Below, in pieces: positions 1 to 64,000 of a stretch of 64,000 nt of DNA. Each line of letters opens with the position of its first letter. The first letter of the stretch is position 1. Source of the stretch: Marsupella aquatica (lineage: Eukaryota; Plantae; Marchantiophyta); contig OZ316898.1 in assembly GCA_973895155.1 (NCBI GenBank), forward strand, positions 18,487,292 to 18,551,291, in the 5' to 3' direction. The position numbers were made by a program, and so were the translations under genes. The notes under the pieces are model-generated. The model was given only the letters and a program-made list of their open reading frames with translations. It had not been told where the DNA came from and made no database searches.

Positions 1-689
1 TTAGTACTTGATAAAATCTCACAATGTCACACTAATTGGAAAGCTAGAGAACAATGGAAACTTATTATCTACTCAGAATTCAACTAAATCTATCAATGTT
101 AAGTTCATTAAACAACTAAAGAAATTCTAAAATTCATAATCTCCTTAGTACTCGATAAAATCTATCAATTTTAGGTTCATTCTCATGGAAGGGGTCAACA
201 TTTCAGGGGTTGTACAACAAAAATTTATATTCACGTTAGAGATTACAAAATCATGGGTAAATTTTATTTTTCAAATTATTTACTCGATTCTTATCGAATG
301 ATGACAATTTTGAGCTCATCACGACCGTCTCTTCAAGATCTTTCCAACGCCATATTATATGTGAGTTTCCATTATGATTTGACTCAACAATGTCAAATCA
401 AAAATTATTGTCAGGAAAATTTTATATTTTGAATGAAATCAAAAATGGAAATAAAACCGTTATTGAGAGCAATTTACCTCAATCTTTTTATCTTTTGATT
501 TGCATGTCAATTTTTTTACATTATTTTTTACAACATGGCGTCCTAGTTTTTACAGCAAAGTTGTCGCAAACACGAATGTAGAAGATAATTTTATCCAAAA
601 ACAAGTCCTTTCCTGTTTGTGACATGCCATGATGATGTGACGCAATGTGGAGCCAGGAATTTTGGAAAGGACCTCTAATGGGGTCCGTA

Positions 690-880
690 AAGAGTGCTCC
701 ACATAAGCAAAAATTGGGCCCCACTGCATTCCATGTAGGATTGGTATCAGGTTCGGTTGAAAGTGCCTCCAACGTTGTGTAAAGTGAACAGCAGCAGTTT
801 CTCCCAAATGGATGGCTCTGATCAGATCTTGGAGACAAAAAAAGTGGCAAAACTGCCCCCAACTTCTTGTAAAGCCACCC
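690..880 (+). repeat. Dispersed repeat, diverged copy of 40290-40600
   Basis: Collinear shared blocks with the 40.3-40.6 kb copy: gtgctccaca, ggccccact.cattccatgtagga, gtaaagtgaaca.cagc.gtttctccc, caacttcttgtaaagccaccc. Confidence 0.75.
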
Positions 881-3298
881 TAAATAGCTTCTTAAATCTT
901 TGGAAGGACTTTCGCATTCAATGAAGATGACAAGAAATATGTGTACAATCATACAGCTTGAAGATTTATCATAGACTTAAAAACCTAGAATTTATTTCTA
1001 AATATTTGCTCAAAAAGATCATTCTTAAATGGTTGATCTAACCGCCATTTTCTTCAACAAAGCCAATGAATGTATCACAAACAAGCTTGCAGGCATAATC
1101 TCAAACTATTCATTGACTCAAACTGTGCTCATAAGATACACGTGTGAGATCCTTACTATTAGGGTCAAAGGATGTTTACCCTAAATTCTCCTCCAGTCAG
1201 CAATGTCTTAAGTGTTCTCCAGAAGAAGGCCTCATCTAGCACTTATGCACCATGCCATACGAGTATATTAGCAGTTATAGATTCTTGCAAATTTATAAAA
1301 TAATGCACTTACACTTATAATTGCAGACTCAGTTTTGTGCAGTTTGTGACAAGTCTTTGGTGCTCTTCTCAATCATGTGCACAAAAGAGTAGGTAATATC
1401 AGTTTGGCAGCTGCACATGAGGTGAAATGCCACACAGAGAAGTTAATTTGAGTGCAACGTCAAGCAATTTTATTCGAGCATGTGGAAATCAGGTTAAACA
1501 ACATTGGACTGGTCCAAACCATACATTCAAATTGATTTGAACACACCTAAGCAAAATGCCTGGGTTTTTCATTCAAAGTGCCACTGACCATCTAGGAGGG
1601 GAAATGTCCAAGACTTGCCCCTTTTCCAATCACCTTCATTCCCATTCTGTGCCAGTCTGCTTTGCAATCTCAGAAAACAAGTACTACTAGTACATGACGA
1701 ATGGATCCAGCTTCTGTCATGACTAGTGGCAGCCTAAGTGCGAAGCAAACACAGTAGTTAGTCCAGATTGGACTGATACAACGTTACTATACTCAGTCTT
1801 CTTTCCCACAAAAAGCTCTAGCTACATTCTGCAGCTAGTCATGCTAATCAATCACTGTCTTGGCCTAAACATATAGCCACTTGCCATCCTGGAGAATCTG
1901 CCCATTCACTCAATGTTGAAGTGCATGTTTTAGTCAAGGTTTTAGTCAGCCTGTAAATAAGATGCACCTATCACTAAATGCCAAGTGTATACACTGTGCA
2001 CTTCTGCAGTAGCACATTGTATACTTCTCCACATTTAGCACTGACCCATTTGCCATTTAATGAGGGTTGATGTGCATTTCAAAGGCTGCATTTTGCTGCA
2101 ATGTTCTCATAAAAAGGCAAGGTTTTTTGGAAAGAGCGAGTCAGGCTGCACTCAAACTTGGAATCCGCTTACAGGCAGTGCAGTTAGACACAGTCAATTA
2201 AACTGGGTGATCTTAAGGTTGACGTCACTAGATAAATTCACTTGGACCATTTTCCCCTCTCCCCCTTCAATGTAGTCTCTTATTGGCCATATAAACTTCA
2301 CTGTACCCACTAGAATGATTGGAAACTCACATCGCCTCAATTTACCAAACAATGCTAGGCTAATGGGTTATCCATGCTCGATCAAATTATGAACTACTGG
2401 GCCTATGTTATCCCAATTTGGCTTTATTCTATATTCTTAGGACCCTGAAAATCTACCAGAAACCCCTCTTTAAAAAACCAGTCCTGATCCATTTACAAGT
2501 CAATCCCTTTGGTCAGTCAGTTTGGGGTCTTGCAATATCCATCCCATCTGCATCTTGCACAGCACATGCCAAGATTTGCTTCACAGACCCAATTTCTGAG
2601 ATCTCATGACTGTGAAAAATGCACCCCGTTTTGATCGGACAGCCAAAATTGACTATTGGGAAAGGTGAGAAGCTACCCGACACGAAACCGCTGACCAAAA
2701 ACTGGCAACCGAGCCAATTCATTGCCCACCAAAACTGGGGTTGTTAGCTGACCACACCCTACCTTTGGGCGGGACTGTTATGATCACTTCTGAGAATAAA
2801 TAACGTTTTAATCAGCTCAGTAAGACGAATGGATATAACCTGTTACTGTGCTATAAAATAACTAATTATGCTTGAGGACAAGTTATAGAACTGAAAGGAG
2901 TCCTGGGATGAACCCTAAACCCTGTATTAATAAAAAAAAAGTATGGATTGTCTTCCAAAAAACAGTGATATGTGAGTACAAAAAGGGACTCTCTGCCATC
3001 CATGTGGGCTCCACTAGTACATACTAGCATTTTGGGAATTGTTTAGGTCCGTGGCTCGGCTTCAGCTTCCCGTCATCCCATGTAACTAAAGTGTTCATAT
3101 ATATCATCATACCCAAGGGCAAAAAATGTAAAATGGGGAGACATGATCCCAATGGCAAAGCAACCCAATGAAGGGAAAGAAAAGAAAGGAAAGTTCAAGC
3201 TTGATAAACACATGGAACGGCTAGGAATAAATTATTTTTTGTGACCTGGATAACGGGGCCAAATATGCGGGGCTGCCTGGGAAAAAAAAACAAGCCCT

Positions 3299-3557
3299 AA
3301 CTACCATCCATCCGTTTGGAGAGGCCGTCTAAAAAAGCAAGTCATGTTGCCGTTGTAATGCCTCCAAAAACGGCGGAGGTTCCCGTTCTTTCCCGTTCCC
3401 CTCCAAATAAAGTCCCTCCAAACACGCGGGGAGCCTAATTCGCAAACGCTGCCTAAAGGGCTCGAGTAAGAAACTATGGTGAGCCCCACTCCACCACTAA
3501 ACCGTTGGGAGGATAAGCTGTTAACGGCATCGGAAAGTGCGTAACGGATGGGGTGGT
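3299..3557. mobile_element. Possible MITE with imperfect terminal inverted repeats
   Basis: Left actaccatccatccgtt versus right aacggatggggtggt (reverse complement accaccccatccgtt). cccta lies on both flanks, and there are many internal ccgtt/aacgg motifs. Confidence 0.4.
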
Positions 3558-3876
3558 CCCTACAGCCCCCTACAGTGTATGTCAACCAGTGTAGCGTAAA
3601 CGGCCGAAGTAAGTGCGGATCACGACACACGGTGACCCGGCTAGCCGCTGTTTCGCCTACTGTAGTTACGGCTTGCCCGGGATACGGATTGGCCATCCGA
3701 TCGGATGCTTTTGCGTGCTGGTCGCCGATTCGCACGCGGTACCGGTACCAAGCTCTTGGCCCAGTTGGGTCAATACCCCGGAAGGACAGGTTCCACAGTG
3801 GTCACGGTACCGTGTCCCAGTGTTTCGGCACCTGGGTTACCGTGGTTAATAAGCCGAAAATAGGACTCCCACTGGT

Positions 3877-3985
3877 GTACACCAAAGTTCCCTCGTATAG
3901 GGGATTTAGCGAGCCTGTGTGGAGTACACCAAAGAGCCCTGGTATAGGGGGTTTAGCGAGCCTGTGAGGCCAGTACACCAGGGTT
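3877..3985 (+). repeat. Tandem repeat, ~47-bp unit x ~2.2
   Basis: gtacaccaaag..ccct.gtatagggg.tttagcgagcctgtg occurs twice, followed by a partial third gtacacca. Confidence 0.8.
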
Positions 3986-4345
3986 CTTTCACACACACCA
4001 GAACCTACCACGGTTTTCAATTTATTTATTTTCATTTTATTTTTTTCATTTTAGTTTTTTTAAAGGAGAAATATGTGAAACCCCACAAAAAAGGAAGAGA
4101 GTCAGAATAGTTGAACCCAAGACCTATCAATCTTTATTCAAGTGAACTAACACAAAATCATGTCTCTCTAGGCCTAGGGGTTTGAATTACTAACCTGAAT
4201 ACCCATACTTTGCATACAAGTGGAGATGAAAACAAAAACAAATCATGTAAAAATGAAATTCTATTTTATTTTTCATAATTCATCTTTGCCTTATCCCTAG
4301 TTTTTGTCCACCCTCATTTCAATTTTGTTTGTATTCACGGTTATG

Positions 4346-5024
4346 GTCTAGAGGCTTCACTCTAGACCATAGCCCTGGAAAGTAGCTTTGCATAGTGTAG
4401 CAAGATGAAAGCAATTGCAACCTTGAGAGCACTTGCCAATGCAGCTGCAGTGGAGCTAAAATGAGAGGACCAAATTTTGGTTGTCCATTTGTTCTTGGTG
4501 GGCTTTGTCCCGCTAGCTTGTGAACAGAGGACTGTCAGCCTAGCGGGCAGCCTAGGGAGGAAAAGATGTTGGGCTGGAACACTGGGGTGGGCAGACTGGG
4601 TCACGGTGGGGGTTCAAAAATGGGCCGACAGACAGATCCCGGTGTTGCTCCCAGCTGGGCACAATAGCAGACCAGTGGAACTGTTCTTAGAGCATCTTCA
4701 CTGCTTTGTTGGCTGCCGCTCCCCAAACGATAGAAGTAGAGGTGAGTTGAGGAGAGTTAAGATGAAAGTGTTGCTACTGATGATCCACAATTCCACCAAA
4801 AAGCCCCAAACTAACCTCATCTCTCAAATAGTGGATTTGTACCTTCAAATATACCAATCAAATGTATTTGGATGAGTCTCTTTTGTTATTGATGAGAATG
4901 GAGGTCTGAACAGTGTGGTCACCACTTGGTGATTAGATTTGGAAACTGACTTCTAAATCTTACTAGTAATTCCTGAACAGAAGCTAGAGTCAGGGTCTAG
5001 GTTTATCCAGTGAAGCCTCTAGAC
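4346..5024. mobile_element. Non-autonomous TIR element (~680 bp)
   Basis: Perfect 16-bp inverted repeat gtctagaggcttcact (4346-4361) / agtgaagcctctagac (5009-5024). The TSD is ambiguous (TA or CTAG). A related left end, tctagaggtttcactcta, sits at ~6778. Confidence 0.65.
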
Positions 5025-5316
5025 AGCCCCACCATATGTCTGAATCTATGTTATGTGAAATTGATCATACATGCTCACTTTTGTTATGACTCTGTTGTCG
5101 TTTAAGGAATGAGCATTCGGGCGTCTTCAGAAATACAAATTTATCAATGGAATCCCCAAATTTTCTCTTGACCTGTTTATTTGGCAATTTAGTGTATGCC
5201 ACACGACGACAGGAGCATAGCTTTGCGATCTGTTATCCACGAGAATTTGGCGGGAGCGTACCTGCCACAACATGCCACCGATCCTAACGAATGGTACAGT
5301 CCCTGGACACTATAAT

Positions 5317-5629
5317 AGGGCGTCTCAAACTTAAGCATTTGGAATTCCGAATGGCACCCGGGATTTCACAGTCGCGGGCCGCCCGGATCAGGTGGTCGGC
5401 CCACCGATTTGGTGACCGTAAAGTTTTTCCCGGGTTTTTTTTATTACAATTTTTCTTTGGAAAAACCCAGGTCTAACCCGTGCCGGGACTCCTTTGAGGT
5501 GCGAGGTAAAGTTCAGACCCCCAGTTTTTTGGGACCCGATTTTGGGTACCGGTGTTCAATATCGGGCGGCGATTAGAGACATCCGGGTGACCGGAAGGAA
5601 TCCTAGAACGTGCAGGGTTGAGACGCCCT
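5317..5629. mobile_element. 313-bp MITE of the AGGGCGTCTCAA (Pangu-like PHIS) family
   Basis: AAT(5314-5316)+agggcgtctcaa ... ttgagacgccct+AAT(5630-5632). Termini and TSD match the element at 12130-21585. Confidence 0.9.
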
Positions 5630-8600
5630 AATATGGGCGGACTCATCACTGTACATGTACTCCACCCGCACTGCCACCGGGGCCGGGATCAAAATTGACC
5701 GGCTGGGGCGCTGGGCCGCCATTCGTACGCCGGCCCCGACAAAACCACAATACAGTATTACAGTATCATTGCGGGAACTGGAAGATCGTATTATACAGTA
5801 CCTGCACCGCACGTACTGTACATTATTGAGGGCCCCGGGCTCCCGGAGACTCAACATTGGGACTCAGTGACGACGGCCCAGTCCCCTGCGCTGCTGCGCA
5901 CTTGCGACGCACAGCCAGGGACATAGTGTCCCGGGGAAGATCGAACGGCTACTATGAAAGCCCAGGTGGCGCACACTTGTGAAATGAAATATTCTATCTC
6001 CTTGCCTAGAGTCCCGGCGCATTGGCGGCGTCTCACTAAATGGAATGGACGTCAACAGGATGCTGGGGTCTAAATGAGGAGGTGAGCCATTATTGGTAGA
6101 CCGCCAAGTCGCCTTTGAAAGTTTCCGTTTCCTCGAGTCCTCGTGTTAGAGCATTGTACACCCCTAGTCCCTACAGTAGGGACTGTCGCATAGGAGGGTA
6201 ATTTTTCATAGTTCGTTTTCACTTGTCTTGATGCCCGTCCTGAGTTTTCACTTGGTAATTTTCAGGGCATAACTCTGACCTGCTACTTTTACTAAATTAG
6301 TTTAAGAATGAAAATCAATAAAAGGCATCTACTATAGGTTATTACCGTACTCGTAGACAATAATAGCCCTCTAAAATGTGAGCAACAGTTTTCGGGGCAC
6401 ACAAAACCCTATAATGAGTACTTTACTATGTACTTCATGCTCCTTGTGATTTTTCACGTCATAATGTTCCATGCTTTATTGATGAGAATACAGACTAGAG
6501 ATTTGGATAGTTCATTATAAAAATTCTCATTTGATATTACCACAAATAGTAGAAGTAAAACATCTCATAGGTTTTAGGTGGATTATCTTGACGTTACCAA
6601 AGCATTATGGACAATAATAGCCCGTCAAAATTTGCACTAAGGCAGCTTTTTTCAGTCCACAATGTCATCTATCACTACAGTTTAAATGCCCAGATCTTTC
6701 TCATGAAACAGATGGCAAAACCGTTGAGCCAGTTTTGAGGTCCACCCCAAAGTGTAGTTGTGCTCTCAGAGTCACACTCTAGAGGTTTCACTCTACATCA
6801 TATGCCCTACTCCTAGCATCCAATTGCGCTTTATGAATTAAATTCACCAGGGTTGTGAATGCTATAGTCTGTAAAAACAAGTCGGGAAGTTTAGATGGAC
6901 ATGAAAGTTATACCTGATGCTAGAAGAAGAGTTAGATTATGGCTAATACTTGTGACTGGGTCATGAGACCCATAACTTTTGACTAATTTTGACAGAAGTG
7001 GAAAAATTGGCTCTTTCAGGTTTGGTGAATGTTATCTTGTGTGAAGGATGTCAAAGCTCAAAGGGACACAGAATTTTACTCTATACATGGATGAACAAGC
7101 AAAACCCTCATGGACACAAATATATTTTAAAATCTGTTCACATGCCAAAGTGTACACTGGTATTCCAAGAATGGCATTTAAACGTGCATTTGACATGTAG
7201 TAGAAGACTTTTAGTGGATTCTTCCTGTATTCTATCGGTGGAGGGGCCTTTTCGTCCAACTGAAGGAGTTGGGTGCCCTTGAAACGACTGCTGTGTATCT
7301 TTCTACATTTTCATGTCATGACATTGTACGTAAGGTTCTGCCAGTATTGCAACACTACAAAGATTCTGTGTCCAATTGAGTAGTAACGTCAAATTTTGTA
7401 ACTTTGGCACTACGATTCTACGTTATGGGACCCTCTGACATTTTTGTGTCAAAAATTCTAGTAACAGTTCCTATTACAAGTTTTTGCTTATACTATGACC
7501 AACAATTGCTAGTGGGGATTTTATGGTCAACCATGCCTAAATCACGACCTGCATGGTCAAAAACTATCCCGGATGCTATTAATTTTCACACAAGAGTTTT
7601 TAAGGGAACGAGGAATTTTCACACTTAAAGGAAAGACTTTATGAAGAGTGTAACTAGTAAGATAGGAATGATGCGCTCTTTAGGGCATTCCCACCAATGG
7701 GTTACATTAATTACTATATCATCACATCTGGTTTAGGGCAAAAAATGAAGTCGCCACCAATCTATGTTCTATAACCATATAATTGCAATCAAAACCTACA
7801 CCCAGGCCTACTGTCTAGCGTGAAGTCCCAAGTTCATGACTTTTGGGGCATAATCCAAAGTGGGGGTGCATGCAAAAGACAGGGATAGGGGGCAAGTCAT
7901 TGACGACAAGGATGGGTAGTGAATATTTTTGCCAGGTCTTTATTGTCCTCACCTCTATTTACGTTGAAAGAATGAGAAATCAAGCTAGTATGACTAAAGC
8001 GACTCCGTAGCGAAGAGTGCATTTTCTACCATTTTCTACATTGATACGTGGTTTGGTCTCCTTCTTCCTTCTTAGACTGCCCAACAAGGGTCAAACCTCA
8101 CAAATGGGTCTCAATGGATTGCAATGGGGACTCAAGTCTCCTATGAACAAGTCCTGTTCTGATGACCTCTGTTTTCGTTGTGCTGGATGGCTCAATTGAC
8201 TATATCCATGTCCTGAGCCACCTTTAATTGACTCGATGTGAGGCTAAATTCCTCACATGTAGTTGAGTATGTAGTCACACCAGTGGGGCATTGGGGCCGG
8301 TGGGGTTATGGGTGGGTTAAGACGAGGAAAGGAAGTAGTGGAAGCTTGGATGGACACAAAACTTTGAGAGATGTGATGCTTAGATGGACACGTGAAATCC
8401 TGCTCAACACAAATGAACCATTTAAATTTACCCACATCTCTAAGTTCCAACTATGACATGTAAACATGCATTTGACAGGTGATAATTAGAGTGTTTTCAC
8501 TGGACTCCTCAGTCTGGTAATCTGCAACCTCAGGTCTCATTCAATTAAAGGAGTTGGGTTCCTCAAGTGCACCAGCCTATATATCCTCTTACAATTTCAT

Positions 8601-9058
8601 ATCATCAACCAATTGAACTATAAGATTCTGAGAGTATCATGACGCTGCAAAGTCCCAATATCCATCCGAGTAGCAACATCACACATTTGAAACCACAGGT
8701 CCCATCAGAAAAACCATTATACAATGAAAATGTATTGGGTAGATAATATAGTGACTTTCTGGATTTTTTAATGGTACAGGTGCATGGATGGACTCTCATA
8801 TAAGACTTTGGACAGCTCACTTGTTTGCCCGTATAGAAAATTTGGAGGGTTCCATGCCCACTTTGTGAGAGTGTAGGCCTGATCTTCCCAGTGCCAATGG
8901 CCAGAATTAGATCCATGGGGGACCTGGGTCCTCCCAATCTCTGTAGGTAGTTTGTGCCCATCTCAGTTTGCACTTGGGGAAGGAAAGTACACTGCAAATT
9001 TGAATGCCTATTTACTAGTCACACAGTGGAAAAAACAAGGTGACCACCTCACTCTCAG

Positions 9059-9364
9059 CCCGGGGTCCTCACTTTTTTTCTTCCGACCCATCACGCACAA
9101 ATAAGTATAGGGTTTTTTTATTGGGTTTAGTGAAATATTTTTAAATTTTTTTTGAACAACATTAGGGTTATTTTAATCCAATTTTTGAGAATTATAAGAA
9201 TCATAGGGTTTTTTTGAAATCAAATATGAGAATATTCTTGGAATATTCTATTAAGTTAGGGATAAAAAATTTTCGAAAAACTTTATTGACTTAACTTTTA
9301 GGGTGTTTATTCCCCCAAAACTTTGAGCGTGATATGGGACACCCCTTGGATTGAGGCCCCCGAG
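9059..9364. mobile_element. 306-bp MITE with 8-bp TSD (hAT-like TSD length)
   Basis: TSD actctcag at 9051-9058 and 9365-9372. TIRs cccggggtcctca / tgaggcccccgag. A close inverted copy lies at 41609-41918. Confidence 0.9.
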
Positions 9365-9507
9365 ACTCTCAGACAGACATTGGATTGTTTGGAGGGGCTT
9401 CTGGTGGGTTCCATTTGCATTATGTGGGAGTGGGGGCCTGACAGTTCCACTCCCAATTTAGGAAACTGGGTTCCATGGTGGACAAGCTCTATACCTGTGC
9501 GTTGCAC

Positions 9508-10035
9508 AAAAGATGTCATGACGCCCAAGATGTCGTTAAGAGAAAAGATGTCTGTGACGCCCAAGATGCCATTAAGAGAAAAGATGTCATGTCACCCAAG
9601 ATGTTGTTAAGAGAAAAGATGTCATCTCGTGATGTTTTTGAGACAAAAGATGTCACTACGCCCAAGATGTCTTTAAGAGAAAAGATGTTATTAAGTGTAA
9701 AGTTGTTGCTAAGTACAAAATGATCCATATTAAGTAAACTGATGTTGTTAGTCATCTATGTTGTCGTCTCCGTTGCACAAAAGATGATGTTGCATAAATA
9801 TGTCATTGCATTTACAATCTTGTTCAATAAAAGATATCATTAAGTAAAATATGTGGTTGCTCGAAAGATGTTGTTTACTAAAAGACATAGTTCGGCAAAA
9901 GACGTCAATGCTTAATAGATGACGTTGTGCTAAACATGTAGTTGGAAAATATCATGGTGCGAAACATATCTTTGTTAGAATTTAGATCTCATGATTGCCT
10001 AAAAACAAATTGTCGAGTGAAAGATGTCATGACAC
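9508..10035 (+). repeat. Minisatellite, ~35-36-bp unit made of ~18-bp AAGATGTC subunits, decaying 3'-ward
   Basis: aaagatgtc.tgacgcccaagatg...ttaagaga repeats clearly over 9508-9695, then degenerate aagatgt-containing units continue to ~10035. Confidence 0.8.
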
Positions 10036-12565
10036 AAAGAGAGGCGACAACCACCACCAAAGTACAACAAAATGAGAATAATTTTTAAAATTGTTTTTGT
10101 ACTTGATATCTTTTAAAACCTTCCTTCTTTTTTCACTATTTTTCTTGTCTTGTCTTTGTCTTGTTGATTAGATTGTGCACTATTTTCTTGATTATGTAAA
10201 ATATTTGTCATTAAACTCCTCTCATGATGTCACCATGCAACACTTCCTTTGCATGGATGATATGGGATGGGGCATAGTATGGCATTGATGGTAGAGGGAG
10301 GAGCAATTTGTATGCATGATTGGCATGGATGGTAAAGGGGAAGGCTTTGTACTTTTCTTGCTTTTGGAAAAACATGTTTACACAAAACATAATTATTTTC
10401 TCTTATTCCTTTTCCTTTTACAGTTCCCTTTCACTCTACAAACTGTGTATTATAGGAGTTAATATGCACTTCCATAGTGCCATTTCAATTTGTACAATAA
10501 ATAAATAACTATACTAAGATTAGGCCTACTAGCAACATCCTTAAACCTTGAAAGAATTTTGTCATTCAGCAACACTGCCTTTTCACTGTGTACATTGTTT
10601 TTCAAAATGAAATGTGGAAACCCGGAAGATAATATTCAGACTTCAAGTTTTTGTCCTGAAATAAGAAATCATTAATGGTTTGTGCAAGTCCTGCTGGATT
10701 TGGCACTAAGGTAGGTCCATTTGTGGCAATCCCAAGAAAACTGAAATCCAAATTTGAACTTTAGTAGTGTGTGGAAAAATCAAGGTGATCCCCTCATTGT
10801 CAGATAATAGAAGACCCAGGTATTGCTAACTATGTGGGAGAAGGGACCTGACACTCCCACTCATAATGGTTGGAGCTTGCAACCCAGGTCCCGATTGAAC
10901 CAGGTAACTACTGATTCCATGGCGGAGCTGGGTTCTTGTTGGTAGTCCATTTTTGGTTCATCTCACCTTCCACTCGGGAAACTATATAGCAGCTTTTAAT
11001 TATGTTATCACTAAAGATATTGTAATTTACAATAGTATCATTATGTTGATTGTATTCACAAATTTATGACAGTTTTCGTGAACCAGAAGCCCAGATCAAC
11101 ACAGACGTTTGTCGGGTGACCTGGATGGACACAGGGTGCGTGACAGTGTAAAACCAAACACCAATGACATTGGAAATGGATTACGTCTGTCATTACCATA
11201 AGCTGTCCCTGGTTTAGACTCCATAATTTTCCTTCCATTGTTTTTAATTCCATCACCCAACAAGCATGCATGGCTGCTGCCAAGAACGCCTCATGATCGC
11301 ATTGGTTGTGGATAATGGCTACGGGAAGCAGCAACACAGGATTTGGCCCAAGTAATTTGCCCTAGTCTGCATTGAGGTCCGCATCAAGTTCCGCATCCTC
11401 CATTGTTACCACACTCACCACATGAAACAATGTTGCATTCAATTTGTTCTCATCCCAGGCTTTCAGAGATCATCACATACACTGGTTGCAACGTTAATAA
11501 AGTTTTGGCTGCGAGTTTTGGATACATTGTGAGCTGCAAATGTGAGAACTGAAAGACTGCTCCTGGGAACATTGGCTGTAAAATCTGATGTTGTGCATGG
11601 ATGATTATCAATACACTGTGTTTTGATAGCCACAGACCTTCGCTTCCCTGATGATTACCAGTGTCACGTCCAATTTAAAGGATCTTTAATTCTATGATTT
11701 CTCAGAACACGGATTGCTGAAAGAATTGACTCACTCGCTGCACTGTGGGGATAATCAATCTGCAAGAAGCGAGCAAAAGCAAAAATTATAATTCCCCGAG
11801 TGAGAACTGAGTTTTGTGCACCCCCTTTATCAACCTTTCAAGCAGCTGGCAAAAATATGCAAAGATTGAGAGAAACAAAGAAAGACTGTAGAGCTTTTCC
11901 TTCCTCAAATTTGCACCCCATTTGAACTGAGAAATAATGAACTCGTCGTGAGTCAGCCAGTTGAATTGCATGTAAGGAAAGAGAGACTGCAAAATGAATA
12001 ATTGAATCAAAGTTTGCAAGAGGTCATCAAAGCAAAAGAATAAAATGTCTACAAACAATAAGGAAGTCAATTTAGTTGAGTATCTTGCGTGGAGCACAAT
12101 TCTTCCCAGTGATCTGAAATCAAAGCAATAGGGCGTCTCAAAGCCAAGCCATAATGAAAATTTAAGCCCACGGGAGGTTCTGACGGGACTTAGAAAAAAG
12201 AGGGGGTAAGGTTTGACCCGCCCCGTATGGCAGCCATTACGGCCTAAGTCACGTTTCAATTATCAGCACCATTTCCTCTCCCGCTTGGAATGTCCCTGCC
12301 CGAACGAGCCATATGCTGCCACGTCGGTTGGATAGCGTAGGTCCTCCATTCCAAAGTTGCAGAGGTTTAAATTTTTAGGAGCACCATTGACGTGTAATGC
12401 GTCGATTGCACTTTAATCACCGACAACGTACTCGTCGTATGCACTTCAAAATCTGGATTTCCGGATTGCCGGATTTCAATTTTCCCGAATGTGCGGATTC
12501 GCGCACTTCTTTCAAATTTTGGCATCGTCGACATCTCCCTCTATCACAACACAAATTGCTAAGTC

Positions 12566-14196
12566 ATGGACAATGCCTCGTCTGAATCTATGTATATATG
12601 TGATAGAGCTTTTGACATTTTAGTTCAAGCACGAACTGCCCTTCGTCACGAGGTCGAGCACAAGGTTGCTGATTACTTGCAGTCCATTCTTGACAAGCCC
12701 ACATCTTCTTCTGTGGGCTCACACTCTTTCAGCACAATGTCTAGCACAGGGAGCCAGGGTTTTGTGAGAGAAGGTTTTGGGAGGAGCAAAGGCTCTGCCT
12801 TCCAGCCACCACGAGCAACTGTTGCCAACGAACAGTACCGAGTTCCTACTGAGAAGTTTCGCTTGAAGGATGAAGACTATGATCTCATAGTCTCATACCT
12901 TGAGATCCCTGAGAACTTTGCAGCAGTGCACGGATCAGGTAGGAGAACAAAGATTGGGCAGAAATACCAGTCTAAGGCCACTGTCATGAAGTCCATGTTG
13001 GCTGCACTCATTCATCATGGTTTCCCCAAGGAAATCACTGCACCAAATCTGACGAAGCGATTTCAACGATACAAATTGAGATACAAGCAAGCTCTTGAAG
13101 TGAAGAATGGCACTGGAGCAGGGCTGATAGAGGAAGAGTCATTGGCTGGGATGACCTTGGAGGACAAATTCAACCGCCTCTGCCCTCATTTTGAGTGAAT
13201 GGATGCTCTCTTTGGAGCTAGACCCAATGTTAACCCACCAATTGTTGGTGATGTTGGAGTTGAAAATCTTGACTTTATCATGACTGAAGATGACTCTGGG
13301 GATGTGGAGATTGTCGATGATTGGGAGAACTCATGCCCAAATATTGCACAACAACACAGTCCAACCATAATCCTTGATGGTACAAGCTCTTCCATTCCTT
13401 TTTTGTTAATTATATTTTCGGATTCAGGATTCTGTGTTCACTGTAAAGTGCCTAACAAATAAATTAATCTTCATCTTCTTCCTGGGGTGACACAGATACG
13501 CCTGCACCATCGCCAGCTCAATCTGTTCACACATCAACACCAGCAGTGCATCACATTCCTACACCTTCAACTTTAGGACGAGCACCCCCAGTCGATGATG
13601 GCTTCTGGAAGGAAATGGAGGACATCGCCAGGGAAAACATTGGGGCTCATGTCACCAATTGCCTGTGTCAAGTTTGTATCAGGTTTGCAGGCATGAACAC
13701 TAGGGAAAACATGCCCCGCCCCACAGACAATGCTACTTCAGGACCATGAACTGCCTCACCAATTCCTCCCACAGTCCTAGCCCCCTCGAAGAAGGGGCCC
13801 AAGACTCCCGCGCAAGCGGCAAAGGAGGCCCATAAGGAATTCAAGCCTTCCTTTTCAGCAATATACGCTGAGAGAATCAACCTCAAAGCTGATTATCAAA
13901 AAGATTTGATCATAAGTCGTGACAAGTGGAAGACCCAAGACATTGTTGAGCGACGTGAAGCCAGAACCCAAGCTCAGGCTGAGGCTTCAGCCAAGCACCG
14001 GTTGGACAGGAAGCATCAACTGGCCTTAGAAGCCTTTTGTGCTGAGAACGCACTGAAGAAAGTCAAAGCAGAGCAAGAACATGCAGAGAAGCTGGATAAA
14101 GCAAATAGGCGAACTACATTGTTGATCACTATGTTAGGGTCCAACAAGTCTTCCGATGAGATCAAGGATCTTCTTCAGCTTCTAGATAAAGAGTAG
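12566..14196 (+). pseudogene. Myb/SANT-like DNA-binding partner of the Harbinger transposase (2 exons, two premature stops)
   Basis: Exons 12566-13379 and 13496-14196 (GT-AG intron with a cctaac branch point) give 505 codons. In-frame TGA at 13196 and 13747 (probably from CGA). Motifs TGAGL...LEDKFNRLCPHFE(R)MDALFGARPNVNPP and a C-terminal charged coiled-coil are typical of fungal/oomycete-type Harbinger partner proteins. Confidence 0.8.
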
Positions 14197-14749
14197 ATTG
14201 AACTATACTACATATTTGTAGAACCAGATCTGAATTTAGTAATGTACGTACTGCACAATGTACATCTTTTATTTTCAAACTCTGCATTCGTGTACAAAAC
14301 AATGTCTCTCAACATCCTTCCTATGCTTTGACATTGTATGCCCGCACACCTGTATAAACAAACCTGGCAAACTACTACCAAAAAATAATCTTATTGCTGT
14401 GAAACCAATTGTGAGAAACTTCCGGAATGCCGGAAATTCAGAATTCCGGTAAGCAAAATGGACTATGGATTGACGTCTAAATCGGTACTTGGTGTTCAAC
14501 TATTCAGCACTTTATATGATCCTAACGTTCTCAACCACTTCTGGTAATCTCAGTCCCTATACGAATGGCCTCAAGAATTTCTTCTCTTTTACCCTCATTA
14601 TGAAAAGTTAAGGGCGAGGAATTAAACTATAGCTTATAGCCAAGCAAAGGGAGTTGCTTGTTAATGAACAGTCTGTGTACCCTAGTAGCTTCACGATAAA
14701 CTGTGAGGAAGTCTAAATTGTTGCAGGTATCATACTCCACAGTAGGAAA

Positions 14750-17352
14750 TCACTCCCGGAATCTTTCCTCACTTGACATGATATCCACATAAGGTTCAAA
14801 GTCCACCATCAGTCTATCATAATATGTCCTGTACTCCAGCAATGTAGGAGTAGAAATGTTATCCCACATTCTCTGCAAATCCTTTGTCTTCATGTAATTG
14901 TAAATAGCAATAGCTGGTGTCTTAGGATGGAATGTAATTGGATTCCCACCTTCAGGCCTCTCTGATTGCTCTAGAAAATCCAGCATGAAGAGCAAACAGT
15001 ACGCTGGTAGATTGCCACACTCAGCAATCAGCATTTCACTGTCAAACACTTCAAGATCACCGTACATTACCATCATCGACAGTATCTCACGAAAATACTC
15101 CGTAACGTGCCACATATTCAAAGAATCATGCTTTTGGATGAGGCTAGACCGGAAGCACCTAACTTGAATATGTACAAGGCTTCCCTTCTCTTGGCAAAAT
15201 AATAATGCCAGAACTCCTGCATAGGACTTTGGTATTGTTGAATAATTGAGCATGCCTCTACATATCTTGCTACTTCTTCTGCTGGTGTGGGTGCTCAAGG
15301 CAGGTGAATTGATAGACACGATGTGTGTCTGAGCCTCCGAATCTCTTATCCAGTAACTGTTGCCACCATATTTGCTTTTATTAATGGGAACAGTACAATT
15401 CTCACAGCCCTCTATGCAAATGTAATTGTCAGGGATGTGCTTATGAAGAAATGTCGTCTTCTCTCCTTCTGAGTCATCTTTGAGAAGACTCACCTCAGCT
15501 TCAGCTCCAGCCTCAGGGACATCCTCAGACACAAGGTCAAGGACATGCTTAGGGACATCCTGGGACATGCTCATCTAGAGCATCATCTTCATAAACATGT
15601 TCTTTTGTTGGTGTAGCATTGGGAAGACTCCCTTGTGGAACAACGTGAGAGATTATGTCTACCTCTACCTCTACCTCTGCCCATGCGTCATGTAGTGCTG
15701 TTAATTGTGGACGTGCCTCATGGACATCATTATTGTCCATGCATTGGTCCGGGAGAAATTGTGTGTCTACCTGTACCTGGACCTCTGCAACAGCCTCCGC
15801 GTCTGCAGTTGCCTCATGCACTGATGGAAACTCTGCCCCTCCAAGGTCATGGACAGGATTGTCCGTGCATTGCTCAGCCACATCACTATCTTGCACTGCC
15901 TCCACAATAATAGGACTAAGTTCTCTTATGGTAAAGCTGGGACCCGACTCACCATTATTGTCAATTTCCGCATCTCCAAGTACTGTGGCATGTATTTTAT
16001 TTGCATCCACCAGCTTCTGTACTTCATTCACTATTTCCTGAGGACAACAACCCAACATAACAACCAGGTCACTAATGATCTTCTTGTTGCCTTCTGCATC
16101 TACTGAACTTGGCGATTGTGAAGCAGACTGTACACTGGAAGTTGTTTCTGTGACATTAGTGGGATTTGGCCGGCGCCTTTTCCTTTTTATGCTCATGTCT
16201 GCCAACAGCTTCAAATTGTCATTCTCTGCCTCCAATATTGTAACTCTATCTCTTAAACTCTCCGCATCAGTGAATGGCCTTTGCATAGGAGAGTCCACTA
16301 GACCTGTTTTGTCAGGAATGGCATCTTCCATTTCCTATACTGGAACATCTACGTACTGGGGAACTTCGCCAGGAATGGCATCTTCCATTTCCTGTACTGG
16401 AATATCTATGTATTGGGGAACTTCGCCAGGAATGGCATCTTCCATCTCCTGTACTAGGGGACTTTGTCAGGAATGGCATCTTCCATTTCCTATATCAGAA
16501 CATCTGTGTACTGGGGGACTTCGTCAGAATTGGCTTCTGCCTGTAAATCATGATGTGGTTCATCACCTGTTTCGTCTTCCGACCCCTCATGACCGTGAGT
16601 GTCATCCTCTGAATCCAAATTAGAGTCACATATACCAGTAATGTCAAGGTTTGCAAATATACTTTGTCGTTCCTATTTTTCTTCTGGTAGGAGACAAGAC
16701 CCATGTACCAATACAATTGGCCTACATACACCTGGAGATAAGTAACATTGTTTTTGCCTAACTGTGCCAGCTGCGACCTTATTACTGCAGCCAAAATTAA
16801 TCCCCAATTAGTTTTCCTCTGTTGTGTCCATGATGCTACAATGGTGTTGGCCAAGCTACACATAACTTGGCTCGGCCTCATTGGATGGAAAATTGGAATG
16901 AGAAAGCGAAGCAGCATGTCAAGGTCACCGTTGTTGCAGTCACTGATCTTCCACCCATCCTTGGTCCCAGGTGGGACAGAGAAATACGCCTCAGAGCAAT
17001 GTTGGTGGCGCCTGAACATCCCCTCCCCCTCGGTTGAGATGTGGAATGCGTCTCCAACAAACTCATTTGTCCACTCGTCAGTTTGGCCTCTTACTGTACC
17101 CTCAAACCTGTCAGCAATAATGCCGTCAATGATTTCTGCCAGTAGCAAAGGTGCTACGACACCCCAGGGAACCATAAGTAATCCTTCCAGTCCCATGACG
17201 CGCAGCATGCTCTGCATACGTTTAAGACGACCCTCCACGGCAGGGAATCGAGGGGAAACTTCTCTCAATACCAAATCGTGGTTGTTTTTTGGACTTCCCA
17301 TTACGCCTGCCAAGGGGTACAGGATATAGGAAGTGTACACTATGCGTGCCAC
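14750..17352 (-). pseudogene. Long cargo ORF (~860 codons) broken by frameshifts and stops: N-terminal bryophyte repeat-associated domain, 19-aa acidic repeats, coiled coil, globular C-terminal domain
   Basis: Three abutting minus-strand ORFs (16495-17352, 15549-16331, 14750-15574) join through frame shifts. The alternative frame reads PEEK*ERQSIFANLD...EVPQYTDVLI*EMEDAIPD, with TAG stops at apparent CAG positions. Confidence 0.65.
16312..16530 (-). repeat. Coding tandem repeat, 57-bp unit (EMEDAIPGEVPQYVDVPVQ) x ~4, one unit shortened
   Basis: caggaatggcatcttccat(t/c)tcct.ta recurs at ~16313, ~16370, ~16427 and ~16468. Confidence 0.85.
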
Positions 17353-18203
17353 AGAACATACGATGAATGAAATTTGCTACAACAATGGTTCATGGAGTCC
17401 AAAATCCGGAAATAAACCAGGCAAAACAAGGATCAATGATGAGCGATTCCTCCTTCACAATCAACACTTCAAATCCAACAGGCGGGAAGGATGCTATGCA
17501 CAATGTGTGTTGTTCCCAAAGTACAGATGTTTACGTTCTACGTACCCATTTCAAATTTCGTAATTCCGGAATTACAAAATTCCGGCATTCCGGAAAGTTG
17601 GCACTTTGGAATGTATGTTTGGTGAAGACAGGGATATGGAAGTTTGTAGTAGTTTCATATTATTGATGTTTGGAGTAGTTTCATACTATTATTATTTTTG
17701 GGACAATCTAGTGATGAAGGGGTGAAGCAGCATTTGGGGTTTCTTTGGTTTGCATCATAATTTTCCTCATTATGTGACCTATGTGGTACATGTTTGTTGG
17801 TCATGTACGTATCCATATTCTGAGGGAATTTTTGTCAAGTCCTTTTCATTGAGACATGCACATGTTGGGAAATATATCCTAACTTTATTTAAACACATAT
17901 GTACACAGTCATAAGTGCCCACATATTCACAGTCGTTGAGTTGAGCGCATGGTGCCATGAAGGGAATGTAAAAAATAAATATAATGGAATATGGTTCACA
18001 CTTACAATAACAGGACTTCTCCATTCACAGTTATTCCTCCAACATTATTATTTGGCCTGCATGCTACCTACAATTCGACGGGAATTCTATACTTCCAACT
18101 CCTTCTCTTGACCTTCCTAGTTTAAGCAGGGTCATTGTGCCCTGATACACTTTACCTATGACAACATAGACATTTTCAAGCCTTTTACAGCAGGTGCTAA
18201 TAA

Positions 18204-19688
18204 TTAAGTGACATTTTGAGTACTCCCGACATAGAGACATCCACCCGGTTCTTTATGGAACTGCAATGCCCATTGCATGATGTTGTTTTGTAAGGTAACA
18301 CTCTGTGGTTGGGGTCGACCATGTCGAGGTCGAGGGTCTACTACGAAATCCACACCTTCATCTTCTGAGTCAACATTGTCAACTGTAATCTCCTCATCCT
18401 CATCAGTCCAGAGGTAGTTCCTATTAATGACAAAGTTGTGCAACCGTGCACACATTACAATCCACCTCACTAGAAAAAAGTTGTATGCTTTTGATTTCAA
18501 TTGGACTCGCATTTCTCTGAGTGAGTACCACCGTGATTTCAAGACACCAATGCAATGCTCATTTGTTACCCTGCACTTGGCCACACACATGTTGAAGTCT
18601 TCACGGTCTGAGTTGCATTCTGCCCTTTTGTATGAGCAAACCAGGTGTGGCATGGACGCATACCCACTGTCTCCGAGAAGGTATTGACCACGGCCAAAGA
18701 GAATGCCATCATTTTGTCTGCGAAACAATGAGGACTTCTTGTAGCATTGCAGGTCTGAACAAGAACCAAGGATACCTGTCATAGCACTGAAATAATGTCA
18801 ATCCCAGCAATGCAAAACCATGTACTCATGTGTAAAAGTAAAGAGACATATGAAGAAGACATTGACCAGTGTAAAGGAAAAGGATTTTCCTTCTGTGGTC
18901 GCAAATAACTTGTGTATTTTCAAGTACCGACACTTTCTATCGTAGTAGCACTCTCCAGAATCCTTTGGCCGTTGAGAAAGTGGAATGAGAGTCCCATCAA
19001 TAAGGCCCACACACCCTGGGAAGCCTCTCTTTGAAAACTCCTCTGATATCTTTCGTCTTTCAGTACGATCAGGCCATCTCAAGTGGTCCTTCAATGTAGT
19101 TTCCATGGCAGTAAAACAACGAGTTGTGAAATTACAGAGAGATCCTGTACTAACTCCCCAAGTTGGAATGAGACGATTTAGACAAGCTCCATTGCCTTCA
19201 TGTCCCAAACGATCCAAGGTAACAGCTAGCTGCCATTCCACTGGAGCCTGTTGATATGGTGAATCATTGACAAAAACTGGATGATCCTCAATTAGGTGTA
19301 CTAAAGCAAAGAAAGAGGCTTTGTCCATTCTGGTCATCTGCCTGAATAATCTTGGTGGAAGTTTATCAAAAAACTGCAAGACAAACTCCCGAGATTTGAT
19401 GGTGATAGTCTTATCAACAAAATATCTGGTGTTTTCCATTACACTGTACAACTCAAGCAGGTCATCTGAATTGCCCTCAAGGTCATACATGTATGTCATA
19501 GCCTCGGAGTCAGATGATGAATAAAAATCTTCGTCAGACATACAGTCTGTGGGTGTTGTAGCATCACTCCAATCGCCTTCACTCCCGGTATCTGGTTCTT
19601 CTTCACTAGAACTGTGCAATACTATATTTAACATCAACATGTCTTTCACAAGCCGCATTGCTCTTTGGCGATTAAATATTCGAGGCAT
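18204..19688 (-). pseudogene. Harbinger/HARBI1-type DDE transposase (DDE_Tnp_4 family), 2 exons, one frameshift
   Basis: Motifs FRQMTRM...F..LV.LIEDHPVF, QLAVTLDRLGHEGNG, GFPGCVGLIDGT, YLLGDSGY and RVTNEHCIGVLKSRW carry the D-D-E triad. GT-AG intron at 18776-18866. A frameshift near 18920 restores NTQVICDHRRKILFLYTG. Confidence 0.92.
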
Positions 19689-19944
19689 ATTTCTCCTTCA
19701 TGCACAAAAAATGGACATGAGAAATTCAGACAATAGAGGTAAAATTTATAGTCCATACATGTCGTTGCATCTAAACATTTATTACATGTGAAAAAACTCA
19801 GTTGGGAGGTACAAAATTCCGGAATACTGAACCCTACACTGCTAGGGTACGTATGGTACTATGAATGAGAAATGCAATGTGGGCTGCTATAGAAAAACTG
19901 ATGATGCACGACGTGGTAATAATGTGGGAATTGCACCACACATC

Positions 19945-20583
19945 CTAGTCATCCAAATCCTGTAGGTTTAGCGCTCTAACAAGGTTGTCAATTGCTTCTC
20001 TGACTAGCTTAACATGAGTTTTCCCTTGGCTCATGGAGGGTTTCTGTTGGGTACGACCAGAAGACTTTGGAGTACCGTGCCCAGGATTGGGTCTATGTAG
20101 AGCTACATGGGGACGAGCATCCATAAAACATAGATGCTCAACCTTTATTTCATATTCAGCAACCGACAGCCAGACTTTCACTCTCGGACATGGTTGAGTG
20201 AGAGCCAGGAGGTATTGAAGTTGTTCAATCTCGCCCTGGCCTGCAAATTCTTGGGGAGTGCACCCCATGAATATTGAGGCATCTTCCCACATCATGGCAC
20301 TCAATGGTGCCGACCCAGCATGGACAGCATCACAGATGCGGATATGGAATCTATAACTCATGCTAGGTGGCAGATCGTGGTCACACTTTGGACCGCGCTC
20401 AAGGGACTTCTTGCATGTCCCCCCAGTCTTCAGCCTTCCAAGGCATGATGCATACACAAATTTTCGTGGATATGGATTCTCAGCTTCAAAATTCACTACC
20501 CAGGCTAGGCATGGATCAAAAGATACATTTTGGCCACTGGCCCTACTCTCCTCCACCTCAGCAAGGGATGTCCAAAGACCCAT
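19945..20583 (-). CDS. Cargo protein resembling the RPA1/RPA70 C-terminal Zn-ribbon OB-fold (ssDNA-binding) domain
   Basis: Open 212-aa frame from ATG 20583. FVYASC-x8-CKK-x7-CDH, YRFHIRICD and MMWEDASIFMGCTPQEF match the RPA70 DBD-C pattern Y.AC..C.KK / Y.L...I.D / T.F...AE.LLG.SA.EL. A likely 5' intron spans ~20587-20698. Confidence 0.65.
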   Translation of the reverse strand: MGLWTSLAEVEESRASGQNVSFDPCLAWVVNFEAENPYPRKFVYASCLGRLKTGGTCKKSLERGPKCDHDLPPSMSYRFHIRICDAVHAGSAPLSAMMWEDASIFMGCTPQEFAGQGEIEQLQYLLALTQPCPRVKVWLSVAEYEIKVEHLCFMDARPHVALHRPNPGHGTPKSSGRTQQKPSMSQGKTHVKLVREAIDNLVRALNLQDLDD

Positions 20584-20794
20584 CTTCTGCAATCTACATA
20601 TAGGAAGAACTGATTCAGGAAGTAATAACAGAGTTGGAATATACTGTCAATTAACTTTTCAAAGATTTCAAGCTGAACAACAACTGAAAGCACTCACCTC
20701 GCTGCTATTGTTGGAGTGAAGAAGCTCAAAACTTGTGATGACGATGCAAGTTTGAAACCTGGACGGAAGCCATATAAACACATTTGATATGACA

Positions 20795-21100
20795 ATGATG
20801 ATTTTTTCTGAATTCCGGAAAAATTGCATACAAACGCAATCTGTATCGTAACCAAACAACTATCGCAACCCAACAACTCACTTTGTTGCTCGAAAGTAGA
20901 AGAGGTATAGCTCAAGCTTCTGTAATCCACGACGTGATGTCGATGCGCATGCTAATCCAATAACACAAGCCATACGACGACAACGTCAAGACGATGATTT
21001 TTCCGGAATCCCGACAAATCTGCATACAAGCACATTCTCAAGCAGAACCAAACAACTGACCTGTTGCTCAAAATTAGAAGAGATTCAGCTCTAAGCAAGG
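20795..21100 (+). repeat. Two diverged direct repeats ~200 bp apart inside the transposon, each carrying TTCCGGAA
   Basis: gatgatttt..ttccggaa...tgcatacaa...aaccaaacaact...tgttgctc.aaa.tagaagag starts at ~20797 and again at ~20993. Confidence 0.7.
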
Positions 21101-22349
21101 CAAGCTGCGACCATACACAAGCCGACAACATTTGTCACGACTTCATCAATCGGAAACTGTGAAATTTGCATACACACGAAACTTGAATTGCATCTGCAAA
21201 GACTTACTTATTGCTTGAAAAGATGGTGCTATCGATCTCGCGATGTGCAGGTTGGACCTCGCGGATTGCAAGTTTAGGCTCGCGAAATGCAGGTGCGCCA
21301 AATTCACCACTTCTCTGTTGCGATCACCATGGCTCAGTTTTCTCCTCTCCGTCTTCGATAAGAAAGAGAGCGAGTTCAAAGTTTGGAACTGGCTACCTCA
21401 CGACATTGGCACTACAGTCCAACAAAGGCACACAGTATTTGCGCCAATGTTAACGGACCGTGTTTAAGGTAATGACTAAAGGCAAAAGCCCATGGGGTTT
21501 CCTTACGGGAACCGAAGATAGGCTCCCGTAACATGTGGCTTACGGGAGGGCCATAATGAGTTACGGCCTGGGTTTGAGACGCCCTAATGAGCGCAACAAC
21601 CAGTCCATTTTTTTGGAAGCAGCCAATTCCCGGTAAGACAGCCATTTTTTGGAAATCGCTGAAAAGTCAAGGATGTTGTGTTAGTCTGATGTTGAGTTAG
21701 TCTCTAAAGGCCTGTAGTGTAGGTGCACACGATTGGAGAAGCGCCAAGGGTGTTTGAACACATTAATGAGAACCCTAGACATGGTTTGCAACTCTGTCGA
21801 ATATATCCCTCTTTGCTTTGTCCCTCAATTTTGCCAAAGTGTTGGGCGGACTCTAGCCTTTGTCTGTAGGAAGGAAATCCTGCTTGATGGACATTCGACT
21901 GGAACAACCAACCAAAACCGGCTGTTCCCGGTAAGACACCACCCTACAGGTCACTTGAGAAGCGCAAATGAAAACAGTGTTATGTGAGCAAAATATCTCG
22001 TTCACGTGTGTCCATCCAGGTTGTGTTTGTCTTTCCGGGATGACAAATATCCTGGCTTTAAGTTCTTGTTTTCATACATGGTTTCACTTTATTACATTGG
22101 TGACACCATATACAAATTTGTGACATATTTATGAATTAAAAATATTGAGATAATGGTTAAAATCGAATATCTCTAGTGACAGGAAAACCGAACATTTAGA
22201 GTTGTCAAAATGCTCCCATGTATGTTAGCAACACAAATGACCCAATTTTACTTACATTGTCACACTGAATATTCCTAAGTAGTACATCGGTGTGTCATAA
22301 GGAATATTCCCAAATAATATGATTTATGTCTATTTATGGGAGCAGAAAA

Positions 22350-22720
22350 TGATACTCCCATACACCACAACATTGACATTCTGAAACCCCCATGGACTAC
22401 ATTTCACAAAATGTGAGTTTAATTGTAGTAACTTGATGCTCATAAACTCAAATATTTTTTTTCTTTTGAGTATGTGATAAAGGAATAGGTATGCTACACT
22501 TTCATCAAATGAGAATGATATTTTGGCCCTTTTGGTTGAATTATTCATCATGGAATGTGGAGGGGTAAATTTGATTAGATTAATTTTCATTGTGTTCATA
22601 TGAAATATTAGGGTTTGTGTTCTCTTAAGTCTCCTCTTTCTCTAGTTGCCTTGCAGGTGGAAAACTAAAAATTATCTTAAAACTCTTAATGATCAAGTTA
22701 CAAACCCAAAACTCTAACGG
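22350..22720 (+). repeat. Dispersed AT-rich repeat family, with copies at ~31730-32030 and ~60960-61290
   Basis: ttgaatt.ttca.catggaatg.ggaggggtaaa.ttgattagatta.ttttcatt is shared with the 31.9 kb copy (more diverged at 61.1 kb). ttctctagttgccttgcaggtg is shared with the 61.2 kb copy. Confidence 0.7.
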
Positions 22721-23983
22721 ACCACTAGCATGGAGGTCCATCCAGGCTTCCCTTTTCAATGGGAGCATCCTTAGTGACAAATTAATTAACAGTTTTAATT
22801 ATTATATATATGGCAGTGTCAAAATACAAAAGAAACAGCCGGTCCCCATCCGCTCTCTGATCCCGTCATCGCCGTTCAAAACTCTTTCCCGTTCTCGACG
22901 GTCGCCGGTACGCCGTTGAGGGTTGCACGGGAAGAGAGGAAAAGCAAATCCAAGGTTTACTTTGTCGTCATCGGCACTGTAAAAGGCAGACAACACAAAA
23001 AGTAAAGGCAGTTCTGTCGAGCGCCTTTTGAGAGAGTGGAGTACTTCTCTGCACTCTGCGCACATCGATTTGGCGTGTGAGGAGATTCACCGTGTGCGGA
23101 AACAACAAACGGGCGGCCGTGTCCACCATTGCCTGCCAGCCAAAATCCAGCGAAACGGCAGAACCGACCGAGTCTGCCCTCCCCCTCTCTTGCCGAGTGA
23201 ATTGCGAGGACTGTCGTCCACTGAACCTCTTTTTAAAATCATCGCACGAGAATTCTCGCCAGTCTTTTCTTTCCTCTTCTTCTGCTGCTACTACCTACAT
23301 TCAGTCTGTCCCCTTCCTTCTTCCTCCTCCTCCGATGACAGCCCGACAAACAAGAGCGAGAGAGGGCTGAAATATAGCAGCTGGGCATCGAGAGAAACAG
23401 CCGCATCTGTGCGACGGAGTCCGCTGACCAGCGTACTGTGACTGATTTTATCAACGAGGAGGAACGATTCTGAGGCGAATGAGCTCGAGAGCCGAGTCTG
23501 GAAGAGGCTTAAAACTTCACTGGGAGAGGAACGGTGTTATTTTTTGCTACTGGATTGAGAGAATGGTCGGCGGAGGGCTGAGCAAGGAACGATGATCATA
23601 CCCGACGTTACTGAGAGTGGCTGCGGGGATGAATCGCCCCAAGTATGTCGAAGCAGAATCGCAATTTCTCAAGGTAACAAGCACGATTGACCCCCTTCAG
23701 TACCACAGCTGCGGTTGGGATTACGCGCAGCTGAATCCGGGCTCAGGAGTTGATTTCTGCAGCGCCACCGGCGGAGCGGTACTTCATCAGCAGGGGAAGG
23801 AGCTTGGATTGGAGTGTGGCAAATGTTAGCTTAGATTAGATTAGCCTAACTTAAGAAGAAGGACAAGTTTGACCGTGAAATATTGGGAAAGAGAGGATTT
23901 TTCTGTCACAAGGCGTTCCGAAGTGAGGGTTTTGGGTCGGGTGATAGAGACGAGGACGTGAAGAATTGTTGGAGGTGGGCAAG

Positions 23984-26900
23984 ATGTCGTCTGGTCGAGA
24001 TGGGACGGTTCTTGGGAGCGGCGAGAGCAAAGGGGCGTTCAGGAATTTGAGCGCAGTGAGGAGAAGTTCGTCAGCCTCCGATAGCCCGAGAATGAAGCCG
24101 GGAGGTATTCCGTCCCCAAACAGCGGCAGCACACGGAGGACGATGAGTGGGAGGTACGTCTCGGTCTCTCGAGAGGAAGAGGAGTCCATGGATTTGTCCG
24201 GAGACATCAGCTCCGATTTCCCCTACTTGGTGCACATCCCTCCAACTCCAGACAATCAACCCATGTCCGGGACCAACACCCCGAGGCCTCCTGGGCTCGA
24301 TCCGGTCATTGCAGGTAAAGCAGAGCAGCAATTCGTGTCTAGCACGATGTTCACGGGAGGATTCAACGCTGTCACTCGAGGCCATGTGATGGAGAAGGTG
24401 ACGGATAACGATGAGCACGCCCATCCACAAATGGCTGGGTCCAGGGGGAGGACTTGTCAGGTCGATGGGTGTGATGCCAAGGCTATGAGGGATGAGAGAG
24501 GTGAAGATTTACTCCCTTGTGAGTGCAACTATCAAATCTGTCGTGATTGCTATCTTGATGCCTTGGCTGAGGGGGGCAGATGCCCTGGCTGCAAAGAACT
24601 GTACAAGGAATCGGATTTTGGCGACTATGATGAACCACATCGTGAGGCACTGGAGAGAGAGCAGAGAGCTCTTCCTTCACCCAACGATGACCCGAAGATG
24701 GAGAGGAGGTTGTCACTCGTGAAAAACCCCAAGCGGCTGATGGGCCAGCAGCACCAAACAGCAGGGGACTCTTTCGACCATGCTCGCTGGCTGTACGAAA
24801 CCAAGGGCACTTACGGTTACGGCAATGCTGTGTGGCCCAAGGATGACTCCTACCTCGGGGGCGGCGGTGCAGGTGGCATTGGTATGGCTGGAAGTGGAGC
24901 TCCTCCACAGTTCAACGAAAAATCCCGAAGACCACTCAGCCGCAAAGTGCCGATTCCTGCTGGTATCATCAGTCCATACCGGTGAGCATTCTAGTTTGAC
25001 TTTCATGACCAATGAATACAGTACAGGGTTTCCCTGTTGGTAGAGATATTATGGATTTCATCTACGATATCTCTTCCCGGAATTTTAGTATAGGCCGCTG
25101 GCCTCGAGTGGGAGGTAAAATCGAAAATCTTGATGTCTGTCTTCTTGTTAAGTTGTAGCAGGTCTCCTATGGCATTCCAGATTGAACCCATGGTGCTAGA
25201 AACCCTTTCTTCTATTCAATCTTTACGAAAGATCACTTACCTTCTCGGGAATCTCTATAGAATGTGAGCATGTTCTAAAGAGTTCGCAAAGGGGTAGTGG
25301 GGACTGTTCAATCAAAAGCGGGAATCTTTATCTGCTAGTCCAGCTACAGGAGGTGATTGATGGATCTAAGCATTTTGATTCCGTGGAGCTCAAAGATATG
25401 GCTTTTCTTTCTCCATTGCAGGTTTCTCGCCGTGGTGAGGTTTGTGGTGCTGGGACTATTCTTGGCGTGGCGTATAACTAACCCCAACCATAAAGCGATG
25501 TGGTTGTGGGGAATGTCCGTCGTCTGTGAGATCTGGTTCGCCTTCTCTTGGGTGCTGGATCAGCTCCCCAAGCTCTGCCCTGTGAATCGACAGACTGACC
25601 TCCAAGTTCTCAGTGAGATGTTCGAGAAGGTCACACCTGAAAATCCAAGAGGCCGCTCCGATTTGCCAGGAGTCGACATGTTCGTGTCAACTGCTGATCC
25701 AGAGAAAGAGCCCCCTCTGGTCACCGCCAACACAATTCTCTCAATTCTTGCCGCTGACTACCCTCTCGAGAAGCTTTCTTGCTACCTATCCGATGATGGA
25801 GGCGCTCTCCTGACCTTCGAGGCTTTAGCCGAGGCAGCCAGCTTCTCTAGGGTGTGGGTTCCCTTCTGCCGGAAGCACACCATCGAGCCTCGGAATCCCG
25901 AGACCTACTTTCTCTTGCGAGGTGATCCCACGAAAGGCAAGTTGCGTCAAGACTTCGTCAAAGATCGGAGGAGAGTGAAGAGAGAGTATGATGAGTTCAA
26001 GGTCAGAATCAATGGGCTGCCGGACTCAATCAGGAGAAGATCTGATGCTTACAACGCGCACGAGGAAATCCGGGCGAAAAGGAACCAAATTGAGTCTGGA
26101 CTTGACCCTTCTGAACCCCTCAAGGTACCCAAGGCGACATGGATGGCCGATGGCACGCACTGGCCCGGGATGTGGGTTCAATCTGTAAAGGAGCACAGCC
26201 GTGGTGATCATGCTGGAATCATCCAGGTAAAATGTCACTCCTCTCTCTTCACTCGACGTCTCTGGTCAAAAATCTCGTAGCTGTTTTGAAATTGAGGCTT
26301 TTGATGAGTCTCTGAAGTGACTCTTTTGAGTTTAGCGCTATGAGGTTTGGAGGTGAAGATTTTTCGCTAAGGGGTGAAAGGTCATGAGATGTCGAAATGG
26401 AGGCTGTTTAGGTTTCGAGGTGAAGATTTTTGAGGTGTATGAGAGACTTTTGAGCCGGAGATCACAAGTTTCTAAAGTGAAGCTGATGCTTTCCCATTCC
26501 TGTCGTGTTTGAGGTTTCGAAGTGAAGAATTTGAGGTCAAGATTTTGTGATTTTGAGGTGAAGCTTTTAAAGTTCTGAGGTGAACATTTTCCGCTCAGAG
26601 GGGCTTGAGGTTTTGAAGTGGAGGCTGTTTAGGTTTCGAGGTGAAGATTTTTGAGGTTTATGAGTGAGACTATTGAGACGGAGATTTTGAAACTGATGCT
26701 TCCCCAATCCTGTGGTTTGCAGGTTATGTTGGCACCACCCAGCCCCGAACCACTGATGGGCAGTGCGGACGAGGAGAACTTGATTGACACGACCGACATC
26801 GACGTCCGCCTTCCGATGCTTGTGTACGTGTCTCGAGAGAAGCGTCCAGGCTACGATCACAACAAGAAGGCCGGAGCCATGAATGCTTTGGTCAGGACCA

Positions 26901-28489
26901 GTGCAATTATGTCCAACGGCCCATTTATTCTCAATCTCGACTGCGATCACTACATTTATTATTCCCTCGCCATCAGGGAGGCGATGTGCTTCATGCTGGG
27001 CCGTGGCGGCGAACGAATTTGTTACATACAATTTCCTCAACGGTTCGAAGGTGTGGACCCGAGTGATCGGTATGCTAATCGCAACACAGTCTTCTTCGAC
27101 GTGAACATGAGGGCTCTGGACGGTCTCCAAGGCCCGGTTTACGTGGGAACCGGATGTTGCTTCAGACGAACAGCGCTCTACGGATTTGACCCGCCACGCA
27201 AGCCGAAGGACCACTCCTGCTGGTCTATATGCTGTGGAGGATCCAGGAAGGGGAAGAAGAGTGCCAAGGTGAACAGAGAAGTAGCAGTGTCCACCATAAA
27301 TGGGACCAGCAGTGATGATGAGTTAGACATGGAGAGCCGAGGACTTCTCCCCAAGCAATACGGCAATTCCATGGCCTTCGTGGCTTCCATTCCCGTGGCT
27401 GAGTTTAGAGGACGGCCTCTTGCCGAGCAGGGCATCCACAATGGGAGACCGGCAGGTTCACTCACAGCACCTCGAGAACCACTTGATGCAGCCACCGTTG
27501 CTGAGGCCATCAATGTGATCTCTTGTTTCTATGAAGACAAGACGGAATGGGGTGAAAGAGTGGGGTGGATTTACGGGTCCGTGACAGAAGATGTGGTGAC
27601 AGGCTTCAGAATGCACAACCGTGGGTGGAAGTCGATCTATTGCGTGACCAAAAAGGATGCATTCAGAGGGACCGCTCCCATCAATCTGACGGATAGATTG
27701 CATCAAGTACTTCGGTGGGCCACGGGATCAGTGGAGATTTTCTTCTCACGTAATAATGCCATCTTTGCGAACAGCCATATGAAGATGCTGCAGCGCATTG
27801 CCTACCTGAACGTGGGAGTTTACCCATTCACGTCCATTTTCCTTCTCGTATACTGCTTCTTGCCGGCAATGTCTCTCTTCTCAAACCAATTCATTGTGGC
27901 AACCCTTAACATTACTTTCTTGGTTTACTTGCTCACGATTACCGTCACTCTGAGCTTGCTGGCCATTCTGGAGGTGAAGTGGTCGGGAATCACGCTCGAG
28001 GAGTGGTGGAGGAATGAACAATTCTGGGTCATTGGTGGAACAAGTGCACATCTGGCCGCCGTTTTCCAGGGTCTGCTGAAAGTTCTGGCTGGAGTGGACA
28101 TTTCCTTCACACTCACTTCCAAATCTGGAGGTGAAGATGAGGACGACTTGTACGCTGATTTGTACATTGTGAAGTGGTCCGCCCTCATGATCCCGCCGAT
28201 CACTATCATGCTCGTGAACATGATTGCAATTGCAGTTGCCGTTTCTCGCACGGTGTACAGTACGAATCCCCAGTGGAGTGAGCTCGTTGGTGGCGTGTTC
28301 TTCAGCGTCTGGGTGCTGATACACTTGTATCCGTTTGCCAAGGGTCTCATGGGAAGAAAGGGGCGCACTCCCACGGTTGTGTTCGTCTGGGCCGGTCTTC
28401 TCTCCATTGTCATCTCCCTTCTGTGGGTGACGATCAGCCCTCCCTCGAACTCCACTGGCTTGGGAACTTCAAGCTTCCAGTTTCCTTGA
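23984..28489 (+). CDS. CSLD: Cellulose synthase-like D protein (GT2), 1189 aa, 3 exons
   Basis: Exons 23984-24981, 25422-26226 and 26723-28489 with GT-AG introns give 3570 nt in frame. CSLD N-terminal motifs [19 protein letters not shown] and FTGGFN.VTRGH, a Cys-rich RING-like region, [14 protein letters not shown], the DDG/DCD/TED/QVLRW catalytic motifs, and a C-terminal FQFP. Confidence 0.97.
26280..26700 (+). repeat. Degenerate GAGGTGAAG-type repeats filling CSLD intron 2
   Basis: Many (tc)gaggtgaaga / ttttgagg units. The 37-bp ggaggctgtttaggtttcgaggtgaagatttttgagg is identical at ~26399 and ~26620. Confidence 0.7.
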
Positions 28490-30252
28490 AGAAACTACGG
28501 GAGAGGAAGTAGAAACCACATGTGAAACATTCAATTGTTCCGAAAAGACTGGCTTTAATCTTCGAGGAGAATTGAGCAGGCTTCGAGGTCGCACCAAGTA
28601 AGCTCCTAGAATCATCTGATAAGGTTGGATCACCACAATCTGTGATCCTAAAAGCCTCGTGCTGCACCGGGGACCATGGATGATTTGGAGGACTTCTCCA
28701 GGGCGATGAAATATTCAGGAAATTCGTGGAATTTCGTAATTTTTGGAACTGAACTGAAGGAATAACGAAACTGAGAAGTCGAGCAGAAGCACAAGATGAA
28801 TCTCTCGGACAGGAAGGGTTTCTCAGGTACCTGCTGACATTGTGAAGGTGAAAATGTTGATAATCATCATGAGAATTGATCATAAGCACCAAATTGTAAA
28901 GAATGATCTCAACCATGATGGTGAAATTTGTGTACAAAAGTAGAAGAGTAGATGATCAGACATATTGTTGAATTCATTCTTTTAGTGACTAAAGTCCGTC
29001 GAGCGAACCAATTAATTGGTAGCTACAGCTCGGACACGCAACAAAGGCCCTGAGTAGGCTCTCTGTCCTAAATCCTGCCCTAGGATCCCAGCAATTCATT
29101 GTTGTCAATTAGATGTTAGGTGTGACTACTTCTACTTCATGAGAGAAGATCTCATTGCCGAATAATGGCTGGCGATCATGCTAGGGAGGGGACGGGGAGG
29201 CGCAGGATTCCAAACAAATCTTCAATTGTTTGAAAAATGGGAGTGTTTATTCTTTAACGGCTTTACAAAGTTTCGCATCTCACTGTCATTCGGAAGCTGT
29301 CTGTTCTCGTCTGGTGCCATGGTTAGTGTACTTGATTGAGTTGTTCACACGTTACATATGTCAGTTGAAGTTAAAGCAGTTGTGTTATCTGTGATTTGGA
29401 TGCCTGTGTTACAAACGGGGTCGGAGGGGACATATACACTTGGCCGATGGCCAGCCTACAGAACGGACATTCTGTACTACCGTTTTTTGTGCACGATTGG
29501 ATACGGAATCTTCATAAAGCTGAATCCGATCGTTGGTCAGGACAGAGTATTTCATCCCGAAGCATATTTCATTTTCTTTAATCAAATTATCATGGTTGAG
29601 AGTGATACGTCAAAGGGTGACGTTGGAAGTTAGTGAAAAAGGGCTTTGACCTGAGTCTGATATGCCATTAGCCCCACTATGCGTGTATGCATCTGCTTTA
29701 CGGGTAACTCTGCTTTCTAGATAGCAAAAACAATTTTTTTGCCTTGAAAACTGAAAGCAGGCCGTAGATGTCCTGCTCTAGAGCATGTCTTTGCAACATA
29801 GTTTGCACGCGGTCTCCATATTCCTTGACGCGGTCCCAGGTCAACATACCTCGCCGTGAGCCTACATGAGTGCTCTTTAGGAGGAAATCTTCACATATTT
29901 CCTCCAACCCACTGACCTTCTTGGCCAGATCGACGTTGCAGGAAATGTTCGTCTTGTATATAGTTAGGCAGCTCTTGAACTTCTCGATGGTCGCTCTCGA
30001 CAAAGGCCTCACTTGACTTTTCCCGGTGTCGTTATTAATAATTTTACTTGCTTTCGCGAGAACTTCCTATCTGGATGAACCCCCGGAGATGACACCTTGA
30101 CAATACATTTCTGGACGGTGGGAGAGTTTCCAATGTGGAAGGGCCCCACCCTTGCAGAAAACCAAACAGTCGTGTGAAAAAGTGAAGATTGACTGCTTAA
30201 GGGCATTCCACAACTGGTAGGACACACCAGTCAGACACTCTTCAGCGTCAAG

Positions 30253-30814
30253 TTTGGGGAAAGTCAGCGAACGCGTTTGGCTGCCCTCCAGCTTGAGTCG
30301 ACACTTTTTACTAACCGCGATGTGGACCCACTCCGGCATGCATCCAAGGTGTGTACAGTCCTTCGTTGAACAGCAACAATTGTTTTCTCAAGGTACCGAC
30401 CGAAAGCGAAAACAGAAACTGCTAGAGCGCGACGCAGTACGAGAGTGACCATGTAGGTTTAGGGTTTAGGGTTTAGGGTTTGTGTACAGTCCTTCGTTGA
30501 ACAGCAACAATTGTTTTCTCAAGGTACCGACCGAAAGCGAAAACAGAAACTGCTAGAGCGCGACGCAGTACGAGAGTGACCATGTAGGTTTAGGGTTTAG
30601 GGTTTAGGGTTTGGGGAAAGTCAGCCAACGCGTTTGGCTGCCCTCCAGCTTGAGTCGACACTTTTTACTAACCGCGATGTGGACCCACTCCGGCATGCAT
30701 CCAAGGTGTGTACAGTCCTTCGTTGAACAGCAACAATTGTTTTCTCAAGGTACCGACCGAAAGCGAAAACAGAAACTGCTAGAGCGCGACGCAGTACGAG
30801 AGTGACCATGTAGG
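30253..30814 (+). repeat. Tandem duplication with (TTTAGGG)3 telomeric tracts at both junctions
   Basis: Unit 30253-30457, (TTTAGGG)3 at 30458-30478, partial unit 30482-30588, (TTTAGGG)3 at 30589-30609, full unit 30610-30814 (one visible SNP). Confidence 0.95.
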
Positions 30815-32163
30815 TCACAAGCGATGCGTTGGATCGTATTAGCTCCATGTTGCAATCAATATAGCCGCAAGATCACAAGATTACGAGATCGCGGTCTCCA
30901 AATGATGATGACAATGATTGATCACTGCATTGCAAACACCCGTTCAGCCGGAGGTGCATATGCCTGTATCGCAGCTAACTGACGAGCATTCCGCTCCGCC
31001 ATCGCTGGAAACTGATGAGTGAAATTGGAGCTTCGTCGTCTCGTTTTCACTGATGAGCACCATCGCTACTGTCTGGCAAAGGAGTGGAGACCACAGCGAC
31101 GAGCAGCCTGGGTCAACTGCTGGACCGAACACCAATCACCATCAAATGGGTGCAGGTTCAGAACGATTTCGAAAGCCCAAGAAGGGCATGTTCCTCGTAA
31201 GAAACGCAGCATTGCCATGGCCAGCTTGTTCTGAGCTTTATGAATATTGAATTTTTCATTCAAAAGCAAATCAGACGAACGACATGCTGTGAGCAATAAG
31301 TTCATGCACTTGTACACAAAATCCATTCAGTATTTCAGTTCTCGACGTGCTTCTACAGCCTGGCAAATTGGCAATGATTACGGCACTAGTCATCGAAGAG
31401 ATTCAGAGACCGAGTCAGCTGATAATTGTGTGACGAACCAATAAATAAGTAATTGGAGATTTGAAGTCATCGGTACTGTACATCAGTTTGCCTGTGCCTC
31501 AGAACTGTAGACGGACACAATTAAATTTGTCGTTCCAAACCAACGGTAACTTAGTACCAAAAAAGCTCCCCCACGTTTTCAAAGTTTAAACGACCAAATT
31601 TCCCCCTAAATTGTGGCAAGCTGTACTGAAGTACTTCAGTATATACATGGCCCTCAAATCGAGAACTTTAGCTCTAGTTTCGAGAGGCTAGTATTGCAAA
31701 CTTTAGTAATTTAGTAGAGCTATTTTTAATTCCTAAAATGAAGGTCCCAGGAATCACAAGGTACAGTAGGTCGTTTGAAACTCTCTAGGATAATATTTTT
31801 CAAAATTTGAGTTTCATTATGATAGCTTGATATTTATAAATTTAAATATTTTTTAGTTTTGAGTATGTGCTAGAGGAGTAGGCAAGCTACTCTTCCATTA
31901 AAATGACAGTGAATTTTTGACCAAATTTAGTTGAATTTTTCAGCATGGAATGAGGAGGGGTAAAATTGATTAGATTAGTTTTCATTCTTATACTAATTTG
32001 CCATGGGTTACCCCACACTATAATTACATTTTCTCTATTAGAACAGCTCTAACTATAAAGCTACAGTAGCGGAGGTCACTTGTGGCCCCCTGGGTGCGCA
32101 ATCTGCCCCAATTTCATGCTGCAGATCGCCCCCAAATTTGGCAGAATATTAGGAGATTTACAC

Positions 32164-32185
32164 TTAGGGTTTAGGGTTTAGGTTT
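32164..32185 (+). repeat. Short interstitial telomeric tract (TTAGGG TTTAGGG TTTAGG TTT)
   Basis: Read directly; same orientation as the tracts at 30458 and 30589. Confidence 0.8.
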
Positions 32186-35100
32186 CCGGCTTGTTTAAGC
32201 GATTTTGGCCTTTCCTTCTGCCCGCAGGCAGCTTATACTCCAAGGCTTTTAGTTTCATCTCTACGCAATTGCCACCGGGCAGCCAAATTTGTTTTGTTTG
32301 TTTGTTTTGAAAGGAACATTTTACTCACTTGAAAAGTAAAACCCAATAAAACATGGGAGTAAACCTGGCCAGACCAAAATAGTCAACAGGCCCAAAGTCA
32401 CACTAAGTTGAAACACATTCAGCCAAGTAGACTAGGCAAAATAAAAAGGTGGAAGGCAACACATGCAAAGCCCACCTAACAAAATGCGGGAACAAAACAG
32501 ATTCGAGGGCACACTCAGCCAAGAGTGCAGGACGAGACCCAGCAATTAACCAGGAACTGAACTTCTGCAAACATGAAGACCAAGGTAAATCCCCAAAAAT
32601 AGAGCAAGCCATCCACGTACACACTAAATCCTAATGCAAGAGGCAATCAAAACTGATGCCAAAAGCCAAAGACAAGTATAAGGCTCAATAGCTAACCCAC
32701 TGTTCAGTACCATGCCGGTCACTGTCCACTGGCCCACCTTTGTCCACTGGCCGGTCTTATGAGTTTTGTCCCTCCTACTGCAGTAGTTGAATTTCTTGTT
32801 TGACTTCTATCTTTGGTTTTGCCTCTCTCCTGGTGCTGGCTTCCCTGGTCTTTTGGACTTCGACCTTTGGTCCACCTGGGTGCTGACCCCCTTTGTGGGC
32901 CACCCCTTTTGTATGTTGGCTTTTTGGATGAATTTGAAATGGTTTTTTGGAGGCAAATAAAACTATAAGGCACAAACTTGTTTTCAATCCGGCTCCTTTC
33001 CAAATCTCCTTTCCAAATTTCAAACATAATGTTTTTCAACAGCGTCTGCCCGGTACCTTTGGGCCTTTCATTTGCTGGAGGGCCCCCGGTGTAACTGCAG
33101 TAGTAAGATGGGTTTATTTACTTCTCAGCACGGGTACATAGTTTTTCAAGAGTACTCTGCCCTGCCCTACTGCCTGAGGGCAGATTACCGGTACACGATT
33201 TCCTTCAAAAGGTTGCAGAAACGCATGCATCATCATCCTGCCAGCTGGCGACTTAAAATATTTTGCTTGCGTGATTGCAAAGTGTGTTCTTTAATCCTGT
33301 TTCTGTTTACTGGGCAGTTTCATCTACGTCTCAGTACCGGAAATGTTTTTCCAAGAGGGAAAGACGAGTAATATTATTTCCCAAGGGTAGTTTGGATGAG
33401 TCCAGGTAATTGTAAATCAAAACCCAACTGCCAGATGCCTATTTAGAATAACACTCAATGATATAATTTAGCTCGCAATAATTGGATTTATCATGATATG
33501 GAGTGACATAATAAGTAGTAGATTGTCACAATTTGATGTAACAATTATTGGGGGCTGCAGTTTGGATTGTGAAAAGACTTATGATGGCACAATGTCAATG
33601 GGCTCTGCAACTATTTTGTCACTAAACCTGGTGAGTGGTAATTTAAGAAAGGAATTCAATACGTAAAAGCCAATGCCCTACTCTAGTGTAGGGATGGCTA
33701 GTGGAGGTTTAAACGTTAAACCCCCTAAGGTTAAAAAGGAATGTTCTTAATCTTATTCGTTAAGCATCTCAAAACCTAGCTCAAAACTCAGCAATACCAG
33801 AATCAAGCAGTCTAAATTAACTTCAAGTTATGGCAACTCCCATAAAAGTCATGGAAGCTACATCAGTAAAACCTGTGGGCTTAACACTCATCCAACCAAT
33901 AAACTCCATAATAAGTTTCCCATGACTCTATGTTCCATGTTTTTTGCTGTTGATGAATAAATGCGGATATCCGTTTTGAAAAATGAAAAAAGAAAAAAAG
34001 TTTCCCAGAACTCTAGGGGGTCTATCCATAAAAACCAATGTCCACATATTCATAAAAACCGGTGTCAAATAAGCTAGTCATGGAGTAGTGGTAGCTTACA
34101 AGTACTCTCCAAAATCATGCCGTGGCGACAATGCTCCTTTCGAGCAGGCTGACGACGCAAGTGTTGCTTTGTATAGAATCTTGAATTGAAGGTGTTGCTA
34201 TCCCAAACCGAGTGAGCGAGTCGATTGAAAGAGCAGCGATGGCCTAATTACATGCTGGCAGAACCCAAAATAGTGAGGTCTGTCATAACTTGATCAACCT
34301 GCCAGCGTATCAAGATGGATATATGGTCCAGGGGAGACTCATGCGGACGCCACCTACACACCAGTCCACACAGTTCCCTCGCATTCTACACAGATACTAG
34401 AGTTTCTGGATTCTGTGAAAGCAAACCCTCTCCCAGACAACGGGCATGAACCTCTCGATGAGATGAACTTTAGATGAAATGAACGTTTGAGAATGCAAAT
34501 GTCACATCAATTCTTGCCTTGTCGTCATTCCTTGCTTCTGAAGGAGATGGGTACTTTGCGCTAGGGACGATTTCAGTCTTGTTCGCATTCAGTTTCAGAT
34601 TCCGTTCACCCCTCGTTCACCATCATGACGTTGCAGTCGAGAATTAAGAGTTTGTTTGCTGAGATTTGTCTTAGAAGTTTGATTTGCTGTAGTACTATCG
34701 ATACCTGTGATCATGATGGTCAGGGACTCTGCTTTGTCTATCTGAACTCGATCTAATTCTAAACCGTAACTAAGCAATTGATCAGTACTTCATCTTAGGC
34801 TCAGTGGCTTGTGTACTATATATAACAACTTATGCGACCTATTTTGCCAAATCTGCTCCAAGGTTTGAATCTGAAGGCCATAAAGACGTGATTATTGTTC
34901 TTGAGCCCTCAGAAACGCCCTCTGCCGTCAAAAGAATTAATCAGGCAAGAATTCGCAGTGAGATGGCACGATTGCCTTTCCGAATCACCCTGAAAGTGCG
35001 CGAATATGCATCGGTGCCGTGTTTTGTGGAGCTTTTGCAGCCAATGTAATCGTCGTGTCGCGAGTTTCAAAGAAGATCGATCTGCGGGGTACAGCGGGCT

Positions 35101-36708
35101 GCTTGCTTCATTAATTGATTGGGATTAAAAAATACATACCGAAATGAAGTTGCTGTATAATCTATCACTGCAGCAGACGTACACACCAAATGTAACATTT
35201 GTAAGTCACTTTCGGTATAATTGCAAAATATCGTCTAAGGTGGTCTCACTGATGAACAATCTAGTGTATTAAGAACACTGCAGATGCTTCTCAGGCAGCA
35301 AATCGTAGTTCCTTAGACGTAAGTATGGTAGCTGTCTTTTATTTTCGGGCCACAGGTTTGTCCAAGCCTTGGAACTCAAAAGTCTGAAAGAGGAGGACAA
35401 GGAATTCCTAGAAAATCATTGACCTTAGCAATGAAACCTTCCCCGGGAATTAGTGTTATTAGCGTACATTTGGAGCGAGGGAAGGTGGGTAGAAGACGGG
35501 TTGACCTGGTGGCATCTACATATATATCAGCCCAACAGGCCATAGGGACGAATAGTCGGCTGGGCTCTCGATGAGGCTGTTCTCATCTCGAATTCACAAA
35601 AAAGACCTTTGGGGAAGCTTTTCTTATCTCCAATTCAAAGTGCAGCGACTCTGCCAGTCTCGCCTTCAGCGAAAGTGTAGTATTGGTGGTCATTGCATTG
35701 CTCCAAACCCGCGGCATTCCTGTACAATCAATCTACCTCGTCTGCAAAGAAAGCGATAATCTAGATGGGAAGACTAGGTGGAGCCGGCCGGATGTCGCCG
35801 GTGTGCTGAGCACAGTCATCCATCTCGGCCGCCTGTGAAGCGCTCTCAAGGAGGCGACTTGTATAATGTTATGTAGCATCGTAACAATGATCATCAAAGG
35901 GTATCTCGAAATTGGGACTAATGATCAACACCACTGGGCACGGAAATCAATCGATATAATTGGACATGTAGGAAAATCGTTTAAGAAGAGAACTTTGTTT
36001 GTTTGGATTGATAAGTCCACAATCGGGTGAAGTACAATTTCAGTGAAAGAACATTTGCATGCAATCTGAATGGCAACAGCGCACCATCATCGGTCTACGC
36101 ACAAGAGGAGGCTTGGACTGAGATGCTCTGGACCAAAAGCTCGACTAAAATGAATTGTCCTCTTGATGGCATCCATTGGAACATGAATATGACGAACCGT
36201 TCAAGGAAGGAAACCTCGTAACTAAGTTAAAACTAAGTACTAGGCCAACTGCAGTTCTTCAATTGAACTCGTGCGAATAAGATACAATGCCTCAAAGAGG
36301 ACGTGCAGGGAAATCTAGGCCAGGAGGACGCCTTTGGGCTGACCAAGATCTATTTCAGCCGCCTGTGATGAGCTCATGGGCTCTCATGGAGACGAAGATG
36401 CATATTTCTAGCAAGGTGACAATGACCGATCTGGAAGAGTACCTGCAAAGAGACAGCAGTCCAGAAGTTGGTCTGGCGTGGAACATGGGCCACGCTGCCA
36501 CCATTGCTGCAGATCTTTGAGACTCACAGCAGGCCAGCCAGGAAAAGTATTCCTACGACAATGACAAAAATCAATGAAGACGAAGAGCTCGTGCACGGAA
36601 AATTCCGGGCCATGCACGGCTATGAAGAGTTCGAAAGAGCGCAGTGAGAGATAGAAGAATCCGTCCCTGAGTTGATTCGAGACTCGAGTCCACGAAGACA
36701 GAGCGATC

Positions 36709-38216
36709 ATGATCCCAGTAAGGGGAGACGTTCGTTTAGTGGATGGGAATGAGACATTGGTGTTCTCGGGCTCCCAGAAGGCAATCAGTTGGCTCAACAA
36801 AATCTTCTCGTCAATGCACGAGAGCTCGTTGCCTACACGGCTCCAGAAGCACTCGAGGAGGTCTTCGTCCGCTCCATCTCGGACTCTCACATCCAGCCCG
36901 AGAGAGTTCACAAGGTCCGACCCACCCCCTGATTCAGCAGTACTAGTAGATGATTCACCACTGACCACTAAAGTGAGGAGGCCTAAAAGCAGAGACAAAT
37001 CTCCACGTGTCCATGGTGTCGGGATGAAAAGGGCCAAAGCTTGGGGAAGCCCACCAGCATCGCCATCGATCAGAGACTATCCAACGAGCCTGTCCAGACA
37101 GAAGAAGAGTTTCCTCCGTGGGAAAAGACCTTCAACTTCTTCCCCTCGGGATTCAACCATCTCTAGCCGTGCAAAATCTGCGAGCGAGTGCGGCCCAAAT
37201 CATCAGGCATCCTCTCCCCTTCCTCTCCCCAGAAGAAAAGAATGGTATCCTCTCTCATTAAACCAGCGCCCACGACACCCACTGCTGCCCCTAATGTAAC
37301 AAATGGAATGGATATGCCCCCTGCAACCCCGCAGAGGTTTTCCATCACTCCACATCGTGTGAGATCTCAAGAAAGACCTTCCACCGCGGCTGCAAACAAA
37401 ACCAGGGAGTCTCCATCAACCGCTGGTGCAAGAGAGGCATCAAAGGTCTCAACCAGAGGGAGGACGCCCAGGCCACCCTCGTCCTCACCGGATGATGACG
37501 ACTCCGAATCTACAACTCCAACTCCAAGACAATTACGTCATGACCGCCCTATCAACGAAAGAGTGAAGTCACTGTCAATCTCGCCTTTCAGCCCGCTAGC
37601 GAGAATGACCATCTCGTCAGCGAATCGGAGGAGGACACCAGCATCAACAGCTATGATGAGAAGATTTGGCAATCCCCCGAAACTCACATCTATTCCTGAA
37701 TTGTTGCTGCAACGGCCGGGGTCGCCCATCCGGCCCTCCTCACCACAAAACACGGAGCACAAGAGACCTTGGAATCACAAAGAATCTCCGACATCTTCCA
37801 CCCCTCGAGAGCCTGACAAGAGTAATGTGACTTCGCCCATAACCCCGAGAGATGCATCATCTACAACAGCTGTTGTATCACCCAGACCGCCAAAGATTCC
37901 TCTGGCAAGTGCTGCCGCACGGCCAATGACCCCCATAGCTTCGGATTTTTTACGAGTGCCACCGGACGAAGAATCGTGGAGGCCCTTGAGTAATCCCAAC
38001 AAAACGTTGTTCAAGAACCCTTTGTTCAACAAAGCCCTTGAAAGAAAGCCATCTACTGCCCTAAGAAGTTTGGCACATCCCGGAGAGATGATCATGGAAT
38101 CCACTCTAAAGCAATTTTCATCTGCCACGAGAAAGTTTATTTCCAGAGCACTGACTCGTATCAGCAAGGTCGATAGTCACCAGAAAGGCCACCTTGCCAC
38201 CGTCATTTGCCAATGA
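36709..38216 (+). pseudogene. Ser/Pro/Arg-rich, probably disordered protein split by a 1-nt frameshift near 37195
   Basis: Overlapping ORFs 36709-37299 and 37188-38216 have the same composition and join as ...ASECGP/KSSGILSP.... Upstream frames at 36287-36700 look coding but contain stops. No recognisable domain. Confidence 0.45.
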
Positions 38217-39288
38217 TGAGGCCAGCCAGGGATATATCATTTATCCCATTGCATTTGCATGGCACTGGACTGGCTGGAGGTTTGATTGAAGAGAGACGAT
38301 GAGGAGATGCCCAATCCCGGCCATCAAAGAATTATTGAGCTCCTATTAATCTAGAGGCAAGGTGCAAACCTTCAACCTCGAACATTCGCCTCCACTCAAT
38401 TCATAGTTGACTCTAAGCCTGATCCTGAGCATTAGGATCAATTCAGCTCAGATTCGTTCTGAGTACTTCCCATCAAGAGTAAATGATTCGATAGATCCAC
38501 GCTATGAAGATTTCTTGAGCTCTGATCTCTCATCAGCAGAGGCAAACTAGGCATGCAAAGCAAGCTCGTTATTCGAGTCTCGTTTCGACTCATTAATGAA
38601 ATTTTATCACAGTCCGGAGAGACTGGGAGCCGACTCGAGAGTTGTTTTCCAATGAGGCGGAATGATTAATGAGAGTGAGACTAAATTGCAAAGGTCATTT
38701 ACGCTGCATCCATCTTCCCAAAGAATTTCCCATTCAGTCAAAAGTCTCGTGAGGTCGTTTTAAATTGACCTTTTAGTACGGTGCACATTACTATACTAAT
38801 TTGAAATGAACAAAAATCTTCTTTACGATAAATCTCACCCATTGGCCACCGCACTCTTCAAGAGTAGTTCGTTCGAGAGTCAATTCCTCAAATCATCCTG
38901 CATAAAGGAAAAAACATGACATTCAGAAGTGGAATGATATGACTTCTCGATGACTTCTGAGGCAAATCCTCTCTTTGGCGACGCAGGCTAGAATACGGCT
39001 GTAGTTTGCAGATCGATCATCCACAAATTCAAAACCATCTTCACCTGAACGAGCTCTTAAATTTAATTCTAAAATTCAACACCTATAGCCCGGAGAGATA
39101 TCCACAAGTTCCTGGCTAGTTCCAACGCTCCTGAACCCATGACTTCAATTTAAGCTCGAGCCACAGAAAACAAAGAAACCAATAATTGGAATTGTAAGAA
39201 CTCGGTAGATTCGTCTACTTCTGGCTGCACAAAGTACCTATGAGAAACCCAGGCATCGATCGTCTCCAAGAGGGGGCAAGGCTCCAAT

Positions 39289-39435
39289 AGGGAGTCTCAA
39301 ACTTTGCGTTTCTGCCTCCCTTCATGGTCGTCGATGGATTCTCGGAAGAAAAGTGGCGGACACGAAAATCCATGTCCGCACACTCCTGACCCCTGACATT
39401 ATTTTTCCCCGGAACTCCAAGGTTTGAGATGCCCT
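39289..39435. mobile_element. 147-bp MITE of the AGGGCGTCTCAA (Pangu-like PHIS) family
   Basis: AAT(39286-39288)+agggagtctcaaac ... gtttgagatgccct+AAT(39436-39438). Confidence 0.85.
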
Positions 39436-40289
39436 AATAGAATCAGGAGTTTAGCAACACTTAGGGACCTAACAAATCAAGGATCTTCAGGTCAGCAGTC
39501 ATTGGTACCTTTAAGCTGGGTTGGCAAGACCTTGGGGCAGTTTGAGTGTTGTTTTATCAAAGCTAATGTATTGGCCACTCACCATCCTAAGAGCATCTCC
39601 AACAGTGTACTCTACTTCCTTACTGTAGACATTAAATAAGGTGTACTCCATTTCCTTACTGTAGACATGAAACCTAAGGAGTTGCCTTCTTTTTAGTATA
39701 CTTTATATACCAAGGATGATATGCCAAATTGCAAACCCAATGGTTATTCAGTTTTTACTAACTCGATCCTGACATAGGCAGAGTCGGATAGTAGTCATTA
39801 GATCTTGGATAACCCATGAAATGAATCCTACAGTCATATTCAATCAAATGATACTATTCATTTGATCTTGGGGAACCCAGGAATGACTCTTGCATTCAGT
39901 CGATGCTCTATACAGTTGCTCAAATAGAGTTCCGGAAACCCAGAAAACCCAGTAAGCTCACACGTGAAAAGCGTTCCAATAACCCATTGGGATTGCCTTT
40001 TTGCTCACCCTTACTGGGATTGATCGACATAGCTATACAGTGGACCCAATAACCCTTGGAGATCCTCCAAAGACAGTGTGGGGCTGAAAGAGAGTTTGGA
40101 ATCATTTTATGACCCCAATGCCCGCCCCAATGTTGTGTATAGCAAACTGCAACAAATAGTGCTTGAATACTTTGCTAGGAGAAGTTGTGGACCCACTCAA
40201 CCTCAAAGAGAGGATGTGACGAGGGGCATGTGTGTTCACTTTAATTGTAAAAGACTCAAAATAGGAATGAATCAAGTGGCCAGATGAAC

Positions 40290-40600
40290 AGACCTCCAAG
40301 AGAGGTGGTCTAAAACCTGGGACAAAAGTGCTCCACAATAGCAAAATTTGGGCTGCACTCCATTCCATGCTTGATGAGACATCTAAAAGAGGTGGTCTAA
40401 AATCTGGAACAAAAATGTGCTCCACAGAAATGTTTTTTGGCCCCACTCCATTCCATGTAGGATCCACAACACTTTAGAAGGAAACTGCCCCCAACATTTT
40501 GTAAAGTGAACAACAGCTGTTTCTCCCTAAAGATGACTCTGATCAATCTTGGACACCAGAAAAATGTTGAAAGTGTCCGCAACTTCTTGTAAAGCCACCC
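40290..40600 (+). repeat. Dispersed repeat with an internal duplication; related to 690-880
   Basis: agaggtggtctaaaa.ctgg.acaaaa.(t)gtgctccaca occurs twice (~40300 and ~40388), then the sequence runs collinear with 690-880. Confidence 0.75.
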
Positions 40601-41459
40601 TTATGGGGGTTCATTTGGCTCATTTTACTTATTAAGTAAGGATTAATTTGAGTCTAGTGACAAAAGCTGAGACCCTAAAAAGTTGTAGGACATTCCCAAG
40701 GAACTGCATAGAGAATAAATTTTGAATATACTATTTTAGTGCTCTAAATATGATTGATCAGTGTTTGTGATATACATGTGTATTTGATAATTTTTGACAC
40801 TAAATGTACTAGTAACAATTATGAGAAAAATGAGTTAAGCTCTTGAATTGTTCAAAGTGGATCTTGAGTTTTTTTCGTGTTACCTTGTTCTGAGCCTACT
40901 CAAGTTACTTTGTCTTTTTCATTTGTGATGTGTAATTTTGTTTCCATTTGCCTTAGACAGTAATTTTTTTTTATTGAACTTTGAAATTATTTTCACCCCC
41001 TCTTAATATTTTAGCTTTCTTTTCTAGACCTCCCCTTTACTTTAGGTCTATGTGTATTTATTGATCTGCCCATCCTTTGTTAGAATTTGTTATTTTTAAG
41101 CCTTTTATCATTCAAGCTCTACAAAATTGATATTTCATCCATGACTAATATGTTAAGCATTTACTCTTAGGTGTAGAATTACCATGTGATCGCAGTTACT
41201 CAAACTGTAGTTAGGGGGTGCTTGATTAAGGTTAGTTGTGCAATTACTACTTACATTAGCAAGACTTAGCGAGTTAAATTTATACAGTTCATTGTTACGG
41301 AGCCAGTTGGGAGATAGGAAGAGCTTAAGTAATCTATTAATGGAGACTTTGTATGGCAGATTGACTTAGTGTTCAGTAAAACTCTCTTGTGTGCATGTTC
41401 CCATGAAAGTTGACTCTGGTGAGGTGTTCAACTGCGTATCTTTTGTGTCAACTTTTTGT

Positions 41460-42073
41460 CTTGGGGGTCTCACTATATATATGGATGCCTCCCCATCACC
41501 TATGACAATTTTAGGGCCCGGATCCCCTAAATTGTAAGAAGAAATATTTTTCAACCCCTATAAAGTTGGAATATTCTTGGAATACTCCAAAAATTGGTTA
41601 GAAAGACCCTCGGGGGCCTCAATCCAAGGGGTGTCCCATATCACGCTCAAAGTTTTGGGGGAATAAACACCCTAAAAGTTAAGTCAATAAAGTTTTTTTT
41701 AGGAATTTTTTACCCCTAACTTAATGGAATATATATTCTTGGAATATTCATATATTTGATAATAAAAAACATTATGATTCTTATAATTCTCAAAATTGGA
41801 TTAAAATAACCCTAATGTTCTTCAAATTTTTTTTATAATTATTTAACTAAACCCAATAAAAAAACCCTATATTTATTTGCGTGTGATGGGTCGGAAGAAA
41901 AGAAGTGAGGACCCTGGGGAAAGACCCTAATGTTCTTGTAAGTCTCAAAATTGTATATAAAAGACCCTATTGTTTTTCTGAGAAAATTCTTAAGTCTTTC
42001 TTTCGAACCGATAAAATGACCCTATCCTTCATCGCACGTGATGCGTCATTTTTGTGTAAATCAAACCCCCAAG
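41460..42073. mobile_element. MITE with 8-bp TSD (CTTGGGGG termini), itself split by a related MITE
   Basis: TSD ctttttgt at 41452-41459 and 42074-42081. Termini cttgggggtctca / aaacccccaag. The body matches 43073-43354 once 41609-41926 is removed. Confidence 0.9.
41609..41918. mobile_element. 310-bp MITE nested in 41460-42073; inverted copy of 9059-9364
   Basis: TSD gaaagacc at 41601-41608 and 41919-41926. Termini ctcgggggcctca / tgaggaccctggg. Confidence 0.92.
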
Positions 42074-42552
42074 CTTTTTGTGTATTTGGTGGATGTTGCA
42101 TTTGTGCATGCTGTCTTCTTGGCTGTCTTATGAGGAACGGTCATTTTACTCAACCTAATACCTAAACCCATGGCTATCTCTTGCCAAAGAGTGTGAGACC
42201 TAACTTGGGCCTTCACTGGACCAAGTAAAAAAATCAATGAACCCCTTGCAATCGTGAGTGTATCCCTTTTATCCCTTGTTATTTCCAGTTTTCTATAGAA
42301 AGTTGCCTTGTTACCTGTAATAATTTATTAGTTTAAAATGAATAAGAAGTAGTGACTCTTCAAGCATTCATACTTACTCCGCAAATTAATTAAGACTGAA
42401 GGCCCAGGGGTAAAAGACAAATTACTTTGCAATAATGCCAACTAAGGGAATCCAAATACCTCAAAATAATTCCAACCCCATGTCCCTTTTAATCACTTTG
42501 TAGATCCTTGCTTTATTGCTTTGTGGTCCACTGTTATCTTTTTCAGCAAACA

Positions 42553-42773
42553 ATTTTTAAGTACATTGCCACTAAACATGTTTCCTTTTACAATATAACT
42601 GCCACTGTTTTTTTCACATTTACAAAAATGCCATGATTTTGTATATACTTCCCCTGGTTACCTTGGTGAACTTAATTGTCATCCATACGAAATCATGACA
42701 TTTTCATAAATACAAAAAGAACAGTGGCAATATTGTCAATTAGAACATCTTTAGTGACCAAAGTACTTAAACC
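42553..42773. mobile_element. Foldback/Mutator-type MITE (almost entirely inverted repeat)
   Basis: tttaagtacattgccactaaacatgtt...tgccactgtt...aaaatgccatgatttt mirrors aaatcatgacatttt...aacagtggca...aacatctttagtgaccaaagtacttaaa. The TSD is not cleanly resolved. Confidence 0.6.
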
Positions 42774-43072
42774 CTTTTTTAGCAAATAATGAGTGATCAA
42801 ACCACTAGGTTGAATCATTGTTGTTTGCTACGAGAACGAATTAATCATTCCTTAGAGATTATTTACTATAATTCAAGATTAAGTAAATAAAATGGTTACA
42901 AAAGGTTACTCTTTGCCCCCACTCTTTGTTATTTGACATTTTAATTTTCAACTTTCTTAATCATTTACCACGTACTCATGGGTGTGACTTTCTATGTTGG
43001 CGTTGCAACAAACACAAATGGTTGTATATCTTTTGTTGCCATGTAGAAACCCCTGATGTGGTGTAATAAACT

Positions 43073-43354
43073 CTTGGGGGTCTCATTATATGGATGCCTC
43101 CCCATCACCTGCAACGTTGTTAGGCCTCGGACCCCCTAAAATGTAAGATTTTATTTTTATTTTTCAACCCCTATAAAGTTGGAACAAAAAAATTGGTTAT
43201 AAGTACACTAATGTTCTTATAAGTCTCAAAATTTAATTTAAAAGACCCTACTGTTCTTCTCAGAATTTTTTTAAGTCTTTCATTTGAACCAATAAAATGA
43301 CCCTATACTTTGTCGCATGTGATATGCTATTTCGGTGGAAGTGAAACCCCCAAG
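43073..43354. mobile_element. 282-bp MITE with 8-bp TSD
   Basis: TSD aataaact at 43065-43072 and 43355-43362. TIRs cttgggggtctca / tgaaacccccaag. Confidence 0.92.
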
Positions 43355-43362
43355 AATAAACT

Positions 43363-44010
43363 TTGAGGAAATTCGATTGAATCAGACTGTCAATTTTCAA
43401 TGCCTACACGAAGCTTGCCTAGAGGAATGCCTCCCAGCGTTCCAAACAAAGGAAAAGTTCATGGAGCACTTACGGTGGCAACACAAGTTAGTATTGGCAA
43501 AGTCAGCTGGTATTTGTACACATTTTGTATGTACAGCAAGGATTATGTCTAGGGTCTACACAATTTTGAGGAGAGAGAGGAGCATTTCAAGAGTCATCTC
43601 AATGCAATGTTTCTCCAGTTGAAACATTACGAATACAGAGGAGTGCAGTCATGATGTAGAATCCGCACTGTTCAGAGCAAAGACAACAGATACATAACGA
43701 CAGGAAGAGGCGTGGTTCCAATGAAATGCAATTTTTGCATACATGATGAAAGTTTGCCCCCGGAAACTCGCATCAATACATATGTCTTGCACTCGGCCTG
43801 TGCAACTCAGTATCTGAAGCATTTCAAGAGGCACATGGCTCGTGTTCAGGGAAAAATATTTTGTCCAGCCTCGAGTGAGAGTAGCACAAATACCCCGTTT
43901 TGCATGTTAATTTGAGCAAAAAATGGATGCTGTGGAGCTGCGGGAACATTTGCAAATAGTACATGGCATTCTATCCACTGAACTACTGCAAGATTGGTTG
44001 CCGCTGAAGC
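43363..44010 (+). pseudogene. Decayed multi-C2H2 zinc-finger ORF
   Basis: Across frame shifts and stops: FQCLHEAC...FMEHLRWQH, FCMY.KDYV...REEHFKSHL, CNFCIHDESLPPETR...YLKHFKRH, IFCPAS...C...LREHLQIVHGI. Confidence 0.55.
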
Positions 44011-45100
44011 AACCTGCAGATCAATGTATCTATAGATTGTTGTTCATGCATCACAATGCGTGCACTTGTCGCAGTTTTTCACTTCCCCATAGCCAGAGAG
44101 ATAGAGAGTAATTGCTTAGTTGGTAAACATGAGACCATGAGACCATCAATGAACAAAATCTACAAAGCAATATCTAGACGTATTAATTTCTTTAAAAAAT
44201 TAAAAATAAATAAAACACATTCTTTCCTGTCACTGGTTGTGCTTGAACTCTATAGCTACAACACAGCGGTAGTTTGCCCTCCCCCCTTTTTTTACATGAC
44301 CAAATTGAAGACATTTTTGCAATAATAGCCATCAAGCCAAAAATCTTTTCGGCCGCACAAGTATTGAACTAGTACTTATAGAATGCTTTACAGAAAGTAG
44401 AGTATAGAGTTACTTTGGCAAGTAGGCCCTGCATGAGAAGTACATTGATTTCCAATGAGAGCTTTTTTGACATTATGCTATCTGATTTCTGAGGTGGAAT
44501 CTTCTTTTTTCTTGGATAAATTTGCTTATACTTTCCTCCTTTTTTTTTAATATCATAATTTTTTCCAAGCATAGAACGCAACAAGACAAGTCACTTTGCT
44601 TTCTTTCTGACAATTTATTCTCACACCATCTTAAATAAATATTTTTGTTGATTTACCTAGGTACAATAGTCCTATAGACTTTTTAAAATACCTTTTGGTG
44701 AAGGTTGCTTAAAGTTGGAGTAACCTTTTCGAAAAGATCACATGATCTTATTAAAAGATGGCAAACAAATACATAATCCAGTTTATTGTAGTGTTGCATT
44801 CTTGAATAAGAAGGCAAGAGATGGGTAGTGGGACAGGGCAGGGTTGGTGCTTGCATGCGTGAGGATGAGGAAGAAAGAGATAGTGTGGGGCAGGGCAACC
44901 GATGGCAGTCACATTAGCTAGCCCTATTTGGGCCCCAATTTGTTGGGCTTTTGGAATAAACTCTTTCATTTTCACCATTTTCTTGTGCCTTAATCTTGGT
45001 CTACACCACCTGGGCCAACCCATGTACTAAATCTTGGTTTTGTGGGGCATCATTGGGTCCACAGGGAGTCCATATCCTTAATTAGATGCCGTCATGGGAG

Positions 45101-45228
45101 TGACAAGATTGCAACACACAATGACATTTGGGACATGGTGGCCACCATATCCGGGGACTGAGTCATGACAAGATTGCAACACACAATGACATTTGGGACA
45201 TGGTGGCCACCATATCCCAGGACTGAGT
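45101..45228 (+). repeat. 65-bp tandem duplication (2 copies)
   Basis: tgacaagattgcaacacacaatgacatttgggacatggtggccaccatatcc..ggactgagt at 45101 and 45166. Confidence 0.9.
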
Positions 45229-46408
45229 GTAGGTCCGTACCATGCCACAATGGAGAGATTATTCCACTGTCCAGGAAATTGGCTGATTGAAGAAATTCTG
45301 GAGCCATCATGAATTCACATAGAAAGCCAATTTGTAAAAAGGCCACCGCTCCCTTTAGAGTCTTAATATCACTCAAGTTGCAAAGCATAATGAGTATCAT
45401 GTTATTGGTTCTAGTAAAAGGGAAACTTTAAAAACTAATGTGTAAGAGAATTAGGGTATTTGAATTTAATTTTGAAACTTATAGGAAAAGATGATGGTTT
45501 AAAACTAAGTTTTGAAATCTTCCACCTTAAAAGGGGTAAACAATTCAATCAAAAAGCTTTTCTCCTCAGGTTGTAGGGTCTACTAGACCTCATCACATAG
45601 AAGGTGATGTGCTGGGCTCCATATAGTTCCCCAAGCACATCCCCCAAGCCTGTTGCCACTGGTGGGATTGAACATTAGAGAGTAACCCATGCCTGCACCC
45701 ATCTTGGCAAGGCCAGCCGAGGTTTCTGGTGCCCCTATCCTAGGCCCACCCAATATGACAAAACAATTCAAATTAAACATTTAGTAATTTTTTTGTGTTT
45801 ATTTATTTATTTATTTGTGTATCCCAAGAAGGGTAGCCAAAATTGAGTCTATCTCAAATGCAAACCAAGCTGAGATTCACCACAGGTTTATGATACTTTT
45901 TTGTTTGTTATTGTTTGTCTACAACCTGGTTGGCAGATGCTCCCATGCGGTGAATTCAACTAGCACCTCTATTCAACAAGCAATGATCATGTGCTTCAAA
46001 ACTGAGCTGAGCGAGTGTACTCTCTAATTTTTTCAGTCACCACATGCAAGCTGAATATCGACCTCACAGGACCTGAGAATATCATTCATGGATCATTGCG
46101 GGGTTCAGTGATGCTCACTTTGCCTGCAGCGATATGAGGGCACAAGAACTCTGATTCGCAGTCAGTGGCAATCCTCTTCTGTCTGTGATATGCAAACAAT
46201 GTGCAGCTGAAGAAGTAGAGAAAGGGAAACTTTCCAAGGCAGCAGGAGACAAGTACTTCAGATGCGTAACATATGCAAAGTACCACTGTCTGGCATACGA
46301 ACTTCTTGGACCGACAAAAGAAGGACGAGCTCAATATTCTCTCATGTTTCAGAACATGACGACTATCAGTGTAACTTCAAAGAATCGCGGAAGATGTAGC
46401 GGGAGCCA

Positions 46409-48793
46409 ATGAATCATGGTCAAAAGGTGAGGATCCCAGGATCATGTTTGGCAACGCCCGATGGATCATGCTCTCTTAAGAGTGGTAGCTTGGAACGTTT
46501 TGAATCAGAGAGATCATCCGAGGAAAGTGACTTTTGGAATCCCAAAGTTGGCGATCGTTTGGCAGTTTGGAACCACGAGGGTGTGTTTAGTGAGCGTCAT
46601 AAGACCCCGACGCAGCTAGAACCTCTTCGGCGAGTTGGGGATCCCCTTGCTGACGGGTGTGTGGCAGCCCTTGGCAGCAAACCTGGAGGAGACGCCTTCT
46701 TGATCCTTGAGCAGTACCTGTCCAGACCAATATGTGAACAGGAAGCAGAGGCGCCCAGGCAATTCCAAGACAGTGTGCTAAATGTTCCAGAGTGGGTCGA
46801 TTGGAACATCCTCAAGCAGGGCCAACAGCTGTACTGGTATGTACGGTTTTTTCTTTCAAGTTCATGTGTATCTGTTTATAGTAGTCGTTGCGAACTCCTA
46901 AATGAATGAGATATATGTGCGAACTCGATCATGGATCAATCAAATATTAATATCTGCGAAAATCCATAAGGTGAGTAAATATGTGGATGGATCTAGAAAC
47001 AGCGACACAAGCACGTGATAGTCGCTTACAATGCGATGTATTATAATGGAAGTTTCCCTTGCATCAACTGAGTCTCTAGAAGGACATATCAGATAGTGAG
47101 GGATAATCGACCAGATCTATGAGAAAAGAGTTGATTGGTTGTGCATGATTGTCAAACTACAGACCCATTCCGCTGCAAGCAGTAAGTCAAACGTATATAG
47201 TCCTCGAGGAATGAGTCCATCGTGTACACTTACGTGTGAGGGCCTCGTTGCTTATAGAAGTCTCTTCTTCAATTCGAGTAGATTTTGTCTATCTTGCTAC
47301 ACGTCAACCCAGAGAAATTTTCCTTGAGTTAAATGATTGAGTCTAAGAAAGGGAAATAATGATGCATGCCCAAATATGGCCCACTTTCATCTGCACTGAA
47401 TGATCAGCAACTTCCATCACCTGCTCGAGGTACGAAATTACGTACAGAAGTCTCTCTAGCTATCTCCAAGAGAATGAGATGAAATAACAGGCTTCAGCCC
47501 AAATGAAATGACATTCGTAACAGAGGTACGTACGTACAACAAAGCCTATAGCTGTCATGACCAAAACGTTGACCAGAAAACAGCTCAAAGGTCGGTGAAC
47601 TAAATTAAACTTGATTGGGACTCGGTTACAACTCGGATTGTTAAGTCATTGACTTAACAATAAGCGGACAGGCACTGAACTTTCCGGAGATATATACAGA
47701 TCGAGAGTTCAATCAAGAAGTCTACAATATAGAGGGAGTTTCTGGAGCCAGGAGGGGATGAACATGTCTGAGAATTTGCAATCTAAAGTATTACAACTAC
47801 GTCTGCACATCGGTCTGCATAATTGCCATTGGAGAAGCACTTTGTAAGATCAGGCAGTGATTCGGAATGCTTTACGAATGTCCGCATTTTGAGAGGAGTC
47901 AGATGCTTGTTTCTTTCAGGAAGTATGCGAACCCTATTCAGTTCATTCTTTTTCATGGCTCTCTGGTTGGTGGATTTGGTGCTCCGCGAATGGCTCGAAC
48001 GCTCCATTGCACCAACTATCTATCAGGCTCGCCTGATCGCTCTTACCAGCGCCTCATGGAGACATGTCTCATGGTCTACGACTGCATGAATGGCGGAATT
48101 CAGAGTCTCCAGCCACGGACTGGAAAGGGGTGGACGTCGATCGTGCGTGTGCGCCTGCTTCACTCTCAAGTTCGTCTCCGTATTCTCAGCGTTGCAGAAT
48201 CTCATCCTGATTACTATTCTGTTGAAGAAGATGGAGTCCCTATCAACCAGGAAGATTTAGTAGCCATTCTTTGCGCCTTTTCAATTGTTGTCATCCTTGC
48301 CTTGGAGAAGATCGGCATCCACCTGTCCCCAAACGAGGTGTTTGCATACCTCCACCTATGGCGTCTGGTTGGGCATTACATGGGAATCCTTCTTGAAAAC
48401 AATCCACTCACCTCTCGCGAAGATGCTCGTGCTTCGTTCGAGTCCGTCTTCTGCCACATAAATCATCCTGACAACACATCTGCAAACTTGGCAGATTCCA
48501 TTCTTCGAGCTGTCGCCGAGAAGCCACCTCTAAGGTATTCCTTGGCATTTCACTCCGCGTGTGTCCGTGCCCTCTTGGGTGAGGATCTCAGTAATGCTCT
48601 CCAGATTGAATCTTCCGGCTTGTACAAGAGGATCATGATTAAGCTTTTGTTCGCCACCTTCCGGTTGCCTGCCATACCGTGGTGGACGCGAGTTGTCCAG
48701 GCGTGGCAAGCTTGGTTTTTTAAAAACACAGCTACCAGGATTGAATTGAACTTCAACATGAAAGTGGTACCCCAACTTGTCAGAGGAGGATGA
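46409..48793 (+). CDS. MpaB/latex-clearing-protein (Lcp)-type heme oxygenase, DUF2236 family, copy 1 (433 aa, 2 exons)
   Basis: Exons 46409-46836 and 47920-48793 (GT-AG, 1302 nt in frame). Motifs GDPLAD, PEWVDW...GQ, SLVGGF, RLMET, RVRLLHSQVR (heme-ligand His position), GVPINQEDL and AYLHLWRLVGHYMGI. Confidence 0.85.
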
Positions 48794-50762
48794 ACATGCA
48801 TCATGTTCAAGGTATTGACGGGGTATTGAATCTTCCATTTGTTCATACTGAAATCATTGGTATATTTCATTATCAAATTCAATGTCATTCAAGCTAGCGG
48901 GCATTCAAGTTGGGATTCCCAGTTAGAAGTCTATGATACACGCATTTGATCAAACTCCACTATTCACAGGTTTTACACGGATTTCACGCCTCGATGTGCT
49001 GTTGTACGTACGCTTTATTTATGAATCGTTAGGTTTTGTGGTTTTCACTTTCGATTCCGACTTCCATTCGCTCCCCTTGAATTTTTGTGACAGTGTCTCA
49101 CTCAATAGTTAGAGCTGCACCTCTTGAAATCTAATCAGATCATGACATGCTGGCTGATCCTAACATGCAGGAAAATAGTCTAATTTGTTAACAATCGAAT
49201 CTCTTCTTTCCCTGATCTGAACTTCCAGTATCATCCTCCAGTATCTGAACTTCATATCCGTTTGATCGGTGTTGCTGTTCGCTCAACGGGTGATAGTGCC
49301 AATATTTCTGTCGGTGCATTAGCTGGACCCATCCGAGTTATTGCAGACAGTCCTCAATTAGGCGCAAAAGTATTTTGATTCGGAGTCCAGCCATGAATAG
49401 AAGTTGTGCAAATCAGCGTCACTCATTCGATAGTACCTAGGGCGATAATTAGCGTCGAAAGTCCGTTTCTTAATATACATGGCTCGGGAATCAGCAGTAT
49501 CCGAAGTACAGTACGTAATGAGGTGGACTTGCATCTCAGAAGTTGCTGTTGATTGTCTCCGACTCGACTTCATTCATTAGCGAATGGAATCGATAGCATG
49601 AAAGGGTGCTGGAGTTCTTTGTCAATCGAGCGACATTTTTAAAGTTCAACACCAGTTCACCAGCTCGGCTGTTCCTGTTTCACAGCGTTTACCGTGAGAT
49701 GAACGGTCTCCACCATGGTTGAGCCAATAATTTCTTTGAAAGCAATTTGTGGATAACCATATAGGACGAACTTAGCAGAATTGTAGGTAGAGTACAAATA
49801 TATGCGATGGATGGTGCACCTCAACTCTCATTAGCTGTAATCCCAGTAATAGTAAAGCTGACCATTTTAGAGGGCATTTTAGAGGGCCTAACTAAACTAC
49901 AAGTCTCTTGCAAAATTAGAGACTTGTCGTGACTATTTAGGCCAATCATTTGTGTTTGTCATGATGCCCGTACAAACCATTAGACCTGCGAATAACAAAA
50001 ACGAAAAAACTGAAAATTCACATATCAAATATTAACAAAAAGTGGAGGAAAAAATGAACAGTTTGTAATCATTTTATTATTTTACTTTCTGAACTATAAT
50101 AAATAGCTTTCTTTATATTTAATTGATTTACTTACAAACAATAAACAGGACAATAAGGACTAACTATCTATCATTTGCTACCAAAGACGAGATGGTCCAC
50201 AAAGTAACTAAAAAAAATAGATTCCCCAAAACTTTCTGATGACTCTCATTAAACAAATTAGATGGAAGAGATTGGGCGCGAGGGTTTCACTTCCACCAAA
50301 ATGACACATCACATGATAACCTGATTATTTTATTGGTTCTAAAAGAAGATTTATTAATTTTAATTTCTCAAAAGAACAATAAGGTATTCTAAATTCAATT
50401 TTGAAATTTATAAGTCCATTAGTGTGTTTTTAATCAAATTTTAGAATTATATTCCAACTTGAATCTTCCAACTTTCAGGGGTCAATATTTTTGTTGTTGT
50501 TGTATACTAGGGGTATTGAGAGCTCTCCCAAACTCTCTACTGGCTTTATAATAATGAGCCTTAATTAGTGTAAGTAATACTTAGCTAGTTGCTAGTGTCA
50601 CTAATAGCTAGTTGCAAACATAATTGTAACCAATTCAAACATCTTAATTAAATACTACCTTTACATTCATCTTCAACCTTCGCCACTCTTCCAAAGCCAA
50701 ATTTGAGATTCTTCATACAATTTATTTTGTCAAAAGGGAGAATGATAATGACAACAAGGGAT

Positions 50763-51083
50763 CTTGGGGGCTCACTTCCACAAAGTGGCAGATCATGTTG
50801 GACGAAATATAGGTCCATTTAAATGTGTGTGATGGAAGACTTTCAAAGTTTTATAGAAGAACACATAGGGCATGTTTTATTGACAGACCGACTTTAAAGA
50901 ACACATAGACCTATTTAATTATAAAAAACATTTTCTTTAAAGTATTTAGGGGTTTTGTTAATAAAAATGACAACATTTAAAGAATTTTTTTTTTTGCAAA
51001 CAATTATTTTTCACTTATAAATTAGGGGTATCAAACACTCAAACCTCGCACACTATGTACGACCCTTCATATAGTGACCCCAG
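50763..51083. mobile_element. Diverged MITE of the CTTGGGGG family with 8-bp TSD
   Basis: TSD caagggat at 50755-50762 and 51084-51091. The left end cttgggggctcacttccac mirrors the gtggaagtgaaacccccaag end of 43073-43354. An older relative begins at ~50278. Confidence 0.75.
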
Positions 51084-51136
51084 CAAGGGATAAGGGAGGA
51101 AATAAACTTTATTAATCATTCTCATCCATTTTGTAT

Positions 51137-52328
51137 TCAGCAAAATATTTGATGGGCCCCTCTAGGTAAATATATTCCTCACTAGCCCCTAACTTTTCAA
51201 ATATACTAGCTTTAGTGGGCCCCTCCTCCCTCTAACCCTTTCTCAGGACCTGTCATATTATTTTTAATTTCCATTTTCTAATTGTAACATAACAGTACAA
51301 TTATTTACTTCATTCCACCAAATATAATGTCTAGAAGTAATTTTCAGACAGTGTACTCTTGTTTAAAGTTAGTATATATATAACATACGTACAAAGTATG
51401 TAGCCCCTATCACTTGACGGGCCCCTCTACCCGGCTATAAAGTATGTACAAAGTATGTAGCCCCTGTCACTTGATGGGGCCCCTTTAGCTGGCTATAACG
51501 TATATTCAAAGTATTTAGACCCTGTACAAAGTATTCAGTGGAAGTCTCAGCTCTGTCAGAAGGGCAACCATCACAAAATTCAAGGCAAGTACTTGGTGTT
51601 CTTAACAAAAATTATGCCTCAAAATCATATCCAAAGTACTCTGTGAAACATACAAGTGAATGGATTCCTAGCTCATGGAAGAAGCACTTGGCGGATCATT
51701 CCCAAAAAAGACAGAGAACTCAAGTTGGTTTGGGTCAATTAACGAGATTTTTGCCTCCACATCCAGAGGATGGTAGTAAAGGGGATCATCCTACTGGAAG
51801 GGTACGCCAAAAGAGCACTGGCATCTTGCATATTGTTTGCAGCCTGACCCACACTTGTCCCCAATATAAACATAATTGGAGTGGTCCTAACCAAAAGGCA
51901 TTGCGTAAATTGTTGTTATGTTTAAGTGGCATTTTGTAAATTGCCTGAAAAACTCTACCTAGGTGCTCACATCTAAAAAACATATCACAAAAATGACACC
52001 AAGTAAATGCTCACGTCTAAGGTCAGGAATATTTTCAAAAATGTTTTTGGCAAAGTAGTATCATCAAGTGAGAGGGGCTAAATACTTAGTACATAACATT
52101 TATATATATTCTCAATACAGTACACTGAATTGCTTCTAGATAGTATGTCCGGTGGACTGACATAGATAGTTGAATGTAGAGTATGTTACAATTGAAAAAT
52201 GGAAAAAATAATATGACTGGTCCTGAGAAAGGGTTAGAAGGACAAGGGGCCCCATTAAGTATCTGTGAAAAGTGAGAGGCTCGTTTGCAATAAGTTTACC
52301 TAGAGGGCCCCATCAAGTATTTTGCTGA
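51137..52328. mobile_element. Non-autonomous long-TIR (Mutator-like) element, ~1.2 kb
   Basis: ~280-bp imperfect inverted repeats (51137-51420 versus 52062-52328, e.g. tcagcaaaata.ttgatggg and ctaaccctttctcaggacc.gtcatattattttt). Flanking direct repeat (a)ttttgtat of 8-9 bp. Internal ~58-bp tandem units at 51385-51535. Confidence 0.8.
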
Positions 52329-52399
52329 TTTTGTATCTCTCTCCCTTAGTTTATTGGGAGAGGGGGTGAAAATTGGTGGATGATAACTTTTAATGGGAT

Positions 52400-54200
52400 G
52401 ATGTTTTTAGTTGTGTTTTCAATCTTATTGAACGACAAATCCTTAGTTTCTCAGGTGGAGTAACAGCCAACATCAAGCCAATATTGACTCTGACCTGACC
52501 TGTCAATTTCCTTGCCTAGCCTGTTACTCCATTGTGGAAAATCTTCTTGGAACAAAGAACTCACTGTGTACGTATGAACTCAACTCCGTTAGCTACAGTA
52601 GGTGTCTGGAAATTAATGGAGCTGGGCTCAAGGAATGCCATGCTGATCATCGCACATGTTGTAGACGGGTGGAGTAAGTTCCTCTTCATCGGCCTTGCCA
52701 TGCTCCGAATCTCTCTAGCACAACCTGTCATCATTATCGCTGGGTATATATATAGGAGTGAAGCTTTGGGTACAAAACCGCGCAATTATCCGACTGCAAA
52801 CATCGTTGAACTTCGGGACGTCAACATGCATCACGTGTCTTGGTCACTTCCTGTGGCGCCCCCCGGCCCCCCTCAGTAGGATATTTCGATGGATATTTCA
52901 GGGGGAGTCATTGAGATATCTTTGAAATTTAATGGTCCTGTAGGAAGTCAACAGAAAATTGATCTGTCCTAGCCTGGAGGTGTCTCTACAAAAGCTCCGT
53001 CCCTGAAAATGGTGTGATCGAGGTCGTTCAGCATGATTAATGTCTAAAGATAAAATTATAGCTGAAGGAGTTGTGCTGAACTTATAGACAGTGAGAGACT
53101 TAATTGTGGAAACCTGAACTTTCTGATTGGCTGGAAGTGAGAAAGAGAGGGAACGAGAGAATCGCCATTATACTGGTCACACTCCTTGTGCCCTGGTTCT
53201 CCTATTTCTTGTAGTCATATTTACAAACTCTATCAGCGGAATGCTCGCCTCACTGCAATTGCCAAGAAATACCCGACGAGGATCTACTGGCCTGAGTAAT
53301 GTCCCTAGCATTTCAAGCACAAAGTGCTCTGTTAATGATCCTTCATCTCCACCACGAACATTCTCTCTAGCGCGAGATGGCGGTCTGATGAGTCCCAAGT
53401 TAAGGTTCAGACGGTGTCGTTCTACTAGTTCAAGTCTCCCCATGTCACATTTATGAGGAGTCCAGTTTTGTTCATGGTTTGGTGATTAGATGTGCGTACA
53501 ATCTGGAATAGGGCAAAACCATTGGTTCAGAAGAATTCTCCGCTTTAAAAAGTCTCTTGCCAACATCGACCAGCGTCTCCGTGTTGAGCAAATCTTTTGT
53601 CCGAAATTCCAATGGATTTCTCTAGGCGTTAGATTGGCAGGAGTAAAAGACAGTTCCCACGTCCTTCCGGAATCGTTGACAATCCCGGTGAGATTTCTGC
53701 AGTACACGTATCAAAAGCCTAAACTCCAGAACATTGAGGCCAGAATTATTTGCTTTTGCATGAGGTGCATAAGTAGACCTTTTACACCCATGATTAGCAT
53801 GTAATGTACAAAAGGTCCACTGTGTACCAATGCACTCAAATTGAGCGCAAAAGCATACATGTTCCAGTGCAAAACACTTGAAGAACACAGGTGTAAAAAT
53901 ATGCAGTGCAAAAATAGTTCATATAAATAATACATCCTGATGTCACAAGTGAAAAATAATGCAGCTTGACTTATTTGAGATGTTCCGACCTGGTTGCGGA
54001 ATTAGTTTGTACGTCCAGCTCCTGCAAGCTCACAATTCCTTTCTTCCAACGATGCTTGAAACCTGTAATTGGTGGCAAGTAACTTGTTGCAAGAAAGGCC
54101 TGGGGAATTTAGAGACAGGGGTCTAAGCGCATTCAGTTAGTAGATGGACAACTGGTCACTTCGAAGAACAAAACGCATGGTAGAAAAGACAATTGGCCAG
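52400..54200 (-). pseudogene. Unidentified decayed coding-like segment; partly duplicated at ~62440-62730
   Basis: Chain of short minus-strand ORFs. 52730-53060 aligns with 62440-62730 (gcaaacatcgttgaacttcggga, gtcattgagatatctttgaa, ggtcctgtaggaagtcaacagaaaa.tgatctg). Confidence 0.35.
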
Positions 54201-54258
54201 CTGCTACCTTACTGAATGGACCAATTGACGAAGGACAACTTTTAGTCCTCGCTGCGTG

Positions 54259-54903
54259 TGTTGAGGGATAAAATCCAATGCACTACATTCAACAATACAT
54301 ATCGAAGAACTTATTGAGCATAACATCAAAGCCAAATGATTAGAATGAGTCAGCCTCCAGAAAATGAATTGAGTCTCTTTCACAAATTATGTACACACTA
54401 CCTGTTTGTGAATGGAGGAACCAAAAAACCAACAAGTTTGAGAGACTCAAGAGTGGTGAAAGACATTAAGAGTGTATTGTGGCTCTCAGCTCTCTTGTTT
54501 ATATAGGTGAGTGAATTGAGTCCAAGAGACAATCTAAAACCTGGTTGAGTGATTTGGTCTTAGTTGTACTTTTCTAGTCAAGCCGTCTTATTAAGACCAT
54601 TTGCACTCTCAGATTTAGAGTCTATTGTTTGACTTAGCGTCATGCACTCTCAAATAAAGACTTCTTTTGTTGGCTCAATTTAGCCCAAGAGTCAATTTAG
54701 ACCGGAAGGAGTGGTCTGGGTCTGAGTTTGAGTCTTAGCTCAGTCCAGCCGTCTAATTAGACCATGAGCCGTCATACTCTTAGTTTCAAACTCATTGAAC
54801 TCATTGTTGACTTGGCTTTCTATGTAGACCCAAAGGAGTGGTTTGGGTTTGAGTCAATTGCTTCCATTTTGTGGGATCTAGACAGTACTTACTTTGACTG
54901 ACA
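54259..54903 (-). mobile_element. LTR-like remnant; partial relative at ~61617-61735
   Basis: TGTTGA...TGACA ends and a TATA box on the minus strand (tttatatagg). 54435-54545 matches 61617-61735. No TSD found. Confidence 0.4.
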
Positions 54904-56902
54904 TTGTTCCCATACTGGTTGCAGAATGATGGAACGGCTATGTGGCTCCAGGGTTAAGGGTGATCAAGGCAGCCTCAAGAAAATGGAGAATTACATTTTC
55001 ATTCTTTTATTATTCATTTTTTAAAGATTCTTTCCCCTTAAAGAGTAGTTTTGTTAGGGTTTACACTCATTGTTATCTAATTTCCTTAGTGTTTATTCTT
55101 TACGGGCCCCCATGAGAGGTTCCCGACAAATTCCCTGCAAGTTTCCTGTCACGAGAATGTGTTACATCAGCACAACCAGTCACAAATAGAAAAGATCATA
55201 TTTCTTACAGACACAAAAGGGCATATTCATGTTTGTGACAAAAGAGAAATTCAAAAACTGTTTGGAATTAAAAAATTTCTCAATCTGAGGTTCATTGGAA
55301 ACCCTTTTTCGATTAAGAGATGTCACAATCTCGTCACCGTCACAAAATTAGCAATTGCAAATTGATTTTTTAGATTACGTCATCATCGCTTGTCCGAAAT
55401 TCTTGCTTCCTGGTTTGAATTGTTTGTGTCCCTCCGGACCAGTCTTCAACTGAAGCTCACTATGAACATAAGTTGATGCCAAATGAAACCTTTATGTCAA
55501 AGAAGCAATCGTTGGTCTCTTCCTCACACCATAAGTTTTTTAAATAAAAAATTATAAAAACTAGTTTCATGTAAAGCAATGGCTCTTTTGTTTTGTGCGT
55601 TCTTCTCACTGAAACGACAAGCACTCTTTCGTCACCAGTTGAGTGCTGTCCTCCAATCTGTCTATGATGGTAATGGTCAATATAACTCACAAATGTTCAA
55701 TCAAAAATGGTAGAAATGTCACTATTTCTCCAATGTGTAAGCAAAACCCGTAAAAAAATTAAATTCTTCCACATGCAACATTTAGTTTGATAAACTAAAG
55801 AGATAATCTCAATCAGATCTATCTTCTCTATCTTTTTTTCTTTTGTACGAGCACACACCAAGATCACTGGGAGACTCAAAATCATCGATTACCGTTTTGT
55901 TTAAAATTTATTTCACTCCATCACACACGCATGCATTTCTTGGATGAACATGAGGTCCATGTATTAATTTATGAAATCACATTATTCATCTTTTGAACTA
56001 AAAACTTGATGTTTGTGTTTTTTCACTCTGACTCTATTTTTTTTTGGTTCACTCTAAAAATAATAAAAATGATATAAAAATTTTCTTTTTGCAAATTCTA
56101 AGTGCACGAAGTCAGATGGCAATACTATATAACACACAGCCATTGCCCCTTTATAGAAGGTTGGCCCAAATGGAAATAGGTAATTGTGCCTATATTTAAA
56201 CATGTGCTCCAAGTGTAAACAGTTAGTTGTGAGTAGTATTACCAACACGTTTAAACACGTCCTGTCAACGAGCTGATCCACCCCAATTTAAATAATTTGT
56301 TGTATGTTTGTACTCCCGTTCGCCAGGATTTCGTCACATTATCACTCCCAAGTGGTGAATTCAACTTGCACCTCTATCCAACAAGCACCTCGTGCGTTCT
56401 GCATGCAGAGGCCATATGAATGTTTCAACCCTGCGGTTCAAAACTGAGCTGAGCTACTGCATGTAGGCTCCACCTTTAACTCGTTCTCCACATGCAAGCT
56501 TTGACTGAATGTCAACTTCACAGGAAGTCAGAACTCAAATCATAGATCAGTCCTCGAGGACTACGATCATACGCTTCAACTCACAGGCACAATCCCGAAC
56601 CCAATGCAAGCGAGCGAAGTGGTGGAGAGAGAGGTCAACACGAAGGCCTTAAATAATAGAAGGAACAAAACCCGTTGCCTGATTCCACGGATATGAGGGC
56701 ATACATGAACTCTCAGTTGAGGGGAAAGTTTCTTTTGTCTGGGATATGCAAACACTATATATCTGAAGAAATACAGAAAGTGAGATTTTCCAAGACCGTA
56801 GAAGAAAGTGAGAGGCATACTAACTTCTTGGACCGACAAATTCAGAACATGACGACAATCAATGTAAATTCAAAGAATCGCCGAAGATGTAGCAAGGAGC
56901 CA

Positions 56903-59246
56903 ATGAAGCATGGTCAAACGGTGAGGAGCCCAGGATTATGTGTGGCAACGCCCGATGGATCATGCCCTCTGACGGGCGGTAGCTCAGAAGGTTCAGAATC
57001 AGAGAGATCATCCGCGGAAATCGGATTATGGAATCCCAAAGTTGGCGATCGGTTGGCAGTATGGAGTCACGAGGTTGTGTTTAATGAGCGTCACAAAACC
57101 CCGACGCAGTTAGAACCTCTTCGTCGAGTTGGGGATCCCCTTGCTGACGGGTGCGTGGCAGCCCTTGGCAGCAAAACTGGAGCAGACGCCTTCATGATCC
57201 TTGAGCAGTACCTGTCCAGACCAATATGTGAACAGGAAGCAGAGGCGCCCAGGCAATTCCAAGACAGTGTGCTAAAAGTTCCAGATTGGGTTGATTGGAC
57301 CATCATCAAGCAGGGCCAACAGCTGTACTGGTATGTACGGCTTCTTTCTAGTTCATGATGTTAATCATTGTTTTTAGTAGTCCTTGCAAATTCCTAAATG
57401 AATGAGTTATCGATCAATCAAATATCTGCGGAAAATCCCGAAGCTGAGTAAATATGGAAATGGATAAAGAACCTGCGATATATGCACGTCATAGTCGCTT
57501 ATAATGTGATGTATTATTAATAATGGAAATTCACTGGCATCAAATTTGAGTCGCTAGAGGCACATATCAGACCTGAAGGGAAGAATCACATCTATTAGTT
57601 CTAACAAAGCTAGCGGATTCGTTGTGCATCATTGTTAAACTACAGACCCAGTCTACCGACCGCTACATGCAGTTTGTCAAACTGTATACAGTCCTCCAGG
57701 AATGAGTCCGTCGTGTGCTTTTATGTCCGTGAGGGCCTAGTTGCTCATAGACGTCTCTTCTTCGTGTTGTTTGTCTTTCTTGCCAGACCGTCAGCCGAGA
57801 GAAATTTTCCTTGAGGAAACTCATTGAGGTAGGGAAAGAGAATGATGTCCATAGATAGCTCACGTTAAGATCTGCGCTGATGATGAGAAACCAGCTCGTG
57901 GTTCTCGATCGTTTACAGAATTCTCTCTCTTTATCTCCAAAAGAGTGCGATGAAACAGGTTTCAATCGCACGGTCCACGGAACTCATTCTGAAAGCCCAA
58001 AATGAATTGAGATTCTTAGCACAACTACGTGCGTAGAACAAAGCCTATATATAGCTGTCATGACCAAAACTCGCCAGAAATAGTGGTGATTTTGAGGGTA
58101 CGTAAACAGCTCAAAGGTCGGTGAACGCAATTAAAAGTGATTGGGACTCGGTTGTAGCTAGTAATTATCGATTCATGAATGATATAACAATAAGCAGACA
58201 TGCAGTGAACTGTCCAGTGAGAGATAATACGGATCGAGGTTTAATCATGAAGTTTACAATAGAGGGAATTCCTGGAGACAGGAGGGGGAGTAACAGCCCT
58301 TTGTAATATCAGGCAGTGATTTGGAATGCTTTTGTGATGGTCGAATCTTGACAGGGGTCACATGCTTGTTTCTTTCAGGAAGTATGCGAACCCGATTGAC
58401 TTCGTTCTTTTCCATGCCTCTCTGGTCGGTGGATTTGGTGCTCCACGAATAGCTCGAACGCTCCAATGCACCAACTACCTATCAAGCTCTCCTGATCGCT
58501 CTTACCAGCGCCTCATGGAGACATGTCTCATGGTCTACGACTGCATGAATGGCGGAATTCAGAGTCTCCAGCCACGGACTGGAAAGGGGTGGACGTCGAT
58601 CGTGCGTGTGCGCCTGCTGCACACTCAAGTTCGTCTCCGTATTCTCAGCGTTGCAGAATCTCATCCTGATTACTATTCTGTTGAAGAAGATGGAGTCCCT
58701 ATAAACCAGGAAGATTTAGTCTGCACTCTTTGTGCCTTTTCGATTGCTGTCATCCTTGCCTTGGAGACGATCGGCATCCATCTGTCCCCCAAAGAGGTGT
58801 TTGCGTACCTCCACCTATGGCGTCTGGTTGGGCATTACATGGGAATCCTCCCGGAAAACAATCCACTCACCTCTTGTGAAGATGCTCGTGCTTCGTTCGA
58901 GTCCGTCGTCCGCCACCTATTTACTCATCCTGATAACACATCAGCAAACTTGGCAAATGGCCTTCTTCTAGCTGTGGCTGGGAAGCCCCCTGTGCGGCAA
59001 TCCTTCGCATTTCATTCCGCGAGTGTTCGTGCCCTGCTAGGTGAGGATCTCAGTAATGCTCTCCAGATTGACTCTTCCGGATTGTACAATAGGATCATGA
59101 TTAAGCTCTTGTTCGCCTTCTTCAGGTTGCCTCCCACACCGTGGTGGACGCAAGTTGTCCAGGCATGGCATACTTGGTTTCTTAAGGACACAGCTACCAG
59201 GATTGACTTGAATTTCAGCATGAAAGTGGTACCCCAACATGTCTGA
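56903..59246 (+). CDS. MpaB/Lcp-type heme oxygenase, DUF2236 family, copy 2 (431 aa, 2 exons; may extend upstream to ATG 56693 or 56849)
   Basis: Exons 56903-57330 and 58379-59246 (1296 nt in frame), with the same intron position and motifs as copy 1. Confidence 0.85.
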
Positions 59247-62200
59247 GGAGGATCGATGTTTATATGTAATGTTTAGGTTACATATTGACGGCGGTATTGA
59301 ATCTCCAATTTGTTTATCATGAAATCATTATTATATTTATCACATAAGTGTCATTCAAGCGGGCATTAATTCGAATTGGGAATCCTAATTGGAAATCTAT
59401 GATCCATACTATTGATAGGTTTAAGACCAATTTCAGCCTCGACGCAATGAACCTCGATCTCCTTGTTGTGCGCTTTATCTATGAATATATCGTTTTGGTG
59501 GTTGACTTTACGACTAGCTTCCATTCGCTCCCGTTGAATTATTGTGACAGTGCCTCACTTGATAGAGCTGTATTTCTTGAAATTCTATTGAGACGATGAC
59601 ATTCGGGTAGATCCTTGGTCTAAATTTGTCTAACGTGTGGACAATCGAATCTCTGTGTTTCCTCACACCTCCAGTGTCTGAACTTCCTATCCACTTGATC
59701 GGTGTTGCTGCTCCCTCAACGGATGACAGTGCTAATATTTCTGTCTGTGAAGTGCTATATGGACCGCATCTGAGCTATCTCCGACAGTCCTCAATATATT
59801 AGGCACACAATTATCTTTGACTCGAAGTCCAGCCCTCCATATATGCTGTACTTGCACATCAGTGTCACTTATTCGAGAGTACCTAGTGCGTTAGTTAGTG
59901 TCGAAAGTCAGTGTCTTCAAATTAGATAGCTTGGAAACTTAAGAACCTGGCAAGGTATTCCAAATACAGTATCTAGTAGACTCGTATTTCAAAAAGTTGT
60001 TGTTGATTGTTTCCGAAGCGACTTCATTCATAAGTGAATGAAATTAAACATCGCTTGAAACGGTGCTGGAATACTTTGTCATTGGAGTGACATAATTGAA
60101 CTTAATTTAACATCAGTTGACCAGCTCGGCCGGCTGTACCTGTTGCACAGCACTTACCTAGGTGCACGGTTTCCGCCATCAGCTATTAATTTTGAATTGA
60201 TAGCAACCGTGCAGGGATAGTCCTTGTGAGAGGCTATCAGCTTTCCAATGAACCATGTGCGACCGACTTAGCAGAATTAGAAAGAGTACATATATTACCT
60301 GCGATGGAAGAGGATTTTCCGCTCAGCTGTCATCACAGTTAGTTTGGGATCAAGGGAATGACAAATGGTCACGAGGGTTCAATCAGTAGTGCTTACTTAC
60401 GCATACATAAGGCCTTCTTGCAGCAGGCAAGGGTTTACTGCTTGTGAAAGGGTTCATGTAACTGTTTGTGCTACTTAAGTTCTCTTCAGAGCACCGCGCG
60501 TCTTCACGCCCAATTGGAATCAGAGCACTCTCTGGTCAATCGCTCGTGTTTATTGCCCAGGTAAACAGCTAGTGACTGTAGCTACTGGATGTCTTTATAC
60601 AGTAGAGTTAGCATTTTTTCTCGCTCAATAGAGTGGCTCCATAGAAATTATCAACCAGCATATATTGCAGCAGTGTGAACATCAGAGAACTTACATTAGA
60701 CAGCGGCATGCCATCTGGGAAAACATCTCATCTCCTTTAGTGAGCACCCATCCTGTACAGTCAAGTCAAGGAAATATATGCAATCAAAGACCGTACCTCT
60801 TTGATCGCATGCTGTCCCTGGGCAATAGGCCAATATTAATCTAGGTGAAAGTCTTATCATTGCTGAACTTTTGAACATGACAGTATATAGAGCATACTGC
60901 CGAAAACACAAAGCTCCAAACGAGGAGACAAGGTTCTCACTGATTGGGCCTCATGGATTAAGCCTCGATCACATTCCCAAAATTTGTGCGAATTGATAAT
61001 TCTTGATCTATGAATTCCAGTATTTTTATAGTTTTGGGGATGTGCCGAGGGAAGTGCTAGAGGAGAAGGTAAGCTACACTTCCATGAAAGTGACAGTGAA
61101 TGTTTGGCCATTTTGCTTGAATTTTTCATCACAAATTGCTGACGGGTAGGTTCCAATCGATTAATTTTCATTGAGATAAAATCAAATATTTGGGTTTGTT
61201 TGTTTTTTACAGCTCCTCCTTCTCTAGTTGCCTTGCAGGTGCATGACTAAAATTTATTTATGGACTCGTTAATCATCAAGCTAGTTATAGACCCCCCAAT
61301 TAAGTGTGGTTCATGGGAGCACTTTGTCCATGATCAGGGTGGTCCATCCTGGCTTCATTGTCGGTTATCACAGATTCTGAATGACTGGGTGAATGATACA
61401 TGTATCCCAAGAGGTCTAGTTGTTGGTCTAGTTGATCGAACCTCATTGGAAGCTGTTCCAAAATCCGTCGAAGCACATGCAACCACGTTAGTTCTAAGCA
61501 CATAGAAATCACTCTGGCTCAAAATGAGTCTGCTAATTGCTCCTTGTCTAATACATCCTCTTCAAGTGCATCAAACAGAACCTTACAAGAGTGGGCCCAT
61601 AAGCTGTGAATGGTGAAAGTTTGAGAGAATCAAGAGTGGTGAAAGACATTCAAAGTGTATTTTGGCTCTATTAAGCTCTCTTTATTATATAGGTGACTGA
61701 AATGACTCCAGCAGTCATTCAATCTAAACCCTGGAATTGTCTAGAAGTCATCCCTCTCCTTTCAGATCACTGTCGGGGGTGTTGGAAAGCTACAGACCAT
61801 TTATTGATTGAAGGACCAGTTGTGTATTATATTAGTGAAAGATTTAATTTGGATTTCTTACCAGGCAAGTTATAGTGCATGCCGACAGACAATTTTCAAA
61901 ATCAGAATATTTTCGCCTTGTGGTCTCATAGTTGTCCAGCTCTTGACTGGGATTTTCCTTGGCGAACGGGGCTTCTATTGGGTAACCATACAGACCGACT
62001 TCCCGATCGACTGAGGATGCTTGCCGTAAGTTCTAATCCAGAAGTGAATGGCAGCAGTTGCAACGTACACCGACCCTTCACGTTGCATTTGCAAGAATGA
62101 CATGATTACTTGCAATGTTATGATCGTAAGTAGAAACGAAGCGATCACTGACAATTCGATCCATCTAGGTAGGGGCACAAGCCAGCTGACAAGGTTCTAC

Positions 62201-63236
62201 GAGATCAACTTTATATGGACTACAGTATATCACATATGATTTACTTAAGTTCTAGATTAAGCTAAACAAAATTAAAGCTTGTTGGAATCCCGTTGAAGAA
62301 CGGTTGGTTGGTAAACTGTCTTGATCGAAATAGATACATCGAACCGTTTATAAACTAAATCTCATGCACAGGTACATGTTGTCTATATCGACGGTTTCAG
62401 CTGAGAGTGCTCGAGCGGCCACACGGCTCTCCCGTGAAGTCATCTTTCTCGCTGGGTATAGAGTGAAGCTTTTGGATACAAACCACTGTATCTACCAGGC
62501 AATCTGAGCGCAAACATCGTTGAACTTCGGGATGGAACATCGTTGAACTTCGTCTTGGTCACTTCTTTGATGATCAGGAAGTCATTGAGATATCTTTGAA
62601 TGGTCCTGTAGGAAGTCAACAGAAAACTGATCTGGAAGGAGGTGTGAGTCTGTACAAAAGCCCAGTCTAGATGACGAGTGAAAATGTTTTGATCGAGCTC
62701 GTTCAGCATTATGGTAAAAGCTAAAATTATTGAGGAGGGAGTGGGATAGGGAATCCAATATGTTGCAACTCCTGTTTTTATCTATTTTATCAAAATTTTC
62801 CAACTTTTCCTCAGACTATTCACTTTTTGCTTGAATTTTACCATGATTTTCTGAAAACCTCCAATGGCTAACATGGACCTCTTCAGCCAGCTCTCATAAT
62901 TACCATCAATTTCACACCTTGGTTTTCCAAAAATGTTACAAAACCAGGCTCACTGAAGTCACAAACACTAAAACATCTGAAATCACAAATGCTGACATCA
63001 TCTCAATTGAAGTTTATAAAAATATAATATCAATGCTCATTTTCCCCAAAACATTTTCAAGTGGGGGCACCCCAACATGGGTGATGTGTTCATCTAGCAT
63101 AATACACACACTATGTTATCTTTCTTTGACATGTTTCATGAATGAGTTTAGGGTTTGATTTAGAGCAATGTAATTTTACATTTTGCCCAAAATTTGCTTA
63201 CCTAGATGGATATGAAGTTCAATAAGCAGCCTTGAG

Positions 63237-63400
63237 TAACTGGTTTTCCCCCATTCATTGAATATCTCAATATTATAGAAAACAGGGCCATGGCCAAATG
63301 TACCAATGAAAAGCCGAACTGGTTTTCCCCCATTTTTTTAATTCATTGAATATCTCAACATTATAGAATATATGGCCACAGCCAAATGTACCAAAAGCCT
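63237..63400 (+). repeat. ~80-bp tandem duplication
   Basis: aactggttttccccc...attcattgaatatctcaa.attatagaa...gccaaatgtaccaa occurs twice. Confidence 0.8.
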
Positions 63401-63690
63401 TGTTAAGTATAGAGTCTGCCAATGACCACCTGTTGGTTCAATATATAGAGTTATTTGAACACTTTGAAGATAAGGCCATCCCATTTGCACATCTAGCAAA
63501 ACAAATTAACGCTATCAAATATGGGTCACAATTGACACAATATGTAGCATTGAGAACTTTTTTTTGACAGAAGATCAGTTATACCCAAAAAAATAAGGGG
63601 CCATGACACGCCCCTTGGTCACATATTGCCAAGATTAGACCTTGATTAGATTTTGCAATTTTCTCTTCAATTTCAACTGTACGTACTCTC

Positions 63691-64000
63691 TGTTAGGTAT
63701 TTACTCCAGGTCTAGGGTTACGACATGTAACCGTAGTTAGACTAATCATAGTAGGAGACGTGGTTAGATTAACTAGGATGCACACTATATGCTAAACGGT
63801 GTTTGCTTGGATAAGTGGAACTTAGGCTCATTGTTATGGAGCCACTTGAGAGAGATGAGGAGAGCTTACACTGTGGAGACTTGGTATAGCTGACAGGCTT
63901 AGAGTTCAATAAAGCTCTCTTGTGTGTTCCCGTGGGTGTAGCCTCGAGGAAGTGAACCACGTATCTCTTGTGTCAACTACTTGCACGTTGGATGTGTCAT
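63691..64000 (+). mobile_element. Start of a probable LTR (copia-like), cut off by the window end
   Basis: Begins TGTTAG and contains aataaa plus the plant copia-LTR-like ccgtgg.tgtagc...gtgaaccacgtatctcttgtgt. Homologous to the remnant at 41160-42120. Confidence 0.55.

Follow-up and report, generated by a model that had tools for sequence, protein, structure and literature searches.

We describe a 9.5-kb transposon at positions 12130-21585 of a 64,000-nucleotide stretch of Marsupella aquatica contig OZ316898.1 (the whole of this stretch is called the window below). The reading that we favour, with modest confidence, is that it is a dead copy of a PHIS element of the Pangu group, and that the fourth of its genes (gene B) is a captured and decayed member of a VANC/PMD-like protein family associated with Gypsy retrotransposons.

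Boundaries and classification of the element

The element is delimited by imperfect TIRs of 25 nt, found by an inverted-repeat search (left, AGGGCGTCTCAAAGCCAAGCCATAA, 12130-12154, plus strand; right, 21561-21585, minus strand), which start with AGGGCG and match at 22 of 25 positions; a 21-mer of the TIR had no chance match in shuffled sequence. The same AAT TSD was read directly at the left (12127-12129) and the right end (21586-21588), both unstranded features. Two MITEs in the window have the same 13-nt termini as the 9.5-kb element and are also flanked by AAT duplications, which brings the elements with this TSD to three of three.

The Pangu group is characterized by an ANT TSD and by TIRs of 11-40 bp starting with AG or GG (PMC4482050). 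The sequences described here have a 3-bp TSD of the form 5'-ANT-3' (AAT at the transposon and at both MITEs), and the transposon itself has a 25-nt TIR with an AGGGCG start and a PHIS-type DDE transposase (DDE_Tnp_4). PIF/Harbinger elements in the strict sense have a TWA duplication (TAA or TTA), which differs from the AAT found in all three cases. Judged by its TSD, TIR and transposase, this TIR-bounded element appears to be of the Pangu type, the group with ANT TSDs within the PHIS superfamily. With the group described by Han et al. (2015, PMC4482050) it has in common the ANT TSD, the AG-start TIR, the DDE transposase and a second ORF without known motif, but at 9.5 kb it is much longer than the Pangu average (~3.5 kb) and contains four gene units instead of two. 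Among plant-type lineages, that study names algae alone as hosts, and not land plants.

An earlier note on this DNA had proposed a four-gene, Pangu-like Harbinger transposon, and much of that proposal is supported: the TIR pair and the AAT TSD, the DDE transposase, the Pangu-type identity and the two gene units beyond the canonical two. Four gene-like units do lie between the TIRs, three of them on one strand, but the set is not intact, as gene B carries about eight lesions and gene A a nonsense codon.

Transposase, gene A and the RPA-like gene

The transposase gene (18204-19688, minus strand) was delimited by a DDE_Tnp_4 match and by sequence reading. The match (Pfam, E 3.8e-16) lies in the ORF 18204-18782 (minus strand), and reading of the ORFs showed the motifs DGT, GDSGY and NE. 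A TGA at 18800-18798 falls between the first and the second catalytic D; intron enumeration revealed a candidate 72-nt in-frame GT-AG intron (18847-18776) which would excise it.

Gene A (12566-14196, plus strand), composed of at least three exon-like ORFs, may encode the partner protein of the transposase. It contains an in-frame TGA (13196-13198), past which the relative P0161 (298 aa, 66% identical) aligns with gene A for another 61 codons. Because of this nonsense codon, the copy would be mobile only with help in trans. The unit had been labelled Myb/SANT-like; the unit is present, but the label is unproven, its Atlas score to Myb_DNA-bind_4/5 clusters being 0.79 (a weak lead) and a Pfam search giving no match for either gene A or P0161.

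The third unit, an open frame of 215 codons with a C..C..C.H pattern (19945-20592, minus strand), is a candidate RPA70C-like gene. Its Atlas scores to Rep_fac-A_C, POT1 and MEIOB OB clusters are 0.86-0.91 (the highest to the Rep_fac-A_C cluster), and it has a homologue in a Calypogeia fissa locus (L008, E 2e-13), in which the Cys and His positions of the pattern are conserved. These are leads towards the RPA-like OB fold suggested previously; there was no Pfam (Rep_fac-A_C, PF08646) or PDB sequence match even at E 10, and the single-sequence model was poor (pLDDT 33). RPA70-like genes are also carried by plant Helitrons. The likeness, which in our case rests on the Atlas leads, consists in a small, putatively OB-type, zinc-ribbon-like gene within a DNA transposon; the carrier of the present gene, however, is a cut-and-paste element.

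Decay of gene B

The single ORF of ~860 codons attributed to the fourth unit is not borne out: the unit splits into the ORFs 16495-17352, 15549-16331 and 14750-15574, each in a different frame, and gene B, judged from its sequence, is a pseudogene. Introns were rejected as the cause of the breaks, since comparison with homologues revealed frameshifts and premature stops, about eight in all.

The N-terminal domain (16645-17301, minus strand), with a VANC21/PMD-like predicted fold, retains an open frame. The variable region (16296-16541, minus strand), made of 57-nt (19-aa) tandem repeats, is interrupted by TAG at 16492-16490, at 16456-16454 and at 16337-16335, and its frame is shifted by a repeat unit truncated to 41 nt. 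The C-terminal domain (14642-15288, minus strand), located by tblastn with P0003, is broken by a frameshift near 15150-15163 and by a TGA at 14750-14752, beyond which the homology runs for a further 36 codons. The three pieces of this domain lie in a single frame in the C. fissa locus. P0003 (808 aa) matches both terminal domains, and gene B is complete from the N- through the C-terminal domain. Gene B holds a disproportionate share of the lesions (binomial p 0.005-0.03), by a rough comparison in which breaks were checked against homologues outside the transposase and the late exons of gene A.

According to the earlier note, TIR, LTR or Helitron ends and TSDs belonging to the extra ORFs themselves would indicate nested insertions. 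We looked for such ends around the extra gene units and found none, nor any long direct repeats. A 39-nt inverted repeat brackets gene B, with no duplication seen around it.

The gene B family, its predicted fold and its genomic context

The N-terminal domain of gene B has 314 relatives at E<=1e-3; those with a host name come from the liverwort Calypogeia fissa. No Pfam family was found on these relatives: 123 members gave no match to DUF1985 (PF09331) or PMD (PF10536), and two of the 123 weakly match Transposase_32 (PF20167). Sequence comparison indicates a widespread family, as yet without a name, of putative transposon accessory proteins. Three regions can be told apart in it: the ~200-aa N-terminal domain, which is conserved and is predicted to fold like the DNA-binding domain of VANC21 (DUF1985/PMD-like); an acidic, variable stretch containing tandem peptide repeats; and, in some members only, a C-terminal domain that is likewise conserved.

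The model of the gene B N-terminal domain (pLDDT 91, pTM 0.88) aligned with the VANC21-DNA structure 9lnk_A at Z 7.4 (rmsd 5.3 A, 203/219 residues, 8% identity) and with a second one, 9lnj_A, at Z 7.3, while the next PDB chain reached Z 2.3; in Foldseek, VANC21 had a TMq of 0.48 and all others <=0.16. A profile of the family found no VANC21 among PDB sequences, so that a link at the sequence level is absent. With moderate confidence and at a middling Z, the predicted fold matches VANC21 alone in the PDB, and the analogy with VANC proteins drawn earlier is apt.

VANC proteins are the best-studied example of a transposon countering epigenetic silencing. Descriptions of these proteins, and of the plant mobile domain (PMD) related to them, come from the MULEs and Gypsy elements of angiosperms. 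The DUF1985 of VANC21 is related in structure to the PMD found in MAIN/MAIL1. The literature connects the DUF1985 of VANC proteins with the MAIN/PMD-C fold and with motif-specific binding to chromatin (PMC13547354; 10.1101/2024.09.27.615353; PMC5735166). Like VANC21 of Arabidopsis VANDAL21 (a Mutator-like element), gene B would be an accessory gene within a DNA transposon whose non-coding parts carry arrays of a short motif (PMC5735166), and after its conserved domain, the one predicted to fold as in the VANC21-DNA crystal structures, comes a variable stretch containing tandem peptide repeats. It differs from VANC21 in having no sequence similarity to it and no DUF1985 or PMD Pfam match, in its carrier (a PHIS transposon, not a MULE), in being a pseudogene in this copy, in the motif, which is palindromic (TTCCGGAA) and not oriented as is YAGTATTAY, and in its liverwort host, VANC being termed dicot-specific (PMC13547354).

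Ten loci with gene B homologues were fetched (L001-L010). A Gypsy pol lies directly 5' of the homologue in five of them (L001, L003, L005, L007 and L009), and a DDE transposase beside it in none. The family therein resembles PMD-A, the PMD ORFs of angiosperm Ty3/Gypsy elements, as an extra Gypsy ORF with a PMD/VANC-type predicted fold, placed after pol in those five loci. It differs from PMD-A in the lack of a Pfam PMD match and in the liverwort origin of its named relatives, PMD having been described as an angiosperm domain (PMC7156037).

Palindrome arrays in the spacers

The earlier note had also pointed to a spacer motif shared by the genes, and sites of the TTCCGGAA type do occur upstream of all four, as well as in both subterminal regions. 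Six of the eight copies of TTCCGGAA in the window fall inside the element, every one of them in a spacer. The left subterminal block (TTCCGGATTGCCGGATTT..., 12459-12490, plus strand) lies ~100 nt upstream of gene A, and the right subterminal region (20797-21057, unstranded) contains two 65-nt direct repeats with one TTCCGGAA each (20813 and 21001). Three further unstranded features are a cluster upstream of gene B with five copies of AATTCCGG and two of TTCCGGAA (17553-17609), a cluster directly 3' of gene B (TTCCGGAATGCCGGAAATTCAGAATTCCGG, 14411-14449) that forms one arm of the 39-nt inverted repeat, and a AATTCCGGAA site (19815-19824) in the gap that separates the start of the transposase from the RPA-like gene's 3' end.

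Gene B is thus flanked by arrays of TCCGGA/TTCCGGAA sites, like its homologues in two Gypsy elements: TTCCGGAA occurs six times in L007 (0.24 expected) and six times in L009 (0.33 expected), in the latter clustered in the spacer immediately before the homologue. In the element and in L007 no other palindromic 8-mer is strongly enriched; none of the remaining loci among the first seven, which this screen covered, has any that is, and enrichment of TTCCGGAA is absent from eight of the ten homologue loci.

These arrays might be unrelated to gene B, and might instead be bound by the partner protein or the transposase (PIF/Harbinger elements usually have such subterminal sites), or else by a transcription factor of the host on which many liverwort transposons draw. 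We take this to be a serious possibility, though we lean slightly against it. The presence of sites in both subterminal regions and before every gene is consistent with it, as are the CCGGAA half-sites near the ends of the two gene-less MITEs. Since the three proteins associated with the enriched palindrome are not closely related to each other, and most loci show no enrichment, the palindrome could be a host-factor or partner-protein site; because the remaining three genes have it upstream as well, it need not have arrived with the gene B cassette. Against this stand the identity of the top enriched palindrome in the Pangu element and the Gypsy locus L007, its enrichment in L009, where the sites cluster before the homologue, and the result of tblastn, in which the gene B homologue was the only protein found to be common to the Pangu element and these two Gypsy loci.

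Origin of gene B

The usual position of gene B homologues behind a Gypsy pol argues for capture and not for an invention of PHIS elements. This bears on the claim of an undescribed cargo-bearing PHIS lineage with accessories of its own, which in its strongest form would be an intact lineage with four functional genes, the family-wide accessories serving ssDNA binding and chromatin. Such a lineage would agree with the TTCCGGAA-type spacers of all four units, the common strand of three of them, the absence of foreign ends and the arrangement in L008, in which a gene B homologue shares its strand with an RPA-like gene 9 kb away, and the order of the two is the same. We nevertheless consider it improbable, given the lesions in genes A and B, the ten fetched loci, in which homologues were found behind Gypsy pol (in five of them) and never beside a DDE transposase, and the lack of a detectable PHIS transposase in L008 itself. 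Equally doubtful is the view that gene B is debris of a Gypsy retrotransposon inserted into the Pangu element, its LTRs and pol since lost: the usual place of the family just behind pol and a decay far exceeding that of the neighbouring genes would suit it, but a related Gypsy pol used as tblastn query had no match anywhere in the 64-kb window, long direct repeats and a duplication at the 39-nt inverted repeat are missing, gene B runs from its N- to its C-terminal domain, and the motif clusters on either side of it are of the element's own type.

Under the favoured reading, that of a dead Pangu-group copy with a captured gene B, the core set of the element would comprise the DDE_Tnp_4 transposase, the partner protein (gene A) and the RPA70C-like zinc OB gene. 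Gene B would have been acquired, in that direction, from a family whose usual home is just after pol in liverwort Gypsy retrotransposons, as a cassette that arrived without retrotransposon ends. It counts against this reading that we saw no copy of the element in which gene B is intact. By analogy with VANC21 and the PMD-C proteins, the intact protein may bind short TTCCGGAA-type palindromes arrayed in the non-coding spacers of the element that encodes it, and may keep the promoters of the element active against silencing. The decay of gene B probably preceded the last transposition or followed soon upon it, and gene A would have gained its nonsense codon later.

Conclusions

To sum up, the copy analysed here is decayed and non-autonomous, and its four genes do not form a working machine. 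The analysis brings out a family of more than 300 members, without a Pfam family and with the rare VANC21-type fold by prediction, which is present in Gypsy and PHIS elements and in some of them lies beside arrays of one palindrome. A broader proposal, which we regard as rather unlikely, is that liverwort Gypsy and Pangu elements share a mobile anti-silencing module of a VANC/PMD-like protein, binding DNA in a sequence-specific manner, and its target array in the spacers (TTCCGGAA-type sites), exchangeable between the two classes, and that PMD/VANC proteins originated in transposons long before the angiosperms. If a VANC-like function of the family were true, anti-silencing modules would be of greater age than has been known and would move more readily from one transposon class to another.

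Ends and group of the element

The large transposon (12130-21585) is bounded by terminal inverted repeats (TIRs), read from the sequence at 12130-12154 on the left and 21561-21585 on the right, which are identical at 22 of 25 positions and begin with AGGGCG. Within the window, an inverted repeat pairs 12126-12154 with 21561-21589, and AAT lies directly outside each TIR. The 21-nt terminus gave no chance matches in 100 shuffles. Two MITE-like, gene-less elements, of 313 bp (5317-5629) and 147 bp (39289-39435), carry 13-nt termini (AGGGCGTCTCAAA) identical to those of the large element and have AAT on both sides, so the AAT duplication accompanies all three elements of the window; the interiors of both are unrelated to the large element. 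The Pangu group of the PHIS superfamily is defined by a 5'-ANT-3' duplication and TIRs beginning with AG or GG (PMC4482050). The earlier note had proposed a real TIR-bounded element with an AAT target site duplication, which these matched and AAT-flanked repeats confirm, and had called it Pangu-like, an assignment with which the AAT (ANT) duplication and the AG start of the TIRs agree.

Transposase, partner protein and RPA-like genes

A DDE transposase gene is indeed present between the TIRs (19688-18204, minus strand), as had been claimed: the ORF at 18204-18782 matches DDE_Tnp_4 (E 3.8e-16), and the motifs DGT, GDSGY and NE are legible in the transposase ORFs. A TGA at 18800-18798 falls between the first two catalytic residues. 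A canonical 91-nt GT-AG intron was rejected, as it would shift the frame; because an in-frame 72-nt GT-AG intron candidate exists (18847-18776), the transposase gene may be intact. No relative of the transposase ORF was found in the metagenome scan.

Gene A (12566-14196, plus strand) would be the second ORF and encode a putative partner protein. The gene unit described in the earlier note as Myb/SANT-like is present, but the label stands as a lead, given that there is no Pfam match and that the weak similarity to Myb/SANT-like clusters of the Atlas (0.79) is surpassed by that to unnamed fungal and plant clusters. The result is consistent with the second ORF of Pangu, in which no motif was found (PMC4482050). 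The sole match of gene A, P0161, is a 66% identical protein from a Logan run; since it has R at the position of the window TGA at 13196-13198, and the alignment runs 61 codons further, this codon is a nonsense mutation.

The RPA-like gene (20592-19945, minus strand) is an open frame of 215 codons. Its closest Atlas clusters are the Rep_fac-A_C, POT1 and MEIOB OB domains (0.86-0.91), and a homolog from the liverwort Calypogeia fissa (L008:616-1398, E 2e-13) keeps the C..C..C.H positions. It had no Pfam or PDB sequence match, even at E 10, and the word-indexed protein search returned nothing for this ORF or for the C-terminal ORF of gene B. The single-sequence AlphaFold model failed (pLDDT 33, unusable), and the OB fold that had been claimed therefore remains a lead.

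Gene B is broken into three frames

The fourth gene, gene B (17301-14642, minus strand), had been taken for an ORF of ~860 codons. This did not hold: it consists of three ORFs in three frames, with frameshifts and premature stops recognizable from its homologs. The frame changes near 16620, after the N-terminal domain, where the alignment with P0001, a protein relative, is uninterrupted. The 57-nt tandem repeats that follow (16296-16541, minus strand) contain three TAG codons (16492-16490, 16456-16454 and 16337-16335) where other units have CAG, and a truncated 41-nt unit that breaks the frame; a 12-nt microsatellite (near 15560-15590) contains an additional frameshift. Within the C-terminal domain, the frame changes near 15150-15163, and homology to another relative, P0003, starts in the C-terminal frame at 15288, right after a stop, is halted by the TGA at 14750-14752 and persists for 36 codons past it. 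In the C. fissa locus L008, all three C-terminal pieces are in one frame. Introns were ruled out as the source of the stop at 14750 and of the frame changes near 16620 and near 15150-15163, because the homologs align continuously at these points and leave no space for one; judged by these alignments, the breaks are lesions.

Gene B carries 7-8 lesions, compared with 1-2 in the remaining 3.8 kb of coding sequence (binomial p 0.005-0.03, a rough comparison, since lesions outside gene B are harder to see). The three stops in the repeats correspond to CAG to TAG changes. The four gene bodies have an observed/expected CpG ratio of 0.34-0.46, compared with 0.60 for the window, and the CpG-containing spacer palindromes persist.

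Relatives and predicted fold of gene B

By its sequence relatives, gene B is not an orphan. Its N-terminal ORF retrieved 314 cluster representatives at a cutoff of E<=1e-3, of which 119 also pass E<=1e-10; many of the representatives have 600-800 aa, and the named members come from C. fissa. No Pfam family covers these relatives; only two members match PF20167 (Transposase_32), and weakly. P0003 (808 aa) aligns to both the N- and C-terminal domains, and the latter is also present in P0105, a further protein relative, and in L008. A metagenome scan with a four-sequence alignment yielded one short locus. P0161, P0001 and P0003 derive from Logan runs with neighbouring accessions (SRR18067302, SRR18067352 and SRR18067379), perhaps of one project, and P0001 and P0003 are two of the three best-scoring matches of gene B. 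The source organism of these runs probably carries a related element family.

The N-terminal domain was modelled from a 34-sequence alignment with pLDDT 91 and pTM 0.88. Foldseek gave no significant match for this model; its row for 9lnj (VANC21, the DNA-binding anti-silencing protein of Arabidopsis VANDAL21, with target DNA) had TMq 0.48, versus <=0.16 in all other rows. In a Foldseek-independent search of 48,161 chains, 9lnk_A scored Z 7.4 (rmsd 5.3 Å, 203 of 219 residues aligned), while every chain other than the VANC21 match had Z <=2.3; a second structural comparison gave Z 7.3 for 9lnj_A. The Z score is middling and the sequences share 8% identity, but the match of the predicted domain is unique and spans its whole length. 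The domain profile found only low-complexity noise among PDB sequences, with no link to VANC21. The DUF1985 domain of VANC is structurally tied to the plant mobile domain (PMD) of MAIN and MAIL1, and motif-directed chromatin association is reported for both domains (PMC13547354; 10.1101/2024.09.27.615353; PMC5735166). In gene B and the homolog of L008, as in VANC proteins, the conserved domain is followed by tandem peptide repeats.

Genomic setting of the gene B family

In five of the ten fetched homolog loci (L001, L003, L005, L007 and L009), the homolog directly follows a Gypsy-type pol and shares its strand; none of the ten has a DDE_Tnp_4 neighbour. No pol remnant was found in the window. 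A nested LTR or Helitron insertion, which the earlier note had raised as an alternative origin of the extra ORFs, is unlikely for gene B, around which no such ends, long direct repeats or foreign termini were found.

L008 contains an RPA-like gene 9 kb upstream of the gene B homolog, on the same strand, and no recognizable transposase; the homolog has its N-terminal domain at 9872-10798 and its C-terminal domain at 16388-17017. Across 616-17158 of this contig (CBCUJL010000001.1), the RPA-like ORF (616-1398) and the homolog are encoded on a single strand and keep the order seen in the window, with large ORFs of no known kind between them. The metagenome contig L001 (1-10852) has identical first and last 123 nt and is therefore a circular or LTR-collapsed Gypsy assembly bearing a gene B homolog; it has its own repeated motif, of the GCGCTACA(A/G)CGCTA type, at three places.

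The spacer palindrome

The presence of a spacer motif common to all four genes, suggested previously, was borne out. Six of the eight window copies of the palindrome TTCCGGAA are inside the element, all six in spacers, and 17 of 19 CCGGAA half-sites fall within the non-coding 32% of the element. Gene A has a cluster upstream (12459), and gene B has one on its 3' side (14411-14449) and one upstream (17553-17609); another separates the transposase and RPA-like genes (19817), and further ones precede the RPA-like gene (at 20813 and at 21001). The two copies outside the element are at 39930 and 53665. A heat-shock-element reading of the motif was discarded: six of nine TTCnnGAA are centred on CG, and there are no three-unit arrays.

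The same palindrome recurs at two Gypsy loci with a gene B homolog, with 6 copies observed versus 0.24 expected in L007 and 6 versus 0.33 in L009, the latter also having 14 CCGGAA half-sites in the 1-kb spacer that immediately precedes the homolog. Three exact copies lie in the pol-homolog spacer of L009, which is a C. fissa locus (9146-10900), and one more follows the gene. In a screen of palindromic 8-mers across the element and L001-L007, TTCCGGAA alone was strongly enriched in the element and L007, and the other loci had no strongly enriched one. L008 has a different array: 13 copies of the ACTTCGGGGA type immediately precede its homolog, which is directly followed by CCGGAATTCCGG. A simple protein-to-site code is disfavoured, since the three proteins tied to TTCCGGAA (those of the element, L007 and L009) are not close relatives and most loci are without the palindrome.

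Origin and possible role of the cassette

The best-supported reading is that a Pangu element acquired, from a Gypsy source, a VANC/PMD-like accessory cassette that survives as a pseudogene, and that the whole copy is non-autonomous. We infer both the capture and its direction. The gene B protein would have bound TTCCGGAA, and may have served the element in an anti-silencing role.

Follow-up and report, generated by a model that had tools for sequence, protein, structure and literature searches.

Transposons that carry a motif of their own together with a protein that reads it, as with VANC, TnpA and MURA, represent the best-understood route by which such elements escape or time epigenetic silencing, and self-reading transposons have so far been known mainly from the Mutator and CACTA elements of Arabidopsis and maize. 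TnpA of the CACTA element Spm and the AtMu1 transposase are sequence-specific transcriptional activators (bioRxiv 10.64898/2026.08.24.746577). Plant Gypsy retrotransposons generally carry tandem repeats specific to the family, placed between pol and the 3′ LTR (PMC11963269). Among cut-and-paste elements, the Pangu group of the PHIS superfamily is defined by an ANT target duplication and by terminal repeats that start with AG or GG (PMC4482050).

A 9,456-bp transposon of the cut-and-paste type, carrying four genes and lying in a liverwort-type genome, occupies positions 12130-21585 of the window, the whole 64,000-nt stretch of DNA that was analyzed; its features are collected in Table 1. The initial annotation had called it a Harbinger-type element, which is correct in so far as the transposase is Harbinger-related and belongs to DDE_Tnp_4, but the ANT duplication assigns it to the Pangu group of the PHIS (PIF/Harbinger-IS5-like) superfamily rather than to the classical Harbinger elements. 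The 13-nt terminal repeats are perfect and have the length (11-40 bp) and the AG or GG start of Pangu repeats, AAT stands at both ends, the transposase matches PF13359 (DDE_Tnp_4) with an E value of 3.8e-16, above the curated cut-off, and g1 is the second Pangu ORF, which has no Pfam match. A MITE at 5317-5629 is likewise flanked by AAT, while the related elements L001, L002, L003 and L006 are flanked by ATT. Liverwort relatives of the transposase were 51-69% identical, and a word search with this protein returned no match above 69%. No record matched the intact g4 protein exactly, and metagenome contigs scanned with a 19-nt stretch of the repeated module described below yielded 50 single unrelated matches, with neither DNA nor protein similarity to the element. 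All element-level results come from one copy of the family, and this copy is dead, with two in-frame stops in g1 and with g2 in three pieces.

Table 1. Features of the Pangu element and their positions in the window
Feature	Position	Strand	Remarks
Left terminal inverted repeat AGGGCGTCTCAAA	12130..12142	+	AAT target duplication directly before, 12127-12129
Degenerate full module (TTCCGGAT, TGCCGGAT, then TTCCCGAA)	12459..12492	+	74-107 nt 5′ of g1 start codon
g1, second Pangu ORF	12566..14196	+	Putative intron near 13380-13495; in-frame TGA at 13196 and 13747
Full module (TTCCGGAA, TGCCGGAA, then TTCCGGTA)	14411..14451	+	Convergent spacer g1/g2
g2, cargo gene, pseudogene	14753..17301	-	Three ORF pieces: 17301-16498, 16331-15552, 15574-14753
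Single variant site ATCCGGAA	17404..17411	.	103-110 nt 5′ of g2 start codon
Full module	17560..17604	-	5′ of g2; inverted copy, over 39 nt and 79% complementary, of the module at 14411-14449
g3, DDE_Tnp_4 transposase	18204..19688	-	Two ORFs, one putative intron
Half module with TTCCGGAA	19805..19833	-	129-136 nt 5′ of g3 start codon
g4, intact ORF, 212 codons	19948..20583	-	Homologue in same position in C. fissa element L001
Putative GT-AG intron, g4 5′ UTR	20594..20697	-	Inferred from sequence
Tandem array, ~three units of 146-196 bp	20797..21200	-	Third unit degenerate
Half module with TTCCGGAA	20805..20825	-	34-41 nt 5′ of TTTATATGG (20779-20771)
Half module with TTCCGGAA	20993..21016	-	Tandem-duplicate partner of 20805-20825
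Subterminal CCGTAA/TTACGG cluster	21503..21566	.	One more at 12237; conserved end motif, distinct from TTCCGGAA
Right terminal inverted repeat	21573..21585	-	AAT directly after, 21586-21588

The palindrome TTCCGGAA occurs eight times in the window against 0.88 expected, a count reached in none of 100 shuffles. Six copies lie inside the transposon (14420, 17564, 17588, 19817, 20813 and 21001) and the only others at 39930 and 53665, exactly as the initial annotation had listed them; the variants that it named were also present, each with one mismatch (12459, 14428, 14444, 17404 and 17580). An unbiased 8-mer scan of the element put ATTCCGGA, TTCCGGAA and AATTCCGG in the top three places for enrichment, and the claimed enrichment amounts to ~30-fold over surrounding and related DNA. 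Only two copies were present in ~128 kb of related loci, and six Pangu relatives, from Calypogeia fissa and Riccia fluitans, contained none, indicating that the palindrome is private to its family. All six perfect copies fall in the 33% of the element beyond the four genes, in keeping with the claim that they avoid the ORFs (P = 0.0014 if the sites are independent, 0.012 if they are counted as four independent clusters), and every one of the four genes does have a motif or variant on its 5′ side, with a further one between the convergent 3′ ends. In the literature, the only cis-element sense found for TTCCGGAA was that of a heat-shock element, other occurrences being almost all primers.

The palindrome is the core of a repeated module of 35-45 nt, in which two CCGG-centered octamers stand 8 bp apart and a third follows 16 bp further on. 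The consensus of the octamers is about W-T/K-CCGG-A-W, with CCGG kept in 12 of 12 sites. A search with the 16-mer module at up to three mismatches gave 11 matches, 10 of them inside the element, against 0.44 expected. When upstream regions were compared in pairs, the module was the best shared sequence in nearly every pair and had the same orientation; in the relatives L001-L003 the upstream regions have only the terminal repeats in common. Upstream regions of the transposase gene could not be aligned with those of L001-L003 beyond ~60 nt 5′ of the start codon, and no positional homologue of the motif was found there. The internal repeat arrays of related elements are unrelated to the module. 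The sites are not independent: a tandem repeat of 196 bp contains both 20813 and 21001, and every site is part of a single duplicated module, which has been copied to six places inside one transposon and gives the sites a common origin. The proposal that the motif had accumulated is thus right about the enrichment, which arises, however, by copying of one module and not by many independent gains.

Each of the four genes has one copy of the module 75-135 nt 5′ of its start codon, oriented as the gene, although agreement of orientation in four of four cases (P = 1/16) carries little weight on its own. For g3 and g4, the module lies 34-74 nt 5′ of a TATA-like box. The g3 half module stands 67-74 nt 5′ of TATAAAT (19750-19744) and matches the g2 module at 13 of 13 positions in the same orientation, while the half module at 20805-20825 is ~125-133 nt from the g4 start codon after putative splicing. 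In the tandem array, the motif of each unit is followed ~113-115 nt on by a splice-donor-like GTNAGT. The convergent spacer contains a TATA-like TTTATATGA (14511-14519) directed antisense into g2.

Our preferred explanation, to which we give about an even chance, is that the module is a family-private upstream promoter element that co-regulates the genes of the transposon. From the observed enrichment, common origin, position and orientation, absence from relatives and different end motif, we infer a promoter function with its transcription start sites, as well as the existence and identity of a binder. A single DNA-binding regulator would then control every transcription unit of the element, and candidate binders are a host factor and two proteins of the element itself, the cargo protein g2 and g1 with its modeled three-helix fold. 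A seventh location of the module, that in the convergent spacer, faces antisense into the cargo gene. Binding would probably be methylation-sensitive, since the CCGG core has both CG and CHG cytosines. Against a promoter, there is no gene for the convergent-spacer copy to act on; a splice-acceptor-like site precedes the transposase start codon in relatives, so that the promoter of g3 may be located elsewhere; and the copying of one module, from which the enrichment follows, could be neutral.

It is possible, though we consider it rather doubtful, that the modules are recognition sites of an element-encoded activator or de-silencer, like VANC of VANDAL elements or TnpA of Spm, a more specific form of the idea put forward in the initial annotation. 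Transposon proteins are known to bind family-specific clusters of CpG motifs with local CG hypomethylation (PMC5735166; bioRxiv 10.64898/2026.08.24.746577). As an indirect long-term proxy for methylation, the observed/expected ratio of CpG in the present element was 0.5-0.6 in the internal spacers and 0.94-1.13 at the two element ends, the latter near 1 in favor of such an activity when compared to 0.35-0.46 in the gene bodies. The ratio peaks at module-bearing stretches, and in the three internal spacers 8 of 34 CpGs lie in motif octamers that cover less than 4% of the bases. The suggestion that CpG persists in the motifs while the ORFs decay is therefore borne out by the ratios and by the spacer counts, but the effect is modest in size. 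The best candidate for the reading protein would be g2, the cargo protein, ahead of the Myb-like g1, as the motif and g2 are both private to the family, related elements that lack g2 also lack the motif, and the two best-kept full modules flank g2. Moreover, three members of the g2 family (L057, L058 and L059) adjoin CpG-motif clusters of their own. On the other side, no DNA-binding domain was recognized in g2 by Pfam on 10 relatives or by PDB profiles, which gave coiled-coil matches only; repeats between pol and the 3′ LTR are general in Gypsy elements, so that their co-occurrence with g2 relatives may be incidental (PMC11963269); the sample is four contexts without a proper control; and 12 sites in 9.5 kb is a density far below that of the VANDAL21 arrays.

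The g2 family is uncharacterized, with proteins of 650-800 residues and at least 444 representatives, and its members elsewhere sit directly behind the integrase of Gypsy retrotransposons, in sense orientation. No Pfam match was obtained for g2 or 10 relatives, leaving the BAH domain that the first reading had suggested at the C-terminus of g2 without Pfam support, and a protein atlas gave only sub-threshold leads (0.79-0.85). All three relatives examined at the DNA level have their own CpG-bearing motif clusters beside the gene: in L058, AGCGCT occurs 14 times against 1.7 expected, as a hexamer with a 2-nt spacer in the same layout as in the present element; in L059, 18 same-orientation copies of TCCGTA stand just 5′ of the start codon; and in L057, three motifs flank the gene. 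As a bare count, a TCCG core is present in three of the four g2-bearing contexts. Tentatively, and with the odds against it, the g2 family may read element-private CpG-centered hexamers in an 8-bp register (TCCGGA here, AGCGCT in L058 and AGTCCG in L057) and thereby activate or de-silence its own element across transposon classes. Such self-recognition would parallel that by VANC or TnpA with no relationship at the sequence level, and the sites here would be wired before every gene.

We think it unlikely, but worth weighing, that the sites have no function. In a decaying copy, they could have arisen as a side effect of duplications within the element, or of a nested insertion whose inverted ends bear the motif, such as a solo LTR or some other element that brought in g2. 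The copy is indeed a relic bearing pseudogenes, tandem duplication accounts for 20813 and 21001, g2 relatives reside in Gypsy elements, and related elements bear internal repeat arrays of an unrelated kind. In addition, g2 is enclosed by an inverted repeat of 39 nt, and the segment 14411-17604 reads TG...CA in g2 orientation. This segment may be a solo LTR, although its flanks CAAAG/CAATT match at only three of five positions as a target duplication. A nested insertion would also leave unexplained the modules 5′ of g1, g3 and g4, all beyond the limits of that segment, and chance would have to account both for the spacing of 75-135 nt from each start codon and for the orientation parallel to the gene.

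Heat-shock elements (TTCnnGAA), or sites of another host transcription factor, would make the transposon stress-inducible, for which ONSEN provides the comparison; we consider this improbable. TTCCGGAA fits an inverted nGAAn dimer, a formal two-unit match to the heat-shock element nGAAnnTTCnnGAAn, and is listed among heat-shock elements (PMC9621618), and 14413-14427 is a perfect three-unit element. However, a heat-shock element has at least three contiguous alternating nGAAn units, and the third unit is mostly missing, being perfect in only one of six sites and within one mismatch in four of six (null expectation 0.33 per site; P about 0.1). Conservation also lies on CCGG, not on GAA/TTC: the variants TGCCGGAA, TTCCGGTA, TTCCGGCA and ATCCGGAA break TTC or GAA yet keep CCGG, which spans the central dinucleotide that is free in a heat-shock element. 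Heat-shock units recur every 5 bp, a phase that the paired 8-bp layout does not keep, and the related elements lack the motif.

Neither Pfam nor PDB sequence profiles returned a match for g1. Its conserved domain, 55-60% identical across four families, was predicted by AF2 from seven sequences as a three-helix DNA-binding fold (pLDDT 69, pTM 0.55); a first model from three sequences (pLDDT 50) was discarded. As to a putative Myb/SANT-like domain of the Zeste type, VIA-align matched the model to 5cqq_B, the DNA-binding domain of Zeste (Z 8.0, rmsd 2.6 Å, 71 of 75 residues), followed by homeodomains (Z 5.6), while Foldseek with this second model gave no significant match (E 1.7). CCGTAA/TTACGG lies within 250 bp of the ends in 5 of 6 cases in this element, 5 of 10 in L001, 3 of 3 in L002 and 6 of 8 in L003, and TTCCGGAA is neither subterminal at both ends nor shared with non-autonomous derivatives, as an end-binding site would be. 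Judged by these sequences, TTCCGGAA is not the transposase docking site, CCGTAA marking the ends here and in three related families, and the Myb-like protein would pair better with the conserved subterminal CCGTAA than with TTCCGGAA. It is thus very improbable that the TTCCGGAA sites bind a transposition complex, with the Myb-like protein bringing in the transposase as it does in Harbinger3_DR. In favor of such a complex, g1 carries the modeled fold, Harbinger Myb-like proteins bind transposon end regions (PMC5339849) and the 313-bp MITE at 5317-5629 has the same terminal repeat and three loose CCGGAW half-sites. Against it, most TTCCGGAA sites are internal, the nearest TTCCGGAA-type sites standing 330 bp (left) and 578 bp (right) from the ends; the subterminal 250 bp are occupied by CCGTAA, a motif conserved across four families; and L006, with an almost identical terminal repeat, lacks TTCCGGAA.

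Compared to known systems, the element resembles described Pangu elements in its AAT (ANT) duplication, AG/GG repeat start, DDE_Tnp_4 transposase and domainless second ORF, but these average ~3.5 kb with two ORFs, whereas it has 9.5 kb, four genes and a private, putative promoter module (PMC4482050). Like the additional ORFs of plant Gypsy elements, g2 relatives stand behind the integrase beside family-specific repeat arrays; the g2 family differs in having no Pfam domain, in not being TRP28/Transposase_28, in its sense orientation and, here, in its place inside a DNA transposon (PMC7264820; PMC11963269). This side finding, a large unnamed accessory family of retrotransposons beside CpG-motif arrays of its own, may matter more than the module, and turns the vague class of additional ORFs into a testable hypothesis.

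With VANC/VANDAL21, an Arabidopsis Mutator-like system, the element shares a short motif enriched in non-coding parts and rare in related families, placed 5′ of element genes and spread partly by tandem duplication, as well as an accessory gene beyond the transposase (PMC5735166). The two differ in superfamily (Mutator against Pangu/PHIS), in the absence here of a recognizable VANC-like domain, in motif structure (a same-orientation 9-mer array against a CpG-centered palindrome in paired 8-bp register) and in motif density, which is much lower here (PMC5735166). The present cluster is family-specific and non-coding, and its 12 sites in 9.5 kb derive from one copied module. Pfam searches over the eight ORFs of the element returned DDE_Tnp_4 alone and no homologue of VANC, so the element may work like a VANC system but is not claimed as a member of it.

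The parallel with TnpA and AtMu1 lies in family-specific clusters of CpG motifs, in the proposed reading of these by a transposon protein that switches on cognate copies, and in hypomethylation limited to motif-bearing regions, which fits the CpG pattern here (bioRxiv 10.64898/2026.08.24.746577). If true, such a liverwort element, with one private palindrome open to methylation before each of its four genes, would extend the logic of self-recognition to the Pangu/Harbinger-type superfamily and to bryophytes, and the module offers a short DNA probe along with two candidate proteins. In the TnpA and AtMu1 systems, the motifs are terminal and double as transposition sites (bioRxiv 10.64898/2026.08.24.746577), whereas here the terminal CCGTAA and the gene-proximal TCCGGA are different sequences, and the element would separate an "expression" motif from a "transposition" motif.

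Exact counting of the CCGG-centred palindromic octamer TTCCGGAA returned eight copies in the 64-kb window, all at precisely the positions listed in the initial annotation and six of them within 14420-21008, compared to a mean of 0.88 and a maximum of 3 in dinucleotide-preserving shuffles of the window. The one-mismatch variants were likewise found as given, and the low background noted earlier was borne out, with just two perfect copies elsewhere in the window (54.5 kb); related liverwort loci contained two in ~128 kb. The degenerate form DKCCGGHW matches the element at 12 distinct places and the other 85% of the window at 16. The suggested k-mer enrichment check was run on the element as an unbiased ranking, with every 8-mer scored against its Markov expectation, and the top three words were all motif words, ATTCCGGA being first, TTCCGGAA second and AATTCCGG third. 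These three are dispersed, while the other top 8-mers belong to a single tandem array. None of the perfect copies falls in an open-reading frame, as had been stated, since all six in the element lie in the 33% of its length outside the four genes. The observation of a palindrome cluster is confirmed.

The element had been labeled Harbinger-type. Within the PHIS superfamily, the Pangu group is defined by an ANT target duplication, a terminal repeat starting with AG or GG, and a second ORF without a recognized domain (PMC4482050), and because the element combines such a duplication and repeat start with a DDE_Tnp_4 transposase and a second ORF (g1) in which a Pfam search found no domain, it matches the Pangu group and not classical Harbinger. 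Relatives of the transposase with 51-69% identity occur in the liverworts Calypogeia fissa and Riccia, and terminal repeats with ATT target duplications were located in four of the six relatives' loci that were compared. Gene order in one of these, the C. fissa element L001, is that of the element (g4 homologue, transposase, and an oppositely oriented g1), only the transposase and g1 are present in L002 and L003, and g2 was found in none of the six. The 13-nt terminal repeat of the Riccia fluitans element L006 (8475-14890) is identical to that of the window element, AGGGCGTCTCAAA, despite just ~50% identity between the transposases, and this repeat is kept across distant liverworts. A 313-bp MITE at 5317-5629 also carries the 13-nt terminal repeat and AAT target duplications around a GC-rich, unrelated interior, in which CCGGAW half-sites occur three times and CCGTAA once.

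Features of the Pangu-group element in the window and motif clusters of one contig carrying a g2 relative
Feature	Position	Strand	Remarks
Transposon	12130-21585		perfect 13-nt terminal inverted repeat (AGGGCGTCTCAAA); 3-bp AAT target duplication
g1	12566-14196	plus	two in-frame TGA stops
g2, cargo gene	17301-14753	minus	three ORF pieces
g3, transposase	19688-18204	minus	DDE_Tnp_4
g4	20583-19948	minus	intact
Full module, degenerate	12459-12492		
Full module	14411-14451		
Full module	17560-17604		
Partial module	19805-19833		
Partial module	20805-20825		inside 196-bp tandem repeat with 20993-21016
Partial module	20993-21016		inside 196-bp tandem repeat with 20805-20825
Lone variant site	17404		
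AGCGCT clusters, contig L058	636-706, 4130-4190, 5059-5129, 6739-6803, 7991-8030		one inside g2-like ORF

Repeat finding and alignment placed all sites in a single module of ~35-45 nt, in which TTCCGGAA is followed by TGCCGGAA in an 8-bp register and, after six spacer bases, by a third octamer. Modules or sites were found upstream of all four genes and between the convergent 3′ ends, in agreement with the placement in the initial annotation. The start codon of g1 is preceded by a module at a distance of 74-107 nt, g2 has the lone variant site 103-110 nt and a full module 263-303 nt before its start codon, and the motif of g3 is positioned 129-136 nt before the start codon and followed by TATAAAT 67-74 nt downstream. 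In the case of g4, removal of a putative 104-nt GT-AG intron (20594-20697) puts the motif at ~125-133 nt before the start codon, with TTTATATGG 34-41 nt downstream. Both this intron and the transcription starts are features that we infer from sequence. The direction of the module, as read from its asymmetric parts, is the direction of its gene in four of four cases, and the module in the convergent spacer points antisense into g2, with TTTATATGA 60 nt beyond. Upstream of g4, the region 20797-21200 is built of some three tandemly repeated units (146-196 bp), each with the motif followed ~113-115 nt later by a splice-donor-like GTNAGT, and these could be duplicates of an alternative promoter together with its first exon. 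The best-supported reading, to which we give an even chance, is that of a family-private upstream promoter module with a predicted regulatory role, copies of which would have been placed ahead of each of the element's transcription units.

The anti-silencing mechanism put forward in the initial annotation, with the palindromes as target sites of an element-encoded factor, would be a more specific version of this promoter-module reading, and by analogy it is conceivable though doubtful. CpG observed/expected ratios were 0.35-0.46 in the four gene bodies and 0.5-0.6 in the internal spacers, whereas the end regions reached 1.13 and 0.94, and local maxima of the ratio in 300-bp steps fall on the module-bearing stretches. 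The persistence of CpG claimed for the motifs stands insofar as the ratio peaks at modules and is low in gene bodies, but much of this is due to the motifs' own CpGs, as the octamers hold 8 of the 34 CpGs of the three internal spacers while covering less than 4% of those bases. In five of five elements (that of the window, L001-L003, and L006), the terminal 400 bp have a ratio close to 1 and the interior one of 0.4-0.65. This pattern would fit long-term protection of ends and modules from methylation-driven decay, or selection on CpG sites, equally well. L001 has a lysine codon at the position aligned with the first of the in-frame stops of g1 (TGA, 13196), and a CGA-to-TGA origin of this stop is possible.

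When the upstream regions of the element were compared in pairs, nearly all pairs had the module, identically oriented, as their best or near-best common sequence, and only the terminal repeats were common to the upstream regions in L001-L003. The two full modules at 14411-14451 and 17560-17604 form a 39-nt inverted pair bracketing g2. Because all sites fall in one module that is homologous across upstream regions, the enrichment, real as it is, is explained by the copying of one unit and not by independent gains. A neutral origin of such copies, through internal duplication or nested insertion, is unlikely in our estimation. The octamer TTCCGGAA is listed among heat-shock elements (PMC9621618), is formally a TTCnnGAA dimer and forms part of a perfect three-unit element at 14413-14427, but this is the sole perfect three-unit site, four of six sites have a third unit with one mismatch or none, against a null of 0.33 per site, and the variants retain CCGG while breaking TTC or GAA, leaving a heat-shock reading with little probability.

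The motif is private to the element's family, or at least to this copy. No enrichment of TTCCGGAA or TCCGGA was found in the six related elements, and the 16-nt core of the module, which at up to three mismatches has 11 matches in the window (0.44 expected), 10 of them in the element, is absent from the six related loci. Repeats of other kinds occur in some of these loci. L001 has ~14 GGGAATTC(C) units with a 9-bp period at 16688-16918, in the spacer between transposase and g1, and ~50 GGCTTA/GGATTA hexamers at 12.1-16.6 kb around an unidentified 467-codon ORF (13569-14972); L003 has two tandem arrays inside the element, and the internal repeats of L002 include nothing notable.

A second motif, CCGTAA/TTACGG, fills the subterminal 250 bp at both ends of the element, with sites at 12237 and 21503-21566. 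Five of its six sites in the element lie within 250 bp of the ends, as do 5/10 in L001, 3/3 in L002, and 6/8 in L003, so that the end concentration extends to four Pangu families and at least two liverwort genomes. TTCCGGAA was rejected as an end-recognition motif, since the ends carry CCGTAA instead and no TTCCGGAA-type site comes closer than 330 bp to the left end or 578 bp to the right one. The right subterminal region (21230-21290) also holds three CTCGCGA copies at 24-27-bp spacing, whose core TCGCGA is a CpG palindrome and also the top palindromic hexamer of L057, a contig carrying a g2 relative. CCGTAA/TTACGG is a likely candidate for a conserved end-recognition motif, and because the conserved domain of g1 (55-60% identity across these Pangu families) and the end motif are both conserved across families, the g1 protein would pair most simply with this motif. 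Sequence profiles of the g1 domain gave no match in Pfam or PDB, and Foldseek alone gave no significant match for its structural model (pLDDT 69). The best VIA-align match of the model was the Zeste DNA-binding domain (Z 8.0, rmsd 2.6 Å over 71 residues), followed by homeodomains and Myb domains, and a Myb-like nature of g1 is plausible from the model.

A Pfam search with the cargo gene g2 gave no domain, and a word search with its N-terminal 268 residues returned one relative, P0019. A profile built from these two sequences and searched against 1.84 billion representatives matched 444 proteins (with E of 1e-10 or better for 213), giving an unnamed family of at least 444 representatives at 50% clustering. 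Many relatives have 600-800 residues with the domain at the N-terminus, and ten that were tested had no Pfam domain. Since residues 591-724 of the related protein P0020 are matched by the C-terminal 136 residues of g2 (E 1e-19), g2 is a decayed full-length member of this family, whose members are conserved at both termini, with a domain of ~200 residues at the N-terminal one, and have a coiled coil in the middle. A PDB profile search returned coiled-coil matches alone, in mid-protein, and no recognizable DNA-binding domain. Four copies of a 57-bp (in one case 41-bp) repeat lie in tandem at 16296-16541, where the reading frame of g2 breaks.

The DNA contexts of g2-family genes were compared on three contigs (L057, L058, and L059), and on each a CpG-bearing motif of its own clusters next to the gene. 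On L057 and L058, the gene directly follows a Gypsy-type reverse transcriptase, RNase H, and integrase in sense orientation. The palindrome AGCGCT occurs 14 times on L058 against 1.7 expected, in five clusters built as hexamer, 2 nt, hexamer, with every spacing a multiple of 8 bp, a layout that is also that of TCCGGA-nn-GCCGGA in the window element. The first and last 123 nt of this contig are identical, indicating assembly as a circle or concatemer. L057 has six ACTCGTGG, four TCGCGA, and six AGTCCG (three at 8-bp spacing), both upstream and downstream of the gene. L059 has 25 TCCGTA, 18 of which form an array ending ~140 nt before the start codon; this array comprises 18 same-orientation TTCCGTATTT at 116-482, with a second cluster downstream of the gene at 4172-4498, and resembles the same-orientation arrays described for VANDAL21. 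Because motif and g2 are both family-private and the two best-preserved modules bracket g2, its product is the best element-encoded candidate for a reader of the motif, probably more so than the Myb-like g1. The co-occurrence carries a serious caveat, as plant Gypsy elements generally carry tandem repeats of family-specific sequence in the stretch from pol to the 3′ LTR (PMC11963269) and the contexts compared were gene-bearing only.

The closest known mechanisms are those of VANC in VANDAL elements and of TnpA from Spm along with the AtMu1 transposase. In VANDAL elements, a 9-mer specific to the family builds up in non-coding sequence, in part through tandem duplication, and is bound by the VANC protein, with CG methylation locally lost (PMC5735166), while TnpA and the AtMu1 transposase bind family-specific clusters of CpG motifs and activate cognate copies, with hypomethylation confined to motif-bearing regions (bioRxiv 10.64898/2026.08.24.746577). 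Anti-silencing in Arabidopsis also involves the Harbinger-derived HDP1/HDP2 (PMC5339849). The window element shares with the VANC and TnpA systems a non-coding motif private to it, along with an accessory gene, but it belongs to another superfamily, is without a VANC-like domain, has a far lower motif density, and keeps its gene-proximal motif separate from its end motif. The element may work like these systems and is not a member of them.
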